Source of the DNA: an uncultured Gammaproteobacteria bacterium
Lineage (GTDB): Bacteria > Patescibacteriota > Microgenomatia > UBA8517
Reading direction: 5' to 3'
DNA length: 55,904 bases
Assembly: GCA_964502815.1 (NCBI GenBank)
Contig: CAZCXV010000004.1
Location: 18,150-74,053 of the forward strand
Shown: piece by piece, positions 1-55,904 of the stretch
Layout: every line of letters begins with the position of its first letter
Numbering within the stretch: position 1 is the first letter of the stretch
Translations under genes and position numbers: made by a program
Notes under the pieces: model-generated
The model's input: only the letters and a program-made list of their open reading frames with translations
What the model was told of the DNA's origin: nothing
Database searches by the model: none

Positions 1-657
1 TATGCCGATGTTGTCACTATGACTACCCACAAAACCTTAAGAGGTCCTAGGGGAGCTTTGATCTTTTCAAGACATGATCTTGCAGAGGCAATTGATGCAT
101 CAGTCTTTCCGGGACTTCAGGGAGGACCTCACATGCACACTATTGCAGGCATTGCCATCGCTTTGGAAAAAGCCCAAACAAGCCAATTTAATAAATATGC
201 AATTCAAACTATTAAAAATGCAAAAATACTTGGGGAGGAGCTCAAAAAGTATGGCTTTAACCTGGTAAGTGGGGGAACAGACAAGCATCTTTTGTTAATT
301 GATTTGCGCAATAAAAACCTTAGTGGTTGGTTTTTAGCTTGGGCGCTGGAAGCAGTTGGCCTTGTTGCCAACAGAAACACAGTACCAAATGACACTGGCT
401 CGCCCTACTATCCATCGGGTTTAAGACTTGGAACTCCTGCCGTAACAGTCAGGGGAATGAAAGAAAAAGAAATGAAGATTATTGCCAAATGGATATCCGA
501 CGTCACCAAATACATTGGCCCAAGGCAAATTCCAGGCAACAAAGAAGACAGAAATAGAATTTTAGTAAGTTTCAGAAAAGAAATTGAAAAGGATAAAACC
601 CTGGAAAAAATCTCGAAACAGGTAAAGGCTCTTTGCAGGAAATTTATTACCCCATAA
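1..657 (+). CDS. glyA: serine hydroxymethyltransferase, C-terminal part (5' end lies outside the window)
   Basis: The frame is open from base 1. Translation [22 protein letters not shown] contains the conserved SHMT PLP-lysine block [11 protein letters not shown]. Confidence 0.9.
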
Positions 658-682
658 TCCTGCAGGGTCTCACCCTGCAGGA
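658..682 (+). terminator. perfect 10-bp stem hairpin after glyA (TCCTGCAGGG-tctca-CCCTGCAGGA)
   Basis: Inverted repeat read directly from the sequence. Only a 2-nt T run follows, so it may be a weak terminator or a processing structure. Confidence 0.5.
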
Positions 683-683
683 T

Positions 684-692
684 TGGTATAAT
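684..692 (+). promoter_or_regulatory. extended -10 promoter (TGgTATAAT) 8 nt upstream of the folD ATG
   Basis: TG-n-TATAAT lies at 684-692 and the ATG at 701, implying a very short or absent leader. Confidence 0.5.
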
Positions 693-700
693 ACATTTGT

Positions 701-1579
701 ATGGCACTTGAACCAATCATTTTTAACGGGCGCGAATTTGCCAAAAACAAGGAAGTGGCTTTAAAAATTAAGGTTTGGGATTTGGCTTGGCATGGCATAA
801 AGCCAAAGCTGGTCTCAATCTTAGTTGGCGATGATCCTTCAAGTAAGCTTTACACCCAATTAAAAGAAAAAAAAGCAAGACAGTTGGGCTGCGAGATGGA
901 AATATATGAAATAGGTCTAAGGCGAGACATTGGCTATATAGTTAACCTTATTAGGTTTTTAAACTCCAAAGAGGATGTTCATGGCATAATGGTTCAGCTC
1001 CCGCTTCCCAAAAGACTTGCAGGTTTTACTTCTGAGGTGGTTAAGGCAATTGGCCCCAAAAAGGATGTTGATGGACTTCGCCCCGACAGTCTTTACCTGC
1101 ACCCAACTTCCAAGGCAGTTGTTGAGATAATTGAGGAAGCAAGAAAGGTTACTTGGAAAAAGCCAATTATTAGAATTAGAGCCAGGAAAATTGATGACGT
1201 GGTTTGTGTCATTGGTGCTTCCGGCATGGTTGGTAGGCCACTAGTTAAAAAGTTGAAAGAGTTGGGCTACCCGGTTTTGGAAGCTGATAAAAATACTAAA
1301 AACTTAAAAGAAATAAGCCAGAAAGCAAAGATTTTAGTTTCGGCAACTGGAGTGCCAGGGCTAATCAAAAAAAACTTTGGCATGAAAAGGCAAATAATCG
1401 TTATCGATGTTGGTTCACCCAAGGGGGATGTCGATTTTGACAAAATAATAAAAAAATCTAAATTTATTACCCCAGTTCCTGGAGGAGTGGGACCGGTTAC
1501 CATTACTTGCCTTATTGAAAATTTGCTTGAAGCGGCATATAATACACTTAATACACAGAGTTATCAGAATTCCTCCTGA
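701..1579 (+). CDS. folD: bifunctional methylenetetrahydrofolate dehydrogenase/cyclohydrolase
   Basis: VGDDPSSKLYTQLKEKKARQLG, MVQLPLP and GVGPVT blocks are typical of FolD. It sits next to glyA. Confidence 0.9.
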   Translation: MALEPIIFNGREFAKNKEVALKIKVWDLAWHGIKPKLVSILVGDDPSSKLYTQLKEKKARQLGCEMEIYEIGLRRDIGYIVNLIRFLNSKEDVHGIMVQLPLPKRLAGFTSEVVKAIGPKKDVDGLRPDSLYLHPTSKAVVEIIEEARKVTWKKPIIRIRARKIDDVVCVIGASGMVGRPLVKKLKELGYPVLEADKNTKNLKEISQKAKILVSATGVPGLIKKNFGMKRQIIVIDVGSPKGDVDFDKIIKKSKFITPVPGGVGPVTITCLIENLLEAAYNTLNTQSYQNSS

Positions 1580-1628
1580 ATTTCTTCTGATAACCACAAG
1601 GAACTAAGGGGGAAAATTTTTTCAAGAT

Positions 1629-2396
1629 ATGAAAGCAGTAATTACACTAGAAGAATTATTGGAAGTAGGTGCCCATTTTGGCCACCAGGCGAGGCGCTGG
1701 AATCCAAAAATGGAGCCTTACTTGTATGGCGTAAAAGATGGAGTACATGTTTTTGATCTTGCCAAAACCAAGATAGCTTTGGAAGAAGCACTGACAGTCT
1801 TGGAAAAATATACCAAAGAAGGCAAGGAAATACTTTTAGTTGGTACTAAAAAGCAAGCCAAAGACAAAGTGGCCGAAATTGGCTTAAAAACAGGCATTCA
1901 CTATATCAATGAAAGATGGTTGGGGGGGACTTTGACAAACTTTAACCAAATCCTAAACTCAGTTAGGAAGCTGATTGATATTGAGGAAGGTTTTAAGTCT
2001 GGAAAATTCAATACCTACACCAAAAAAGAAAGGCTTCTACTTGAAAGAGATGCGGAGAAATTGAGAAAAAACTTTGGTGGTATTAGAAATCTTAGCCAAA
2101 AGCCGGATCTTTTGGTTATTATGGACACCCACAAAGAAGATGGAGCAGTTAAGGAAGCCACCAGGTTGGGTATTGCCACTATTGGTGTAGTTGATTCCAA
2201 CTCCGATCCGTCAGCTGTAGATTACCCGATCCCGATGAATGACGATGCTTCCAAATCGGTCGAATATGTTTTGTCACTAATTGAACAAGTAGTTATGGAT
2301 GCCAAAGGTATGAAGGCAGAGAAGACTGAAGCCAAAGAAAAGAAACTAAAGACAAAAAAGATGGAAGCAAAGGAGAAAATCAATGTTGCAAATTAA
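1629..2396 (+). CDS. rpsB: 30S ribosomal protein S2
   Basis: LLEVGAHFGHQARRWNPKM N-terminus and conserved rpsB-tsf order. Confidence 0.95.
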   Translation: MKAVITLEELLEVGAHFGHQARRWNPKMEPYLYGVKDGVHVFDLAKTKIALEEALTVLEKYTKEGKEILLVGTKKQAKDKVAEIGLKTGIHYINERWLGGTLTNFNQILNSVRKLIDIEEGFKSGKFNTYTKKERLLLERDAEKLRKNFGGIRNLSQKPDLLVIMDTHKEDGAVKEATRLGIATIGVVDSNSDPSAVDYPIPMNDDASKSVEYVLSLIEQVVMDAKGMKAEKTEAKEKKLKTKKMEAKEKINVAN

Positions 2397-2844
2397 TGTT
2401 GAACTTCTGAAAAAACTGCGTGAAGAGACTGGAGCTCCTATTATGAGAGTTAAGCAGGTACTCGAAGAGCAAAAAGGTGATAACAAGAAAGCTTTAGAAA
2501 TTCTTCGCAAGGAAGGCTTTGAAAAAGCAGCCAAAAAGACAGACAGGGTAACGGGCCAAGGAAAAGTATTTTCCTATCTTCACCACTCAGGAAAGATTGG
2601 CTCGATGGTTGAGATTATGTGCGAAACCGACTTTGTTGCTAGAAATGAGCTGTTTGAAGAACTTGGAAAAAACCTGGCCATGCAGATAGCTTCTTTGGAC
2701 GCAAAAGACTTAAAAGAGTTAAAAGATCAGGACTTCATCAAGGATTCTTCAAAAAAGGTAGAGGATCTGGTCAAAGAAGTAATTGCCAAAACCGGCGAGA
2801 ATGTTCAAATCGGCAAATTTGTCAGATTTGAACTTGGTAAATAG
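2383..2844 (+). CDS. tsf: elongation factor Ts (short form, 153 aa)
   Basis: N-terminal LLKKLREETGAPIMRVKQVLEE (UBA-like EF-Tu-binding domain) and TDFVARN motif. It follows rpsB and overlaps it by 14 nt. Confidence 0.85.
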   Translation: MLQINVELLKKLREETGAPIMRVKQVLEEQKGDNKKALEILRKEGFEKAAKKTDRVTGQGKVFSYLHHSGKIGSMVEIMCETDFVARNELFEELGKNLAMQIASLDAKDLKELKDQDFIKDSSKKVEDLVKEVIAKTGENVQIGKFVRFELGK

Positions 2845-2862
2845 TAAGCTATAATGATTTAG

Positions 2863-3417
2863 ATGGATGAACAGCAAGTAAAACAAAGAATGCAGTCTGC
2901 AGTAGACGTTACTGCCACAGATATTTCAAGTATTAGAACAGGCAGAGCAACTCCAGCATTAGTCGAAAACATCATGGTTCCAGCTTATGGTGGAACTCAA
3001 AGGCTAAGAGTAATGGAGTTGGCTTCAATTACTGTTCCAGATCCAAATTCTTTGTTAATTGATCCTTGGGACAAATCAATTCTTGGAGATATTCGAAAAG
3101 GCATTTTGGAAGCAAATGTTGGCCTAAATCCCACGGTAGGTGAGGGAAATTTACGAATCACTATTGCCCAAATGACCACAGAAGATAGAGAAAAGTTTGT
3201 TAAACTTCTTTCAGGCAAGCTTGAAAACGGTAAAGTAATGATTAGGCAAGTAAGGGGTGACTTTATGCAGACAATCAAAAAAGGCTATGAAGACAAATCA
3301 CTTACTGAAGATGAAAAATTTGCAAAAGAAAAAAAGCTCCAAGCCTTCACAGATGAATACATTAAGAAATTAGAAGATATTGGGGACAAGAAAAAACACG
3401 AGCTTCTCAGTTTGTGA
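2863..3417 (+). CDS. frr: ribosome recycling factor
   Basis: SSIRTGRATPALVENIMV and later RRD-like blocks, with position after tsf. Confidence 0.9.
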   Translation: MDEQQVKQRMQSAVDVTATDISSIRTGRATPALVENIMVPAYGGTQRLRVMELASITVPDPNSLLIDPWDKSILGDIRKGILEANVGLNPTVGEGNLRITIAQMTTEDREKFVKLLSGKLENGKVMIRQVRGDFMQTIKKGYEDKSLTEDEKFAKEKKLQAFTDEYIKKLEDIGDKKKHELLSL

Positions 3418-3438
3418 TCCTTTATGCTACACTTCTGA

Positions 3439-4557
3439 ATGATGAATTTGATTTTTTTAATTCTTCTTTCAATTGTTGTTCTTTCAGTTTTAGTTGTCAT
3501 TCATGAATTTGGCCATTTTATGGTTGCCAAAAAGAGTGGAGTTTTGGTTGAAGAATTTGGCATCGGTTTACCACCTAGACTTTGGAGTAAAAAGATAGGG
3601 GAGACCTTGTATTCTATTAACGCAATCCCTTTAGGGGGTTTTGTCAGGCTGCACGGCGAAACCGGTAGCGACACGATTTTTGACCCAAATAGAGCATTTA
3701 TTAATAAAAACCCAATTCTAAAGTCACTAATCATTATTGCCGGTATTGTCATGAATTTTGTTTTTGGCATTTTATGTTTCTCAATTGTCTACTCGGTTAC
3801 CGGCATTCCTGAAATAAAGCCCTTGGATCATGTTGAAATTGTTGAAGTAACAGCTGGAAGCCCGGCTCAGACTGCAGGCTTGTTATCTGGTGATGTTTTA
3901 AAAACCTTAAATGACAAAAGTATTGTAACAGATGAGGAGTTTATCAAAACCATTGGCGAAAACCGGGGAAAAAAGATTAACTTAGTACTTTTGAGAAATG
4001 ATCAGGAAGTAAAAATAACCACCACCTTAAAAGATGTTCCTCCTCAGGAAGGCTCTTTGGGGGTAGTTATTAGAGATTCAGTCGAAACGACTTATTTTGC
4101 CCCTCTCTGGAAAAGGCCGATAGTCGGCGCTTACTACGGCGTAAAGCAATCAATTGATCTATCTAAGGCTATTTTTTTTGGTCTAGGAAATGTTGCTCAG
4201 GAAGCAGGTCAGGGCAAGATTCCTCAAGGCGTTGCTGGCCCTATAAAATTATTTGCGATTATTGCCTACTTTATTCAATCGGGTTTACTGATGACTATTA
4301 GCTTGATGGGGATTATTTCTATCAACTTGGCCATATTTAATGTTTTGCCAATTCCACCTTTAGATGGCTCGAGACTTTTGGTAATAATTTTGGAAAGCAT
4401 TTTTGGCAAGAAAATGCATCCAAAAATTGAAAATTTTGTCAACACATTTGGTATGGTTATGCTCTTGGCGCTCGTTGTCTTAGTTTCAACCAGAGAAATC
4501 CCCGAACTCATTCGCGCCGGCTCGCTTGCAAAATTTGTCGAAAGCATTGTAAAATAG
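3439..4557 (+). CDS. rseP: RIP metalloprotease RseP (M50 site-2 protease with PDZ domain)
   Basis: HEFGHFMVAK zinc motif in TM1, central PDZ-like segment, C-terminal LPIPPLDGSRL motif. Confidence 0.85.
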   Translation: MMNLIFLILLSIVVLSVLVVIHEFGHFMVAKKSGVLVEEFGIGLPPRLWSKKIGETLYSINAIPLGGFVRLHGETGSDTIFDPNRAFINKNPILKSLIIIAGIVMNFVFGILCFSIVYSVTGIPEIKPLDHVEIVEVTAGSPAQTAGLLSGDVLKTLNDKSIVTDEEFIKTIGENRGKKINLVLLRNDQEVKITTTLKDVPPQEGSLGVVIRDSVETTYFAPLWKRPIVGAYYGVKQSIDLSKAIFFGLGNVAQEAGQGKIPQGVAGPIKLFAIIAYFIQSGLLMTISLMGIISINLAIFNVLPIPPLDGSRLLVIILESIFGKKMHPKIENFVNTFGMVMLLALVVLVSTREIPELIRAGSLAKFVESIVK

Positions 4558-4565
4558 GTCTCCTA

Positions 4566-6332
4566 ATGACGAGAAAGCTAATCGCTGTCGTTTTTGCCCT
4601 TCTTGCCTTCAACATAATCTTTTTTCCATTCCAGAAGAAATTTTTTGGCAGCTTAATTTTTCCTAACCTTGGAAGTGTTGGCTTTTTTACCTTTATCTTA
4701 GCTTTTCAAGTTTTTCAGTATCTTTCCCACTACAACAACAAAAATGAAGCCAAGAATAAATCAGCAATTGCCCTGTCTGTTACCGCGGTGATCTTAGCCG
4801 GTTTTTCAGTTTTCAGAACCAGCATGGTAGACATATTTGTTTTTGATTTTTTCTCTCTTACGGCAAGTATGTTGTCTTTGTACACACTTTGCCTGGAAAA
4901 GGAAAAATCCATCACGAGCATTTTTGAAATTGCTTTTTCACCAATTATTCTTTTCTTTGAAGGCTTCAAAGGTTTTGCCAGAGGGCTTGTAGCTCTTAAG
5001 GCTTTGCCCAAGTTACGATTCGGCAAATTCCTAAATGGGGGAGTAGTCAATATTTTTCTAGGGATAATCCTGGGTATTCCTGTGGTACTTCTTATCACTA
5101 CACTTTTGTCATCGGCTGATCCCATCTTTTCAAAAATCCTTACCAATGCCATTAACTTAAAAAACTTTCCTTGGTGGTTTATTAACGGGGGAATGTCAAG
5201 AGTGATCTACTCAGTCTTTTTCTTAATGGGTGTTTTGTCTTTGATCTATCTGATAGTCAAAAGGTACCCTGGTGAAGAAAAATTTGATTACAATCTCCAC
5301 TTTGTAAACTTGTCCGAGCGAAAATCAGCTTTTGTATTTTTGTCTATTGTAGCCATGATCTCTTTTGTTCTAGCAGCTTATCTGATTGTTGATTTCCCCT
5401 ACCTTTTTGCAGATGTGCCTGAAACTGAACTTATTAAGTATGGCGTCAACAATCTTTCAGAGTATGTCACTAAAGGCTTCAATGAATTAATTGTTGTTTC
5501 AGTCATTGTTTATCTGACAGCCAGTGTTTCAGTCTTTGTCTATAAAATGGGTGGCCGCGGGGCCAAGCTTCTTAAATGGTTTAATGTTTTCCTTCTTTCT
5601 GAAACGGTAGTCTTTATTTTCTCCATCTTTAGGAGAGTGGCTATTTATCAGGAAACCCACGGCTTAACCAGAGTTAGGATTTATGGTTCTGTCTTTTTGG
5701 CAGGCCTAACCATCTGGACAGTAATATTAATCTTAAGGCACTGGCAAAAAATCAAAAAATGGTTTTGGTATGAACTCTCGGTTTTTGCAGTTCTTTGTTT
5801 GACCGTCTTTTTTGTCAAACCCGACTATATTATTGCAAACAAATTTAAGCCAACGGTCAACAAGGAAATTGATTATGTGTATATCTCAAGATTGTCACCT
5901 GAAGCCGTTGATGGCTGGATAGTAGGCTATAAAGATGCAGTGGAAAAAATTAACAAACTGTCTAAAAAAGACAGAAGTACTTGGAGTCAGGAAGACGAAA
6001 GACTTGGCTACTATGCTTTCCTTACCCTAAATATTTTACGAAACAGCACTAAAAAGTTAGCCCTAAAGTACGGTACAGCCGAAGACATTTTTAATGCCAA
6101 GGCAACCTATGGCCTGCCAAAGCCCGCGCCTGATATTAAAGTCGTAAATTTTACTGAGAAATGGGCCTTTGAGAAAATAAAGATCGAAATAGGAATTAAA
6201 AACCTAATTGACCAAGAAGAAAAAGCTTACAACCTTCTTTATAACGGTTACTCCAGCCCAAGAAGCATTAATCAAAACTTTGACAGATCTCTAAGATCCC
6301 CACTCCTAAAGAATGTTGAAATAGTACGCTAA
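4566..6332 (+). CDS. polytopic membrane protein of unknown function
   Basis: Long ORF with many hydrophobic helices and no catalytic motif that I recognise. Confidence 0.5.
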   Translation: MTRKLIAVVFALLAFNIIFFPFQKKFFGSLIFPNLGSVGFFTFILAFQVFQYLSHYNNKNEAKNKSAIALSVTAVILAGFSVFRTSMVDIFVFDFFSLTASMLSLYTLCLEKEKSITSIFEIAFSPIILFFEGFKGFARGLVALKALPKLRFGKFLNGGVVNIFLGIILGIPVVLLITTLLSSADPIFSKILTNAINLKNFPWWFINGGMSRVIYSVFFLMGVLSLIYLIVKRYPGEEKFDYNLHFVNLSERKSAFVFLSIVAMISFVLAAYLIVDFPYLFADVPETELIKYGVNNLSEYVTKGFNELIVVSVIVYLTASVSVFVYKMGGRGAKLLKWFNVFLLSETVVFIFSIFRRVAIYQETHGLTRVRIYGSVFLAGLTIWTVILILRHWQKIKKWFWYELSVFAVLCLTVFFVKPDYIIANKFKPTVNKEIDYVYISRLSPEAVDGWIVGYKDAVEKINKLSKKDRSTWSQEDERLGYYAFLTLNILRNSTKKLALKYGTAEDIFNAKATYGLPKPAPDIKVVNFTEKWAFEKIKIEIGIKNLIDQEEKAYNLLYNGYSSPRSINQNFDRSLRSPLLKNVEIVR

Positions 6333-6383
6333 CCTGCAGTGTAGCAAGTGAGTATAGGAATTTGCTAAACTACTAGAGATAGA

Positions 6384-7607
6384 ATGAAATATTCACAAAG
6401 TTATTTTAAAACTCTAAGAGAACCGCCAAAGGATGCGGATACCATAAACCATAAGCTTTTGGTCCAGGCAGGCTTTGTCAGGCAACTGATGGCTGGAGTT
6501 TACACCTACCTTCCTCTAGGTCTACGGGTCTTAAATAAAATTTCTCAAGTTACTCGCGAAGAAATGAATGCCATCGGTGGCCAAGAAATTTTAATGCCCC
6601 TTTTGCATCCATCGGCGATTTGGAAGCAAACGGGAGGTTGGGATGGTGTGGATGTTCTTTTTAAGCTCCAAAGCCGAACCGGGAAAGAATATGCTCTGGC
6701 TCAAAGTCATGAAGAGTCAATGTCTCCCTTGGCGAAAGAAGTAATCCATACTTATAAAGATTTACCTTTGGCTGTCTATCATATTCAGTGGAAGTTTAGA
6801 GATGAGCTAAGATCAAAATCGGGTATTTTGCGCGGAAGAGAATTTTTGATGAAAGATTTATACAGTTTCCATGTTGACCAGGAAGACTTCGAAAGATACT
6901 ACCAGAAAGCAAAAGAGGCATACTTAAAAGTGTTCAATCGTTTAGGCTTAGTTGCTAAAGTAACTGAAGCTTCAGGTGGGTCTTTCAGTGAAAAAATATC
7001 ATACGAGTTTGAGGTTCTAACTGATGCAGGAGAAGCAAACATTCTTTATTGTAATTCCTGTGACTACTGTGTAAATGTGGATGATATTACAACTTATAAA
7101 GAAGGAGACATGTGTCCAACTTGTAAAAAAGACAAACTACAGCCAGCAAAAGCAGCTGAAGTTGGCAATGTTTTTGATTTGGGACATAAATATGTCAAGG
7201 CTTTTGATGTAACTTTTATAGACAAAGATGGCCAAAAGAGATATCCAATAATGGGTTGCTACGGCTTAGGAATATCTAGAACCATGGGAGTGATTGTAGA
7301 AAAATTCCATGACGCCAAAGGCATAATCTGGCCAAAGGAAATAGCTCCTTTTCAAGTTCATCTAATTGGCTTAAACGGCAAAGGGGAGGAAGAATACAAA
7401 AAACTAGAAGCTGCAGGCATAGAAGTTATGTTTGATGATACAGATTCCTCTGCAGGAGAAAAGTTTGCAAATGCAGACCTTATTGGCATCCCAGTTAGAC
7501 TAGTAGTTTCAGACAAAACAGGGAAAAAAATAGAATGGAAAGAAAGGACTTTTGATAGTACAGACCTTTTATCTGTCGATGAGGTTGTAACTAGGGCATT
7601 TTCCTGA
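6384..7607 (+). CDS. proS: prolyl-tRNA synthetase, bacterial-type N-terminus, INS editing domain absent
   Basis: MKYSQSYFKTLREPPKDADTINHKLLVQAGFVRQL and class II motifs (FRDELRSKSGILRGREF, GCYGLGISR). It is only 407 aa. Confidence 0.9.
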   Translation: MKYSQSYFKTLREPPKDADTINHKLLVQAGFVRQLMAGVYTYLPLGLRVLNKISQVTREEMNAIGGQEILMPLLHPSAIWKQTGGWDGVDVLFKLQSRTGKEYALAQSHEESMSPLAKEVIHTYKDLPLAVYHIQWKFRDELRSKSGILRGREFLMKDLYSFHVDQEDFERYYQKAKEAYLKVFNRLGLVAKVTEASGGSFSEKISYEFEVLTDAGEANILYCNSCDYCVNVDDITTYKEGDMCPTCKKDKLQPAKAAEVGNVFDLGHKYVKAFDVTFIDKDGQKRYPIMGCYGLGISRTMGVIVEKFHDAKGIIWPKEIAPFQVHLIGLNGKGEEEYKKLEAAGIEVMFDDTDSSAGEKFANADLIGIPVRLVVSDKTGKKIEWKERTFDSTDLLSVDEVVTRAFS

Positions 7608-7655
7608 GATCGAGATTTGACTTTTGGTACTCCAAGGCGTGAAAATCATAGAAGT

Positions 7656-7684
7656 TTGACAAAACACCTTATATCTTATAGTAT
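7656..7684 (+). promoter_or_regulatory. sigma70-like promoter TTGACA-N17-TAGTAT ending 6 nt before the ATG at 7691
   Basis: Hexamers and spacing read directly. The geometry predicts a leaderless mRNA. Confidence 0.5.
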
Positions 7685-7690
7685 TCTGTC

Positions 7691-7942
7691 ATGTCAATAG
7701 AAAGAACTAGTGTAAATTCCAGTGACCGGGAGGCTGTATTACATAGAATGTACGGCAATGTTGGTGTTGGTTCTGTCGGCTGCGAACAACTTAGTGTGGA
7801 TCATGAAATCCAAACCAATGCACAAATTCTTAATAATGCTGTGCTGGAGTTAGAAACAACACTAAAAGCCATACAAAAGGGCGAGGAATATAAGATCGGT
7901 GAATATTCCGCTCTGAGAGATGTAACCCACAAGATTTGGTAG
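7691..7942 (+). CDS. hypothetical protein (83 aa)
   Basis: ORF directly downstream of a strong promoter-like element. No recognisable domain. Confidence 0.4.
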   Translation: MSIERTSVNSSDREAVLHRMYGNVGVGSVGCEQLSVDHEIQTNAQILNNAVLELETTLKAIQKGEEYKIGEYSALRDVTHKIW

Positions 7943-8529
7943 TAGAACTTCACATTAAAGCGCTTCTAGAAGGATTTAGGTCAATCCTGCCAGACAACAA
8001 AATCAAAAGATATGATTCTATTTTGCAAAAACATGGAATATCAATATCTCTACCAAAATATCAGTATGAATCTTTGTCTATAGCCACTAGCATTAAGAGG
8101 AAGATGGAGCAGGAAGGTCGTACGATACCTCGTCTTCTTGAAATGAAGGCTTTCGAATTAGCTATTACTTTTGGAGTTTGGAAATCTACCTATACACACA
8201 AGCCCGTTGTTGAAGTATTGACAAACCTCTCAGAGAACTATAGTATCAAGAATAGAATGAACAATGATAGTGGTGAGAGTCTAAATACTGTTGACCCAGT
8301 TGCACGTTTAGAGCCAGTTGGACCAGGACAACAAAAATCGGCTAGTTCAGGAAACTTGGGAATGCCGTTGACTTCTTCTAGCGAGAAGCCATTTGGTAAA
8401 TACGATATGCCTGAAATATCTTTGGACGAACTAGAGCCTGGAGAAATTAGAGGAAGGATTAATGTGCTTCTCGATCAACTTGTTGTTAGAGCTCAGAGAC
8501 AAAATGCTCCTCAACCTGAGAAGGTTTAG
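7936..8529 (+). CDS. hypothetical protein (197 aa)
   Basis: ORF overlapping the previous one by 7 nt, which suggests translational coupling. No recognisable domain. Confidence 0.4.
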   Translation: MVVELHIKALLEGFRSILPDNKIKRYDSILQKHGISISLPKYQYESLSIATSIKRKMEQEGRTIPRLLEMKAFELAITFGVWKSTYTHKPVVEVLTNLSENYSIKNRMNNDSGESLNTVDPVARLEPVGPGQQKSASSGNLGMPLTSSSEKPFGKYDMPEISLDELEPGEIRGRINVLLDQLVVRAQRQNAPQPEKV

Positions 8530-8905
8530 TTTCACCTACTATGTCAGTACTTTTCTTTTTGGGATAGGTTATTGTATCGCTAGCAATAGATTTTCTTCTC
8601 GCTTCTAGGTTGGTCTCGATTATTATTCCTTCAATTGTCGTTTTGGGTTTCAATGTTTCAGCATACCAAATTGTAAAATGACACAGTTTCTTTCTCAGAC
8701 TCTCTAAATTTAATTGGTCGATTATTTCTCTATCTTCAGGAAGATGAAAACTATGAATTGTTTGTTCCTTATCTTTAAAGTCATTACCTGTTTGTATGCC
8801 CCTGATTTCATAGATATTTGCTGATGTTTTTATCACCATTCCAATAAAATTATTTATTCGTTCTGGCATATTTTGAATTCTAACACCTAAAGATGAGATT
8901 TGCAT
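8486..8905 (-). CDS. hypothetical protein (139 aa)
   Basis: Convergent ORF whose 3' end overlaps the previous ORF by 44 nt. No recognisable domain. Confidence 0.35.
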   Translation of the reverse strand: MQISSLGVRIQNMPERINNFIGMVIKTSANIYEIRGIQTGNDFKDKEQTIHSFHLPEDREIIDQLNLESLRKKLCHFTIWYAETLKPKTTIEGIIIETNLEARRKSIASDTITYPKKKSTDIVGETKPSQVEEHFVSEL

Positions 8906-8935
8906 AAGTTTGTGTGTAACCTGTAAACTACATCC

Positions 8936-9253
8936 ATGGAAGATTGTATTTTTTGCAAAATTGTAAAAAAGGAGATTCCATCCGATATTATCACCGAGAC
9001 AGAAGACTTACTGGTTTTTAAGGATCTTCATCCAGCTTTCCCAGTTCATTATCTTATTGCCACCAAAAAACACTATAAAGATGTTTTTGAAATTGAAGAT
9101 GGAGTTTTGGATGTTGTCAGAAGGCTTGCTCTAAAGATTCAAAAAGATGAAGACTTAGATGGCTTTAGACTTGCAATTAATGCGGGTAGCTATCCACGAG
9201 TAGCTCATTTTCATGCCCATTTTCATAGTAAAATACCTACTGAAGAACAATAA
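8936..9253 (+). CDS. HIT-family (histidine triad) protein
   Basis: N-terminal CIFCKIV and C-terminal histidine triad HFHAHFH. Confidence 0.85.
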   Translation: MEDCIFCKIVKKEIPSDIITETEDLLVFKDLHPAFPVHYLIATKKHYKDVFEIEDGVLDVVRRLALKIQKDEDLDGFRLAINAGSYPRVAHFHAHFHSKIPTEEQ

Positions 9254-9254
9254 A

Positions 9255-9695
9255 ATGATTTTAAATACTTTAAACAAAGAGATAGTTGAAGCCATGAAGG
9301 CAAAAAACGCTTTGCGGGTTTCTACTCTAAAGCTTTTACTTAGTGAAATTAAAAATTACCAAATAGACCACCCACAGATGACTTTGGAAGAAGAACTTAC
9401 GGTTGTCAAAAAAGAAGCCAAAAAGAGAAAAGACGCTATTGTTGCCTACAAAAATGCCAATCGGCCAGAACTTGCAGACAAAGAAAGACAAGAACTAGAA
9501 ATTTTGCAAGTCTATTTACCTCTGGAAATGGGGGATGGAGAGCTTGAAAAATTAGTAGATCAAGCTTTGTCTGAGACTGGAGCATCCTCAATGACAGAGA
9601 TGGGTAAAGTAATTGGACTAGTGATGCAAAAGACAAAAGGCCAGGCTGATGGAGGAAAAGTAGCCAGTTTGGTTAAGCAAAAACTTTCTTCCTAA
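9255..9695 (+). CDS. GatB/YqeY domain protein
   Basis: LNKEIVEAMKAKNALRVSTLKLLLSEIKN is typical of YqeY. I chose the internal ATG at 9255, just after the HIT stop, over the track start at 9213. Confidence 0.8.
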   Translation: MILNTLNKEIVEAMKAKNALRVSTLKLLLSEIKNYQIDHPQMTLEEELTVVKKEAKKRKDAIVAYKNANRPELADKERQELEILQVYLPLEMGDGELEKLVDQALSETGASSMTEMGKVIGLVMQKTKGQADGGKVASLVKQKLSS

Positions 9696-9700
9696 GATCA

Positions 9701-10087
9701 ATGATTACAGTAACAGTCCACAACTTTGGCAAATATCCAGTTTCAGCTAAAAAAGTTAAGGAGATTGTCAAAAAGACACTTGTGAAAAATGGCATTTTAT
9801 CTGATTGCGAAGCCTCTGTAGCTTTGGTTTCAAAAGAGAAAATGCAGGAATATGTCGACCTGTATTACAAAGATGGTCAGGATCATCCCGTTCTTTCTTT
9901 TCCAACCACTGAGATTCCTTCCTCTTTTGTCATGCCGCCAGATGGTCTAATCCATCTAGGAGAAATAATTATTTCTTACCCTTGGAGTGTTAAAGAAGCT
10001 AATTTGACAGGTAAGTTGGTTGAGAAAATTGTTTTGGAGCTTGCAGAACATGGAGCACTACATTTAATTGGTATTCATCATAACTGA
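9701..10087 (+). CDS. ybeY: rRNA maturation endoribonuclease YbeY
   Basis: C-terminal HGALHLIGIHH matches the YbeY zinc-binding motif H-G-x-L-H-L-x-G-x-x-H. Confidence 0.85.
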   Translation: MITVTVHNFGKYPVSAKKVKEIVKKTLVKNGILSDCEASVALVSKEKMQEYVDLYYKDGQDHPVLSFPTTEIPSSFVMPPDGLIHLGEIIISYPWSVKEANLTGKLVEKIVLELAEHGALHLIGIHHN

Positions 10088-10143
10088 CTTTAAAATCAAG
10101 ACTTTAAAACTAACATAAAGTGGGGTAAAGTTGAACTTGACTA

Positions 10144-11613
10144 ATGACTCTTTACCTAAAGTATCGCCCGCAAACAATTTCCCAGCTCGATAGTGCCGTT
10201 GTCAGAGAACAACTGACCAACTTAATAAACTCACCTAGTCTTCCCCACGCCCTTTTATTCTCTGGTCCCAAGGGAACGGGTAAAACCTCAGCTGCCAGAA
10301 TTCTGGCCAAGATTGTTAACTGCGAGAAAAATGCCAAAAAGTTGGCTGAACCTTGTAATACATGCAGTTTTTGTATCTCTACTGCCAAAGGCAACAACTT
10401 TGATGTTATTGAGATGGATGCAGCTTCCAATAGGGGCATAGACGATATTAGATCTCTAAAAGAGAAAATCATTCTTTCTCCGGGAGCGGGGAGAAAGAAA
10501 ATCTATATCATTGACGAGGTTCATATGCTGACAACTGAAGCTTTTAATGCCCTCCTAAAGACTCTTGAAGAGCCTCCAGAACACGTAATTTTCATTTTGG
10601 CTACGACTGACCCACAGAAACTTCCTGCAACCGTTAGATCGAGACTGATAGGAATCACTTTTGAGAAAGCCAAAGAGAATGAAGTCGTCAGGCAACTAAC
10701 TAGAGTTGCCAAAAGTGAAAAATTGGATATCTCAGAAGAATCCTTGAAAGCAATTGCTAAGGCTTCAGATGGAGCTTTTAGGGATTCGGTAAAAACTTTA
10801 GAAGCCATTATTGCAAATCTCAAGAAGTTTGATCCACAAACTGTAAGTGACTATCTTTTTAAAACCAAACTTTTAAATCCCCAAGACTTACTAACGACAA
10901 TTTCTAAAAAAGACGTCAAAAAGGGCTTAACGGCGATTGAACAGTTTGCCAATCAAGGTGGATCTGTCACAAAACTGATTGATGACCTTACTGCACTTCT
11001 CCATGATTTTCTCTTGGAAAGTGTTGGTATAAGAACTGAAAATGAAACCAGTCCGTCAGTCAATTTGACCCAAACAGAAATTGACCAACTGACAAACTTA
11101 CTTCTGACTGCCAAAAGTGAAATGGCTTTTTCTACCATCTCTCAACTACCCTTGCAAATTGCAATTGTAAAGTTTTGTAAAAAGAAAAATGATGATCAAA
11201 ATACTGATGAGAATGACAACAAAAAAGAAATCAACAATGAAGTTATCCGAGAAAAAGCAAAAGCTCAAATTGAAGAAGCTGCAAATATTGACGCCAATAT
11301 TTGGCATAATATTTTAACTCAAATAAAAGGCAAAAGCCCTTCTGTGGAAGGATTTCTAAAGGCTGCAAAATTAATAAGTTGCAAAGAGGACAGGGTAACA
11401 ATTGGAGTTTATTATAGATTTCATAAAGAACAGTTGGAGTTGGCAAATAATAAGCGGATTTTACAAGACGCTTTGGGTACGGTTACGGGCAACCATTTAA
11501 AAGTTGAATTTGTTCTGGCCGAAAAGACTGCATCAGCCAGTCTCAAGCCAAGTTTGACTGCTACCGTGGGGGGCGATATACTTGAAGCTGCTAAGGAGAT
11601 ATTTGGTACATGA
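10144..11613 (+). CDS. dnaX: DNA polymerase III subunit gamma/tau
   Basis: YRPQT, GPKGTGKTS Walker A, DEVHML and SRL motifs. Confidence 0.9.
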   Translation: MTLYLKYRPQTISQLDSAVVREQLTNLINSPSLPHALLFSGPKGTGKTSAARILAKIVNCEKNAKKLAEPCNTCSFCISTAKGNNFDVIEMDAASNRGIDDIRSLKEKIILSPGAGRKKIYIIDEVHMLTTEAFNALLKTLEEPPEHVIFILATTDPQKLPATVRSRLIGITFEKAKENEVVRQLTRVAKSEKLDISEESLKAIAKASDGAFRDSVKTLEAIIANLKKFDPQTVSDYLFKTKLLNPQDLLTTISKKDVKKGLTAIEQFANQGGSVTKLIDDLTALLHDFLLESVGIRTENETSPSVNLTQTEIDQLTNLLLTAKSEMAFSTISQLPLQIAIVKFCKKKNDDQNTDENDNKKEINNEVIREKAKAQIEEAANIDANIWHNILTQIKGKSPSVEGFLKAAKLISCKEDRVTIGVYYRFHKEQLELANNKRILQDALGTVTGNHLKVEFVLAEKTASASLKPSLTATVGGDILEAAKEIFGT

Positions 11614-11668
11614 AGAGCAAATTGTAATTTGCTCCACATGATGCTATTTAGAGAGATTAAAAAGAATC

Positions 11669-11947
11669 ATGTTTGACAAATTGGGACAACTTAAGGATTT
11701 AGCCAAAATGAGAAGTGAAGCTCAAAAGCTTCAGAAGGAATTGGAGTTAATTACCTTGACTAACGACCATAAAGGTGTAAAGGTAAAGGTAACTGCTGCC
11801 AATAAAGTGGTTTATATTGAATCAAACGGTAAAAATGATGCCATGATAGCAGAAGCTGTAAATGAAGCCTTCAAAAAAGTCCAAAAGGAAGCCGCCAAGA
11901 AAATGATGGAAATGGGCGGAGGGCTTTCAGGACTTCTGGGCAGATAA
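11669..11947 (+). CDS. ybaB: nucleoid-associated protein YbaB/EbfC
   Basis: Size, MRSEAQKLQKEL pattern and the conserved dnaX-ybaB-recR order. Confidence 0.85.
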   Translation: MFDKLGQLKDLAKMRSEAQKLQKELELITLTNDHKGVKVKVTAANKVVYIESNGKNDAMIAEAVNEAFKKVQKEAAKKMMEMGGGLSGLLGR

Positions 11948-11995
11948 TCCCACAGCAATTGACTTCAAAACCAGCATGTATGTTATTCTTAAAAG

Positions 11996-13396
11996 ATGCT
12001 TGACCAGGGCAAAAAGATAAAACTAGTAATTTTAGGGGTAATCTTGTTGGCTTTTCCAGTGGTGATCTATTTAATGCCTCAGATTACCAATTTTATAAAT
12101 AAAGCCTCAGGAACCACTGCCAACTTAGTTGTGGATCCTTCGATTGAGTATGGCCAGAAAGATGGAGTCTGGAAATACTTAGCCCAAGGAGGGGAGGAAC
12201 AAGGAAGGAGCCTAGCACCGGTCATAAATGAAGTTAAAGCTCTTTCTCCAAGATTGATTAGAATTGATCACATCTATGATTTCCACAATGTTGTAGCCAG
12301 AGACGGCAGTGGCCAACTTACTTTTAATTGGACAAGTTTAGACGCTACAGTCAATGACATTTTGGCAACTGGAGCCAAACCTTTCTTTTCTCTTTCATAT
12401 ATGCCCACAACCATCTCTTCGGGCAAAGAAACAGATATTCCCAACAACTGGGGAGATTGGGAGTTGGTGGTTCAAAAAACAATTGAACATTATTCGGGCA
12501 GAGAAGGGATGAATATTTCTGGCGTGTACTATGAAGTTTGGAATGAGCCAGATTTATTTGGTGACTTTAAAATTTACGGCAAGAAAAACTATCTGGACTT
12601 ATATTTGCATTCAGCCCTTGGAGCGGGGAGGGCTAAAAATGTGCAGGTTTTTAAGTTTGGCGGACCTGCAACCACGGCATTGTATGAAAATTGGGTAACC
12701 AAGTTACTAGAGTTTGTGGATACTAACAATTTAAGGTTGGATTTTTACTCTTGGCACAAATACTCAACCAATATGGATGATATTGAAAGAGACCTGTATA
12801 ACGTTAGAAATTGGATGGCCAACTCAACTAGTCACCAAAATGCAGAACTTTTAATAACCGAGTTAGGACACAATCCTAAAATAGACAAAGGCTATGACAC
12901 TTATTTTAGCGCTATCCATACGTTGGCGACATCAGCTCTACTTGAAGACCAAATCGGCAAAGCCTTTAACTTTGAAATCAAAGATGGACCAGGACCAGAG
13001 AAATTCTGGGGCAGATGGGGAATTCTTACACACGAGAAATATGGAACCCCGGAAAAAAAGCCAAGGTATAATGCCTTTTTATTTTTAAATAGATTAACTG
13101 GCATGGGGATTAGCACCCAAGGTCAGGGAAGTTGGGTGAAAGCCTTTTCCAAGTATGACAAAGAGGCGGGAAAAATAAAAACTTTGGTAGTAAATTATGA
13201 CTCTAGTGGGTCACATTCTGAAGCTGTGCCAATAACCTACAACAATTTGCCGTTTAGTGAGTTTACTTTCAGAAGAACTGACTATTCAGGAAAAGTAAGA
13301 GACTTAAAAGTGGCAACCTCTTCAGCCACTTGGGTAACAACTGAACTAATGAATCCAAACTCGGCTGCCATTTTTGAAGTTGTTAAGCTACAATAA
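11996..13396 (+). CDS. membrane-anchored glycoside hydrolase, clan GH-A-like (GH39/GH5-like)
   Basis: N-terminal TM helix, YYEVWNEPD (acid/base NEP motif) and LLITELG (nucleophile-type motif). Confidence 0.55.
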   Translation: MLDQGKKIKLVILGVILLAFPVVIYLMPQITNFINKASGTTANLVVDPSIEYGQKDGVWKYLAQGGEEQGRSLAPVINEVKALSPRLIRIDHIYDFHNVVARDGSGQLTFNWTSLDATVNDILATGAKPFFSLSYMPTTISSGKETDIPNNWGDWELVVQKTIEHYSGREGMNISGVYYEVWNEPDLFGDFKIYGKKNYLDLYLHSALGAGRAKNVQVFKFGGPATTALYENWVTKLLEFVDTNNLRLDFYSWHKYSTNMDDIERDLYNVRNWMANSTSHQNAELLITELGHNPKIDKGYDTYFSAIHTLATSALLEDQIGKAFNFEIKDGPGPEKFWGRWGILTHEKYGTPEKKPRYNAFLFLNRLTGMGISTQGQGSWVKAFSKYDKEAGKIKTLVVNYDSSGSHSEAVPITYNNLPFSEFTFRRTDYSGKVRDLKVATSSATWVTTELMNPNSAAIFEVVKLQ

Positions 13397-13406
13397 AGAT
13401 CCATTT

Positions 13407-14012
13407 ATGAAAATTGCTAAGCCCTTACAAAAAGTTATTGACTCATTTGAAAAGCTGCCTGGAATTGGGCCAAAGTCAGCCCAAAGGCTGGCTTATTATC
13501 TCTTGCATGTCCCACAGTACGAACTCACTTTTATCGCCGAGTCAATTGAAAATTTGAAAAAGCAAACAGTTCTTTGCACTAATTGTAAAAATGTTTCAGA
13601 AACTGATCCTTGTGAGATATGTGACAATAACAAAAGAGAGAGGAAAACAATTCTGGTAATTGAAGAGCCTTTGGATATCTTAGCCTTTGAAAAAACCGGC
13701 AAGTATCAAGGTGTGTATTATGTTCTTCATGGCTCAATTAGTCCTTTGGACAACATTGGCCCTGATGAAATATATATAGAAGATTTGCTGAAGAGATTGG
13801 GTAGTGAAAAGGAAGTGGTAGAGATAATAATTGCCACCAATCCAACTATGGAAGGAGATGCAACGGCGATGTATATATCAAAAAAAGTAAAACAGGATTT
13901 TCCAAAAATCAAAGTTACTAGACTGGGGATGGGAATTCCAACCGGGGCGGATTTAGGCTATGCTGATGAAAATACCCTAAATCAAGCTCTTACCGGAAGA
14001 AGAGAAATGTAG
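13407..14012 (+). CDS. recR: recombination protein RecR
   Basis: LPGIGPKSAQRLAYYLL helix-hairpin-helix, C4 zinc finger CTNCKN...CEIC and Toprim segment. Start taken at the internal ATG at 13407. Confidence 0.9.
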   Translation: MKIAKPLQKVIDSFEKLPGIGPKSAQRLAYYLLHVPQYELTFIAESIENLKKQTVLCTNCKNVSETDPCEICDNNKRERKTILVIEEPLDILAFEKTGKYQGVYYVLHGSISPLDNIGPDEIYIEDLLKRLGSEKEVVEIIIATNPTMEGDATAMYISKKVKQDFPKIKVTRLGMGIPTGADLGYADENTLNQALTGRREM

Positions 14013-14025
14013 ATATATAAAATAT

Positions 14026-14502
14026 ATGCCCAATCCAATAGCTCAATCTGTAAAACAAACAACCAAAGATTTAGCCAAAAACTTTGCCAGGCAGGTTGCC
14101 AGGGAGCCGTTGGAGATTCTAAAAACTGCCACAGACCAAGTGAGAAATATTGAAACCAGGGGAGAAAGACCAGCAGATTCTGACCATTATAGGGAGACAA
14201 ACAAAAAACCTGACCTGCCAGATCCACAAAAGCTACAAGCTCAATCAAGAAGATTGATGCAGGCATTTGAACAAGAACTGGAAGATATTAGAAATTTGGA
14301 AGCACAAAAAAGAATGCAAGTTCTAAACCAAGAAGAAAAACAAGAAGAGTACAAAGAAGAAGAAAAGAAACAAGGATTTTTTTCTTCAGTTGTTGCCCAA
14401 GGAAAGAAAAGACGACAAATGTTTGGCCAAAAGGGCAAGAAAGGACCCAATCAACCAACCGGCACAACCAAAGCAGAAGTCAGAAAACCCCCAAGTGGAT
14501 GA
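14026..14502 (+). CDS. hypothetical highly charged protein (158 aa)
   Basis: ORF with low-complexity K/E/Q-rich sequence and no recognisable domain. Confidence 0.4.
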   Translation: MPNPIAQSVKQTTKDLAKNFARQVAREPLEILKTATDQVRNIETRGERPADSDHYRETNKKPDLPDPQKLQAQSRRLMQAFEQELEDIRNLEAQKRMQVLNQEEKQEEYKEEEKKQGFFSSVVAQGKKRRQMFGQKGKKGPNQPTGTTKAEVRKPPSG

Positions 14503-14520
14503 GATGTTATAATACCTATA

Positions 14521-15291
14521 ATGTCTGAAAGGGAGCCATATATTGGTGTTACTGGAGTCAAAACTGATTATGAGGCTTTAAGTTTGGTAAAAAGCTTCAA
14601 AGAGGCTGATATAAAGTCCATAGGTTATATTGGTATGATAGGTATACTCTCTTCTAGTAAACGCTTGCTTTCCGATTCCCATCTGGAAGATGTTGCCAGT
14701 ATAGCTTTAGCAAGCCAATCTTCAGATACCGTAAGTATTGTCCACTACTATACTCCAGATCCGGGAAATTTAGAAAAAGAAATGAACGAATTGATTGTTG
14801 GCGTTAGAAGAATTGATGAAAGCGCTTTAGATGGAGTCCAAATAAACATCCCATGGCCGGAACCAAAAGTGTTGTGTAGGCTAAAGAAAGCTTATAATCT
14901 TCAATTTGTTCTCCAAATGGGTCCTCGGGTATTAATAGATAATGCTTCGGAAAAAACATTACTTAAGCAAATACAAACCTACAGGGGCATAGTTGAATAT
15001 ATATTAATAGATCCATCTGGAGGACATGGGAAAAATTTGGATTTCACGACTGCCGAAAAGTTCTCCAGTTTGATAGAAGAGGCATTTGAGGGATGTTCGA
15101 ATCTACCAGTTGTTATCTTTTCTGGGGGATTGTCGGATGAGAATGTTTCAGCAAATATAGCTTGCCTTCAAAAGTTTGCACGCTGTTGTTTTGGAGTGGA
15201 TGCGCAAAAAAAGCTTATGGGTATAAATGGTTACTTAGATTTATCTAAGACAAGAAGATATATTTTCAATGCTTCAGAAACACTTGGATAG
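14521..15291 (+). CDS. TIM-barrel protein resembling phosphoribosylanthranilate isomerase (TrpF-like)
   Basis: The pattern IGVTGV...VQINIPW...LIDPSGGHGKNLDF...FSGGLSDENV...GVDAQ parallels the TrpF blocks (ICGIT, QLHG, LLD..GGTG..FDW, LAGGL..eNV, GVDVSSG). This rests on recollection, not a search. Confidence 0.45.
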   Translation: MSEREPYIGVTGVKTDYEALSLVKSFKEADIKSIGYIGMIGILSSSKRLLSDSHLEDVASIALASQSSDTVSIVHYYTPDPGNLEKEMNELIVGVRRIDESALDGVQINIPWPEPKVLCRLKKAYNLQFVLQMGPRVLIDNASEKTLLKQIQTYRGIVEYILIDPSGGHGKNLDFTTAEKFSSLIEEAFEGCSNLPVVIFSGGLSDENVSANIACLQKFARCCFGVDAQKKLMGINGYLDLSKTRRYIFNASETLG

Positions 15292-15304
15292 AATTGGTTG
15301 GGAC

Positions 15305-16636
15305 TTACTCTCGTTTATACCACTTTGTCAGTCGTTCTTGTATTAGACCGTTTACGTCTGTATATACCTTTCCTAAAGTAGACTTATAATTATGGTGCTT
15401 GACTTTAACAAGAGCTGTTGGTTTGGCAAATGTTCTTTTCAATTTGTCTAAAATTCTTTCGGGATCCAGTTCTACTATAAAGGCACTATTTGACTTTCCA
15501 TGCAATTTTTGTAAGGCAAAATTTGTCAGTTCCAGCGTTGTTCCAGTATTTGTGTTGTCATCAACAAGAACCACGTTCCTTTCACTAATAAGTTCTTTGT
15601 GGGGCAAAAGTATTGATAATACTTGTTCTGGGGTCATTGCCTCATAATTTTTACTGTGAACAGAGATTGGAGCAAAGATAAGACTTGGTTTGTTGGATGA
15701 ATAGTATGTCTCATATGCCATTTGCAAAACGACTGCGGCCTCTATTCCACCAGACTGGATCCCGATTATAGTCTCAGTGTCAGGATTTCTAAGCGCAGTT
15801 TCACTAGCACCAAGCATTATGCTCAAAGGATTTGTTGCTTCCGGTAGTATGAATCTATGTACTTCTCCAGGATCAATATTCTCATTCATGTACTGCAGTA
15901 ATTTGTTTGTTATATTTCTTAAATCTTGATTACCATTATCGAAGTTCATTCCCAGCATTGCTTGATAATACATTCTGGTAATTTGTATAGTTAGATCCTT
16001 AGATTGCGTCTTTGCTTCTAGGTAGCCTTCTGAAGTTTCCTGTTTTCCTTCCCTTTCTGGATATGTGATTGCATTGAAAATGCAAATGGAATGGGTTTTT
16101 AAAATATTTAAAATCCCAAGATATAAGGGCAAATCTTCAGAAGTCAAGTTTTTTCTGTCTATTTTGCTAATAGTTTCTAAGCCAACCATCAAGTCATTTT
16201 GCATAACCTTTATTTTATCTGTAACCCCCAGTTTCTGATCTACGGAACAGTATAAGTTAGGTCCGCCCAACTCTAATGCCTCTCCCTTTCTGTCGAAAAA
16301 CCTGCTTTCTGTATAGAAATCACCTAACGGCGAATCTGGCAATTTTCCACTTTGAAAAACAAAAGTTCCTAATTTTGGGTTTACAAGAGGGTATTGTTTT
16401 CGACCTTTTCTGCTAACTTGGCTTTTCTTACCTCTTTCATTAAAGTCGTGCAAGTCAAAATTGGCCAAAGATGGAAAAAGGATTTCTGTTGATCTACCTT
16501 TTCTCATGAGGTGTACTAGGGCAAGAAATTTGCGCTCATGCAAATTTAAGACCACCTCTGCTATGTCGCTTGCAATTTGCGGGTCGTGTACATCAACTTG
16601 ATATTTGAACTCGGTCTGTTCGGATATATTATCCAT
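15305..16636 (-). CDS. 443-aa protein with a C-terminal type I phosphoribosyltransferase domain
   Basis: PRPP-binding signature NVVLVDDNTNTGTTLE near the C-terminus. The N-terminal 300 aa or so are unassigned. Confidence 0.55.
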   Translation of the reverse strand: MDNISEQTEFKYQVDVHDPQIASDIAEVVLNLHERKFLALVHLMRKGRSTEILFPSLANFDLHDFNERGKKSQVSRKGRKQYPLVNPKLGTFVFQSGKLPDSPLGDFYTESRFFDRKGEALELGGPNLYCSVDQKLGVTDKIKVMQNDLMVGLETISKIDRKNLTSEDLPLYLGILNILKTHSICIFNAITYPEREGKQETSEGYLEAKTQSKDLTIQITRMYYQAMLGMNFDNGNQDLRNITNKLLQYMNENIDPGEVHRFILPEATNPLSIMLGASETALRNPDTETIIGIQSGGIEAAVVLQMAYETYYSSNKPSLIFAPISVHSKNYEAMTPEQVLSILLPHKELISERNVVLVDDNTNTGTTLELTNFALQKLHGKSNSAFIVELDPERILDKLKRTFAKPTALVKVKHHNYKSTLGKVYTDVNGLIQERLTKWYKRE

Positions 16637-16688
16637 ATTAATGTATATTATAGCTTGATAACGCCCATTTTTCCATAAGAATTGGGTA

Positions 16689-16718
16689 TTGACTTCAGCT
16701 ATGTCGAATTGCTAATCT
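16689..16718 (+). promoter_or_regulatory. sigma70-like promoter TTGACT-N18-TAATCT, 8 nt before a 14-codon leader ORF
   Basis: Hexamers read directly. Same short-leader geometry as the other promoters in the window. Confidence 0.4.
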
Positions 16719-16726
16719 ACATTCAG

Positions 16727-16821
16727 ATGAATGGTAAATTAACAGTTTCTTGTTGCAACTCCCAGGTGTAGTTTGGGAGTTTTTTCTTTTTTTTAGGACA
16801 ACTCCCGAAAGGGAGTTTTTT
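16727..16821 (+). promoter_or_regulatory. candidate leader-peptide attenuator: 14-codon ORF MNGKLTVSCCNSQV plus two tandem terminator hairpins with interchangeable arms
   Basis: Hairpin 1 is AACTCCCA (16757-64) with TGGGAGTT (16774-81), followed by a T run. Hairpin 2 is AACTCCC (16800-06), loop GAAA, GGGAGTT (16811-17), followed by TTTT. Arm 2 can pair with arm 3. Confidence 0.4.
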
Positions 16822-16839
16822 AATTCATAAAGATAGAAT

Positions 16840-17565
16840 ATGCAAAATTTTGAACAAATATTAAATAATACTAAGAGAAAAAATCTCATGGTTATTTTTC
16901 CACATCCTGATGATGAGACTTTCGCGTCTGGTGGACTACTTTTGGAGGCCAAAAAATATGGCTGGCAAACAATAGTTGTCATTTTGACAAAAGGTGGGGC
17001 AGGTAAGATCCACATAGACAGTCAAAGCAAAACTCTAGAGGAAATAAGGACTAATGAACTTGCAGAGGCTGTAAATATTTTAAAAGTTGACCATTTAGTT
17101 TTAGGAGACTTTCCTGATGGAGGTCTAAGAAAGAAAAATGCTAAATGGGTCTTATGGCTTTCAAGCCAGTTAGACAAATTTAAGCCTTCTTTAGTTGTCA
17201 CTTATGATAATGCAGGATTCACTGGACACCCTGACCATATTATTCTTTCTTTAGAAATAAAAAAGCTTTTAGAGAAAAGAGAGAATGTTGACCTGTATTG
17301 GGCGACTTCTCTTGAAGACAAATTCATAAAATTTGTTAATATAAGGCTGCTGAAAAATTTGGCTAAGACGACTCATGAACTCAATTTGGATCCAACACTG
17401 CTATTCAGTAAGTGGTTGGCAATTTTAAAGCACAAAAGTCAAGGATATGGCAAAAAATATGGCCTTCAGACTTTAGCCTATTTATTTAAAAATCATTTTG
17501 AGTGGTATCATAAGGTAGATCTGGATGTTGATTACGACTATAAATTTGTAAAGTTTGATATATAG
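16840..17565 (+). CDS. PIG-L/LmbE-family N-acetylglucosaminyl deacetylase
   Basis: FPHPDDETFASGG and GHPDH zinc-binding motifs. Confidence 0.8.
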   Translation: MQNFEQILNNTKRKNLMVIFPHPDDETFASGGLLLEAKKYGWQTIVVILTKGGAGKIHIDSQSKTLEEIRTNELAEAVNILKVDHLVLGDFPDGGLRKKNAKWVLWLSSQLDKFKPSLVVTYDNAGFTGHPDHIILSLEIKKLLEKRENVDLYWATSLEDKFIKFVNIRLLKNLAKTTHELNLDPTLLFSKWLAILKHKSQGYGKKYGLQTLAYLFKNHFEWYHKVDLDVDYDYKFVKFDI

Positions 17566-17567
17566 CT

Positions 17568-18995
17568 ATGAAAATATATAATTCACTTACTAGAAAAGTT
17601 GAAGACTTTAAGCCAATCCATCCATCAGAAATTGGCATGTATACCTGCGGACCTACAGTGTATGACTATGCCACTATTGGTAACTTTAGAACTTACAGTA
17701 CTGGAGATCTTTTGTTGCGAGTTCTTAAATATAACGGTTTCCAAATTAAGTATGTAATGAATTTTACAGATGTGGGGCACCTTACAGGGGATAATCAGGG
17801 AGATGCAGACACAGGGGAAGACAGACTTGAAAAAGCTGCAAAGAGAGAAAAAAAGACTGCTTGGGATGTAGCAGCTTTTTACACAGAAGAATATATAAAA
17901 GATTATGCCAAGCTTAATTTGACAAAGCCTGATGTATGGGCAAAAGCAACTGATCATATTCCCGAACAAATTAAGTTAGTACAAGAATTAGAAGAAAAAG
18001 GATTGACTTACAAAACTTCAGACGGTATTTATTTTGATACAGTTTTTTTTGAAGAAAAAACCGGTAAGACATATGGGGAACTTTCTACTCTTGATCAAAT
18101 AAAAGAGGGAGCGCGGGTTGAGCCAAATCTGGAAAAGAAAAACCCCAGAGACTTTGCTCTTTGGAAGTTTAGCCCTCAAGGAGAAAAAAGAGATATGGAA
18201 TGGGAGAGTCCGTGGGGAATAGGTTTTCCCGGTTGGCATATTGAATGTTCTGCTATGGGAATGAAATATTTAGGTGAAACTTTCGACATTCATTTAGGGG
18301 GAGAAGATTTAAGGTCAACCCATCATCCAAATGAAATTGCTCAATCTGAAGGAGCAACGGGTAAGAAATTTGTAAATTACTGGGTGCATGGAGCATTTTT
18401 GAAAATTGATGGTGGAAGAATGGGTAAGAGCTTGGGAAATGCCTACAATGTCACCTATATTCAAAATAAAGGCTTTGATCCATTAGCACTTAGGTATTTC
18501 TATTTGACAGGAAAGTATAGAGAACCATTAAACTTTACTTTTGAAGCTTTGACTGGATCTCAGCAGGCTTTAAACAACCTAAGAGAGCAGGTAAGGGCTT
18601 TAAGAAAGCAAGACAAACAAAGGACTGTGCTTTCAGAAGAAAAAAGAGCTCAAACAGAGAAATTCAGGCAAGAATTTTTAGAAGCCATTAATAATGATCT
18701 TAATTTTCCTCAAGCAATGGCTGTAGTTTGGTCAATGCTTAAAAGTAACATCCCTTCTGAAGACAAATATGATCTTCTTTTAAGTTTTGATGAAGTCTTG
18801 GGACTAGATTTAAGAAATGTGGCTGAAATTTCTTTTGGGATTCCAGAAGAAATAAAAACTCTAGTTACCAAAAGAGAAGAGTTAAGGAAAGAAAACAAAT
18901 TTGAAGAAGCAGACCAGGTAAGGAAGGAAATAGAAAACAAAGGATTTGAAATTAAGGATATGGGCGAAAAATCAATAATAACTAAGTCTTATTGA
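17568..18995 (+). CDS. cysS: cysteinyl-tRNA synthetase
   Basis: CGPTVYDYATIGNFR (HIGH region), WHIECS and GGRMGKSLGN (KMSKS region). Starts 2 nt after the PIG-L stop. Confidence 0.9.
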   Translation: MKIYNSLTRKVEDFKPIHPSEIGMYTCGPTVYDYATIGNFRTYSTGDLLLRVLKYNGFQIKYVMNFTDVGHLTGDNQGDADTGEDRLEKAAKREKKTAWDVAAFYTEEYIKDYAKLNLTKPDVWAKATDHIPEQIKLVQELEEKGLTYKTSDGIYFDTVFFEEKTGKTYGELSTLDQIKEGARVEPNLEKKNPRDFALWKFSPQGEKRDMEWESPWGIGFPGWHIECSAMGMKYLGETFDIHLGGEDLRSTHHPNEIAQSEGATGKKFVNYWVHGAFLKIDGGRMGKSLGNAYNVTYIQNKGFDPLALRYFYLTGKYREPLNFTFEALTGSQQALNNLREQVRALRKQDKQRTVLSEEKRAQTEKFRQEFLEAINNDLNFPQAMAVVWSMLKSNIPSEDKYDLLLSFDEVLGLDLRNVAEISFGIPEEIKTLVTKREELRKENKFEEADQVRKEIENKGFEIKDMGEKSIITKSY

Positions 18996-19030
18996 CAAAT
19001 AGTAGTTATTGCGATATACTGGTATTTGCA

Positions 19031-19264
19031 ATGGATTATACAACAATTACTCCTAAGTTCCAGGTTCATATTCCAGTTGAGATCAGAAAGAAAGCTGGCT
19101 TGATCAGGCATGGAAAAGCGAAGATAAGAGCTGAAAAATCAAAAATCATAATTGAACTTATAGATAGCAAAGACAATATTATGGCTTTGGCGGGAAGTCT
19201 TAAGATGAAAAGTCCTGTTCCTGTTGAAAAAATAAGAGATTATATTGATTATTCAAATATTTAA
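19031..19264 (+). CDS. vapB: AbrB/SpoVT-domain antitoxin (VapB-like)
   Basis: ITPKFQVHIPVEIRKKAGL swapped-hairpin motif, small size, and a stop that overlaps the start of the PIN gene. Confidence 0.65.
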   Translation: MDYTTITPKFQVHIPVEIRKKAGLIRHGKAKIRAEKSKIIIELIDSKDNIMALAGSLKMKSPVPVEKIRDYIDYSNI

Positions 19265-19677
19265 TGAGAGTTTTTCTAGACACCAATGTTTTCTTGAGAT
19301 TTTTCCTTGCGGAGGAGGATAAACATCAAGAGTGTGTTGAGCTTCTAACTAGAGTAGAAGAAGGATTGCTTGCTCCTTACACTTCTAATATTGTTTTAGG
19401 AGAGATAATTTATACTCTTTTGAAGTATTACAAACAGACAAAACAGCAAACGATTGAAAAAATAGATGGAATATTAAAAATACGCAATCTTACTGTTATT
19501 GAAAAGACTGACACTGGGAAATCTTTGGAAATTTTCAAAAAATTAAATATCAAGTTTGGTGATTGTCTGATTGCAACCCAGATCCCTAAAAATATAACCT
19601 TAGTAAGTTACGATGAAGATTTCAAGAAGATAAAAAATCTTTTGCTTGCTACTCCAGACAAATTAGTAAATAATTAG
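19264..19677 (+). CDS. vapC: PIN-domain ribonuclease toxin (VapC-like)
   Basis: VFLDTNVFLRF N-terminal acidic motif and later E and D (GDCLIA) residues. Paired with the antitoxin. Confidence 0.75.
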   Translation: MRVFLDTNVFLRFFLAEEDKHQECVELLTRVEEGLLAPYTSNIVLGEIIYTLLKYYKQTKQQTIEKIDGILKIRNLTVIEKTDTGKSLEIFKKLNIKFGDCLIATQIPKNITLVSYDEDFKKIKNLLLATPDKLVNN

Positions 19678-19684
19678 CTTACTA

Positions 19685-20311
19685 ATGAACTTTTTGCAAA
19701 AGATTGATCCCTTTATTCATATCTTTTTTCTCGTTCTAATATTAGGTCTTTTTGTCTATGTTTTTAGAGTTGATAAGCAAATTAAAGATTTATATAAAAG
19801 GGAGCCGATAAATACAGAAACCATTAGAGAAATTAAAACCGTTGAAAAGGTAAAGGAAGTAATTTCAACTCCTTCAGCCAGTCCGCAAACAGTGATTCAA
19901 AAGGAAACGGTTATTGTTAATCAGCCAGCTATCAGGGTAGGCAACAGAACTTCATATATCCCTATGGGTTCTATTACAACTGCAATCAGTACTAGTTGGA
20001 GTGATGTTAAAGATTCAGAAAGTTATATAGATTTGAAAAACGACTTTTCACAAACTGCCTATGTTACTTTTGAAGCCAGCTTGAAAGTTGCAGACGGAAA
20101 TGGCCAAGCCTTTGCAAGATTATTTGATGCTACCCATGGGATTGCAGTTGACGGAAGTGAAATCTCAACTACCAATAATGCTGATTTTAAATTTGTGGGG
20201 ACTAACAAGTTAAACCTTTGGAATGGCAAAAATCTTTACAAAGTCCAATTAAAATCCTTAAACGGTTTTGTAATTACCTACAGTGGGGGAAAGATCAAGA
20301 TAGTCTACTAG
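19685..20311 (+). CDS. membrane-anchored hypothetical protein (208 aa)
   Basis: Single N-terminal TM helix followed by a likely beta-rich extracytoplasmic domain. Confidence 0.45.
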   Translation: MNFLQKIDPFIHIFFLVLILGLFVYVFRVDKQIKDLYKREPINTETIREIKTVEKVKEVISTPSASPQTVIQKETVIVNQPAIRVGNRTSYIPMGSITTAISTSWSDVKDSESYIDLKNDFSQTAYVTFEASLKVADGNGQAFARLFDATHGIAVDGSEISTTNNADFKFVGTNKLNLWNGKNLYKVQLKSLNGFVITYSGGKIKIVY

Positions 20312-20320
20312 TGAAACTAT

Positions 20321-21760
20321 TTAGTGGCTATTTTCACTGTAGTATTGTTGCTTTAGGGCTTGAAGTAATTTCTTTCTCTTTCTGTTATCTGTGATTGACC
20401 TCATGTTTGTTTTTAGATAATAGACAATAATGGCGTCTAATTCAGAGTAAGTCTTTTTTCCAAAGTGTCTTAATACATGTCCAGTATCTTCTGAGAAATG
20501 TCTCATAGAAGCATCATCAGTTAGTTTGTCTAAAGTTCGGCCAGTAATAGGATATTCAATGTTCAAGTGATCTAATGTTGCTATTTCGTTGAAATGTCTC
20601 TTTGCATCAAGAATAATTCCCTTGGCTGTGTTTCTTAGTATGTCTTCATGTTCAGCGACTATTGGTTTGTTATCTGGATCACATAAAGGATTTTTGTCAG
20701 AAACCCAACTACTGGATAATCCTTTCAGGATATCTGCTATTGATCTTTCGAAATCATACTCTAACTTTCTCATTTTTCTTGCAACTTGTTCGAAATTGGA
20801 CGGGGGGAGAAAATTTCCACAAACATATCTATGAATCAAACTGATAATCCGGGTTGCCGGTCTAAAAGTTTTCGGATCACCTGCATCTAATAGCTGATTT
20901 AACTCTTCAATTGTCATACCCACTATTTGGTCGATAACACTCATATAGTCCTCTTCAGATGAAAGATGTATTTGTCTTCCTGTTATTTCACCCCAATTCC
21001 CGGCTAATGTCTTGATTGTCTTTTGGTAGGTTTCGACAAGGTTGTGTTCCTCCATAAGTTTGGGGTTTTGAAAGATTTCCTCCCAGCCATCAAACATATG
21101 ATGAGATTTTTCTATCGGCTTCTCTGGTGGAAAAATAATTTGAGTTCCACCTGTTTTGTGATATCTGGTAGAAATTTCTGCTTTTAAAGCCCAAAATTTC
21201 GCACCCTCTTTTTTCTTTTCGGAATTAATTTCTATACTTTTTCTCCTTAGATCGTTTTCAAGGCTAGTATAATAAGCAGAAAGGGTTTGAATCTCAGATT
21301 CGATGACTGGGTCTTTTGGATCAAGCCTTTTTTTCACCCAGATTTGGTCAAAGTATTGGCTTGTTTCCGCTTTTTGATCATCGCATTTGGCAGCTTCCTG
21401 TTCCATTTCACTGTCGAGATGCAGTCTGTAATCACTTTCAGCCCTTTTAATCGCCATATATAGAAGGTGTTCTAGAGATGTTGTATCTCGTTCAACTGGA
21501 TTCTCCATTTCGTCACTCGGGGTTTCACTAAATAAATCTTCTATTGATGTGTACAAGGTTATTTTCCCAAACGAATAGTAATGGTCTGTGATTAGTTCAG
21601 CAATCTTTGAGAATTTATCTATAGTTTCCATATTATGGTCTCCAAGGTTGTCGTATATTTCAATAACCTTTCGCAATAGAGCTGGAGCCAGCTGATCTAG
21701 ACTTGTATTTTTGTATAGTTCAAGCCCTTTTTCTGAGAGTAATACTGATTCTGTTGTCAT
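20321..21760 (-). CDS. hypothetical protein (479 aa), orphan
   Basis: Long uninterrupted ORF with no motif I recognise. Confidence 0.5.
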   Translation of the reverse strand: MTTESVLLSEKGLELYKNTSLDQLAPALLRKVIEIYDNLGDHNMETIDKFSKIAELITDHYYSFGKITLYTSIEDLFSETPSDEMENPVERDTTSLEHLLYMAIKRAESDYRLHLDSEMEQEAAKCDDQKAETSQYFDQIWVKKRLDPKDPVIESEIQTLSAYYTSLENDLRRKSIEINSEKKKEGAKFWALKAEISTRYHKTGGTQIIFPPEKPIEKSHHMFDGWEEIFQNPKLMEEHNLVETYQKTIKTLAGNWGEITGRQIHLSSEEDYMSVIDQIVGMTIEELNQLLDAGDPKTFRPATRIISLIHRYVCGNFLPPSNFEQVARKMRKLEYDFERSIADILKGLSSSWVSDKNPLCDPDNKPIVAEHEDILRNTAKGIILDAKRHFNEIATLDHLNIEYPITGRTLDKLTDDASMRHFSEDTGHVLRHFGKKTYSELDAIIVYYLKTNMRSITDNRKRKKLLQALKQQYYSENSH

Positions 21761-21920
21761 GATGTTTGGTCTAAAATAAAAAGAGAAAGAAGAAGTTTAT
21801 TAAATACTCCCACCGGTATAGGTATCGTAAATGTCACGAAGATTGGCAAGAGAGGCTCCTCGTATAGAGTCTGAAACTTCTATATGATTATATTTTCTAG
21901 CAATTAAGGCCGTTACTATA

Positions 21921-22982
21921 TCAAGCTCTGTATAATGGGCGATACCGTTTTGGATCACGCTTGGTTTTGCTACACCAGAGATTGTTCCAAATACAGTTTT
22001 TTAATTCGGTTTCGGTTAATGGCCATATCAGGTCTGGAAATTCCGACTTGTATATATTTTCGATCAGAAACTCTACAGCCCATTGTACTTCTCTATGGAG
22101 CTCAATTTTGTTTTTAGGAAAACCGGTAGTGGGTACTTCAATTTTGTTTTCCAAGTCGGTGCTTAATATTGTTGCAGAAAGTTCCTCTGGTCCCTCATAT
22201 TGAGTAAACCTGTAGAGCACATCTCTTAGAAATTGATTTGGAGTCATAATAGAAAAATTTGGGTCGTTGATAATGGTCATATAAAAATCTCGCCAAACTT
22301 TGCCACGACCTTTTGCATTGTCATACAGAACTTGAGCGACATGCCCCATGTCTGCGCCGTTTACTGCTTTAATTTTGTCTTTTAGTCTTGTTCTTGCAGT
22401 AATTGCTATATTGGATATTTCATCAACTGTTTGACTAGTTTCGTTCACAGTCTGTGCTAACTCTTTAAAACTACCGTATGTAAAAATGATTTGACCTTCA
22501 TCGTCTACAGTATATGAAATGAGTTCAGTAATAAGATGCAGACTCGTACTTTTTTCTGCTGTTTGGCCACCCTCTACGGTTTCTAGGCTTTTTTGAGGTA
22601 TTGTTTCTTCGAGAGGTTCTGTTTCTTGTGAAGATACTAATCTGTCAATAAACCAAGACATTGGAATATCTATGTTGTCTGGGTCTAAGCCCAATTCTCG
22701 AAGATCTTGGTTTATTTGGTCTTTAGCTTTTGCAAAAACATCTTTAACATCATTTAATAATTGTTGATCTTTTGGAGTAAGCTGTCCTAAGTGTTGTTTG
22801 TAAAATAAACTTTTCCAGGCAAGCTGTTGGGCGAGCTCTGCTTGGCCTTCATCATGTGCTTGCCAAGCTTGTTGTTCCAATAATGTAACACTCTCTGGTG
22901 TAATAAAGTTTTTACCAAGGCTTTTAACCTCAATGACACCCGCTTCAGTTAGGTTTATAAATTCTTCAGGACGAGGACTCAT
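21921..22982 (-). CDS. hypothetical protein (353 aa), orphan
   Basis: Long ORF on the same strand as 20321-21760 with no motif I recognise. Confidence 0.5.
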   Translation of the reverse strand: MSPRPEEFINLTEAGVIEVKSLGKNFITPESVTLLEQQAWQAHDEGQAELAQQLAWKSLFYKQHLGQLTPKDQQLLNDVKDVFAKAKDQINQDLRELGLDPDNIDIPMSWFIDRLVSSQETEPLEETIPQKSLETVEGGQTAEKSTSLHLITELISYTVDDEGQIIFTYGSFKELAQTVNETSQTVDEISNIAITARTRLKDKIKAVNGADMGHVAQVLYDNAKGRGKVWRDFYMTIINDPNFSIMTPNQFLRDVLYRFTQYEGPEELSATILSTDLENKIEVPTTGFPKNKIELHREVQWAVEFLIENIYKSEFPDLIWPLTETELKNCIWNNLWCSKTKRDPKRYRPLYRA

Positions 22983-23080
22983 AGTTTTTTGTTTTGTGAT
23001 GGATTTATATCACGTCTTTTTATAATTGTCAATAAAAACTTGCTACCAATAATTAATTGATATATGATACGCTCACTTTA

Positions 23081-23971
23081 ATGACTGCAGATAGGAACAA
23101 TAGTAACGAATTAGCACTCCCTGTTGGTGTAACCCAAAGAGAGGTTAAACTTCATGCTGGACAATTTGCAAGAGCAACAAAACGTGCGGGTGACGTGAGT
23201 TTTTTAAATCTATATTTAGACCTGAGAAATTGTATCGACGATGAACAAAGAAAAAGTATTTTTGCACTAGCACTCAATGCATTAGATGTTGAACTTACAA
23301 GAGGTGAAATAACTTTTGAAGCATTTCATGGTAGAATCAACGAACTTGTAGGGCTTGACGATTCTCCGTATGAAAACGGTATGGCCAGAGGTTATGAATT
23401 AATTAAAGATGTGATAGTCAAACTAGCAGAGATGGATAGCGAAGTTGTGCCTGATGGAGAAGAACTAGCGCTTTTTGATGAAGGTTTGGAAGTTGACCAA
23501 GAAAAAATGACTCCATATGGTCTTGCAATTAGACTTTGTCGTAACATCTCCACGGAAGCAATGGTGAAAAATCTCGATATGTTAGATTTAAAACTCGGGC
23601 TTGTGACTCCTAGAAGGGTTGCGGAGTATTTAGGTAGATATATCTGGGATGTTTTTAACTATTACAAAGAAGTCCACAATAAAAATGGAAATTCTAGTTA
23701 TCTTTATGTCGAAGGTGTTGAGAAAGCAAGGGACATTTTAAACAGAATCATTGAAATTGAAGACGAGGGAGAGAATGGTTTTGTGGGTGAGGTTTTGGCA
23801 GAGTTAAAGAAAAGAGGAAACTTTTCAGATAGAAGTGAAATAGATGTTTCTTTTTTTCAAAATGCAATTCAGCTTATGGCAGACAATGGTTGTGATTCTG
23901 CAGAACAATTGCTTTCTTCTGGCTGGTTAGATAGATATAGAATACATCATTTAGATGATGGGGAGGATTAA
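23081..23971 (+). CDS. hypothetical protein (about 296 aa), orphan
   Basis: The track ORF starts at TTG 23057. I prefer the ATG at 23081, preceded by TTGCTA-N17-TATGAT. A GGGAGG motif precedes its stop, which abuts the next ATG. Confidence 0.5.
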   Translation: MTADRNNSNELALPVGVTQREVKLHAGQFARATKRAGDVSFLNLYLDLRNCIDDEQRKSIFALALNALDVELTRGEITFEAFHGRINELVGLDDSPYENGMARGYELIKDVIVKLAEMDSEVVPDGEELALFDEGLEVDQEKMTPYGLAIRLCRNISTEAMVKNLDMLDLKLGLVTPRRVAEYLGRYIWDVFNYYKEVHNKNGNSSYLYVEGVEKARDILNRIIEIEDEGENGFVGEVLAELKKRGNFSDRSEIDVSFFQNAIQLMADNGCDSAEQLLSSGWLDRYRIHHLDDGED

Positions 23972-24058
23972 ATGTCTGAACGGCAAAATCATAAGTTGCT
24001 GGCAATTGCCAAGATAGAAGAGCAATATCGAAACGAAGGTCTTCAGTTTCCTATATAG
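23972..24058 (+). pseudogene. 5' fragment (28 codons, MSERQNHKLLAIAKIEEQYRNEGLQFPI) of a large orphan gene interrupted by an IS element
   Basis: The ATG directly abuts the upstream stop and has a GGGAGG Shine-Dalgarno. The frame is closed by the TAG formed by the first bases of the IS. Confidence 0.6.
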
Positions 24059-25145
24059 CAACCTCAAAACAAAATGACAGTTTTGATATAGTTAATTAGT
24101 GTATTTAATTAGCCTCACTGCCCAGGAGTCTGAAATTCTTTCTGACTATGTAAAGTCTTGTCCCATTGAAACCATTCGCCTTCGTGCACATGCTCTTTTG
24201 ATGAGAAATAGAAGTTTGTCTTTGGAAGACATTTCTCCTCTTGTTTTTAGATCTCAAAGAACTGTAACCCGTTGGCTTGAAGAGTTTTCTGAAAAAAGAT
24301 TAGCTTCAATTTTCTCAGGCCATATTGATAATCAAAATGCTTCCAAATTAACCAGAGATCAAAAAAGACAAATAAAAGAAGTTTTGTCTACTCCACCCAA
24401 TAAATATGGAATACCTAAAGAATTTTGGTCTGTCTCAAAACTCAAAGACTACATTAAAGCTACGTTTGGTGTAGTGTATGAAAGTGATATTAGCTACCAC
24501 TTTTTACTTCAATTTTCTGGACTTTCTTTCAAATACCCAGATAAAACTAGTCCAAGACGTGATGAAGAATTAATTGCAAAAAGAATTCAGGAAATAAAAG
24601 AAGAGGTGGAACCTCTTCTTTCTGATCCTTCTTGGATTGTTTTAGCTTCAGATGAAGTTAGAGTTCAATTGGAATCTGAAATTAGAAGAGCTTGGCTGGT
24701 TAGAAATAAAAAGACCAGGATCCAAACTGAAAGAAGTAAAGAACATCAAAACTACCTTGGGTTTTTGGATCAGAAAACTGGAAACTGCCAAGTATTCCAA
24801 ATTAAAAGAGGAAATGGCACTGAAACTATTAGAGTTTTGAAACAGGTTGTAAAACAATATCAAGGTAAAAAAGTTTGTGTTGTATGGGACAATGCCAAAT
24901 GGCATAAAGGAAAACTTCTCAAATATGAGTTGGCAACAACCAAAAAACTACAAAATTTACACCTAATTAGTTTTCCTCCATATGCTCCTGAAACTAACCC
25001 AATTGAGCATGTTTGGAAATATGCAAAAGACAAAATAGCAAATAAAGACTCAGAAAACTTTGACCTGATAAAACAAAAATTTCTTGATACAATAAACAAT
25101 AGATATTTCAATTACAAAATCTGACATTTTGTTTTGAGGTGACTA
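24056..25145 (+). mobile_element. IS630/Tc1-mariner-family insertion sequence (1090 bp) with 25-bp terminal inverted repeats and a TA target duplication
   Basis: IRL tagcaacctcaaaacaaaatgacag (24056-80) matches the reverse complement of IRR (25121-45), tagtcacctcaaaacaaaatgtcag, at 22/25 positions. TA lies at 24054-55 and 25146-47. Confidence 0.85.
24099..25124 (+). CDS. IS630-family DDE transposase
   Basis: N-terminal HTH region, VWDNAKWHK and PPYAPETNPIEHVWKYAK motifs typical of the IS630/mariner DD(E/D) catalytic core. The stop lies inside IRR. Confidence 0.85.
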   Translation: MYLISLTAQESEILSDYVKSCPIETIRLRAHALLMRNRSLSLEDISPLVFRSQRTVTRWLEEFSEKRLASIFSGHIDNQNASKLTRDQKRQIKEVLSTPPNKYGIPKEFWSVSKLKDYIKATFGVVYESDISYHFLLQFSGLSFKYPDKTSPRRDEELIAKRIQEIKEEVEPLLSDPSWIVLASDEVRVQLESEIRRAWLVRNKKTRIQTERSKEHQNYLGFLDQKTGNCQVFQIKRGNGTETIRVLKQVVKQYQGKKVCVVWDNAKWHKGKLLKYELATTKKLQNLHLISFPPYAPETNPIEHVWKYAKDKIANKDSENFDLIKQKFLDTINNRYFNYKI

Positions 25146-27829
25146 TAAATCTGCCAAATATAATATTGAGAAGAGCCATTAAATATGCGGACGAGCATGG
25201 TTTGCGAATAATAACTCCTAGACCGCCAAGAATAAAAGGAAACATAAGGTCTTTTGAAATCATCAAGGAAGAAAATGACCAAGAAGGGGTAGAAAAGGTT
25301 ATCTTTACAGCTTTGTATGAAGGTTGTGATGGCCAACTTCCGAGAAATGATTCTGGAATTAGCAAAGCCATTACAAAGGGATTGGAAAAAAGAGAAAACT
25401 TTTTTAACGAATCGTTTCCTATTGTAAAGAAACTCAAAAAGCCGACTAATTTGGCTAGCAAGGACACAAATTTACCATTTGTTTCTTATAGTATTATTGT
25501 TTGTGACGATTTGGGTTATGCTAGGCAGACTTTAGATCGGGCTGAGATTGAGTATGAAAATAGGTATCACCTGGCTTCGTTGCCAAACCTTAAATATTTA
25601 CACGAGTCATACGAAGGTCGACTTAATCTCGTTAAAGCTTTATGTGGATCATTAACTCATAAAGTAGGATTTGTGACTGAAATTGGAAACGTAAAGGAAC
25701 AGGCGGTGATTATCAGAGGGTATTTGGCAGCCATAGCTTTGGAGGCCTTTGGCGAAGAAAATAAAACCTATGATCCTTTCTTTTTTGATTTCCAAGACCT
25801 GACGGAATTAGCAGTCGTTGGTCAACTAATTCGTGAAGACAAGAGTAAATTTAATCAAATCATAGATACTGCAATGGTCAGATTTGGAGAGGTTGGAGAA
25901 CTTGAAAGTGAAATAAAGTCCATTTTTGAAAACTATTTAAACTTTATAGTTTTACAGACGGCCAGATGGAATGGTTCGTCTAAGAGTTCGCTACTGTCAA
26001 TAGAAAACCCTCAATATTGGACCAATTTGCAAAACTTTTTTGAAGGTTTACCTGTTGATGCGAAGAGCGCAAGTCAAAAGTATGGTTTCACTCCAGAAAG
26101 TGCTCTGGAAGCACACAGAGACAAAATGCCACATTTGTGGCGCAATGCGGACAATATTCAAAGTTATTTGATCCCTTCGGGCAGGGATCTAGCCAGAGCA
26201 ATATTACTTCTACATCGAGAAGGAGCTCCTTTGGCATATTCCACCTTTCTACCTATGTTAAATGGTGCGATTAGAGCAAGGCAACACTTCGACGAAGTTA
26301 CGTTTCGGTATCCCAACCAAATTACACAATTAGAAAAGGAATTAATGGAAATAGATCAGGCAATGTTGGTTGATCAATTAACGTCAAGCGAAGCTCAAGA
26401 ATTCATTAATTCCTATGAACTGAGGTCTAAAATATTGACAAGAACCAGTCAAGAGTATGAGCAGGCTCTGAACTACGAACAAAGAGTTATTTTAAAATTA
26501 AATCTTCCTTTGAAAGAGGATAGAATATCGGTTTTACACGAATACATCGTTATGATCTCAAATGAACTAGAAGATAGGCAGCGAGAACTAATAAACACAA
26601 AAGACCGAACAGTTACTAAATTAAAACAGCCATCTTGGTTAGATTTTGACAGATTTACTGTTTCGAAAGCACATCCTAATGGTAGTTTAGAAGTGATAGA
26701 CCCAACGGACACAGTGGTTATAGATTCCAAATTGATCAGAATATCCAGAATAAGAGCTGAGTATAAAATAGCTAGAGCGAAATACCTTACTCAAATCCGT
26801 CGGAGTTCTGAATCTAATTTAGATGGAACAAAAAGTATAAATTCAGATTTAGAGTCGCAAGTGGTAGTAGACATGCTCCCGGCACAATATCTAGAAGATC
26901 CTGAAAAATTAATCAGTTTTTTAAACTGGTGGAAAGGTAAATCCGAAAATGCTAATGAGGTTGGGAAACTACGGAGAGTAATAACAATAATATCCAATAG
27001 ATCTCCGAACCCGCAACAACGAAAGTATGTCAAGAATGTCTTTTTTACTGATTTAAAATTGCTAGAAAAAAATAACAGGCGCTTAAAATTTGTATTGCAA
27101 GAGGAAAGAGAAGTTTCAGAACTGAGAATACAAGTAGCTTCTTGTCTTAGTACTGACTATATTAAAGGGGAAAATGAATTCAGAGCCAAAGCCAGAGAGA
27201 TTCTTGCTTTAAATGATGGAAATACACTAGTTGGTGAATTAAGACTATCAATACTGCCAAAGGCAATTAAGGATGATTTATTAAACCAAGTAAATATCTC
27301 TGAGTATGGGGCGCAGTTAAATCAGGCTGAAAATCTATTAAGAGAGTATAGGAGTATTTTTTCAAGAAAAATAGTTAAGTTGGAAGTTTCTGATTCACTT
27401 CAAATTAAAGAGGAAATAGATAGCTATTTAGGAAGAGTAGAGTCTGAACCTCTTTATCTTGGAGCCAGTCACAGTAGAGCAATTTCATTTTTAAATAATC
27501 TTTCTCAGATGGCAGATAACCCCTTCTGGCCGGTGGTGCAAGATAGACCTCTTTCTAGACTAATGGCATATTTAAAAAGTAGAGTTCAAATTGCAAAAGC
27601 CCATTTGTATAAAGTCGAAGTTGACAGTCAGCTTTCTGAGCTGAAAAACCAACATAAATACTATGAATCACTCAAGGTGCAAGAAAAACTAAAAGTAAGA
27701 AGTGTTAGGCTTCAAAGTATTCATAAGTATAAAAGATTTGAATATGATCATGCTCAGGATTTACTTCTTAAAAAAATGCGAGAATTAGGACTTGCTTTAC
27801 CGGCTAATTATTTCTCAGAAGGAGAATAA
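25139..27829 (+). pseudogene. 3' portion (about 893 codons) of the IS-interrupted large orphan gene
   Basis: The only canonical start for this ORF (GTG 25139) lies inside the IS end. The frame is continuous with 23972-24055 once the IS and one TA are removed. Confidence 0.6.
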
Positions 27830-27880
27830 AATTGAACCTATACACTTGTCAATGTTTTGTTCAGAGGGTAACATGAATGT

Positions 27881-28696
27881 GTGAAGAAAATACTTACAAT
27901 TACTGTCTTGTCAGTATTTACAATAATATTATTAACCAGCAAAAACTTGGTCTTGGCTCAAGATTTTGATTACCATAAAGCCTATGGGGATTATGTCTAT
28001 AATTATGACCTCTATAAAAAAGCTCACTCCGACTTTGAATTAAAAAGAGCCCAGTATTTGCAAACTGGGACTTTGGCTTCCAAAACTGAAGCCCAAAAGG
28101 CAACAGCTGCCATGCTTCAGTCTCGTGACCAAACAACCATTACTTACTTGACTGCCATAAGGCTTAAAATGGCCGAGACTCAAGGTATTGATGAAGGTCA
28201 ACGGGATACTTATTACACTTTCATTGATGAAGACGTATCTTGGTATAGATCTCATAGAGACGGAGTATCAAGTGCCGCCAGCCTTGAAGATTTGTCTAAA
28301 GATTCCGAGGAAGCTTATGCCAGATACCAAGCCACACTTTTAACAATTATAAAATCCTTGTCTTTAGTTTCAAATGGCAAAATTGATAATTTTCAATCTC
28401 AGTCTACCAGTCTTACTTCAAATCTTGAGGCTAAAATAAACGAAATTAGGGCAAATGGCGACAAAAAAACAGATAATCTGGCAAGATGGGTTTTGGAAGT
28501 CAGAAATAGAATAGACAGAAGCCAAGATAAAGAGATTGAGGCTTGGACAATATTAAATAAATTAAAATCATCTGAAAAAGAAAAATTAAATGCCTACAGT
28601 GACGCCCAAGCCAGATTTGCCGAAAGTTTGCAATATCTAAAGGAAGCAGTAAGTTATTTAAAACAAATTACAACTGAGATCAAAACTGCAGATTAA
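27881..28696 (+). CDS. secreted hypothetical protein (271 aa), helical/coiled-coil-like
   Basis: N-terminal signal-peptide-like MKKILTITVLSVFTIILLTSKNLVLAQ. Confidence 0.5.
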   Translation: MKKILTITVLSVFTIILLTSKNLVLAQDFDYHKAYGDYVYNYDLYKKAHSDFELKRAQYLQTGTLASKTEAQKATAAMLQSRDQTTITYLTAIRLKMAETQGIDEGQRDTYYTFIDEDVSWYRSHRDGVSSAASLEDLSKDSEEAYARYQATLLTIIKSLSLVSNGKIDNFQSQSTSLTSNLEAKINEIRANGDKKTDNLARWVLEVRNRIDRSQDKEIEAWTILNKLKSSEKEKLNAYSDAQARFAESLQYLKEAVSYLKQITTEIKTAD

Positions 28697-28708
28697 ATTT
28701 AGGAAAAT

Positions 28709-29254
28709 ATGCCAGAAGAAAATAAGCAATTAACTAATCAAACACAAACAGCCGAAGTCGCTAATTCTGTTCAAACGCAAGTGCAAGCTCCATCTGTTTC
28801 TGAAAATTTACCCCAAGACGCGGTTTCAGCAGATTTTTTAAAGCTTAAGGGTTTTATTGGAAAAGTGAAGCAGGGAATTAAGGAAAAAAGAGAGTTATCT
28901 AAAAGTGGTGTTACAGGTCAACCTGTTTTCGAATTTTTAAAAGGCAACAAGGCCTTGATGTTTGCTTTAATTGTTTTTATAATCTTAGTTGTTTTTTTGG
29001 TTGCAGCGGCACTCTTTAAATCTCTGTCTTTACCAGGCAAGCCAGTTATTTCTCTTTCTCCACCAACACCTGTAGCAATCTTTGTGAGTCCAAGTCCAGA
29101 AAGTGCCACTAATCCTTCCAGATATGCAACTGATTCAGGCGTACTGGATCTTGAAAAGAAAATTTTGGAATTAGATAAAAACATGAGTGCCACTGAAATT
29201 AGGGAGTCCACACTAACACCTCCTGCCTTGGATTTTGACGTCAACTTAAAGTGA
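28709..29254 (+). CDS. single-pass membrane protein (181 aa)
   Basis: Central TM helix ALMFALIVFIILVVFLVAAALF, with no other recognisable domain. Confidence 0.45.
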   Translation: MPEENKQLTNQTQTAEVANSVQTQVQAPSVSENLPQDAVSADFLKLKGFIGKVKQGIKEKRELSKSGVTGQPVFEFLKGNKALMFALIVFIILVVFLVAAALFKSLSLPGKPVISLSPPTPVAIFVSPSPESATNPSRYATDSGVLDLEKKILELDKNMSATEIRESTLTPPALDFDVNLK

Positions 29255-29593
29255 TTTAGTTTGTGGCCTAAGCCTCTTTAGGGAAAAAGGCAGTGAGGTT
29301 TTTCTGACAATTATTCCTACCCGGTCAATTTGGGGGAATAGACCTCTTACTTCATCCATAAACTTTTGGGCAAGGTTACCAGTGAAGGAAGCGTAACCAT
29401 TTGATTCGGATCTATTGCAGAGCCTGTTTTCATATTCTCTGATCACTTTCATTATTTGTTTTCCTTTAAGATTCAATTCTTCCTGCAGTCCCTCGGTGTC
29501 AAAAGCATATCTGTCATGCAAGTTTTTAAACTCATCAAACAACTCTCGATTCTCGTTGAGCATTTTTTGAAAATATTCGCGGTATTTGGTCAC
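29246..29593 (-). CDS. hypothetical protein (115 aa)
   Basis: ORF downstream of the histidine kinase on the same strand. Confidence 0.4.
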   Translation of the reverse strand: MTKYREYFQKMLNENRELFDEFKNLHDRYAFDTEGLQEELNLKGKQIMKVIREYENRLCNRSESNGYASFTGNLAQKFMDEVRGLFPQIDRVGIIVRKTSLPFSLKRLRPQTKSL

Positions 29594-29625
29594 AGACTAA
29601 ATATTAGGCAACTTTAAGCTTCAAA

Positions 29626-30723
29626 TCAACTCTTGATTTTCCTTTTCGGTAGACTGAAGTAAAAAGTACTGCCTTTCTTCTCTTTGGTTTCAAACCAAAT
29701 TTCCCCGCCATGCAGTTTGATTATCTGTTGGGCAACATATAGTCCAATCCCAAACCCCGGGCGGGATTTTTCCCCTTTGTAGAATTTATCAAAGACAAAT
29801 GGACGTTTCTGGACAGGGATACCGATTCCTTGGTCCGTGACTGAAAAAGTGGTTTCAGTAAAGCTGTTGGCTATACTCAAAGTGATCAAGCTTTTTTCAC
29901 TAGAATATTTAGCAGCGTTAATTATTAAATTTGTGACTACTTGTTCAATTCTGTCTTTGTCTGCCTCAATTAGAATCTCTGCTTTATTTTTGACAATCAG
30001 TTTGTGTTTGGGGTACAAGGGTTTTACTTCAGTTGCAACTTCCTTTACGATTTGAACCAAGTCAAATCTTTGATAATGGAGACTTACCTCAGTTTCGCTC
30101 CTGATGCTTTCCAAAATGTCGTTGATTAATCTAGTGAGTTTATCAAGCTCGCGGTTCATTAAGGCCAAATCAGAAATTCTCATTTTATCCGGCCTTTTCT
30201 TGAGTCGTCTGTTTAAGTGAATTTCCGTTAAAAGTTTAAGGACCGTCACTGGAGTTTTGAGTTCGTGAGCCGTTGAAGCTAGAATCTCGTTTTTTAAGGT
30301 TTCAATGCTTTTTCTTTTGGTAATGTCATGCATAATTTGGACATAGAAAAGAGGTTGGTTGTTTTTGACAACAGAGTAAAAAGTGCAATGGACTTGGTAG
30401 AAGCTGCCGTCCTTTTTCTTGTTGACTATTTCTTCTGTAGTGTAGGTACCACTTTTTTTTAAAAGTTTTTTGATGTTTAGGTAGACTTCAGGAGGAGTTT
30501 TGCCGCTTTTATTAATATTTGGATTACGACCGCAAACTTCCTCAAATGTGTAACCGGTCAGGCTTTCCCAGGCTGGATTGACATAGATTATTTTTAAGTC
30601 TGTATTAGTTATTAAAATTGGTTCAGAAGAGGAAGCAAGGATTTGCTTTAAGAGAAAAATTTCCTGGTCTGCAGCTTTAAGCTCTTGTTGAGCCTGTTTA
30701 AGCTTGGTGTTTGAACTTATCAC
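29626..30723 (-). CDS. cytoplasmic PAS-domain sensor histidine kinase
   Basis: PAS block (ILITNTDLKIIYVNPAWESLTGYTFEEV), H-box HELKTP, N-box NLIINAAKYS, G-boxes DQGIGI and GFGIGL. Confidence 0.8.
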   Translation of the reverse strand: MISSNTKLKQAQQELKAADQEIFLLKQILASSSEPILITNTDLKIIYVNPAWESLTGYTFEEVCGRNPNINKSGKTPPEVYLNIKKLLKKSGTYTTEEIVNKKKDGSFYQVHCTFYSVVKNNQPLFYVQIMHDITKRKSIETLKNEILASTAHELKTPVTVLKLLTEIHLNRRLKKRPDKMRISDLALMNRELDKLTRLINDILESIRSETEVSLHYQRFDLVQIVKEVATEVKPLYPKHKLIVKNKAEILIEADKDRIEQVVTNLIINAAKYSSEKSLITLSIANSFTETTFSVTDQGIGIPVQKRPFVFDKFYKGEKSRPGFGIGLYVAQQIIKLHGGEIWFETKEKKGSTFYFSLPKRKIKS

Positions 30724-30745
30724 TTTTAATAATATCTACTATTAT

Positions 30746-30769
30746 ACCTGTTTTTTTAAAAAAACAGGT
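30746..30769 (-). terminator. palindromic hairpin ACCTGTTTTTTT/AAAAAAACAGGT between the helicase and kinase genes
   Basis: 12-bp perfect inverted repeat read directly. Bidirectional terminator-like. Confidence 0.45.
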
Positions 30770-30781
30770 AAAAGAGAGATC

Positions 30782-32044
30782 TTAAAATGATCCAGTAATA
30801 AAAGTCAGGGCAATGCCTTTTTGGTTGGCTCTTCCGGTTCTACCGATTCTGTGGATATAGTCTTCATAGGTTTCAGGCAGCTCGTAGTTAATAACGTGGG
30901 TAACATTAGGAATATCCAGACCACGGGAAGCAACATCAGTTGCCAGAAGGACTTGAATTTCGCTTCTTTTAAAGCTCTCAAGAATTCTTTGTCTTTGGCT
31001 TTGTCTTTTGTTGCCGTGGATGGCGCCGACTTTAAAACCTCGGTCTCGTAGTTCGTCGTCCAATTTTTCTATTCCATGCTTGGTTCTGCCAAAAACTAGG
31101 ACCTTGTCAAAACCATCTTTAATAAGAAGGTCGTGAAGTCTATCTACTTTTTGGGAAGTATTGGCAACTGGAATTACGTCTTGATCCACATTTTCACTTG
31201 TTTCTTGCTTTTTGACCGAAACGGTTACGGGGTTATTGACAAAGGCTCTTAAAATATCTTCAACTTTAGGGGGTATTGTTGCCGAAAAGAAAAGTGATTG
31301 CTTGGTTTTGGTCATTTGAGAGATGAAATATTTAATGTCAGCAATAAAGCCAATATCGACCATCAGGTCAACTTCATCCAAGACAATATTAGTGTAATCC
31401 TCCAGATAAAGAGCCCTTTTTTCAACCAAATCCTTTAATCTTCCTGGGGTGGCAATGACCACATTGGGTCTTCTTTTTAATTCACTGTATTGTCTTCCTA
31501 TATTGACTCCACCAATTATTAAAGTTGAATAAAGTTGAGTGTCTCTGGCAAAACTTCTAAATTCCTCTTGAATTTGTAAGGCTAGCTCGCGAGTTGGGGT
31601 AATTATTAAGGTTTTTTTACTTCTGTCTTGATACATTAACTGAATTAGGGGAATTAAAAAAGCTGCGGTTTTGCCGGTTCCGGTAGCAGCAAGACCGATT
31701 AGATCACGGCCAGCTAAAATGTGACCTATTGCTTGATCTTGAATTGGAGTCAGGCTAGTGTAGCCTTTGGCTTTGATGTTAGCTATTAAAGCAGGCGAGA
31801 GCTTAAAACTGGCAAAGTTGTTTTCAGCTATATAGGCCTCTTCAGTTGTTTGTACACTGGCTTTTTTTATAAAAAGATATGGGTCGTTGGGAAGAGATTT
31901 TTGCCTTCTAACATTACCGTTTCTGCCGTAAGGGCTGAAGCCGCGTCCAGCGCTATAGCTTCTACTACCACTAAATGACCTTCCACCGCCTCTTTGGGAG
32001 CCGTTTCTGGAATTAAAATTGCTTCTTTTTTGATACATAGTCAA
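30782..32044 (-). CDS. DEAD-box ATP-dependent RNA helicase with an N-terminal Arg/Gly/Ser-rich extension
   Basis: AATGTGKT, DEVD, SAT and HRIGRTGR motifs. Confidence 0.9.
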   Translation of the reverse strand: MTMYQKRSNFNSRNGSQRGGGRSFSGSRSYSAGRGFSPYGRNGNVRRQKSLPNDPYLFIKKASVQTTEEAYIAENNFASFKLSPALIANIKAKGYTSLTPIQDQAIGHILAGRDLIGLAATGTGKTAAFLIPLIQLMYQDRSKKTLIITPTRELALQIQEEFRSFARDTQLYSTLIIGGVNIGRQYSELKRRPNVVIATPGRLKDLVEKRALYLEDYTNIVLDEVDLMVDIGFIADIKYFISQMTKTKQSLFFSATIPPKVEDILRAFVNNPVTVSVKKQETSENVDQDVIPVANTSQKVDRLHDLLIKDGFDKVLVFGRTKHGIEKLDDELRDRGFKVGAIHGNKRQSQRQRILESFKRSEIQVLLATDVASRGLDIPNVTHVINYELPETYEDYIHRIGRTGRANQKGIALTFITGSF

Positions 32045-32340
32045 CTTAGATTCTTCTTCACTCTAAAAAAGAGTGAGAAGAACCAAATATAAAAATCATT
32101 GAAAGAGAAATACTAAGTGGAGCCATAAATGAGGAGTAAGTCCCGTATAAAAGGGAGAATCGTTCAAAATAGCTCAAAATCAGTCTGTGGCTAAACTAGC
32201 CTCAAAAAGATTTAATTCTTCTGTCAACTAGAAAGGAGTATACCACACAAACCCCAATTAACCTAATTCACTATAGGATAAGCCAGTCTACGGCTTTAAG
32301 GGAAGGCTAGAACATCGCTAAAGTCTAGACTAAACAGTAC

Positions 32341-32369
32341 TTGACATACATAAAAGTCTATACTATTAT
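32341..32369 (+). promoter_or_regulatory. sigma70 consensus-like promoter TTGACA-N17-TATTAT, 9 nt before the ATG at 32379
   Basis: Hexamers and spacing read directly. Confidence 0.55.
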
Positions 32370-32378
32370 GTAGTAATT

Positions 32379-33551
32379 ATGATAATTAGACACCTTGACA
32401 GGGAACTCATGAGTCACTTTGATAAATATAATGAAGTTTTGGTCTTGCTGGGAGCCAGACAAGTGGGAAAAACTACTATTCTCAAACGGATTTTTCCAGA
32501 GGCTCATTACTTAATTGTTGACAATGAACCTATAAAAAATGCCCTTGAGCGTTACGATCCAACTGTTTATAAGCAATTGTTGAATACAATGCAAGGCATT
32601 GTTGTATTGGATGAGATTCAAAAATTAAGTGATCCGGGTCGCGCAACAAAAATATTTTTTGATCAACTTCCTGAATACAAACTTATTATTACTGGATCTT
32701 CAGCTTTTAATATCAAGAACAAGTCTTCAGAAAGTTTAGCTGGTCGTAAAATAGATTATCATCTTTACCCATTATCCCTTAGTGAATACTTAGTACAAAA
32801 TAGTCTTGAGAATTCTTTGTCATTTCGACCGATGGAGGTACTGCTTCAAGAGGGAAAAGCTGGCGAAATATTTAAACAATATGATCATAAAGCGATTTTA
32901 AATAATATTTTGATATATGGATTATATCCTGCGATGCAGTCCCACCCCAGTGATTCAGTATATTTGACTAATTTAATTGATAGCGTTGTTTTTAAAGATT
33001 TAGTAGAGTTGTCTCTTTTAGAAAACAAATCTGCTGCTCTTTCTTTGCTTAAACTATTAGCTTATCAAATTGGCTCACAGGTCAATTATGCAGAACTGTC
33101 GTCCAAATTGGGAATCGGTGCACGGACTGTAAAAAGATATATCGAGTTATTTGAACAAAGTTTTATTATTTTTACTATAAAACCCTACACATCAAGAAAG
33201 AGAGATGAAATTGCAAAGATGCCTAAAATTTTCTTTTATGACTTGGGTTTAAGAAATGCTTTAATAAACAACTTTGAACCTATAGAGAATAGAGGAGATG
33301 TTGGTCAACTATTTGAAAACTTTGTTATTAGCGAATTCCTAAAATATAATAACTATGGAAACTTTGGATATAGTTTTAATTATTGGAGAACTAAGAGTGG
33401 CTCAGAGGTGGATTTAGTTTTAAGTAAGCCTAATCATGAGATTGTTGCTGTTGAAATAAAGAGTACCTCGCAACGAATTAACCAATCATTTGCGTCGCGA
33501 TATCCAACAGCAAAGGTTGTGGTTATATCTAAGGATAATTATTGGGTTTAA
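32379..33551 (+). CDS. AAA-family ATPase with a DUF4143-like C-terminal region
   Basis: Walker A GARQVGKTT and Walker B VVLDEIQ. The overall layout matches the common 'ATP-binding protein' family often found in accessory regions. Confidence 0.7.
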   Translation: MIIRHLDRELMSHFDKYNEVLVLLGARQVGKTTILKRIFPEAHYLIVDNEPIKNALERYDPTVYKQLLNTMQGIVVLDEIQKLSDPGRATKIFFDQLPEYKLIITGSSAFNIKNKSSESLAGRKIDYHLYPLSLSEYLVQNSLENSLSFRPMEVLLQEGKAGEIFKQYDHKAILNNILIYGLYPAMQSHPSDSVYLTNLIDSVVFKDLVELSLLENKSAALSLLKLLAYQIGSQVNYAELSSKLGIGARTVKRYIELFEQSFIIFTIKPYTSRKRDEIAKMPKIFFYDLGLRNALINNFEPIENRGDVGQLFENFVISEFLKYNNYGNFGYSFNYWRTKSGSEVDLVLSKPNHEIVAVEIKSTSQRINQSFASRYPTAKVVVISKDNYWV

Positions 33552-33753
33552 TACGAATGGGTTCCAAATATCTCAGCCGGGAGCTCATTTCACTGTCCTA
33601 ACTTTAGAATTTAACTTCAGATTTAAATTACCTAAACCAAATAAAGAAAGATTGATTTTGAAGATAGATAAATTTGGTAAAATAGTGCATTCTAGAGTTA
33701 GAAGCAAATTTTCTTTACTTTAACTAATAATAATTTGATACTATGGATTAGCT

Positions 33754-35358
33754 ATGACTGAAGAAACACCAAGGGAACAGTTAAATCTCCTATCTCACAA
33801 TGTTTCCAGAAGACTTTTTTTGAAGACAGGGTTAACTGGTTTGTTGGCTGCTGCAGTAGGTAGCATTGTCAAATCGAAGATTAATTCAGGTTCAAGATCA
33901 AATCCACACACAGAAACTCCTATCGAAACTGCAATCCTGAAGACACCAGAATATCAGTGCGTAAATTTAGATGGCATAGACATTTATGGTACTAATGAGG
34001 CTATTTCTTCAACCACAGAACTCCAACAGCTAACTGATCAAATAAACGATCAATTTTTGATAGACAATGGTTTGAAACCGGAACCACAATTAAATGAATT
34101 TGAAGTAAGACAGAAACTGCTGGATGAAAGTGAAAGATATTTACAAGTAATAGTAAAAAAAGCATTATTTGATAATTTTGAATCACAAAATACTAGCAAA
34201 GATGGCATAGAGGTAAAGACTGATTTTATCAATTGGATTAAAGATCATATGGAGATTTTTAATAATTTCACAAGTCAGGGCGAACCAAAGACCGACTTGA
34301 AGGCAAAAATAAAGAGAATCATAGTGGTCCATGATGATTTTGATGATAGGTTTCCTAGTCACCAAAACGTTGCCACAACTACTTTAGATACTGACGCCCA
34401 ATGGGCTTTCTTTTGGGATGTTAGGGGAGATGTAGATCCAACAACAAATGAATCACAAGCATCATCGTTTTTAAGACCTACTTTTGTTAATGGAAGGATT
34501 GTTACCATAGATTATGGAGTGATTCATGAATGGACTCATATGCTCTATAACTTGCCCGATCAATATATTTTTAATTCAGAAAAGTTTTCTTATCGTCCAG
34601 TAGACTTAATTCCTCCATTTCTAATGAGTCAGGGAGGTATGATGTATGACCGCTCTCCATGGTTTTATTACGCTCTTAAGTATATTCGTGATAACAATAT
34701 ACGAGGATATTATACAGATGAGAGGGCTATGGGGATTATAGGTCAAAGTTCTTTGAAAGAAGATCAAACGACTGTATTAGATATTTTTAAACAACATCCA
34801 AAGACTAACAGATTTGTTATTAAGGATGCAGATGACCAGCTTTTGGAAGCTCAGATAACAGTTTTAAAAAGCCGCAATGACCGAGATGGTAATTATTACA
34901 ATCCAAAAAACTTCGAGCCTTGCTATAATGGGCAGGTGATTAATGGGGTTTTTGAACTAGATGCAGATATTTTTGCTTCGTTTGGTGCTGTAGATTTTGC
35001 TGGTAGAAGTGTTATTCAGTGGCCTACAAACTTTGTTTTTGAAATCACAACCTCTAAGGGGGATAAAGCAATATTACATTTTCCTGTTGTTATTTTTAAT
35101 ATTGCAAGTCTTGCAGGACTTGATGAAGCTAGTTATAGTCTCCAGTTATTAAATACAGATGCAACATCATCCACTAATCAACAAGTTATGCAAATGAGTG
35201 AATTTACACCAGAGCAAATGAATATACATTATCCATATGAAGCCGTAAACATCCCATACGCCCAGCTAGATATTGACAATATTCCTGTCTCTTTTCATTG
35301 GATAATGGCAGATCCTAAGATTGGTGAGATTCAAGATCGAAGTTTATTTGGATACTAA
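33754..35358 (+). CDS. exported protein with a twin-arginine signal and an HExxH motif (putative zinc metallopeptidase)
   Basis: N-terminal SRRLFLKTGLTGLLAAAVGS matches the Tat consensus S-R-R-x-F-L-K. An internal IHEWTHML motif is present. Confidence 0.5.
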   Translation: MTEETPREQLNLLSHNVSRRLFLKTGLTGLLAAAVGSIVKSKINSGSRSNPHTETPIETAILKTPEYQCVNLDGIDIYGTNEAISSTTELQQLTDQINDQFLIDNGLKPEPQLNEFEVRQKLLDESERYLQVIVKKALFDNFESQNTSKDGIEVKTDFINWIKDHMEIFNNFTSQGEPKTDLKAKIKRIIVVHDDFDDRFPSHQNVATTTLDTDAQWAFFWDVRGDVDPTTNESQASSFLRPTFVNGRIVTIDYGVIHEWTHMLYNLPDQYIFNSEKFSYRPVDLIPPFLMSQGGMMYDRSPWFYYALKYIRDNNIRGYYTDERAMGIIGQSSLKEDQTTVLDIFKQHPKTNRFVIKDADDQLLEAQITVLKSRNDRDGNYYNPKNFEPCYNGQVINGVFELDADIFASFGAVDFAGRSVIQWPTNFVFEITTSKGDKAILHFPVVIFNIASLAGLDEASYSLQLLNTDATSSTNQQVMQMSEFTPEQMNIHYPYEAVNIPYAQLDIDNIPVSFHWIMADPKIGEIQDRSLFGY

Positions 35359-35582
35359 AGTAGGGCTTATAAAATATAATTTTTAAAAATGTTAAAATAC
35401 AGCCATGAGTCTTTCAGTAGGAATAGTTCGAGTCAGAACCAACATTTCCCTTTTGAGCTTGTGATATCGCTTCCTCCTCCAAGAATTGCCAGATTAATAA
35501 CGCAAAGAGACGAACTGGGAAGAATAATACACTCGCAGCCACGGTTATAAATTTAACTTTTATATAAATAACCTTATAAGTT

Positions 35583-37232
35583 TTGCTAAAATACTCCTCA
35601 ATGGTAGAATTTACAGAGATGGACAAATTAGCAGGATCAGATTTGAACAGACAGTATCTGGAAGGAATTAATAAAGAACAACAAAGGATACTTGGGAATA
35701 TTCCACCTGACATTCGTCCCGATAGAGAAAGAACTATTACTGGCACATTTCAATCATTAAGTAATAAGCTTGCTGCTCGTGAAGATTTTGAATTTGGAGA
35801 ACGTCAGCAAGCTATTTTAAAACTAAAGATTACACGTCATCTTGAAAAAGAAGACAATATTGATGCGAGTACTTTATTCGACGCAATTATCGAGTCTCCA
35901 GGTTTTATAAATAAAGACAGAGGATCTTTGCAAAGACTGTTTGAGGTTCATGAAGAAAAAACACTGTTAAAAATTGCTGAAATTAGAAAGAAACTTGCAG
36001 AACGCCAAAAAGGAGAAGGTGCAAATCCTTGGGAGAATCTTTTTACTACTGAGTCGGGGAATTATTATGTAGCAAGGCTTTTGAATATGCCTCATTTGCA
36101 AATGGAATCAGCTTATATGGATCATTGTGTCGGTACAAGCGACTCGTATGTTAATAGAATGAAAAAGGGTGAAATTGAAATACTTTCATTTAGAAATGTA
36201 CCAAAAATAAACTCCAGAACCCAGAAACTTGAAGGAGATACTCCTATTATCACAATTGAATATAACCTGAAAACAAATACCATTGAACAAATGAAAAAAG
36301 CTAATGATGAATATTTAAAGCCAGACGATCCTTATTTTAATGATGTAATTGATGCTCTAAAGCAATTAAGAGGAACGAGAACGGATACTGGAAAATTAAG
36401 AACTTTCGCTAAAATCAATCCAAGTGAATTAGAAAATATAAAAGTTGCCGATTATCATGTTCTTACAGAAAATGGTGCGATTTCATTTCGTGAATTTGAC
36501 CCAGATATTGATGGCTTTGTATTTAAGACAGGAAAAATGGAAATTAAGCCAGAATATTCGCGGGTCGATGTATCAAAAATTGTATCAATATTAACAGGAG
36601 TCAAGTATGAACCAGAAGAATTAGCACGAACACAATCAGAAGTAACTAGTAAAACAAGATTTTATATTGGAGAATTTTATAAAGGAATTGAAACTGCTTT
36701 ACCACTAAATGTTGAGATCCATCCAGGATTTCCAGAAGGAAAAAGGATGATAAGAAATGACACGATTGTTGAAAATAAAAATGTTTATGATTTGAGAACA
36801 ATACTTAAGAAAAAAGAAGTTTACATAACAGATTATGCTGGTCAAATATTGGAAAACGCTAAGCTTGGTAATTCTGGGGAATATAGAACCATTATTCTTA
36901 GTGTTGGACACTTAATGAGAAAAACAGACACAAAAGGTTATTTGACAACAGGTGAAGTAAAAGGGAGGTTAACAGAACTTGGTTTACTGGATAAAGACAA
37001 TCCTACACCTCCTGAAATAGCAGCATATTATGCCCTTCAAAATGGTGATACTATTGACATGTATGAATGGGTTTACGAGATTGGAATGGAACCGGTCGCT
37101 GATTCTGATGGCTACCCGAACGTGTTCGGTGTCAGTCGCGGTGAGTATGGCGTGGGGTTGTACGGCGATTGGATCGGTTCCGGCGACGGGTGGGGTTCTG
37201 GCGATAGGCTTCTTGTTTCAGTTCGCAAGTGA
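35583..37232 (+). CDS. DGR target protein: PcfJ-like central region with the variable repeat in its C-terminal 44 codons
   Basis: The 3' end is the VR copy of the repeat pair. MDHCVGTSDSYVNRMKKGEIEILSFR resembles the PcfJ-like HCVG signature (recollection). The likely true start is ATG 35601 rather than TTG 35583. Confidence 0.8.
   Translation: MLKYSSMVEFTEMDKLAGSDLNRQYLEGINKEQQRILGNIPPDIRPDRERTITGTFQSLSNKLAAREDFEFGERQQAILKLKITRHLEKEDNIDASTLFDAIIESPGFINKDRGSLQRLFEVHEEKTLLKIAEIRKKLAERQKGEGANPWENLFTTESGNYYVARLLNMPHLQMESAYMDHCVGTSDSYVNRMKKGEIEILSFRNVPKINSRTQKLEGDTPIITIEYNLKTNTIEQMKKANDEYLKPDDPYFNDVIDALKQLRGTRTDTGKLRTFAKINPSELENIKVADYHVLTENGAISFREFDPDIDGFVFKTGKMEIKPEYSRVDVSKIVSILTGVKYEPEELARTQSEVTSKTRFYIGEFYKGIETALPLNVEIHPGFPEGKRMIRNDTIVENKNVYDLRTILKKKEVYITDYAGQILENAKLGNSGEYRTIILSVGHLMRKTDTKGYLTTGEVKGRLTELGLLDKDNPTPPEIAAYYALQNGDTIDMYEWVYEIGMEPVADSDGYPNVFGVSRGEYGVGLYGDWIGSGDGWGSGDRLLVSVRK
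35584..35592 (+). promoter_or_regulatory. extended -10 element TGcTAAAAT, 8 nt before the ATG at 35601
   Basis: Same TGn-TAnnnT-N8-ATG geometry as at folD. Confidence 0.4.
37099..37230 (+). repeat. DGR variable repeat (VR)
   Basis: 132 bp aligned by hand to 37535-37666. There are 21 differences, each opposite an A in the other copy. Confidence 0.9.
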
Positions 37233-37534
37233 TTTTGATTCTTTGACCCTTTGATACTTTACGTTTTTTGTTTTGACGTCAGCCACAAGCTGGGTTTATA
37301 CTTTTAAAGTTTGGTTAATCTTGAACGGTTACGGCTGTTAGAAACCTTACTGATGAATTTAAACTGAGAACAGGAACGGTTAAGGCTTTTCTTGGAGGGT
37401 TTAAATTTGTCCACTAAAAAAGGAAAAACTTGGTGTCCCATGTTGGTTGATTACTCGAAAGAGGTTATCACACGTAAAATACAGCTGATGTCAATTTACA
37501 AAGGTAGTGGAATAGATGAGACGGTACACATAAA

Positions 37535-37666
37535 CTGATTCTGATGGCAACCCGAACGTGTTCAATGTCAATCGCGATGAGAATGGCGTGAAGTTGAACG
37601 ACAATTGGATCAATTCCGGCAACAAGTGGAATTCTGACAATAGGCTTCTTGTTTCAGTTCGAAAGT
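37535..37666 (+). repeat. DGR template repeat (TR), non-coding
   Basis: A-rich copy with AAY codons in the VR frame. 21 of its 38 adenines differ from the VR, and no C, G or T differs. Confidence 0.9.
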
Positions 37667-37676
37667 ATTACTTTTT

Positions 37677-37704
37677 CCCCGCTCAATTTCTGGGCGGGGT
37701 TTTT
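37677..37704 (+). terminator. GC-rich hairpin (CCCCGCTC-aatttct-GGGCGGGG) plus TTTTT, 10 nt after the TR
   Basis: 8-bp stem with one G-U pair, read directly. It overlaps the avd stop codon on the other strand. Confidence 0.6.
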
Positions 37705-37982
37705 GTATTTGATTTTTCAATATTAGTTCTCCAACCTCCAAACATTTTCCCAATTTCTGTTAATTTGATTGACATTTCTTCATATTGCTTATTTAAAATA
37801 AGTTTTGCTTCCCAAGCAGTTAGAATTAGAAACTTCAGTTTATCCAGAATCAAAATACATTCAGTTACTTTCTTTCTTTTTATTTCTTTTGGGCTAAAAT
37901 AGGTTTCGTATGAAAATTCAAGCAAATCTAAGAATTTATTTTCAATTCTTGCCCCAATTGCATACCTCGCACCTTTCGGCAT
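37683..37982 (-). CDS. avd: DGR accessory variability determinant (Avd-like four-helix-bundle protein). The frame stays open upstream to 38072 without a canonical start.
   Basis: PKGARYAIGARIE...LDKLKFL...YEEMSIKLTEIGKMFGGW fits the Avd pattern (P..r..lG.Ri...Ld.L...Y......eiG..lGGW). In-frame upstream codons encode IIGKVKEAYLVWLQVIPH, which resembles Avd helix 1. Confidence 0.7.
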   Translation of the reverse strand: MPKGARYAIGARIENKFLDLLEFSYETYFSPKEIKRKKVTECILILDKLKFLILTAWEAKLILNKQYEEMSIKLTEIGKMFGGWRTNIEKSNTKTPPRN

Positions 37983-38019
37983 ATGAGGGATAACTTGAAG
38001 CCATACCAGATAAGCCTCT

Positions 38020-39024
38020 TTGACTTTACCTATAATATTCGTTTGCAGAGAGAGAGAGAGAGTTATAGTTTCTCATTTATATGATGATATCATTTCAATC
38101 TCAAATTTGCTTGTTTCTTGGCAGGAATTCTTAAAAGGTAAGAAAAAGCGAAAGGATGTAATTAAATTTTCACTGAATTTAATGGATAATGTTTTTGAAC
38201 TTCATAAAGATCTTGTGAATGGAAAATATAAACATAGTTTGTATCATGCCTTTAAGATAACTGATCCTAAAGCTCGTGATATTCACAAAGCAAGTGTTCG
38301 AGATAGGTTACTCCACCACGCGATTTACAGAATTTTATACCCATATTTTGATAAAAAATTTATCTTTGACTCTTATTCCTGCAGAATTGGGAAAGGGACT
38401 CACAAGGCAATCAACCGTTTTCAGCTTTTAGCTAGGAGAAGTAGTAAAAATAACACGAAAACAGTATGGATTTTAAAGTGTGACATTAAAAAATTTTTTG
38501 CAAATATTGATCACGAAACGTTAAAAAATATCTTAGCAAAATATATTAAAGATGATGGCGTTGTATGGCTGTTGAACCAAATTATTGACAGTTTTAGTCC
38601 AGGATTACCTTTGGGAAATCTTACCAGCCAGCTCCTTGTTAATATTTACATGAATGAGTTTGATCAGTTTATGAAACGTAAATTAAAAGTAAAATATTAT
38701 ATTCGGTACGCAGATGATTTTGTAATTTTTCGTCAAAACAAAGAATATCTTCAACATTTGATTCCAAAAATTTTAGATTTTTTGGAAAAAAAATTAAAGC
38801 TTTCACTTCATCCAAACAAGGTTTTCATCAAAACATTAGCTTCAGGGGTAGACTTTTTGGGTTGGGTTAATTTTCCTAGTCACAGAATTTTGAGAACATC
38901 AACTAAGAAAAGAATGCTAAAAGGGCTTAAATTAAATAAAGCTAAAGAAACAAAGGCCTCTTATTTGGGATTATTAAGTCATGGCAATACTTATAAAATA
39001 AGAAAAAGTAAGTTTCTGCTATAA
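38020..39024 (+). CDS. DGR reverse transcriptase
   Basis: IRYADDFVIF (YxDD catalytic motif), LPLGNLTSQLLVNIY (the DGR-type [I/L]GxxxSQ motif), FDSYSCRIGKGTH and NLLVSWQEFLKGKKKRKD N-terminal block. The TTG start is uncertain. Confidence 0.85.
   Translation: MTLPIIFVCRERERVIVSHLYDDIISISNLLVSWQEFLKGKKKRKDVIKFSLNLMDNVFELHKDLVNGKYKHSLYHAFKITDPKARDIHKASVRDRLLHHAIYRILYPYFDKKFIFDSYSCRIGKGTHKAINRFQLLARRSSKNNTKTVWILKCDIKKFFANIDHETLKNILAKYIKDDGVVWLLNQIIDSFSPGLPLGNLTSQLLVNIYMNEFDQFMKRKLKVKYYIRYADDFVIFRQNKEYLQHLIPKILDFLEKKLKLSLHPNKVFIKTLASGVDFLGWVNFPSHRILRTSTKKRMLKGLKLNKAKETKASYLGLLSHGNTYKIRKSKFLL
38047..38062. repeat. (AG)8 / (CT)8 dinucleotide microsatellite inside the overlapping 5' regions of avd and RT
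   Basis: Eight perfect AG units counted directly. Confidence 0.95.
38084..38092 (-). promoter_or_regulatory. extended -10 element TGaTATCAT (minus strand), 7 nt before a minus-strand ATG at 38076-38074
   Basis: The minus strand reads gattgaaaTGaTATCATcatataaATG. That ATG is 2 nt out of frame with avd across the (CT)8 tract. Confidence 0.45.
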
Positions 39025-39033
39025 TTTCAAAAT

Positions 39034-40035
39034 ATGGGGTCAAAAATCGATGTCGGAATAGTGGGTTTACCAAATGTAGGTAAGTCAACTCTTTTTAATG
39101 CACTCCTAAAAAAGCAAACTGCATATGTTGCCAACTTTCCTTTTGCTACAATCGAGCCAAATGTTGGCGTGGTTCCAGTACCAGACATTAGACTGGCAAA
39201 ACTTGCAGAAGCAGTAAAAGAATCTGAAAAAATGCCATCTCTTCCTCCAGAGGTCCCTGCAACTGTAGAATTTGTTGATATTGCAGGACTTATTGCCGGG
39301 GCGCATAAAGGAGAAGGGTTGGGAAATAAATTCTTAAGCCACATTAGGGAAGTTGATGCAATTTGCCATGTGGTTAGAGTTTTTACGGATAGTGATATTG
39401 TTAAAGAGGGAAGTATTAACCCAAAAAGTGATTTTGAAACGGTTAGAACGGAACTTGATTTGGCGGATTTGGAAATGACCGAAAAACACAGCCTTAAAAA
39501 AAATGCGGATCTACCCAGCCTGCCACTTTTTTCCAAAAAACCAATCTTAATCGTCTTAAATGTTTCAGAATCAGATTTAGCAAATACTACCCAAATTGAA
39601 GGACAGTATGCAGCAGAATTTGGCGTTGATCAAAACCAAGTAATTGCAATTTGTGCCAAGACAGAGAGCCAACTGGCAGACTTATCCACTGAAGAACAAT
39701 TAGACTATCTGAAAGAACTAGGAGTAGATAAGTCGGGCCTGGAGAGACTTATTCGAAAAGCTTTTAAAACCTTAAGCCTGATTACTTTTTTAACAGCAGG
39801 CCAAAAGGAAGTTAGGGCTTGGACAATAAAGGTCGGCTTTAAAGCCCCTCAAGCTGCAGGGATAATCCATACCGATTTCGAAAAGAAATTCATCAAGGCA
39901 GATGTAGTAGACTTTAGCGATTTTGTAACTCTTGGAGGATGGAAAAATTCCCGTGATCATGGGAAAGTCAGAAGTGAAGGCAGAGATTATCAAATGCAAG
40001 AAAGCGATGTTGTTGAGTTCAAAATAGGCACATGA
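39034..40035 (+). CDS. ychF: ribosome-binding ATPase YchF
   Basis: GIVGLPNVGKSTLFNAL P-loop and C-terminal TGS-like FIKADVV...VVEFK. Confidence 0.9.
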   Translation: MGSKIDVGIVGLPNVGKSTLFNALLKKQTAYVANFPFATIEPNVGVVPVPDIRLAKLAEAVKESEKMPSLPPEVPATVEFVDIAGLIAGAHKGEGLGNKFLSHIREVDAICHVVRVFTDSDIVKEGSINPKSDFETVRTELDLADLEMTEKHSLKKNADLPSLPLFSKKPILIVLNVSESDLANTTQIEGQYAAEFGVDQNQVIAICAKTESQLADLSTEEQLDYLKELGVDKSGLERLIRKAFKTLSLITFLTAGQKEVRAWTIKVGFKAPQAAGIIHTDFEKKFIKADVVDFSDFVTLGGWKNSRDHGKVRSEGRDYQMQESDVVEFKIGT

Positions 40036-40055
40036 TATACTTACACCTGTAAAAT

Positions 40056-40337
40056 ATGAACAAATATGAATTGACTGTAGTCCTCGATGGCAAGCTTAGT
40101 GCTGCTAAGAAAAAAGGGATTAAGGAAAAAACCGTTAAACTGGTTGAAGCATTTAAGGGAAAAATTGGCAAAGTTGAGGATTGGGGTACTAGAGATTTGG
40201 CCTACAAAATCAAAAAATCAGAAACCGGAGAATTCTACTTTTTTCCAGTTGAGATGGATTCCGATAAAGCAAAAGCCCTTAATGATAAATTAAGGTTAGA
40301 AGAGGACTTACTTAGGTATTTACTTATTAGAGTTTAA
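40056..40337 (+). CDS. rpsF: 30S ribosomal protein S6
   Basis: MNKYELTVVL start and conserved rpsF-ssb-rpsR order. Confidence 0.85.
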   Translation: MNKYELTVVLDGKLSAAKKKGIKEKTVKLVEAFKGKIGKVEDWGTRDLAYKIKKSETGEFYFFPVEMDSDKAKALNDKLRLEEDLLRYLLIRV

Positions 40338-40371
40338 AGGGTAAATTAAAACTTAAGGAAAGACAAATAAA

Positions 40372-40860
40372 ATGGCAGGAAGAAGCTTAAACAAAGTAAT
40401 TTTGATAGGAAACTTAACTCGTGACCCGGAACTCAAGTATACTCCCCAAGGAACTGCAGTTTGTACTTTTGGGATTGCCACCAATAGAAGTTGGAAAACG
40501 GAATCTGGTGACCAAAAAGATGAAGTAGAGTTTCACAACATTGTAGCTTGGCAGTCATTGGCTGAAATCTGCTCCAAGATGCTTAGGAAAGGTATTAGAG
40601 CTTTTGTTGAAGGTAGACTGCAAACTAAAAGCTGGCAGGGAACCGATGGCACCCAAAAACAAAGAACAGAAATAGTCATTTCGGACATGATTATTTTGGA
40701 ACCAAAAAGAGTTGAAGGGGAAACAATCGATGTCCCCGCAGATTTTGGCGCAGGTGATCTCCCTGAGGCAGTAAAGCCAGAGGCAAAGAAAGAAACGGTT
40801 TCTTCTAAAAAAGCAAAAAGTCAAGAAAAGCCTGAGACCGAAGAAGACATCCCCTTTTAA
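40372..40860 (+). CDS. ssb: single-stranded DNA-binding protein
   Basis: LNKVILIGNLTRDPELKYTPQG OB-fold start and acidic C-terminal tip EEDIPF. Confidence 0.9.
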   Translation: MAGRSLNKVILIGNLTRDPELKYTPQGTAVCTFGIATNRSWKTESGDQKDEVEFHNIVAWQSLAEICSKMLRKGIRAFVEGRLQTKSWQGTDGTQKQRTEIVISDMIILEPKRVEGETIDVPADFGAGDLPEAVKPEAKKETVSSKKAKSQEKPETEEDIPF

Positions 40861-40869
40861 AGAATATAA

Positions 40870-41118
40870 ATGGCAAAAAGATCGCAGACACCTAGAAAAA
40901 AAGTAGAAAGAAAGCCAACTGGCGGTTGTGTTTTTTGTAAGGTCGACAGAACTCCCGACTATAAAGAGGTATCCAATTTGGAAAAATTTTTGACAGATCG
41001 AGCCAAAATTGTTTCTCGTGCAAGAACTGGCGTTTGCTCCAAACACCAAAGAAGATTAGCTCAAGAAATAAAAAGAGCCAGACATCTAGGACTTCTTCCT
41101 TTCACTGGTGGACTCTAA
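40870..41118 (+). CDS. rpsR: 30S ribosomal protein S18
   Basis: DYKEVSNLEKFLTDRAKIVSRARTG..KHQRRLAQEIKRARHLGLLPF. Confidence 0.9.
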   Translation: MAKRSQTPRKKVERKPTGGCVFCKVDRTPDYKEVSNLEKFLTDRAKIVSRARTGVCSKHQRRLAQEIKRARHLGLLPFTGGL

Positions 41119-41144
41119 GCCTCAATTTGTGTAAAATTTAGTTT

Positions 41145-42371
41145 GTGACTATTACTAAAAAATTAAAGACCCACTTTTTATTTATCTTTTTTGGTTTAAT
41201 CTTTTTTGTGAGTGGGTATCTTGTTGGCACAAGAACTTTAGAGCTAAACCTTAAAGGGCCAAAAGTAAATATTGTAAGAGCCGTTCCTCAAAACCGAGAT
41301 AGTCTTGATTTTTCGCTTTTCTGGAAAGTTTGGGATACTTTGTCTGCTTCCTACTTTGATAAATCAAAATTGGTTGATTCAAAAATGGTTTATGGAGCTA
41401 TCTCTGGCATGGTGTCAGCCATAGGGGATCCCTACACTATCTTCTTACCACCATCTGAAAATAAAGTAGTGGACGAAGATTTAAGTGGAAGGTTTGAAGG
41501 CATTGGGATTCAAATTGGCTTTAGAGGAACACAGCTGGCAGTCATTGCCCCCTTGCCAGATAGCCCTGCTCAGAAAGCCGGAATAAAGGCAGGGGATTAT
41601 ATTATTGGCATTGAGGACCTTAAAAAAGGCATCAGCCGGGGAACTTCGGGAATTACTCTTCCAGATGCAGTTGAAGCTATTAGGGGAAAATCGGGAACGT
41701 CAGTGAAGTTAACCCTTCTTAGGACAGGCATGGATAAACCAATTGAAGTTGATGTTACCCGCGAGCGGATTGACGTTCCAAGTGTAACTTTGGAGATGGT
41801 CGGGGACAATAAAAACATTGCCCACATTAGACTTTCAAAGTTTTCGGCTGAAACTAAGGAAGAATGGGATGAAGCGGTAACAAAAATTTTAAAAGATCCA
41901 AATGTAAAAGGTATTATTATTGACGAAAGAAATAATCCAGGAGGTTATTTGCAAGCAGCAGTTGATTTGGCCTCAGATTTTATTCCGGTGGGTAAAACTG
42001 TGGTTATTGAAGAAAACGGTAAAGGACAAAGAAATGAATATAAAGTAGAGCGAATTGGCAGGCTTTATAAGATCCCGGTCGTGGTTTTGCAAAACGGTGG
42101 ATCAGCCTCAGCTTCAGAAATATTGGCGGGGGCATTAAGGGATCAAAACAAAACACTTTTAATTGGCGAAAAAAGTTTTGGTAAGGGGACAATTCAGGAG
42201 CCAATTGATATTGAAGGTGAATCAGGACTTCATATAACTATCGCCAAGTGGCTTACTCCTAACGCCGTTTGGGTCAATGAAAAAGGCCTGGAGCCAGATA
42301 TTAAAGTGGAAGACAAGGAAGATACCCAGGAAGATGAACAACTCCAAAAAGCTATTGAATATCTTTTGTAA
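41145..42371 (+). CDS. ctpA: S41-family carboxy-terminal processing protease with PDZ domain
   Basis: GIGIQI, PDZ block SPAQKAGIKAGDYIIGI, and catalytic region GGSASASEILAGAL..GEKSFGKGT. Confidence 0.85.
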   Translation: MTITKKLKTHFLFIFFGLIFFVSGYLVGTRTLELNLKGPKVNIVRAVPQNRDSLDFSLFWKVWDTLSASYFDKSKLVDSKMVYGAISGMVSAIGDPYTIFLPPSENKVVDEDLSGRFEGIGIQIGFRGTQLAVIAPLPDSPAQKAGIKAGDYIIGIEDLKKGISRGTSGITLPDAVEAIRGKSGTSVKLTLLRTGMDKPIEVDVTRERIDVPSVTLEMVGDNKNIAHIRLSKFSAETKEEWDEAVTKILKDPNVKGIIIDERNNPGGYLQAAVDLASDFIPVGKTVVIEENGKGQRNEYKVERIGRLYKIPVVVLQNGGSASASEILAGALRDQNKTLLIGEKSFGKGTIQEPIDIEGESGLHITIAKWLTPNAVWVNEKGLEPDIKVEDKEDTQEDEQLQKAIEYLL

Positions 42372-43047
42372 GTTCGATAATTTTGTCTAACTCTCCATCA
42401 ATAATTGCTTCCAGTTTCCCCCAGGATTTGCCAATTCGGTGATCTGTTAGTCTGTCTTGGGGAAAATTGTAGGTTCTAATCTTTTCACTTCTAGTACCCC
42501 GACCTATTGCTGATCTGTAGCCTGCTATAGTTCTTGATTTTTCCTCTTCTTTTTTTTCCCAAAGTCTGGCACGAAGTAGCTCCATGGCAATTTGTCTATT
42601 TGCTTCCTGGAACCTCTCTGTTTGGGCAGTGACTACAATGCCAGTTGGCCTGTGGGTCAGCCTAACTGCGGTTGAAACTTTATTAACATTTTGGCCTCCA
42701 TGTCCGCCTGATCTATAAAATTGAATATCTAAGTCATCATTCTTTACGGAAACTTCCGAATCTTTGGTTTCAGGTAAAACTGCGACTGTAGCAGTGGAAG
42801 TATGAATCCTGCCTCTTTTTTCGGTTTGAGGCACTCTTTGGACTCTGTGGACGCCTGACTCGTTCTTTAATAGATCCCAGACTCCTGAGCCTTGTATTCT
42901 TAAGGTTTTTTCATCTACCTGCTCTTGTTTCCAGTTTTTCTTGATTGCAAATCTTTGGTACATCCTTAAAAGGTCATCTCCCCAGAGTTTGGCTTCATCG
43001 CCTCCCGTTGCCCCTCTTATTTCAAGGTAGATTGTTTGGTTTTCCAT
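42352..43047 (-). CDS. prfA: peptide chain release factor 1 lacking the N-terminal domain 1 (231 aa)
   Basis: RVQRVPQTEKRGRIHTS (RF1-type PxT motif), SGGHGGQNVNK (GGQ) and RTYNFPQDRLTDHRI. It aligns from about residue 110 of E. coli RF1 (recollection). Confidence 0.8.
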   Translation of the reverse strand: MENQTIYLEIRGATGGDEAKLWGDDLLRMYQRFAIKKNWKQEQVDEKTLRIQGSGVWDLLKNESGVHRVQRVPQTEKRGRIHTSTATVAVLPETKDSEVSVKNDDLDIQFYRSGGHGGQNVNKVSTAVRLTHRPTGIVVTAQTERFQEANRQIAMELLRARLWEKKEEEKSRTIAGYRSAIGRGTRSEKIRTYNFPQDRLTDHRIGKSWGKLEAIIDGELDKIIELTKDIQ

Positions 43048-43048
43048 A

Positions 43049-43168
43049 TAGTCATATTAAATCAAAATGTCATTTGACATTTTGATTGGCAAACTTAGAA
43101 TTCCTACCAAGTATTACTTGGAACTATATACCAAACTCAAAATACGTCATTTTGTTTTGAGTTTGCTA
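43049..43168. mobile_element. 120-bp MITE with termini matching the IS630-family element at 24056-25145, flanked by a TA duplication
   Basis: The left end tagtcatattaaatcaaaatgtca matches the IS IRR reverse complement at 20/24. The reverse complement of the right end, tagcaaactcaaaacaaaatgac, matches IRL at 22/23. TA lies at 43047-48 and 43169-70. Confidence 0.7.
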
Positions 43169-43182
43169 TAAGAAAGCTACTA

Positions 43183-43494
43183 CTATTTGCCGGTTCGCAG
43201 TTCCGACAGGGATTCTGGTCTGTCCAGTTCTTCTTGAAGTTTTTTGTCTCTTTTAATTTTTCTTTTTTCAGTTTTGCTCATGATCTTTTTGCCCGAAGAG
43301 GCCATTCTGGCTCTGAAAGCATCAACCCTTCCGGCTGTGTCCAAAAGTTTCATTTGACCAGTATAGAATGGGTGACAAGCAGAGCAAACCTCGACATTAA
43401 ATAAAGGGACGGCGGCTCCTAGGGTAAAAACATTACCACAAGCACAAGTTACCTTTGCTGACTCATACCAAGTTGGGTGAATTTTTACTTTCAT
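43183..43494 (-). CDS. rpmE: 50S ribosomal protein L31 (zinc-binding type) with a basic C-terminal extension
   Basis: MKVKIHPTWYE..CACGN..CSACHPFYTG. Confidence 0.9.
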   Translation of the reverse strand: MKVKIHPTWYESAKVTCACGNVFTLGAAVPLFNVEVCSACHPFYTGQMKLLDTAGRVDAFRARMASSGKKIMSKTEKRKIKRDKKLQEELDRPESLSELRTGK

Positions 43495-44414
43495 TATGAG
43501 CTTTGATTATATCTTTTTTTCTTAATTTCTGCAATGAACACCCCTATGGCAATAATTATTGCCCCAATGATAAATTGCAAAGTCACCATTTCTTTTAGCC
43601 AAAATATGGCTGTGGGGATGCCAAAAACTGGTACTAAATATGCAAAAACTGCAGTTTCACCAATCTCAATTGTTTTTTGGGCTTTTGTTTCTAGATAATA
43701 GGCCAATGTTCCCGAAAAAAGAGCCATGTATAAAACTCCGAGGTGATACTTAAACTCTAAATGGATAACTGAAGAAACAATATTTGCAGTTCCAGTTTGG
43801 CTGATTGCAAAGACAGCAATTACCAGAAAGCCAAAGACAAAAGAAGTGTGGGTCAAAAGAGCAGGGGAGTAACCTTTTCGAAGAAGCTTTTTGGCAATGA
43901 CATATGAAATGGCAGTGACAGTGACATAGGCAAAAATTGCCAGATTTCCAAGAATATGGTCCTTATAGTCGTTTTGAAACGAGATGGGTTCAAAAATTAC
44001 AAACAAGGTTCCCAAAAAAGCTATAGTTAGACCGAGCTTTTCTTTTTTGGTTACGTGTTCTTTGAGGTATCTTACACCCATTAGGGCAGTAACCAAGGGA
44101 GCAGTTGCAGAAAGCAGATTCATTTCTACAACCGAAGTTCTCTCAAGACCAAAAAAGAGAATTCCAAGGGCAACTGCTGAAACTAAAACACCATAAACTA
44201 CCAGTTGGAAAATATCAAACAAGTTTTTTGGCAATTTAGGGCGAACGAAGACAAGGGTAACAAGTGCAACTACTGAGGAAATCGCAAATCGGTAAGTTAA
44301 AAAAGGAAGAGTGGCAATGCCCTCTTGGGTAAACTTAATCACCGAGCCTGCAACCCCCCAAATGACTGAAACTATTAGGAGAAGCAGGTAAGCGTGCAGG
44401 CGCTTAGTGGACAT
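43494..44414 (-). CDS. EamA/DMT-family transporter
   Basis: Ten predicted TM helices in two repeated halves, with the typical EamA layout. Confidence 0.7.
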   Translation of the reverse strand: MSTKRLHAYLLLLIVSVIWGVAGSVIKFTQEGIATLPFLTYRFAISSVVALVTLVFVRPKLPKNLFDIFQLVVYGVLVSAVALGILFFGLERTSVVEMNLLSATAPLVTALMGVRYLKEHVTKKEKLGLTIAFLGTLFVIFEPISFQNDYKDHILGNLAIFAYVTVTAISYVIAKKLLRKGYSPALLTHTSFVFGFLVIAVFAISQTGTANIVSSVIHLEFKYHLGVLYMALFSGTLAYYLETKAQKTIEIGETAVFAYLVPVFGIPTAIFWLKEMVTLQFIIGAIIIAIGVFIAEIKKKRYNQSS

Positions 44415-44419
44415 GTATA

Positions 44420-45640
44420 TTAGTTTACAAGATTTTGCAAGTATTCGTCTATGGCCCGATAATCTAATTGGAGTTTAGTTTGAGTTTTGGCTTGCATATT
44501 TTTAACTGTGATTAGGTTTTGAGCCAGTTCTTCAGGGCCAATAATTAAAACAAATGAAATCTGCTTTTTATCTGCGTACTTTAGTTGCTTTTCTAATTTC
44601 ACTTCGGGATCGGGATAGATTTCAGTATTTATTCCTAGTTTTCTTAACTGCCCACCAATCTCAACTGATTTGGCAAATAACTCTTTGGAAAAAACGGTGA
44701 CAAGAGCCTTCGTGGTAGTTTCAAAATCAGGAAGTAGATTACAAGCTTCTAAAGCTTCAAGTGTTCTGTCAAAGCCTATGCCAATGCCCGTTGCTGGAAT
44801 TTTTTGACCGGTTATTTTTTCCATTAGACCATCATATCTTTCGCCGCCACCAACCGATCCTGCACCGTACTCTGGAATTACTATTTCCCAAATGGGGCCT
44901 TGAGAGTAGGAAAAAGATCTGGCCAGAGTTGGTTCAAACTGGTACCAATCTTTGTCAAAGCCTGATTTCTCTAGGTATTCAAAAATTTGAATAATTTCTT
45001 CATTTGGCTTTAGATTTTTAACATAGTTAAAGTACTGCCTAGCTTTGTCTTTGGCTATACCTTTTGCCACCATCTCAGAAACAACTCCTTCTTCGCCAAT
45101 CTTGGCTAATTTGTCTATGGCAACAATGGCTTCATATGGCAGATCTTTCATTGGTGTGCGGCTATTTACTGCAGCAATCGCCCTTTTAAAGCCTAAAGAT
45201 TTATACAGATCTAAAGTTGCTGCAATTATTTCGGCATCGGCTAGAGGAGAGGTAACACCAAAAATATCAATGTCAGATTGGGTAAACTCACGATATCGCC
45301 CTTTTTGTGGCTTTTCGGATCTGAATGCTGATTGAATTTGATATCTTCTGAATGGAAAGGTAATTTTGTCAAAATTTTCACCAACAACTCGACAAGTGGG
45401 AACAGTTTGATCATATCGAAGTGCAACTTTTCTTCCACCTTGATCTTCAAACCTGAAAAAAAGTTTTTCATCTTCACCAATAACACCAGTAAATAATTCC
45501 AATGGCTCAAGTGTTGGAGTCTCCATTGGTTCATAACCCCATTTTTCAAAAATAGAAATCATCTTATCTCTAAGCCAGGCTCTTTTCTTGGCCTCACTTG
45601 GCAAAAAATCCCTAAAACCTTTTAATGTTTGATATTTCAT
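44420..45640 (-). CDS. hisS: histidyl-tRNA synthetase
   Basis: LKGFRDFLP, FRSEKPQKGRYREF (motif 2) and GIGIGFDR (motif 3). Start taken at MKYQTLKGF (45640) rather than the track start at 45685. Confidence 0.9.
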   Translation of the reverse strand: MKYQTLKGFRDFLPSEAKKRAWLRDKMISIFEKWGYEPMETPTLEPLELFTGVIGEDEKLFFRFEDQGGRKVALRYDQTVPTCRVVGENFDKITFPFRRYQIQSAFRSEKPQKGRYREFTQSDIDIFGVTSPLADAEIIAATLDLYKSLGFKRAIAAVNSRTPMKDLPYEAIVAIDKLAKIGEEGVVSEMVAKGIAKDKARQYFNYVKNLKPNEEIIQIFEYLEKSGFDKDWYQFEPTLARSFSYSQGPIWEIVIPEYGAGSVGGGERYDGLMEKITGQKIPATGIGIGFDRTLEALEACNLLPDFETTTKALVTVFSKELFAKSVEIGGQLRKLGINTEIYPDPEVKLEKQLKYADKKQISFVLIIGPEELAQNLITVKNMQAKTQTKLQLDYRAIDEYLQNLVN

Positions 45641-45660
45641 ATTGGTTAAGTTTGATTTTA

Positions 45661-46944
45661 TCATTTTTGTAGCTTTCTGTTCCATTCTTCGGCCGCTTTT
45701 AAAATATACAAAACAGGTATAAATCTCTTTTCAGTTTCATCATCGATTACATAATTCGTATCTCGTTCTCTTTTTTCTGTACTTATCATAACCGTATTTG
45801 GTCCCAAGTCTGCAATAACCGCGCCTTGGGCAGCATTGACTGCCCACAACTTTCTGATTATTTCAAGCGACTTTGCTCTATTTTCTGACTTTGGATAGAG
45901 TTTCTTTTTGTCTTGGCTTTCATTTATCCTTTCAACAGAAGTTTCAAATCTTTGAGACCATTTTCTGCTGAAATCATCATCGTCTAAAAGTGAAATAACT
46001 TTTTTTAATATTCTTGTTTTTACTTTCCAGTAAATTGAACTATTGTTTGTAACTTCTGAGATGGGAATGGCAATTACATCACCCCCAAAATCAACTAAGT
46101 ATTTATCAAGATTTTGAATATATAATTCTATATTTTTCAAATTAGTATCACTAACAGGGCCATACTGACCAATTTCAGTGTAGTCTGTGTCTGCAACAAA
46201 AATTATCAAGGTTGTGTCTATTTGATAATATTCAAAGAACTCTTTCACTTGGTTTAACTCATTCAATATTAACGGTATAGCTTCTAATTTTGAATTTGTT
46301 TTGTAGGCATTTAAGTTTGGCACGGCTTGATATCCACCATTGTAATCAAACTCATTTATCAAGCAAAGCATGGTTACTAAATTTATCGTTTCACCATTCA
46401 AACCATTGAAAAGCGATTCTTTGAATTTCTTTCCATTCCAGATTTCATCTGTTTTAATTAGATCTAGTTCAAATAATATACTGGCCAACTTAAAAGCTTT
46501 TTCAGGGTCAGAAAGTCTTTGTTGGCATTTGTTGACTAGATTATTTAACCTCTTCAAGGCTTGATTTTCATAAGTATCTACCAAGAAAGATTCCATATCA
46601 CTTGACGATATGTTTATGTATATTTCATTTCTTACTATCTCATTAGCTTCAGAAAGGCTAATACTCATTTGGTCAGCACATTTACAAACCCGTCTGTTGT
46701 ATTCATCGCCATAATCATCCCCAGTGTTTTGTTTTTTGAGCTTCAACAGTTTGTTGTCAAAAGTTTGTTTCTTTACTTTCTCTAGTTCAGTTTGTGCATT
46801 TTGTTTTTTGGCAATTGCTTTTTTGGTTTCGTAGACCAAGTTGTCAGCAATCCACCTTTTTGCCTCTTGTTCAATTTGTACTTCGCTTTGGCTCTGGGAA
46901 ACTCGAGAAAAAAATTCCTCAAGAGTTAAGTCACCCAGAGCCAT
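45661..46944 (-). CDS. hypothetical protein (427 aa), orphan
   Basis: Long ORF between tRNA-His and hisS with no motif I recognise. Confidence 0.45.
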   Translation of the reverse strand: MALGDLTLEEFFSRVSQSQSEVQIEQEAKRWIADNLVYETKKAIAKKQNAQTELEKVKKQTFDNKLLKLKKQNTGDDYGDEYNRRVCKCADQMSISLSEANEIVRNEIYINISSSDMESFLVDTYENQALKRLNNLVNKCQQRLSDPEKAFKLASILFELDLIKTDEIWNGKKFKESLFNGLNGETINLVTMLCLINEFDYNGGYQAVPNLNAYKTNSKLEAIPLILNELNQVKEFFEYYQIDTTLIIFVADTDYTEIGQYGPVSDTNLKNIELYIQNLDKYLVDFGGDVIAIPISEVTNNSSIYWKVKTRILKKVISLLDDDDFSRKWSQRFETSVERINESQDKKKLYPKSENRAKSLEIIRKLWAVNAAQGAVIADLGPNTVMISTEKRERDTNYVIDDETEKRFIPVLYILKAAEEWNRKLQK

Positions 46945-47192
46945 ATATGGTCCAGCTCTTTATCATATCCCCAAGTCTTTGCTCTTCCAGCTACTTTTAC
47001 AATCACGGCCTTGGGAGATAAATTTGTATTGGTGGTTAGTTCATTTAGTTTTTGCTGTGCATTGTCAGTTGCTTGTTGACTTATAACTTCTCGAACTGTT
47101 TTTCCATCCCACCAAAAAGTAGGACGGTCGAGAAATCGTCCAAACAAAGTTTCTGTGCTTGTATTTAGTCTTTCCATGTTTTTCTTTTTCAT
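46926..47192 (-). CDS. hypothetical protein (88 aa)
   Basis: ORF that begins 8 nt downstream of tRNA-His and overlaps the next ORF by 19 nt. Confidence 0.35.
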   Translation of the reverse strand: MKKKNMERLNTSTETLFGRFLDRPTFWWDGKTVREVISQQATDNAQQKLNELTTNTNLSPKAVIVKVAGRAKTWGYDKELDHIWLWVT

Positions 47193-47199
47193 TCTTTAG

Positions 47200-47277
47200 G
47201 GTGGGTGAGGGGAGTTGAACCCCCGATCTAATGCTTCACAGGCATTCGCTTTAAACCAAAACTAAGCTACACCCACC
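47200..47277 (-). tRNA. tRNA-His (anticodon GTG) with genome-encoded G-1 opposite C73
   Basis: Cloverleaf folded by hand: acceptor GTGGGTG/CACCCAC, D arm GCTT..AAGC, anticodon stem AATGC/GCATT with loop CTGTGAA, T arm GGGGG-TTCAACT-CCCCT. No encoded CCA. Confidence 0.85.
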
Positions 47278-47304
47278 AAATTAGGCTTTTATTAAATTAA
47301 AAAA

Positions 47305-47366
47305 GCCCTCGCTTCCTAACGATCAGACACGCATGTGATCATCAAGAAACGAGGGCTCTCTTTTTT
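47305..47366. terminator. long imperfect hairpin (GCCCTCG...CGAGGGC) flanked by an A run and a T run; bidirectional terminator-like
   Basis: Outer 7-bp and inner 5-bp (GATCA/TGATC) stems read directly. Confidence 0.45.
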
Positions 47367-47380
47367 GCGTTTACTAAACG

Positions 47381-47402
47381 AAAAAAGGACCTCCCGTGGT
47401 CC
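47381..47402 (-). terminator. minus-strand intrinsic terminator GGACC-acggga-GGTCC plus T6
   Basis: Read directly on the reverse complement. It closes a roughly 225-nt GC-elevated untranslated segment downstream of the 47605-48597 gene. Confidence 0.5.
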
Positions 47403-47604
47403 CATTCTTATTCCAAATAGTTTTGAGCTATTTGGCTCTTGGTCCCAGCTCCGCGCGATTAACCTTGCGACACTAGGTGAAGTTTCTTTAGTACGGCTTT
47501 ACTTTCCTTTCCGTCAGGTATTTGGCCTGCAGCTCCTGGATCGTGACTCCAGTACAAACGCTTTATCTAAACTGGGAGTATGATATCTCAACTTGGTTTC
47601 TTTG

Positions 47605-48597
47605 TCAAATAATAAATAAAGATCGGGTAGAGGAGAAAGAGGTCTCTTGAGGCAGTCCGACAATTATTACTTTTTGACCCTGTTTGAGTTCTTTAAGGCT
47701 AGGACCTGTCCACTTTTTGGCAAACTCTACTTTCCAATCTTTGCCCTTATTGTCTTTCAAAGTAAGGCTTTTTTTGGCGATTTCTGTCACTTCTCCATAG
47801 ATAGCTTGAAAATTAACTTCCTCAGGCTTTGCAGTGACTAGAATTCTTTTGCCATCCATGACATTCGTACCCATAAAGCCTAGGGCGGCAATATAGTCGC
47901 CAATCGCTAGGTCTTTTAATTCCATCTTTTTGCTTACATCATTAACTTTTACGTATTCGGTAACCTCGTCAGTCAGGGAAATTTGCAGGATTTCATCAGC
48001 TTCATTTTTAATTTGGATTGTTTTATCAGTAATATCAGTTATGATTCCCAAATAGACAATTGGGTTTTTGATAGCTTCAGCCAACTTTTCCTTTACCTTC
48101 TCTCTAATTGCATCGGCGCTGTTTGTTGATTCTTTGTTGTTTTCGCTTTTTTCTTCCGTGTTTTCCAAAAACTTGGCAAATTCAGACGAGTAGACCAAAG
48201 TAAGGTTTTCTTGGGACAAGCCGTTAAGTGGATCAAAAGAAACGATTTTTAGAATGTTTAATCCGCCTGACAAATCGGCTTTTACTTCAAAACCTCCTTT
48301 AGCATCTGTTTTACTAATTGTGTCCTCTGTTTGGGCAACAACGACAACTTGAGACTCGGGCTTTGAAATACCAGTAATTTTTGCAGTTGAGGTTGTAGCA
48401 ATAGAAAGATTTTTAGGTGAGGCAATGGTAAAGTTAAATTCATTTTGAGCCGATTTTATTACTTGAACTGTTTGGGGTTTGGCAGTAGCTTTAGAAATAG
48501 TAGATTTGAGAGCTATGTTGGCGCGCCAAACGCCAAATGCAATGATTAGACCCAATACCGATCCTGACAAAATTGCAAAAACGACTTCCTTTTTCAT
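47605..48597 (-). CDS. membrane-anchored extracytoplasmic hypothetical protein (330 aa)
   Basis: N-terminal TM helix VVFAILSGSVLGLIIAFGVW followed by a beta-rich-looking region. Confidence 0.5.
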   Translation of the reverse strand: MKKEVVFAILSGSVLGLIIAFGVWRANIALKSTISKATAKPQTVQVIKSAQNEFNFTIASPKNLSIATTSTAKITGISKPESQVVVVAQTEDTISKTDAKGGFEVKADLSGGLNILKIVSFDPLNGLSQENLTLVYSSEFAKFLENTEEKSENNKESTNSADAIREKVKEKLAEAIKNPIVYLGIITDITDKTIQIKNEADEILQISLTDEVTEYVKVNDVSKKMELKDLAIGDYIAALGFMGTNVMDGKRILVTAKPEEVNFQAIYGEVTEIAKKSLTLKDNKGKDWKVEFAKKWTGPSLKELKQGQKVIIVGLPQETSFSSTRSLFII

Positions 48598-48687
48598 TTA
48601 ACCTGCATACTATATGATAGTTAGTAAGGAGAGTCAAATTAATGGTCTTGCGGCAGGGCGTCTTATTTGCTAGGATGCATCTACAAC

Positions 48688-49335
48688 ATGGACATTACTT
48701 ACTTAGGGCACTCGGCTTTTAGAATCAAAACCAAAAACCACACTATTGTGACTGATCCTTATAATTCTTCAATTGGCTTGAAGTTTCCCAAAACAGAAGC
48801 AGATTTAGTGACGGTCTCACATGATCATTTTGATCATAATGATCTTTCAGGCCTCAAAGATTACAAAAAAGTTTTCAATTCTCCAGGCGAATATGAAATT
48901 GGAGGAGTTTCTGTCTTTGGTATTCCTTCCTTCCACGACAACAAAAAAGGGGAGGAGCGGGGAAAAAATACTATCTTTGTCATTGAAACCGAAGGCGTAA
49001 CTATCTGTCACCTTGGTGACCTGGGACATTTGTTAGCAGAAGACCAGATAGACGAGATAGGCGATGTTGATATTTTACTGGTTCCGGTTGGTGGAACCTA
49101 CACAATCTCTGCAAAAGAGGCTGTTGATGTGGTGCAGGCAATTGACCCTAAGATAATTATTCCTATGCACTACAAACTCCCTGGTCACGACCAGGAAAAG
49201 TTTGGCCAGCTTGAAACAGTAGATGCTTTTGTTAGTGCCCTTGGTGTGAAGTCAGAAACTCTTCCCAAGCTTTCCTACAAGCCTGGCGACTTGCTTGAAG
49301 AGGAGCAAAGAGTGTATATCTTGGAAGTAAAGTAA
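48688..49335 (+). CDS. metallo-beta-lactamase-fold hydrolase (UPF0173-like)
   Basis: MDITYLGHSAFRIK and SHDHFDHND motifs. Start taken at the internal ATG at 48688. Confidence 0.75.
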   Translation: MDITYLGHSAFRIKTKNHTIVTDPYNSSIGLKFPKTEADLVTVSHDHFDHNDLSGLKDYKKVFNSPGEYEIGGVSVFGIPSFHDNKKGEERGKNTIFVIETEGVTICHLGDLGHLLAEDQIDEIGDVDILLVPVGGTYTISAKEAVDVVQAIDPKIIIPMHYKLPGHDQEKFGQLETVDAFVSALGVKSETLPKLSYKPGDLLEEEQRVYILEVK

Positions 49336-49372
49336 GTCTCCGGTAAGGTCGCACCCTTATGCTACTAACAAT

Positions 49373-50704
49373 ATGGCAAACAATTTAAAAGTTCCACCTA
49401 ATTCAATTGACGCAGAAACTTCAGTTTTGGGGGCGCTTCTACTTGACAAAGATGCAATAATTTCAATTGCATCTTTTCTTTCTCCTGGCCATTTCTATGA
49501 TGACAAGCATGGAGAGCTTTATGAAGCAATTCTTGAACTTTATGAAGAAAGAACGCCAGTTGACGTTTTAACTGTTTCAGACAAGCTAACCAAAAGAAAA
49601 TCTTTAAAAAAACTGGGTGGCAGAACTTACCTTACTGAGCTTGCCAATAAAGTACCAACTGCAGCCCACGTCGAACACTATGCAAAGATAGTTAAAGACC
49701 TGGCAACAAAAAGAAGCTTAATGAATGCTTCGGCAAAACTGGTTGAGCTTTCGATGGATGAGGGACTTACAGCAGATGAACTTTTAGACAAAGCAGAGTC
49801 GCATATTTTTTCACTTACCCAAAAGCACATGGTTCAGGGCTTTATACCGGTAAAAGCTGCTCTTGCAGATTCTTTTGACAGACTTGATGAGCTCCATAAA
49901 CTGGGAAGTGGATTAAGGGGACTTCCAACTGGTCTTAAACAGTTAGATGATATTACTGCCGGTTTGCAAAAATCTAATTTATTAATTCTTGCAGCTAGAC
50001 CTGGAGGTGGCAAAAGCTCGTTGGCTTTAAATATTGCCCAGAATTTGGCTGTCAATCACAAAAGGCCGGTCGCTATTTTCTCACTTGAAATGAGTAAGGA
50101 AGAGCTGGTAGATAGACTTTTAGTTGCTCAGGCAGATATTGATGCCTGGAAATTAAAAACCGGAAAATTAGATCAGGATGATTTTACCAAGTTCTCAAAT
50201 GCCATGGGAGAATTGGCTGAAGCCCCTTTGTTTATTGATGATACTCCAGCTCAGACGATTCTTGAAATGCGGGCTAAAGCTAGAAGACTTCAAGTGGAGC
50301 ATGGAATTGATCTTTTAATTGTTGATTACCTCCAACTTGCACAAGGGAGAAATAAAGAAAATAGGGTTCAGGAAGTTTCAGAGATTGCCGATGGTTTGAA
50401 AAATTTGGCTAGAGAATTAAAAATTCCAGTTCTTGCTCTTTCACAGCTTTCGCGAGCTGTGGAGTCAAGAGATATAAAAAGGCCGCAACTGGCCGATCTT
50501 CGCGAAAGTGGTGGCATAGAGCAATCTGCAGATTTGGTGATGTTTTTGTGGCCGGAAAACGATGAAGACAGGTCTCAAATTGTTTTAGATATTGCCAAAC
50601 ACAGAAGTGGACCACTTGCACAAATCAAGCTCTTCTTCAAAGGAGAAAGAACCAGGTTCTACGAGCGTGACGCTGACCGTTCGCAAGGTTCTAGTGAAAA
50701 CTAG
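49373..50704 (+). CDS. dnaB: replicative DNA helicase DnaB
   Basis: PPNSIDAETSVLGALLLD N-terminus, Walker A ARPGGGKSS, FSLEMS, and Walker B-type LLIVDYLQL. Confidence 0.95.
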   Translation: MANNLKVPPNSIDAETSVLGALLLDKDAIISIASFLSPGHFYDDKHGELYEAILELYEERTPVDVLTVSDKLTKRKSLKKLGGRTYLTELANKVPTAAHVEHYAKIVKDLATKRSLMNASAKLVELSMDEGLTADELLDKAESHIFSLTQKHMVQGFIPVKAALADSFDRLDELHKLGSGLRGLPTGLKQLDDITAGLQKSNLLILAARPGGGKSSLALNIAQNLAVNHKRPVAIFSLEMSKEELVDRLLVAQADIDAWKLKTGKLDQDDFTKFSNAMGELAEAPLFIDDTPAQTILEMRAKARRLQVEHGIDLLIVDYLQLAQGRNKENRVQEVSEIADGLKNLARELKIPVLALSQLSRAVESRDIKRPQLADLRESGGIEQSADLVMFLWPENDEDRSQIVLDIAKHRSGPLAQIKLFFKGERTRFYERDADRSQGSSEN

Positions 50705-50743
50705 GTTCTTACGAGAGGGAAGTCAATAAGATTGATTAGTTTG

Positions 50744-50830
50744 TGGTGCCAGAGGTGGGATTTGAACCCACATGAGATGTGATCTCACACGATTTTGAGT
50801 CGTGCGCGTAAACCGTTCCGCCACTCTGGC
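50744..50830 (-). tRNA. tRNA-Leu (anticodon CAA), class II long variable arm, CCA encoded
   Basis: Folded by hand: acceptor GCCAGAG/CTCTGGC, anticodon stem CACGA/TCGTG with loop CTCAAAA, T loop GGTTCAAATCC, 3' CCA. Confidence 0.85.
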
Positions 50831-50903
50831 AACTAACGGTATTTTACCATTCCTTCTTATTCTTGTCAGCCTTGGGGAAAGTAGAGTAAAATACAGCAAG
50901 TAA

Positions 50904-51461
50904 ATGATTAATGCCACGGATTTAAAAGGAGGAACAACTTTTCTCCACAATAACCAGCCATTTAGAGTTATTAAATATAACTTGGTCAAAATGGGTAGAG
51001 GTGGAGCTACTGTCAAGGTAAGTGCCAGAAATTTAGAAACTGGCTCAGTTAATGAATTTGGCTTTTCTTCAAATATTAAGATTGAGTCTGTTTCAACCTT
51101 AAAAAAACAATTACAGTACCTGTTTAATGACGGCGTTACTGCCACTTTCATGGATCCAAAATCGTTTGAACAGACAGAAATTTCAGTGGAAATATTAAAG
51201 TCAGAACTGCCTTACATTAAGGAAGGCGAGAATGTGGATGTCCTTTTCTGGGGAGAAAAAGCGCTCTCGGTTGATATTCAGCCAAAAGTCACTCTTGCAG
51301 TTAATGAAACAGATCCAGGAGTAAAGGGAAACTCTGTCAGTAATCTCTACAAGCCGGCAAAACTGGAAAACGGACTTTCTTTAAAAGTTCCTTTGTTTAT
51401 TAAGATCGGGGACAAAATAAGAGTAGATACCAGGACCGGAGATTATGTTGAAAGAGCTTAA
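50904..51461 (+). CDS. efp: elongation factor P
   Basis: INATDLKGGTTFLHNNQPFRVIKYNLVKMGRGGATVKV is typical of EF-P domain I. Confidence 0.9.
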   Translation: MINATDLKGGTTFLHNNQPFRVIKYNLVKMGRGGATVKVSARNLETGSVNEFGFSSNIKIESVSTLKKQLQYLFNDGVTATFMDPKSFEQTEISVEILKSELPYIKEGENVDVLFWGEKALSVDIQPKVTLAVNETDPGVKGNSVSNLYKPAKLENGLSLKVPLFIKIGDKIRVDTRTGDYVERA

Positions 51462-51483
51462 AAAGGAATCTTCTTTTAGTCTT

Positions 51484-51945
51484 TTAACCGTTTATCCACA
51501 TCAGACTTAAAATGATTACGCCAATTTGAATAAGCATACCTGGAACAAAAGCAGTTTCAACTTGCAAACTTCTTTCAAAATCAACCCATTTTTTAATCAA
51601 ACCCGTTCTTTTTTTGAAAAGAAAATATGGGCTTTTAATGACATCCGGGAGTACCGATGCAAATGACGCCAAAAGAATGACTACCGCGTGTCCATAATTA
51701 GGCAAAAACCTTGAAGCTACCCAAAAGCCAAGGCCTAAGGAGACTGCCACATCCGCTAAAGCTAGATACTTAGTCTTATTCGAAATCTTTCCCGTAGTTT
51801 TAATTTCTGTATAGCTATGGGGATTCCAATGGGGGACCTGGTCCATGACAATATGAGATATCAAAGCCAGTGGAATTGCGATATATGGATTTGGAATTTT
51901 GGCGGCAATTGCTGCTCCAACTGCCACATGGGGTGTTTCAAGCAT
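51484..51945 (-). CDS. integral membrane protein, unknown function (153 aa)
   Basis: Four or five hydrophobic helices and histidine-rich loops (HIVMDQVPHWNPH). Confidence 0.45.
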   Translation of the reverse strand: MLETPHVAVGAAIAAKIPNPYIAIPLALISHIVMDQVPHWNPHSYTEIKTTGKISNKTKYLALADVAVSLGLGFWVASRFLPNYGHAVVILLASFASVLPDVIKSPYFLFKKRTGLIKKWVDFERSLQVETAFVPGMLIQIGVIILSLMWING

Positions 51946-51980
51946 TGGTTAGAAAGCATGATATACTTTTAGTGGGTATT

Positions 51981-52616
51981 ATGTCAATTTTAGGATCACT
52001 TATTTTTGCTATAGGCAGTATTTGCTTCTTATACGTTTTTTGGAACAAATTGAAGGAAGACTATCTTCCGAGCACTATCTTTTCGGTCGGTTTTTTTGTT
52101 TTGATAGGTGTTTTAACGTTTTTTCTGTCATTTAACTTCTTAATCCTGCCAAGGGTAAGTTTGCCACAGACGGTTTCACCTGCAGGTGTTATTTTTTGGA
52201 TCAGCCTTTTGGGTGGTTTGGTGGGCTATAGTATAGGACTGGTGAAATTTAAAATTAGATTCTTTGAATCTCTGGAAGCGTATTTAGCTGGCGGATTGTA
52301 TCTGATTTTGGCTGTTTTTGTAGCCGATGCTTTTGTGTATTTAAGCGTCATCTCCTTGATTGCCGGAACTGTGACTGCACTTTTAATCATTCTTTTTTAC
52401 TTTCTGGAAACCAGATATAGGTATTTTACTTGGTATAAGTCGGGTAAAGTTGGTTTTTCAGGTTTGCTGACTTCTGGCCTTTTTTTTCTGATCCGTTCTA
52501 TAGTTTCCCTTTTCTATCCTTTTGTGCTATCCTTTTTGGGAAGAAGCGAGAGTGTAGTGTCTGGAATGGTCGCTTTCTTACTGTTTTTAGCGGTCTATAA
52601 TTTATCTCAACAATAG
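51981..52616 (+). CDS. integral membrane protein, unknown function
   Basis: Multi-TM ORF. The internal ATG at 51981 avoids overlap with the convergent-looking upstream gene. Confidence 0.45.
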   Translation: MSILGSLIFAIGSICFLYVFWNKLKEDYLPSTIFSVGFFVLIGVLTFFLSFNFLILPRVSLPQTVSPAGVIFWISLLGGLVGYSIGLVKFKIRFFESLEAYLAGGLYLILAVFVADAFVYLSVISLIAGTVTALLIILFYFLETRYRYFTWYKSGKVGFSGLLTSGLFFLIRSIVSLFYPFVLSFLGRSESVVSGMVAFLLFLAVYNLSQQ

Positions 52617-52627
52617 GGCAAAAAACT

Positions 52628-53029
52628 ATGAAAAAAAGTATTAAGGTAAAAAACAAAACTCTAAGGAAGGGCTTTAGGTTTCCACAAAATTTACTAAAAC
52701 CTGTTGCCGATTTTTTAACAGGGCAGCTGAAAAACCTTGAAAGAAGAAAGAAGAATTTGGAAGACAGCGATCCTTTTTCAGATGAATCCAGGACCTCTTC
52801 AAATTCAGCAATTGACACTGAAGCAGAAGAGCAGTTTGGCCACTCTATGAGTTCTGCTTTGAAGGAGCAGGTAGACAGAAGAATAATCCAAACTAGAAAA
52901 GCTCTGACAAGAATCAAGCTAGGTAAGTACGGCATGTGCGAAAATTGCGGTAAGATGATTGATACCGATAGGCTAATGGTCTATCCAGACGCCACAAGGT
53001 GTGTGGATTGTGAGAACGGGAAGAAATAA
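52628..53029 (+). CDS. DksA/TraR-family C4 zinc-finger protein
   Basis: C-terminal CENCGKMIDTDRLMVYPDATRCVDCE. Confidence 0.75.
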   Translation: MKKSIKVKNKTLRKGFRFPQNLLKPVADFLTGQLKNLERRKKNLEDSDPFSDESRTSSNSAIDTEAEEQFGHSMSSALKEQVDRRIIQTRKALTRIKLGKYGMCENCGKMIDTDRLMVYPDATRCVDCENGKK

Positions 53030-53042
53030 TTTCTCTAAATAA

Positions 53043-53774
53043 ATGGATAAACCCCAAATTATTTTTGAAGATGATGCTTTTATGGTTTTAGATAAGCCTG
53101 CAGGTTGGATTGTCAATAGTGCAGGGACAACTACAACTCAGCCGGTTGTTCAAGCTTGGCTGAAAGACAATTTTAACTTTGAAATCGCAAAAAATGATGA
53201 ATTTAGAAGTGGGGTAGTGCACAGGCTTGATAAAGAAACCAGTGGTATTCTCTTAATTGCTAAAACAAAACAAGCATTTGTAGAACTGCAAAGACAATTT
53301 AAAGAAAGACTGGTCAAAAAAACTTACCTTGCTCTTGTCCATGGAGAAATTAAGGACAAAAAGGGAGAGATTAAGGCTGCAGTTGGCAGGCTTCCTTGGA
53401 GAAGAGACAGATTTGGCGTTTTACCAGGAGGAAGAGACGCCATAACTAAATATGAAGTTAAAGAAGTATTTGAAAAAGATGTTAATGCTTCGCAAAAAGA
53501 AAAATACAGCTTAGTGGAAGCTTTTCCGGAAACGGGTAGAACTCACCAAATTAGGATTCACTTAAAATACATTGGTCACCCGATAGTTTCTGACAACTTC
53601 TATGCAGGCAGAAAAACAGCCAGAAAAGACAGACTGTGGTGCCCAAGGCTATTTTTGCACGCCTACAAAATTGCTTTTTTATATCCTGAAACAACAAAAG
53701 AAATTTATTTTGAAGTCGCACTTCCAAAAGAACTTCGAGAGGCTTTACATGTTTTCACGCATGATCTAAACTAA
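53043..53774 (+). CDS. RluA-family pseudouridine synthase
   Basis: HRLDKETSGILLIAKT catalytic Asp motif and GRTHQIRIHL. Confidence 0.85.
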   Translation: MDKPQIIFEDDAFMVLDKPAGWIVNSAGTTTTQPVVQAWLKDNFNFEIAKNDEFRSGVVHRLDKETSGILLIAKTKQAFVELQRQFKERLVKKTYLALVHGEIKDKKGEIKAAVGRLPWRRDRFGVLPGGRDAITKYEVKEVFEKDVNASQKEKYSLVEAFPETGRTHQIRIHLKYIGHPIVSDNFYAGRKTARKDRLWCPRLFLHAYKIAFLYPETTKEIYFEVALPKELREALHVFTHDLN

Positions 53775-53779
53775 AATCA

Positions 53780-55480
53780 GTGGAGAATAGTTTACTTTTA
53801 GATTTATTCTTTGTTTTGTTTGCTGCCCTCCTGGGGGGTCTGTTTTCCAGATTGATTAAGCTGCCTACCTTGATAGGTTATATTTTTGCTGGATTTTTTT
53901 TGAGTTTATTTTTGCCAATCTTTGGCCTAATAGATCCACTAAGTATTGTGAACATTCAATCTTTAGCCGAACTGGGAATAATTTTACTATTGTTTTCCAT
54001 AGGCATTGAAGTGTCTGTTAAGAAACTTTTCAAAGTGGGTAGAATTATCCTTTTTGGCTCGGTTGCTCAAATACTTTTGACAATAGCTTTCGCCTGGATA
54101 TTTTTAATGGTTTTTGGAATAGCTTCAAAAGTAGCTATAGTTCTGGCTATTGGTTTCTCTTTGTCTTCAACCGCAATTATTGTCAAACTCTTAACAGACA
54201 AGAACCAAAAAGGGTCAATCCATGGAGAAATCATGCTAGGATGGGCTTTGATTCAGGATTTGGCAGTTATTCCAATTATGTCTTTCTTGCCGGCCTTGGC
54301 AGGGGACTCGGCAAATTTTTTGGGTCTTATCGGTAAATCGCTTTTGAGTGCCGGAATTTCTATCTTTGCAATCTTTTTTATAGGTAGATTGGTAGTTCCA
54401 CCATTGATTCACAAAGTTGCCTCGTTTAATTCTCGGGAACTTTTGACTCTGGTGTCTTTTTGTGTTGCCATTGGCACAGCCTTTTTGGTGTCAGCTTTTG
54501 GCGTCTCGGTCGCCTTGGGAGCGTTTTTGGCTGGAGTAGTTATTTCGGACAGTCAGGAAAATCATGCAGTCTTTGCCGAGATGCGGCCACTGAGGGATCT
54601 TTTTTTAATTGTCTTTTTTGTAACTTTGGGCTTTTTAGTTATGCCAAGTGCAGTTATCGCCAACTTGGGTTTAATTATTGCTGTTAGCGTGTTTATTTTA
54701 CTTTTAAAAATTGTTATTGTCTGGTTAATTATGCTTACTGGAGGCTTTTATGGAAAAACTGCCATCGCTGTTTCCTTTGGTCTTTCACAAGTGGGTGAAT
54801 TTGCCTTTATTTTGTATTTAGCTGCAGGTCATTTGGGAATAATGAGTCCGGAAATGGTTTCGGTAGGAACAGTAATTGCCTTGATTACTTTAATGACAAC
54901 ACCGTTTCTTTTTAAAGCGGTTGTGCCATTTTGGCGTAAACTGAAAAATTATCCCCAGATAGGGAAGTTTATTTGGCGGGGTTATAACAAGGAAATCGAC
55001 GAACGGCAGTTTTCAGGTCACATTGTCATTTGTGGCTTTGGACGCGTCGGTAGATGGGTAGGCAAGGCTTTGGAGGCTGCTGGAATTGACTATGTTGCCA
55101 TAGACTACAATTTAAAGAAAGTTCGGGAAGCTAGGCAAATGGGGGTAAAGGCAATTTATGGCGACCCATCTGACCCGGAAGTTTTGAAGGAATCAGACTT
55201 CAATTCTGCCAAAGCAATTGTAATTACAGTTACCGATTCTGTTAGCCAGCATGAGACTATTTCTTATGTTCAAACCCACGCTCCAGAAGTAAACATTATT
55301 GTAAGGGGAGAATTGGACGAAGATGTGCAGCACTTAAAATCCTTAAAAGTCCAAAAAGTTATTCAACCCGAATTTGAAGGAGCAATTCAAATAGTCAAAG
55401 ATCTCTTCAGATCAATGGGGAAAGACAAAGCCGAAATTCAAGATAGACTGAAAAAATTAAGACTGTCCCATGCCCATTAA
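53780..55480 (+). CDS. CPA2-family cation:proton antiporter with a C-terminal RCK/TrkA-N domain
   Basis: About 12 TM helices followed by HIVICGFGRVGRWVG (a Rossmann GxGxxG motif). Confidence 0.8.
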   Translation: MENSLLLDLFFVLFAALLGGLFSRLIKLPTLIGYIFAGFFLSLFLPIFGLIDPLSIVNIQSLAELGIILLLFSIGIEVSVKKLFKVGRIILFGSVAQILLTIAFAWIFLMVFGIASKVAIVLAIGFSLSSTAIIVKLLTDKNQKGSIHGEIMLGWALIQDLAVIPIMSFLPALAGDSANFLGLIGKSLLSAGISIFAIFFIGRLVVPPLIHKVASFNSRELLTLVSFCVAIGTAFLVSAFGVSVALGAFLAGVVISDSQENHAVFAEMRPLRDLFLIVFFVTLGFLVMPSAVIANLGLIIAVSVFILLLKIVIVWLIMLTGGFYGKTAIAVSFGLSQVGEFAFILYLAAGHLGIMSPEMVSVGTVIALITLMTTPFLFKAVVPFWRKLKNYPQIGKFIWRGYNKEIDERQFSGHIVICGFGRVGRWVGKALEAAGIDYVAIDYNLKKVREARQMGVKAIYGDPSDPEVLKESDFNSAKAIVITVTDSVSQHETISYVQTHAPEVNIIVRGELDEDVQHLKSLKVQKVIQPEFEGAIQIVKDLFRSMGKDKAEIQDRLKKLRLSHAH

Positions 55481-55904
55481 AGAAAGAAAACGAAAAAATC
55501 AACACTACCAAAGATCTAAAACTAAAAGCAAGTTTAAACTGCCCAAGTTTGTTCTTTTTTTTCTTGTTGGGTTTATAGCCTTCGTCTTTGGAGTTGTTTT
55601 TTTTAGCCCCAACAAATTTTGGGACGGCAAAACTAGGCTTGCTCTGGCCATCCACAATCCAGATGATAGTATAGCGGTAGCTGTTTTTGACCCAGAAACA
55701 AATTCGATAAGTACGCTTTTAATTCCTCAAGACGTTGAAGTAGAAGTTGCTAGACAACTTGGAACTTGGAAAGCGGGTAGTGTTTGGAAACTTGGGATAA
55801 ATGAGAAGGTTGGGGGAAAATTGGTCTCAGAAACGGTTACAAAAGCTTTAGAGTTGCCGACAGAGGCTTGGGCTGATACTGGAGCAATGGGTCTTACTAG
55901 TGAA
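55470..55904 (+). CDS. membrane-anchored hypothetical protein, 5' part (runs off the window)
   Basis: The ATG at 55470 overlaps the antiporter stop. A basic N-terminus, a TM helix (FVLFFLVGFIAFVFGVVFF) and a frame open to the end of the window. Not in the ORF track because no stop is present. Confidence 0.5.
   Translation, partial: MPIKERKRKNQHYQRSKTKSKFKLPKFVLFFLVGFIAFVFGVVFFSPNKFWDGKTRLALAIHNPDDSIAVAVFDPETNSISTLLIPQDVEVEVARQLGTWKAGSVWKLGINEKVGGKLVSETVTKALELPTEAWADTGAMGLTSE

Follow-up and report, generated by a model that had tools for sequence, protein, structure and literature searches.

A CPR-type diversity-generating retroelement with a putative structured template RNA and a possible slipped-strand switch in its accessory gene

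Diversity-generating retroelements (DGRs) of CPR/Patescibacteria were reportedly treated by Paul et al. in 2017. In the CPR set of Wu et al. (2018, PMC5758913), 90% of the elements have architecture B3, TR-(avd)-RT, and a PcfJ-like domain 5′ of the variable repeat (VR) constitutes target category g. The CPR-specific lineage to which we assign the present element corresponds to ‘DGR clade 2’ (Roux et al. 2021, PMC8144416). The prototype DGR is that of the Bordetella phage BPP-1 (mtd-avd-TR-brt), in whose RNA a template:primer duplex next to a ‘cPRT stop’ is supplied by Sp 50-70 (bioRxiv 10.1101/2023.10.23.563531).

We analyzed a 55,904-nt stretch of DNA, referred to as the window, from a Microgenomates-type, Woesebacteria/Blackburnbacteria-like bacterium. 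With high confidence, we regard the element at 35583-39024 as a chromosomal DGR of the CPR-specific lineage with an inferred RNA mechanism. The original prediction of a DGR with an adenine-specific VR/template repeat (TR) pair, a reverse transcriptase (RT) and Avd was supported by every test run and by strain-to-strain VR diversification; its remark that DGRs occur in CPR genomes agrees with the CPR set mentioned above. The element resembles CPR/Patescibacteria DGRs in host radiation, gene order with a reverse-strand avd, RT and PcfJ-like target, and differs from them in nothing essential. With BPP-1, it shares adenine-specific TR-to-VR mutagenesis, a target whose 3′ end holds the VR, the accessory protein Avd and an RT carrying (I/L)GxxxSQ and Y(A/M)DD motifs, but it is chromosomal (cellular) rather than phage-borne and has avd on the opposite strand, downstream of the TR. 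It is an unremarkable DGR, one more member of a type that is frequent in ultra-small CPR bacteria.

Repeat pair, genes and gene order

A repeat search of the window returned a single 132-nt direct repeat (84% identity, offset 436), consisting of the VR at 37099-37230 (plus strand), which forms the last 44 codons of the target gene and runs into its stop codon, and the TR at 37535-37666 (plus strand). Base-by-base comparison reproduced exactly the predicted 21 differences, all located at adenines of the TR (17 A>G, three A>T and one A>C). A further 17 TR adenines are identical in the VR, as are all C, G and T positions; mismatches at non-A template positions, the observation named beforehand as speaking against the prediction, were looked for and amounted to zero. 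Homology between the copies ends abruptly at both sides, with the stop codon as the 3′ end. In agreement with the asparagine-type template codons proposed for the VR frame, 20 of the 21 changes lie at the first or second position of codons in the 549-aa open reading frame (ORF), over AAC, AAT, AAG, GAC or GAT codons of the template, and the remaining one is a synonymous CGA/CGC exchange. Relative to the VR, the TR contains neither stops nor indels, and no further TR copy was found in the window beyond the VR.

The suggestion that the last ~24 bp are almost invariant and form an IMH/IMH*-type boundary did not hold. Both an A>C change at 37226 in the window and an A>G change at 37220 in the sister strain L001 fall within this segment; given adenine mutagenesis at these two positions and no non-A TR/VR difference, an invariant IMH-type 3′ boundary is unsupported. 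Only TR-adenine differences occur in the last 24 bp, where no BPP-1-type IMH/IMH* pair was found, and 3′ of the VR no GC-rich hairpin or cruciform was detected. Instead of these BPP-1 features, the AT-rich VR flank carries, directly 3′ of the VR, three CTTT(G/A) repeats spaced by 8 nt (37238-37261, plus strand; motif starts at 37241, 37249 and 37257). At the loci of relatives, CTT[ATG][GA] motifs reach a density of 3.07 per 64 nt after VRs versus 0.43 in the background, with a spacing peak at 8 nt and at least three copies in 69% of VR flanks versus 0.9% of background windows, and they are absent after TRs. The CTTTG repeats are a candidate marker of the target site.

The RT gene (38020-39024, plus strand) encodes 334 aa from a candidate TTG start at 38020; in the (AG)9 allele discussed below, an ATG start gives 347 aa. 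The product matched Pfam RVT_1 (E = 2e-23) and PHROG_1423 (E = 1e-107), and shares 60-87% identity with thousands of CPR-genome RTs in the databases. The predicted YADD and DGR-typical LGNLTSQ motifs align with YMDD and IGSLTSQ of the BPP-1 bRT (8ub7_A), which is also the best match in the PDB (E = 1e-40, as compared to 1e-20 for group II intron RTs). By these sequence comparisons, the RT is of the DGR kind.

The avd gene (37683-38076, minus strand) comprises a conserved body from 37683 to ~38036 and a minus-strand ORF at 37683-37982. Its product matched Pfam bAvd (E = 1.5e-10; 42-46.8 bits, above the cutoff of 40), NCBIfam DivGenRetAVD (E = 2e-14, below cutoff) and the PHROG ‘Avd protein of DGR’ (E = 1e-14). 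The Avd identity of the ORF originally placed directly downstream is, thus, upheld, while its orientation is that of the minus strand. VR/TR, RT and Avd are all present, but describing the DGR as ‘complete’ calls for a qualification at the avd start. The ATG used in sister contigs, the complement of CAT at 38074-38076, is out of frame with the conserved body in the window. The sole canonical in-frame start there is the ATG at 37982, giving a 99-aa protein that lacks the start of helix 1; in-frame residues upstream of it match positions 14-20 of the Avd profile, with ATT, ATA and CTG as non-canonical start candidates. In L001, Avd has a 131-aa form.

The order of TR (37535-37666, plus), avd (37683-37982, minus) and RT (38020-39024, plus) matches B3, and the layout, originally considered uncommon, is that of the large majority of the CPR set and of essentially all 80 relatives fetched. 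The RT has more than 572 relatives in GTDB species representatives, almost all from Patescibacteria, and around 60 loci with A-biased repeats show the order VR-TR-(avd)-RT.

The target gene (35583-37232, plus strand) was also thought to be uncommon, but its PcfJ-like domain upstream of the VR falls into the already catalogued category g. The 549-aa ORF starts at a TTG at 35583; gene callers on a sister contig chose the ATG at 35601, giving 543 aa. The protein consists of a helical N-terminus, a PcfJ-like domain at residues 118-242 (Pfam PF14284, E = 1.8e-7) and a C-terminal domain of ~130 aa containing the VR, and over 200 homologues with lengths of 530-720 aa are encoded in CPR genomes. Besides the PcfJ-like domain, no transmembrane segment or other recognizable domain was identified, nor any domain informative of function; the target of BPP-1, by contrast, is a tail fibre. 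AF2 models reached a pLDDT of 87 for the whole protein and 89 for the C-terminal 130 aa. The first structural matches of the latter model were C-type lectin-like (rhodocetin, BDCA2, CD72 and MCL) at TM scores of 0.41-0.45, with a best Foldseek E value of 0.11 and all lectin-like matches at E ≥ 0.1; none of the DGR variable proteins Mtd, TvpA and AvpA was among the top 50. Modeling gives no more than a weak hint of a C-type lectin fold in the VR domain.

A putative structured template RNA

The spacer between VR and TR contains a sigma-70-like promoter (TTGACG-18-TATACT; 37273-37302, plus strand) that agrees with the consensus at 10 of 12 positions, and its −10 box keeps the same place in an alignment of 60 VR-TR spacers. 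It is followed by a predicted structured 5′ leader of ~225 nt (37309-37534, plus strand) supported by covariation. The covariation model comprises, on the same strand, helices H1 (37322-30/37333-41), H2 (37371-81/37384-94), H3 (37433-44/37518-29), H4 (37448-51/37467-70) and H5 (37484-86/37503-05). RNAalifold detected compensatory changes in 30 of the 36 leader pairs, 94.5% of cells are paired versus 41-51% in slid controls, and the covariation score of 0.79 compares with 0.11-0.17 in these controls. The leader had no match in Rfam. In addition, a leader strand P (GGAAAAA, 37422-37428) is complementary to P′ (UUUUUCC, 37672-37678), both on the plus strand, offering a candidate template:primer-type duplex at the TR 3′ end. 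Across 61 loci, P/P′ complementarity averaged −5.73 kcal/mol versus −3.76 ± 0.19 kcal/mol for mismatched locus pairs; covariation of P/P′ and H3 was assessed on 57-61 loci. Downstream of the TR, a terminator scan identified a GC-rich hairpin (CCCCGCTCA/TGGGCGGGG) with a T run (37677-37705, plus strand) overlapping the avd stop codon. A hairpin and T run follow the TR in around 60 of 64 relatives with differing stem sequences, consistent with an intrinsic-terminator-like end of the TR RNA and possibly also an Avd-binding stem-loop.

Taken from ~60-80 relatives, these features suggest that the TR would be transcribed as its own RNA of ~400 nt, from the promoter in the VR-TR spacer (~37309) to the hairpin and U run (~37705). 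Within it, one continuous leader strand would consist of P, a linker (CUUG here, (A)UACUU in most relatives) and the 5′ arm of H3, and would pair on either side of the TR, through P with the 3′ flank (P′) and through the H3 5′ arm with the adjoining 5′ segment (the H3 3′ arm). Because this bridging strand pairs with both flanks, the TR would be looped out. RT-Avd may then initiate by cis-priming, copy the TR with misincorporation opposite A and halt at H3, and the cDNA would replace the VR marked by the 8-nt CTTTG repeats missing from the TR. By analogy with the BPP-1 RNA, P/P′ would serve as template:primer duplex and H3 as cPRT stop. Such an arrangement would resemble BPP-1 in that the TR lies within a structured RNA and both TR ends pair with a single continuous strand, the same topology as Sp 50-70 gives. 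It would differ in that the ~225-nt leader is upstream of the TR, whereas BPP-1 has a 140-nt Sp downstream, and in that the TR RNA is apparently transcribed as a separate unit that stops ~40 nt 3′ of the TR.

TR-to-VR transfer as seen by comparing sister strains, and the avd/RT junction tract

L001 is 99.26% identical to the window over 7.4 kb, and 23 of the 40 substitutions separating them lie inside the 132-bp VR (Fisher P = 6e-31). All but one of these 23 VR differences are at TR-adenine positions. The exception reflects the single TR substitution, a G>T change that is present in both TR and VR of L001, whose own repeat pair differs at 19 positions, all at A. A TR substitution copied into the VR indicates that TR-to-VR transfer was recently active in L001. 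These sequence comparisons establish TR-to-VR information flow since the divergence of two 99.3%-identical strains, with the signature of mutagenic retrohoming at the assembly level, namely VR diversity almost confined to TR-A sites.

The divergent avd/RT junction contains an (AG)8 simple-sequence tract (38047-38062) located between the avd ATG (complement of 38074-38076) and the conserved Avd body; four sister contigs have (AG)9. One extra AG unit restores the frame of the avd ATG, and two of the sister contigs (L168 and L169) match the window perfectly across 4.7 kb, including the VR, save for one extra AG. Poly-G or (GA)n tracts occur at the divergent avd/RT junction in ~95% of loci, and 74 of 77 such tracts in 757 kb sit there. 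A second species presents G10, G11 and G12 alleles with identical flanks, in which Avd is full-length (130 aa) or frameshifted. Tract length, varied in this species, was invariant in two of four unbiased same-species sets. By hand count, avd is in frame at ~40% of loci, a share near the chance expectation of 33%. All tract evidence is assembly-level, and short-read assemblies are prone to errors in the length of homopolymers and dinucleotide repeats.

We tentatively propose, at even chances or somewhat less, that the (AG)n/poly-G tract in the 5′ part of avd acts as a slipped-strand switch. In the (AG)9 state, avd would keep its ATG and the element would be ON. The (AG)8 tract puts this ATG out of frame; the window haplotype would, thus, probably be OFF. 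Known contingency loci include the poly-G tracts in Neisseria lgt and porA and, in Haemophilus influenzae, the (TA)n tract that separates the divergent hifA/hifB promoters. As in these, a hypermutable homopolymer or dinucleotide tract occupies a 5′ coding or promoter region, its length differs between otherwise identical genomes, and the start codon moves in or out of frame; as in hif, it lies between two divergent genes. In contrast to them, the tract here belongs to the accessory gene of a mutagenic retroelement and not to a surface antigen, it occurs in CPR bacteria from the environment, and its polymorphism is seen between assemblies.

Alternative readings of the element and its tract

The repeat pair might be an ordinary duplication diverged by chance or A-biased mutation, next to an unrelated group II intron or retron RT. 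Some database sources do name relatives of the RT ‘retron-type’ or ‘group II intron’ RT, and its best NCBIfam match is a group II intron RT/maturase model, at 139.6 bits below the 300-bit cutoff. Set against this, the hypergeometric probability that 38 adenines in a 132-nt repeat receive every one of the 21 mismatches is P = 2.3e-14, third codon positions are unaffected save for the synonymous change, an avd gene adjoins, neither an intron RNA domain nor retron msr/msd nor any other Rfam match was detected, and the bRT is the closest solved relative by 20 orders of magnitude. With the same arrangement recurring in ~60 relatives, the adenine-only mismatches, Avd and the bRT match effectively refute such an origin, to which we assign a negligible probability. 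A permanently inactive, decaying DGR, in which VR/TR differences record past activity and the avd start was lost by degradation, is unlikely but deserves more weight: the avd ATG is out of frame in the window, a 13-bp deletion splits the RT in L001, and many database DGRs are inactivated (Wu et al. 2018, PMC5758913). Yet the RT ORF of the window is intact, with its YADD motif, the TR is free of stops and indels relative to the VR, and L087 combines an L001-type allele with an intact RT. TR-to-VR transfer, moreover, postdates a TR mutation separating strains only 0.7% apart, and contigs with identical VRs carry the in-frame (AG)9, reducing the avd defect to a single reversible repeat unit.

A stronger contender, with a sizeable probability that stays short of even, is that the tract is not a switch but serves the RT as a purine-rich ribosome-binding site or promoter spacer, or is a slippery spacer that is tolerated. 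The start of avd would then be at a proximal or non-canonical codon, the DGR would be constitutively functional, and variation in tract length would be neutral or due to assembly noise. At most poly-G loci, a canonical RT ATG follows the tract at a distance of 9-25 nt, as it would a G-rich Shine-Dalgarno (SD) sequence, and in the window the tract forms the exact 16-nt spacer of a predicted TTTGCA-16-TATAGT promoter; the tractless loci L004 and L083 keep a purine-rich or AAGGAG stretch at that place. Moreover, a potential start codon lies between tract and helix 1 at ~20% of loci (about 16, by hand count), where the tract may hence be untranslated, and two species sets lacked length variation. 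However, tracts reach (GA)18 or G14, much longer than an SD sequence or promoter spacer requires, and a 36-nt tract (L086, L041 and L056) is incompatible with −35/−10 spacing. Across the clade, poly-G and (GA)n replace each other with the hypermutable repeat character retained, about one-third of loci have no canonical in-frame avd start yet an ATG just beyond the tract (hand count), and frame-restoring alleles exist in the same strains.

A leader RNA clamping both TR ends, promoter, terminator, CTTTG repeats and junction tract appear, from sequence, to be clade-wide features. A literature search that did not extend to Paul et al. 2017 found no published description of the promoter, covarying leader, terminator hairpin, CTTTG repeats or junction tract. 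If the proposed slipped-strand function of the tract is true, it would represent a switch on the accessory gene of a mutagenic retroelement, which is possibly novel.

Anatomy and setting of the retroelement

The repeat search returned a single direct repeat of 132 nt, with copies at 37099–37230 and 37535–37666 (offset 436, 84% identity) whose homology breaks off sharply at either side. Base-by-base comparison of the upstream variable repeat (VR) with the downstream template repeat (TR) gave 21 mismatches, each at an adenine of the TR (17 A>G, three A>T and one A>C), and 17 further TR adenines were kept in the VR. For all 21 mismatches to hit the 38 adenines among 132 positions has a probability of 2.3e-14. 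The VR supplies the C-terminal codons of a 549-aa open reading frame (ORF; 35583–37232), in which 20 of the 21 changes sit at codon position 1 or 2 over AAC, AAT, AAG, GAC or GAT template codons; the remaining change, CGA/CGC, is synonymous. The exclusively adenine-specific pair of the original prediction was, thus, reproduced exactly. The near-invariant, IMH-like character proposed for the last 24 bp did not stand: adenine mutagenesis reaches 37220 and 37226, making this segment part of the mutagenized tract, with no IMH/IMH* distinction. A search of the whole window found no further TR copy and no second VR. One related locus (L044) carries two identical TR copies (2346–2484 and 5452–5590) and two VRs, all within 6 kb, and its cassette appears to have been duplicated.

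Downstream lies a reverse transcriptase (RT) gene (38020–39024, + strand) encoding YADD and LGNLTSQ motifs. Its closest solved relative is 8ub7_A (E 1e-40, versus ~1e-20 for group II intron RTs), confirmed by look-up as the brt product of Bordetella phage BPP-1, in which IGSLTSQ aligns with LGNLTSQ. The protein also matched PHROG_1423, ‘Reverse transcriptase’, at 1e-107; in NCBIfam, only group II, retron and DRT models were hit, all sub-threshold. The adjacent avd gene (37683–37982, − strand) was recognized by Pfam bAvd (E 1.5e-10) and, below its cutoff, by NCBIfam DivGenRetAVD (E 2e-14). With the predicted RT and Avd both present beside the adenine-specific pair, the core reading as a diversity-generating retroelement (DGR) is upheld: the locus is a genuine, essentially complete DGR of a well-known CPR lineage with a record of recent activity.

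The target protein contains a PcfJ-like domain (residues 118–242) and is one of more than 200 related CPR proteins, 530–720 aa long, with a common VR scaffold at the C-terminus. A full-length AF2 model (pLDDT 87) gave nothing significant in a Foldseek search against the PDB, the best hits being weak MYST acetyltransferase alignments from which no function can be derived. When the last 130 residues were modeled separately (pLDDT 89), C-type lectin-like domains ranked first, weakly (E ≥ 0.1, TM 0.41–0.45). Most family members (P0005, P0014, P0034 and most homologs of 690–720 aa) have an extra N-terminal domain of ~170 aa that the window target lacks; it bears the conserved motif GYIACEDF...EAYIKY...GWN.RLN and was negative in a Pfam search. 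Another homolog, P0002 (67% identity), is truncated and devoid of the VR domain. Pfam searches were likewise negative for the 534-aa ORF directly upstream of the target (33754–35358), which has a twin-arginine-like signal (RRLFLKTGLTGLLAAAVG), and for an 896-aa ORF (25139–27829), for which one scan of species-representative genomes gave no relatives.

The window is chromosomal (dnaX, cysS, hisS, dnaB, ychF and rpsF-ssb-rpsR; GC ~37%), and its DnaB is 70–72% identical to those of Ca. Blackburnbacteria and Woesebacteria. More than 572 RT relatives were found in GTDB species representatives, nearly all in Patescibacteria, and thousands in the protein collection; ‘DGR clade 2’ is restricted to Patescibacteria (Roux et al. 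2021, PMC8144416). The 80 fetched loci follow a stereotyped order, VR, TR (at an offset of 380–560 nt), reverse avd and RT, and self-BLAST detected A-biased repeats in ~60 of them. This order is the B3 architecture found in 90% of a CPR set, and PcfJ-like targets form category g of the same study (Wu et al. 2018, PMC5758913). Since both were already catalogued, layout and target kind are CPR-typical, against the suggestion that they are uncommon. A further contig, L004 (JGI 3300025030), encodes an identical target (P0003) beside a divergent avd/RT copy and has other genes downstream, for an HTH protein and for a DEAD/SNF2 helicase; this suggests that the cassette was replaced or that recombination took place at the DGR.

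Template-to-target transfer seen by comparing sister strains

Recent activity was recorded in L001, an ENA contig from an aquifer metagenome that is 99.26% identical to window positions 32583–39986. Of 40 substitutions between the two, 23 are concentrated in the 132-bp VR (Fisher P 6e-31), and 22 of these fall on TR adenines. The one left over is 37172 G>T, matching 37608 G>T, the single position at which the two TRs differ; a TR mutation outside the adenines has, thus, passed into the VR. Within L001, TR and VR differ at 19 positions, all at A. The L001 RT is frameshifted by a 13-bp deletion at position 6065 (window 38646–38658); as L087, a sister contig with the same allele type, does not have it, the deletion is either an artefact of assembly or an inactivating variant in the minority.

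A putative template RNA and a repeat array next to the variable repeat

The VR–TR spacer is conserved across the clade. In the window it contains a predicted sigma-70-like promoter (37273–37302, TTGACG-18-TATACT), followed by a leader of ~225 nt (37309–37534) that covaries as a structured RNA. For an alignment of 57 leaders, RNAalifold predicted 36 pairs, with compensatory changes in 30. Paired cells amounted to 94.5% versus 41–51% with partners slid, and the covariation score was 0.79 versus 0.11–0.17 (slid) and 0.30 (shuffled); none of 500 shuffles attained the observed values. One helix of 12 bp, H3 (37433–44/37518–29), reaches to 6 nt 5′ of the TR. Just 5′ of H3, the strand P (GGAAAAA, 37422–28) is complementary to P′ (UUUUUCC, 37672–78) in the TR 3′ flank, and this pairing is locus specific (−5.73 versus −3.76 ± 0.19 kcal/mol for mismatched locus pairs, 61 loci). 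Right after P′, on the TR strand, stands a GC hairpin with a T run (37677–37705) that a scan flagged as a terminator; hairpins with T runs and varied stem sequences follow the TR in ~60 of 64 relatives. In the window, this hairpin overlaps the stop codon of the convergent avd. Searches of 36900–38300 against Rfam at gathering and permissive thresholds returned no leader family and only chance-level sRNA matches over the terminator. From these sequence comparisons, we infer a TR transcription unit running from the VR–TR spacer through the hairpin.

In the BPP-1 RNA, a single continuous strand, Sp 50–70, pairs with the TR 3′ end as a template:primer duplex and also makes the adjacent ‘cPRT stop’ duplex with a segment 5′ of the TR, and the Avd-binding stem-loop comes after the TR (bioRxiv 10.1101/2023.10.23.563531). 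The predicted CPR RNA has the same topology, one strand pairing with both TR ends, but is permuted, its bridging strand lying upstream of the TR. By analogy with BPP-1, cDNA synthesis would be primed in cis from the linker joining P to H3, which reads CUUG in the window and, in most relatives, (A)UACUU; it would terminate at H3.

No hairpin follows the VR. Directly 3′ of it are instead three CTTT(G/A) motifs at 8-nt spacing (starts 37241, 37249 and 37257, within 37238–37261), and the VR 3′ flanks of ~60 relatives contain arrays of three to six CTT(T/A/G)(G/A) motifs. Across 61 loci, CTT[ATG][GA] occurred 3.07 times per 64 nt after VRs versus 0.43 in background, and at least three copies were present in 69% of VR flanks versus 0.9% of background windows. 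Spacing peaked at 8 nt, and the motif was absent after TRs. This asymmetry could plausibly determine the TR-to-VR direction of transfer. RNA-guided targeting through pairing of the conserved H5 loop (UUCAAAG-like) of the leader with the CTTTG repeats was considered and rejected, as matched loci did no better than controls (−8.53 kcal/mol versus −8.16 ± 0.29 permuted and −7.82 random).

A repeat tract at the avd/RT junction

Between the divergent avd and RT genes, the window has an (AG)8 tract (38047–38062). The avd frame runs on upstream of its ATG at 37982, and the added residues match Avd helix 1; no ATG, GTG or TTG precedes them in the window frame. The sister contigs L001 and L087 carry (AG)9, giving an Avd of 131 aa from an ATG that is the complement of the conserved His codon of the RT, and an RT ORF of 347 aa. 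The (AG)8 allele, thus, leaves avd without its start codon. Contigs from two other samples (L168 and L169) are identical to the window over 36877–41600, including VR and TR, bar one AG unit. Tracts of G7–G14 or (GA)5–18 occupy ~75 of 78 junctions, or ~95% of CPR-clade DGR loci (window, L002–L085 and L170–L199); a count over 757 kb gave 77 tracts of this kind, 74 of them at the junction. At the L004 junction (near 8650–8760), AAGAGAAAAAGG stands in place of a repeat tract.

Length variation was seen beyond the sister strains, in lengths taken from assemblies and, hence, subject to possible short-read errors. Between unchanged flanks, (AG)18 is present in a relative of 80% identity. In a second species with identical RT and flanks, G10 yields an Avd of 130 aa (‘MKTPPPRQ...’), G11 and G12 are frameshifted, and three contigs end inside the tract. 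Tract length was invariant in two further unbiased sets. Three exact-protein sets (P0173, P0222 and P0216) say nothing on variation, as an RT call that runs across the tract forces identical lengths.

These data raise the possibility that, in the avd 5′ end, poly-G or (GA)n tracts stochastically toggle Avd and, hence, targeted hypermutation. By hand count, a distal avd start in frame is present at ~40% of loci, only a proximal one at ~20% and none at ~35%, with possible proximal starts at some loci; these frame counts fit a coding tract whose phase is random as well as a non-coding tract. The tract may alternatively be a ribosome-binding or promoter element for the RT. As a promoter spacer, its 16 nt would suit the window, but the 24–36-nt tracts of relatives with the same flanks do not fit. 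A UGA-sense genetic code as the cause of odd starts and stops was ruled out, since TGA ends 12 of 40 long ORFs. In the (GA)n subgroup (L006, L086, L007, L008 and L041; window 38063–38080), many RTs lack any ATG, GTG or TTG from the tract up to their conserved H-x-Y-D-D-I N-terminus; ATA, ATT or CTG is found where the start is expected, or the ORF crosses the tract as (RE)n. Taken together, that nearly all CPR DGRs combine a slipped-strand avd on/off switch gating hypermutation with a permuted RNA bearing an upstream priming and stop strand is a tentative proposal, which we regard as somewhat more doubtful than probable. Neither the junction-tract switch nor a permuted DGR RNA, nor any paper linking DGRs to simple-repeat switching, was found in the searchable literature, with Paul et al. 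2017 lying outside the search.

As a DGR, the locus adds little, DGRs of CPR bacteria having been catalogued before along with the B3 layout and the PcfJ-like targets; its value lies in good documentation, recent activity and the availability of sister haplotypes. Compared with ~80 relatives, it reveals the conserved cis anatomy, including a putative dedicated TR transcription unit, of the cellular DGR lineage with the most members. The most interesting results, the predicted permuted but topologically conserved RNA, the VR-specific array and the near-universal tract, emerged from these relatives. The leader, reproducing the Bordetella topology in permuted form, supports a conserved cis-priming mechanism and offers a compact RNA for reconstitution, and the repeat array could account for target choice without an IMH. 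The hypermutable tract could explain how cells restrain a self-mutating element, as a mutational switch over a mutagenesis machine. If the switch is real, CPR DGR activity would be bet-hedged at two levels, and the calls of avd and RT that assemblies and annotation pipelines give for these genomes would be systematically wrong.

Follow-up and report, generated by a model that had tools for sequence, protein, structure and literature searches.

A simple-repeat tract read by both avd and RT is a likely phase-variation switch in a Patescibacteria DGR

Several described systems come close to the one that we report here. In Helicobacter pylori, oipA/hopH, sabA and hopZ carry 5' CT repeats, at which slipped-strand mispairing switches the genes on and off. 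In Haemophilus influenzae, a (TA)n promoter spacer of hifA/hifB acts as a transcriptional switch of the fimbriae. Phasevarions are phase-variable DNA methyltransferases, where one gene switched by a simple sequence repeat (SSR) alters many phenotypes. As for DGRs, the Bordetella phage system depends on Avd for making its cDNA, and mutagenic retrohoming is expected to carry a cost if nothing restrains it. The regulation of DGRs has largely been worked out in few model systems only, and we know of no earlier contingency locus in CPR bacteria.

In a 55.9-kb stretch of DNA (hereafter the window), we have analysed a DGR with a dinucleotide tract at the junction of its avd and RT genes. As in H. pylori, a (CT)n repeat lies a few codons past a start, is translated as (LS)n in an N-terminal segment that tolerates it, and shifts the frame when its unit number changes. 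There, however, the switched product is a surface protein, whereas here it would be the Avd (and, in this subclass, the RT) of a mutagenic retroelement, and two divergent genes that overlap share one tract, each reading it on its own strand. The poly-G/C loci of Campylobacter, Neisseria and Helicobacter canadensis (reviewed in PMC8355987, PMC5084427 and PMC2823697) are also alike: they are intragenic, about 8–13 nt long, polymorphic within strains and over-represented in particular genes. Those organisms possess many such loci (a ‘phasome’), whereas the DGR junction is almost the sole long tract in the CPR DNA that we have sampled. The putative switch would be of second order like the phasevarions, but with targeted hypermutation of one protein, not epigenetic regulation, as the downstream effect. 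Among DGRs, that of BPP-1 (avd-TR-brt) and the CPR B3 DGRs share with the window an RT, an Avd four-helix bundle and an adenine-specific TR/VR pair, although the three elements are co-oriented in BPP-1. The passages of the BPP-1 and CPR B3 literature matched by term search make no mention of an SSR, overlapping divergent starts or on/off switching.

The element is a genuine DGR, as it combines an RT, an Avd four-helix bundle and an adenine-specific TR/VR pair. The template repeat (TR, 37535..37666, plus strand) and the variable repeat (VR, 37099..37230, plus strand) form a 132-nt repeat with 84% identity, in which every mismatch lies at a TR adenine. The VR occupies the 3' end of the target gene (35583..37232, plus strand), whose product has a PcfJ-like domain and ends in the VR-encoded part. 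Directly 3' of the TR, a GC-rich hairpin with a T-run (37677..37699, plus strand) overlaps the 3' end of avd; it may serve as a terminator-like element or as an RNA element of the DGR. The RT ORF matches Pfam RVT_1 (E=2e-23) and has thousands of DGR-type homologs, 8000 of which were scored. The order TR (37535-37666, plus), avd (38076-37683, minus) and RT (38020-39024, plus) is that of the CPR architecture B3, given in a passage of Wu et al. 2018 (PMC5758913) as TR-(avd)-RT with a reverse-strand avd placed between the other two.

The avd core frame (37683..38072, minus strand, stop codon at 37683-37685) encodes an SSR-derived tail followed by helices 1-4. Its product matches Pfam bAvd (PF22296) at 46.8 bits (cut-off 40) over residues 24-116, starting from profile position 14. 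In a PDB sequence search with Avd, only an insignificant match to enterocin immunity was obtained, and the link to bAvd came from the fold search. The AF2 model of the Avd encoded with nine repeat units (n=9) has four helices (pLDDT 87.8); Foldseek aligns it to 4DWL_C with a TM of 0.90 and an rmsd of 1.5 A, and also matches it to the Avd chains in 8UBE and 8UB7. In this model helix 1 spans residues 15-32 and is followed by M33. The annotated avd Met (37982-37980) would yield a 99-aa product without helix 1. Since all of helix 1 and the invariant K20, Y23 and W26 are encoded upstream of it and would be removed, we have rejected this Met as the start of Avd.

The tract itself, (AG)8 on the plus strand and (CT)8 on the minus strand (38047..38062), is a hypermutable sequence within the 5' coding regions of both genes. 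It is the sole dinucleotide repeat of at least 6 units in the window, which contains no G/C run of at least 8 nt. The RT ORF as sequenced (38020..39024, plus strand; the 334-aa call P0242) starts at a TTG and reads MTLPIIFVC-RERER-VIVSHLYDD, the tract being codons 10-14. On the other strand, the avd frame runs without a stop from 38072 to Met-37982, reading ETITLSLSLQTNIIGKVKEAYLVWLQVIPH-M with no ATG, GTG or TTG in between, and a TGA at 38075-38073 closes it on the upstream side. We propose that the true avd start is the minus-strand ATG at 38074..38076, which is complementary to the codon for the His of the RT motif H-L-Y. At n=8 this ATG is out of frame with the Avd core and reads MRNYNSLSLSANEYYR*, i.e., 16 codons and a stop, but at n=9 it is in frame; the tract covers codons 6-10 counted from it (residues 6-11 of the n=9 product, P0001, which starts here). 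The extended -10 element TGATATCAT (38084..38092, minus strand) precedes it and ends 7 nt before it. The repeat is translated as (SL)n in avd and (RE)n in RT. The RT ATG of the n=9 phase (37983..37985, plus strand) lies within avd and abuts the complement of the avd Met codon in a CATATG palindrome. The avd and RT ATGs are each antisense to a His codon of the partner gene.

In an in silico phase scan, avd has no start and RT only the TTG at n=8, both genes gain an ATG at n=9, and at n=10, which is in phase with n=7, both are left without a start. These results bear out most of the original prediction, which had been made from the letters alone: the position of the (AG)8 tract within the RT frame as RERER after the TTG at 38020, the open avd frame devoid of start codons, the missing first helix in the segment before the annotated Met, the minus-strand ATG behind an extended -10, the RT start at ATG 37983 in the n=9 phase, and the starts available at n=7, 8 and 10 are all as it described. 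It also gave the n=9 Avd as a protein of 131 aa; this length is right (P0001), but the start is MRNYNSLSLSLQTN with three SL pairs, not four.

Two other ways of starting Avd were considered. An in-frame ATG (38093) stands just past the closing TGA, which would become available if TGA were recoded (genetic code tables 4 and 25); we have rejected this reading because TGA is a common stop in the window, ending 17 of 53 long ORFs, among them the target gene. A start after the tract is offered by some poly-G loci only, through a TTG that precedes the core by two codons, and neither the window nor many of its relatives has any canonical start between tract and helix 1.

We consider it likely that the tract is a slipped-strand contingency switch for Avd, and for RT in this subclass, which gates mutagenic retrohoming. 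The avd and RT genes are divergent and overlap at their 5' coding ends. In the proposed mechanism, avd would be transcribed from the extended -10 promoter inside the N-terminal codons of RT and translated from ATG 38076; since the -10 ends 7 nt before this ATG, its mRNA is probably leaderless. The (CT)n tract follows four codons after the ATG and precedes the first of the four Avd helices. RT would in this subclass be translated from ATG 37983, antisense within avd helix 1, with the tract read as (RE)n. Slipped-strand mispairing at replication would alter n by single units and so give three states. When n is a multiple of 3 (e.g. 9), both proteins would have ATG starts and the DGR would be competent; when n leaves a remainder of 2 (the window, n=8), full-length Avd would be off and RT would depend on its TTG; and when the remainder is 1 (n=10), both would be off. 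As Avd is needed for cDNA synthesis, retrohoming should then be limited to a stochastic subpopulation. The loss of Avd and RT protein in the OFF phases, the rate and reversibility of switching within a clone, and the effect on retrohoming are what we infer. In OFF alleles, some Avd could still arise via RNA polymerase slippage, ribosomal frameshifting or near-cognate initiation, and the near-cognate codons CTG, ATT and ATA stand directly after the tract.

The tract length does vary. We have taken lengths from consensus contigs of different samples. On flanks identical to the window, with 0 mismatches in 365 nt on the left and in the 267-960 nt readable on the right, n=8 (window, L168, L169), n=9 (L167) and n=10 (L166) are all found. 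Five contigs of a sister haplotype show n=9. Identical flanks carry different lengths in further lineages as well: n=10 in L006 versus n=9 in L172, n=12 in L173 versus n=10 in L174 and L175, and both n=9 and n=12 in a Woesebacteria lineage. In a poly-G lineage, C8, C10 and C11 occur on one haplotype and C8 and C13 on another, and C9 is implied by the ON form P0004 (19 contigs). The n=9 products are present in public data, namely the 131-aa Avd (P0001) and two 347-aa RTs starting at ATG 37983 (P0243 and P0121), of which P0243 (MRDNLKPYQISLFDFTYNIRLQRERERVIVSH) equals the window RT apart from one extra repeat unit. The length heterogeneity for which the original prediction had suggested looking is seen among independent assemblies, and all three of the suggested checks that sequence data allow (length heterogeneity, the n=9 products and repeats in related DGRs, for which see below) speak for the prediction. 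Evidence of mutagenic retrohoming is seen too: the VR of contig L002 differs from that of the other contigs at 23 positions, 22 of them at TR adenines. L002, with the sole diversified VR in the window lineage, carries an n=9 allele. Alleles with n=8, 9 and 10 do not differ in their VR consensus, so that a relation of phase to activity can be read from this one contig only.

The junction also bears signatures of selection. A CAT codon occupies the position of the avd ATG in 102 related loci, and TGnTAnnnT ends exactly 7 nt from the ATG in 61 of these 102. The conserved ATG and part of the -10 are confounded, because the RT His and Asp-Asp/Asn-Ile codons lie opposite. The only -10/ATG signal independent of the RT codons on the other strand is a codon bias: where Ile provides the TG, 64% of loci use ATC, compared with 26% for other RT Ile codons (p=2.7e-14), which supports synonymous-site selection for an extended -10 before the avd ATG. 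On the avd side, helix-1 codons avoid TTA, CTA and TCA in loci where RT reads through the tract (12.5% vs 31.7%, p=3.9e-9), but not in the control class where RT need not do so (31.0% vs 28.0%, p=0.35). This avoidance keeps the antisense RT extension open across the tract and avd helix 1. In addition, one phase serves both the avd ATG and the RT ATG in 57 of the 65 loci with read-through, where 28.7 are expected, though the coincidence is partly geometric since both ATGs are antisense to codon-aligned His codons. In poly-G loci there is no fixed geometry between the tract and the RT ATG (the distance scatters from 4 to 31 nt), and so we claim no RT effect for that class.

The main alternative, though we regard it as unlikely, is programmed slippage of RNA polymerase or the ribosome at the tract, so that some Avd and RT would be made at any DNA length and the DNA phase would tune their level with no on/off switching. 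Slippery templates include poly-G/C runs of 8-13 nt and long runs of dinucleotides, the avd frame has no stop inside or after the tract, and the assembled phases are near uniform, as if phase were weakly selected. Slippery template behaviour is established for homopolymers; for dinucleotide AG repeats, we know of no established mechanism of transcriptional slippage. Moreover, changes of length in DNA are seen directly on identical haplotypes in five lineages, and the alignment of avd and RT ATG phases together with the ORF maintenance implies one selected ON phase in DNA. The near-uniform distribution of phases does count against a switch, as it is equally expected if phase is without effect.

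The site is conserved far beyond the window lineage. Among 140 non-redundant related DGRs of Patescibacteria (CPR, ultra-small bacteria), 135 have a simple repeat at the avd/RT junction, which the original prediction had proposed to check, with differing units: 98 poly-G, 32 (AG)n, 3 (GT)n, 1 (CT)n and 1 doubtful. Long SSR tracts are found in 124 of 139 related junctions versus 1 in 758,223 nt of flanking DNA, an enrichment far above chance. The divergent avd/RT arrangement is present in 151 of 166 related loci, and the repeat type differs even inside one Avd cluster of 90% identity (P0266 vs P0004). In 132 of 134 loci, there is a phase in which the Avd core is joined to an ATG on the far side of the tract. 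In two of the 36 dinucleotide loci (L011 and L087, both of the Woesebacteria lineage), each of the three frames offers avd an ATG, and the gene would thus not be switched off. Of the loci with a single ON phase, 26 of 108 are assembled with avd ON. This proportion fits the activity of Patescibacteria DGR clade 2, which is below average (Roux et al. 2021).

With roughly two thirds of the assembled alleles having no avd ATG in frame, and with this clade being less active, the tract might instead be a functionless by-product of a mutational hotspot, the out-of-frame alleles being DGRs on the way to pseudogenes. We hold this to be very improbable, because the SSR has been kept at the site across diverged lineages at the frequencies given above and persists there while its repeat unit turns over, the remainder of avd and RT is intact and conserved, and ON, partial and OFF alleles share one haplotype without other mutations. 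Polymorphism, conservation and the selection signatures rather favour the phase-variable control of mutagenic retrohoming that had been predicted. For the B3 Patescibacteria DGR clade as a whole, we lean, with some reserve, towards the view that the diversification machinery itself is a contingency locus whose tract type turns over at a fixed position; retrohoming would be stochastically gated, and a minority of cells would pay the cost of hypermutation.

A switch of the hifA/hifB type, in which the tract would set the -35/-10 spacing and not the reading frame, is also highly doubtful. As in H. influenzae, a single dinucleotide repeat between divergent genes would co-regulate both, and on the plus strand of the window TTTGCA-16 nt-TATAGT (38042-38069) matches at 9 of 12 positions with the tract as spacer, which would become 18 nt at n=9. 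However, the tract here lies within the ORFs, and the promoter scan as a whole does not exceed the shuffled expectation (3 found, 4.0 expected). Tracts of relatives are 8 to 36 nt long and reach n=18, giving spacers above 30 nt, the hexamers beside the tract are not conserved, and RT would find no start in frame on a transcript from this promoter until residue 55. These lengths and unconserved flanks, with the scattered tract-to-ATG distances of the poly-G loci, have led us to reject promoter spacing as a general mechanism. The 2-bp assembly or consensus error that the prediction offered as its simpler alternative has nothing but the general plausibility of errors in repeats in its favour, and we take it as refuted, since n=8 recurs in three independent assemblies of the identical haplotype, n=10 occurs too, a repeat of 16-20 nt is well within read length, and like variation exists in four other lineages.

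We have found no paper describing phase switching of a DGR, though the main CPR-DGR paper, Paul et al. 2017, might mention the tracts. If the contingency switch holds true, it would add to DGRs a new layer of regulation, with stochastic on/off switching built into the element, and would be the first contingency locus that we know of in CPR bacteria, whose genomes are otherwise almost without such tracts. It would be a second-order evolvability switch, that is, a mutable switch on a mutator, and gating across the clade would explain the low apparent activity of these DGRs in metagenomes. This can be tested in existing metagenomes, as tract phase is scorable from reads in DGR surveys and can be set against VR diversity. 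The compact overlapping design is also unusual, with reciprocal His-antisense ATGs, an apparently leaderless promoter inside the partner ORF and a repeat read on both strands. Gene callers misannotate these loci, giving an Avd of 99, 107 or 115 aa and an RT of 280, 303, 334 or 347 aa for the same sequence. Candidate peptides at the locus for detection in metatranscriptomes or metaproteomes are MRNYNSLSLSLQTNIIGK and MRDNLKPYQISLFDFTYNIR.

The element around the (AG)8 tract is a genuine DGR. Its target gene (35583-37232, plus strand) encodes a PcfJ-like domain, corresponding to category 'g' of Wu et al. 2018, and carries at its 3' end a VR of 132 nt (37099-37230), which differs from the TR (37535-37666) only at TR adenines. 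An avd gene of the bAvd family on the minus strand and an RT (RVT_1) on the plus strand complete the order TR-(avd)-RT, i.e., architecture B3 of the same authors, which makes up 90% of their CPR set. The perfect (AG)8 (38047-38062, plus strand) is the only dinucleotide repeat of at least six units in the 55.9-kb window, which has no G/C run of eight or more.

Several other features were observed nearby. A 534-aa neighbour upstream of the target gene (33754-35358, plus strand), without Pfam match, is kept beside the DGR in four related contigs (L001-L003 and L166). Between the target-gene stop and the TR lies a promoter-like TTGACG-18-TATACT (37273-37302, plus strand; 10/12 match), a candidate promoter of an independent TR (or TR-RT) transcript that would cross avd in the antisense direction. 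Directly after the TR, a GC-rich 9-bp hairpin with seven GC pairs, followed by a T-run (37677-37699, plus strand), overlaps the final avd codons on the opposite strand; it may either terminate a TR transcript made separately or belong to the structure of the DGR RNA.

The frame readings of the original prediction, which proposed that the tract may switch both genes, are borne out. At n=8, the sole opening of the RT frame is the TTG at 38020, and the tract is read as C-RERER-V. In avd, the open frame extends from 38072 (ETITLSLSLQTNIIGKVKEAYLVWLQVIPH-M...) without any ATG, GTG or TTG ahead of Met-37982, while the minus-strand ATG at 38076 lies 2 nt out of frame with avd and meets a stop after 16 codons. 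Since TGA terminates 17 of the 53 long ORFs in the window, the genome uses the standard code, and the avd frame is genuinely closed by the TGA at 38075-38073. Each start codon lies antisense within the other gene (37980-37985 and 38074-38076): the RT ATG adjoins the complement of the avd His-Met (the CATATG palindrome, 37980-37985), the avd ATG (38074-38076) is the complement of an RT His codon, and each start sits in the conserved N-terminal region of the partner gene.

The products expected from one additional repeat unit were recovered by protein searches, namely a 131-aa Avd (P0001, MRNYNSLSLSLQTNIIGK...) and two 347-aa RTs (P0121 and P0243), the latter being the window RT sequence except for the extra unit. 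(AG)9 is present in five contigs (L001-L005, at least four assemblies) of a sister haplotype 3 SNPs apart. On the exact Avd haplotype of the window we have found n=8 (the window, L168 and L169), n=9 (L167) and n=10 (L166), with 0 differences over 365 nt of left and 267–960 nt of readable right flank. Because these lengths stand on identical flanks, all three phases occur within one strain, and the 2-bp assembly or consensus error that had been offered as the alternative to a switch is refuted. Identical flanks also accompany n=10 and n=9 (L006 vs L172), n=12 and n=10 (L173 vs L174 and L175), and n=9 and n=12 in a Woesebacteria lineage, where n=11 is implied by the protein form P0006. In a poly-G lineage, one haplotype carries C8, C10 and C11 and another C8 and C13; the ON form P0004, on 19 contigs, implies C9, and gene calls for its cluster are 107, 115, 129, 130 and 183 aa long. 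One contig (L176, ENA ERZ27286490) equals L007 and L177 in total tract length (34 nt) but has an internal G>T, giving (AG)14-AT-(AG)2 and an RT reading ...RERDRV; such an interrupted tract should be more stable.

Initiation of Avd at Met-37982 was considered and rejected. The AlphaFold model of the n=9 Avd (pLDDT 87.8) has residues 1-11 disordered, including the repeat-encoded SLSLSL, and helix 1 at residues 15-32, immediately followed by Met-33. The Pfam bAvd match covers profile position 14 onward, from residue 24 of the open frame, and K20, Y23 and W26, all upstream of Met-37982, are invariant among 36 aligned full-length homologs. The 99-aa product would thus lack one of four helices. In structural comparison, the model aligns with Bordetella phage Avd (4DWL_C; target-normalised TM 0.90, rmsd 1.5 Å) and with the Avd subunits of DGR RNP structures.

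Searches seeded with the RT in contigs of metagenomes and GTDB genomes yielded 160 related loci (60–86% RT identity) spanning many Patescibacteria classes. The divergent avd/RT arrangement is seen in 151 of 166 loci, typically with ~40–70 nt between the conserved cores. Related DGRs carry a repeat at the same site, in 135 of 140 non-redundant junctions: 98 poly-G (7–14 nt), 32 (AG)n (n=4–18), three (GT)n (L047, L057 and L157), one (CT)n, lying on the RT strand in opposite orientation (L067), and one doubtful. Long tracts, defined as G/C runs of at least 8 or dinucleotide runs of at least 6 units, occur at 124 of 139 junctions, whereas the other 758,223 nt of these loci hold just 1. Repeat type varies even inside one 90%-identity Avd cluster (P0004 ...STPPLNRPT... 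vs P0266 ...NSLSLSETS...), so that the unit turns over, poly-G to AG, among very close relatives. That the site is kept and the sequence is not argues that the conserved property is mutability itself, neither a peptide nor a DNA motif. Four loci (L015:836-939, L157:2878-2984, L152 and L075) have 100–260 nt of extra DNA between tract and RT start; in L015 and L157 the inserts are flanked by 15–18-nt inverted repeats (TTCACCCCGTTAGAA / TTCTAACGGGGTAAA), suggesting either a structured insert or an element of MITE type.

In nearly every locus, the last three nucleotides of the junction core are CAT; this is the RT codon for the His of H-[LI]-Y, and its complement is the avd ATG. As conservation of this ATG is confounded by the His codon, an independent signal was sought. 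In 61 of 102 loci, a TGnTAnnnT lies upstream of the avd ATG and ends exactly 7 nt before it. The RT Ile codon supplying the "TG" has C at its synonymous third position in 64% of loci, as opposed to 26% of the remaining Ile codons in the RT (p=2.7e-14). These data support an avd promoter of the extended -10 type located inside the RT ORF and a leaderless mRNA beginning at the ATG, which would place the tract inside avd, four codons from its start. At least one phase joins the Avd core to an upstream ATG in 132 of 134 loci. In the Woesebacteria lineage (L011, L087, L170 and L171), three ATGs in three frames precede the tract on the avd strand (forms MISLYVWRSLT... and MYGAALL..., plus the predicted MAQPY...); here, avd would always possess a start, whatever the tract length, and switching would be confined to the RT.

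In 69 loci (65 poly-G and 4 dinucleotide), the RT possesses an ATG of its own, placed downstream of the tract, whereas the RT of another 65, among them the window and 32 of the 36 dinucleotide loci, lacks one and must be read through the tract. Codons TTA, CTA and TCA in avd are stops in the codon-aligned antisense frame; in the read-through class they make up 12.5% of helix-1 codons vs 31.7% of the remaining avd codons (p=3.9e-9), while no such avoidance is seen in the own-ATG class (31.0% vs 28.0%, p=0.35). Restriction of the avoidance to the read-through class indicates that in these loci, the window's class, the RT N-terminal extension is maintained by selection, with the tract inside the RT ORF. 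The avd-ATG and RT-ATG phases coincide in 57 of 65 read-through loci (28.7 expected), which is partly geometric since each of the ATGs is the antisense of a codon-aligned His codon.

Overall, the best-supported explanation is slipped-strand phase variation of Avd, plus RT in the read-through subclass. In the window lineage, both genes would be on when n is divisible by 3, n = 2 mod 3 would leave Avd off and RT expressed from the TTG only, and n = 1 mod 3 would turn both off. In the Bordetella system, cDNA synthesis requires Avd, and the switch should therefore gate mutagenic retrohoming.

Only 26 of the 108 loci having exactly one avd-ATG phase are assembled ON (24%; p=0.04 vs 1/3). States of the read-through loci include both genes with an ATG (15), no start for either (22), and avd off combined with an RT start at TTG/GTG (12), the last being that of the window. 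Roux et al. 2021 independently reported activity significantly below average for DGR clade 2, which is restricted to Patescibacteria. In the window lineage, alleles with n=8, 9 and 10 share one VR consensus. One n=9 contig of haplotype B (L002, ENA ERZ28564264) has a VR with 23 differences from every other contig of the lineage, of which 22 fall at TR adenines, a sign of recent retrohoming. That the sole diversified VR of the lineage stands on an n=9 contig is suggestive, as a single case. The RT of this contig is called as two ORFs (117 and 159 aa), through a frameshift or mis-assembly. The strongest rival, though less probable, is slippage or frameshifting at the RNA level, under which the DNA phase would be a rheostat or irrelevant. 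A neutral hotspot, or decay, fits poorly with a tract kept at one site in 135 lineages and almost absent elsewhere, and as a general mechanism a promoter-spacer switch lacks support.

Both DGRs and phase variation through SSRs are familiar phenomena. Our literature search found no paper combining the two, Paul et al. 2017 being outside its scope, and term searches in Wu 2018, Roux 2021 and two further DGR papers brought up no mention of the tracts. The closest analogues of the proposed phase variation are the 5' (CT)n of H. pylori outer-membrane protein genes, with the same (SL)n coding trick, and the divergent hifA/hifB switch, where one repeat serves two genes.
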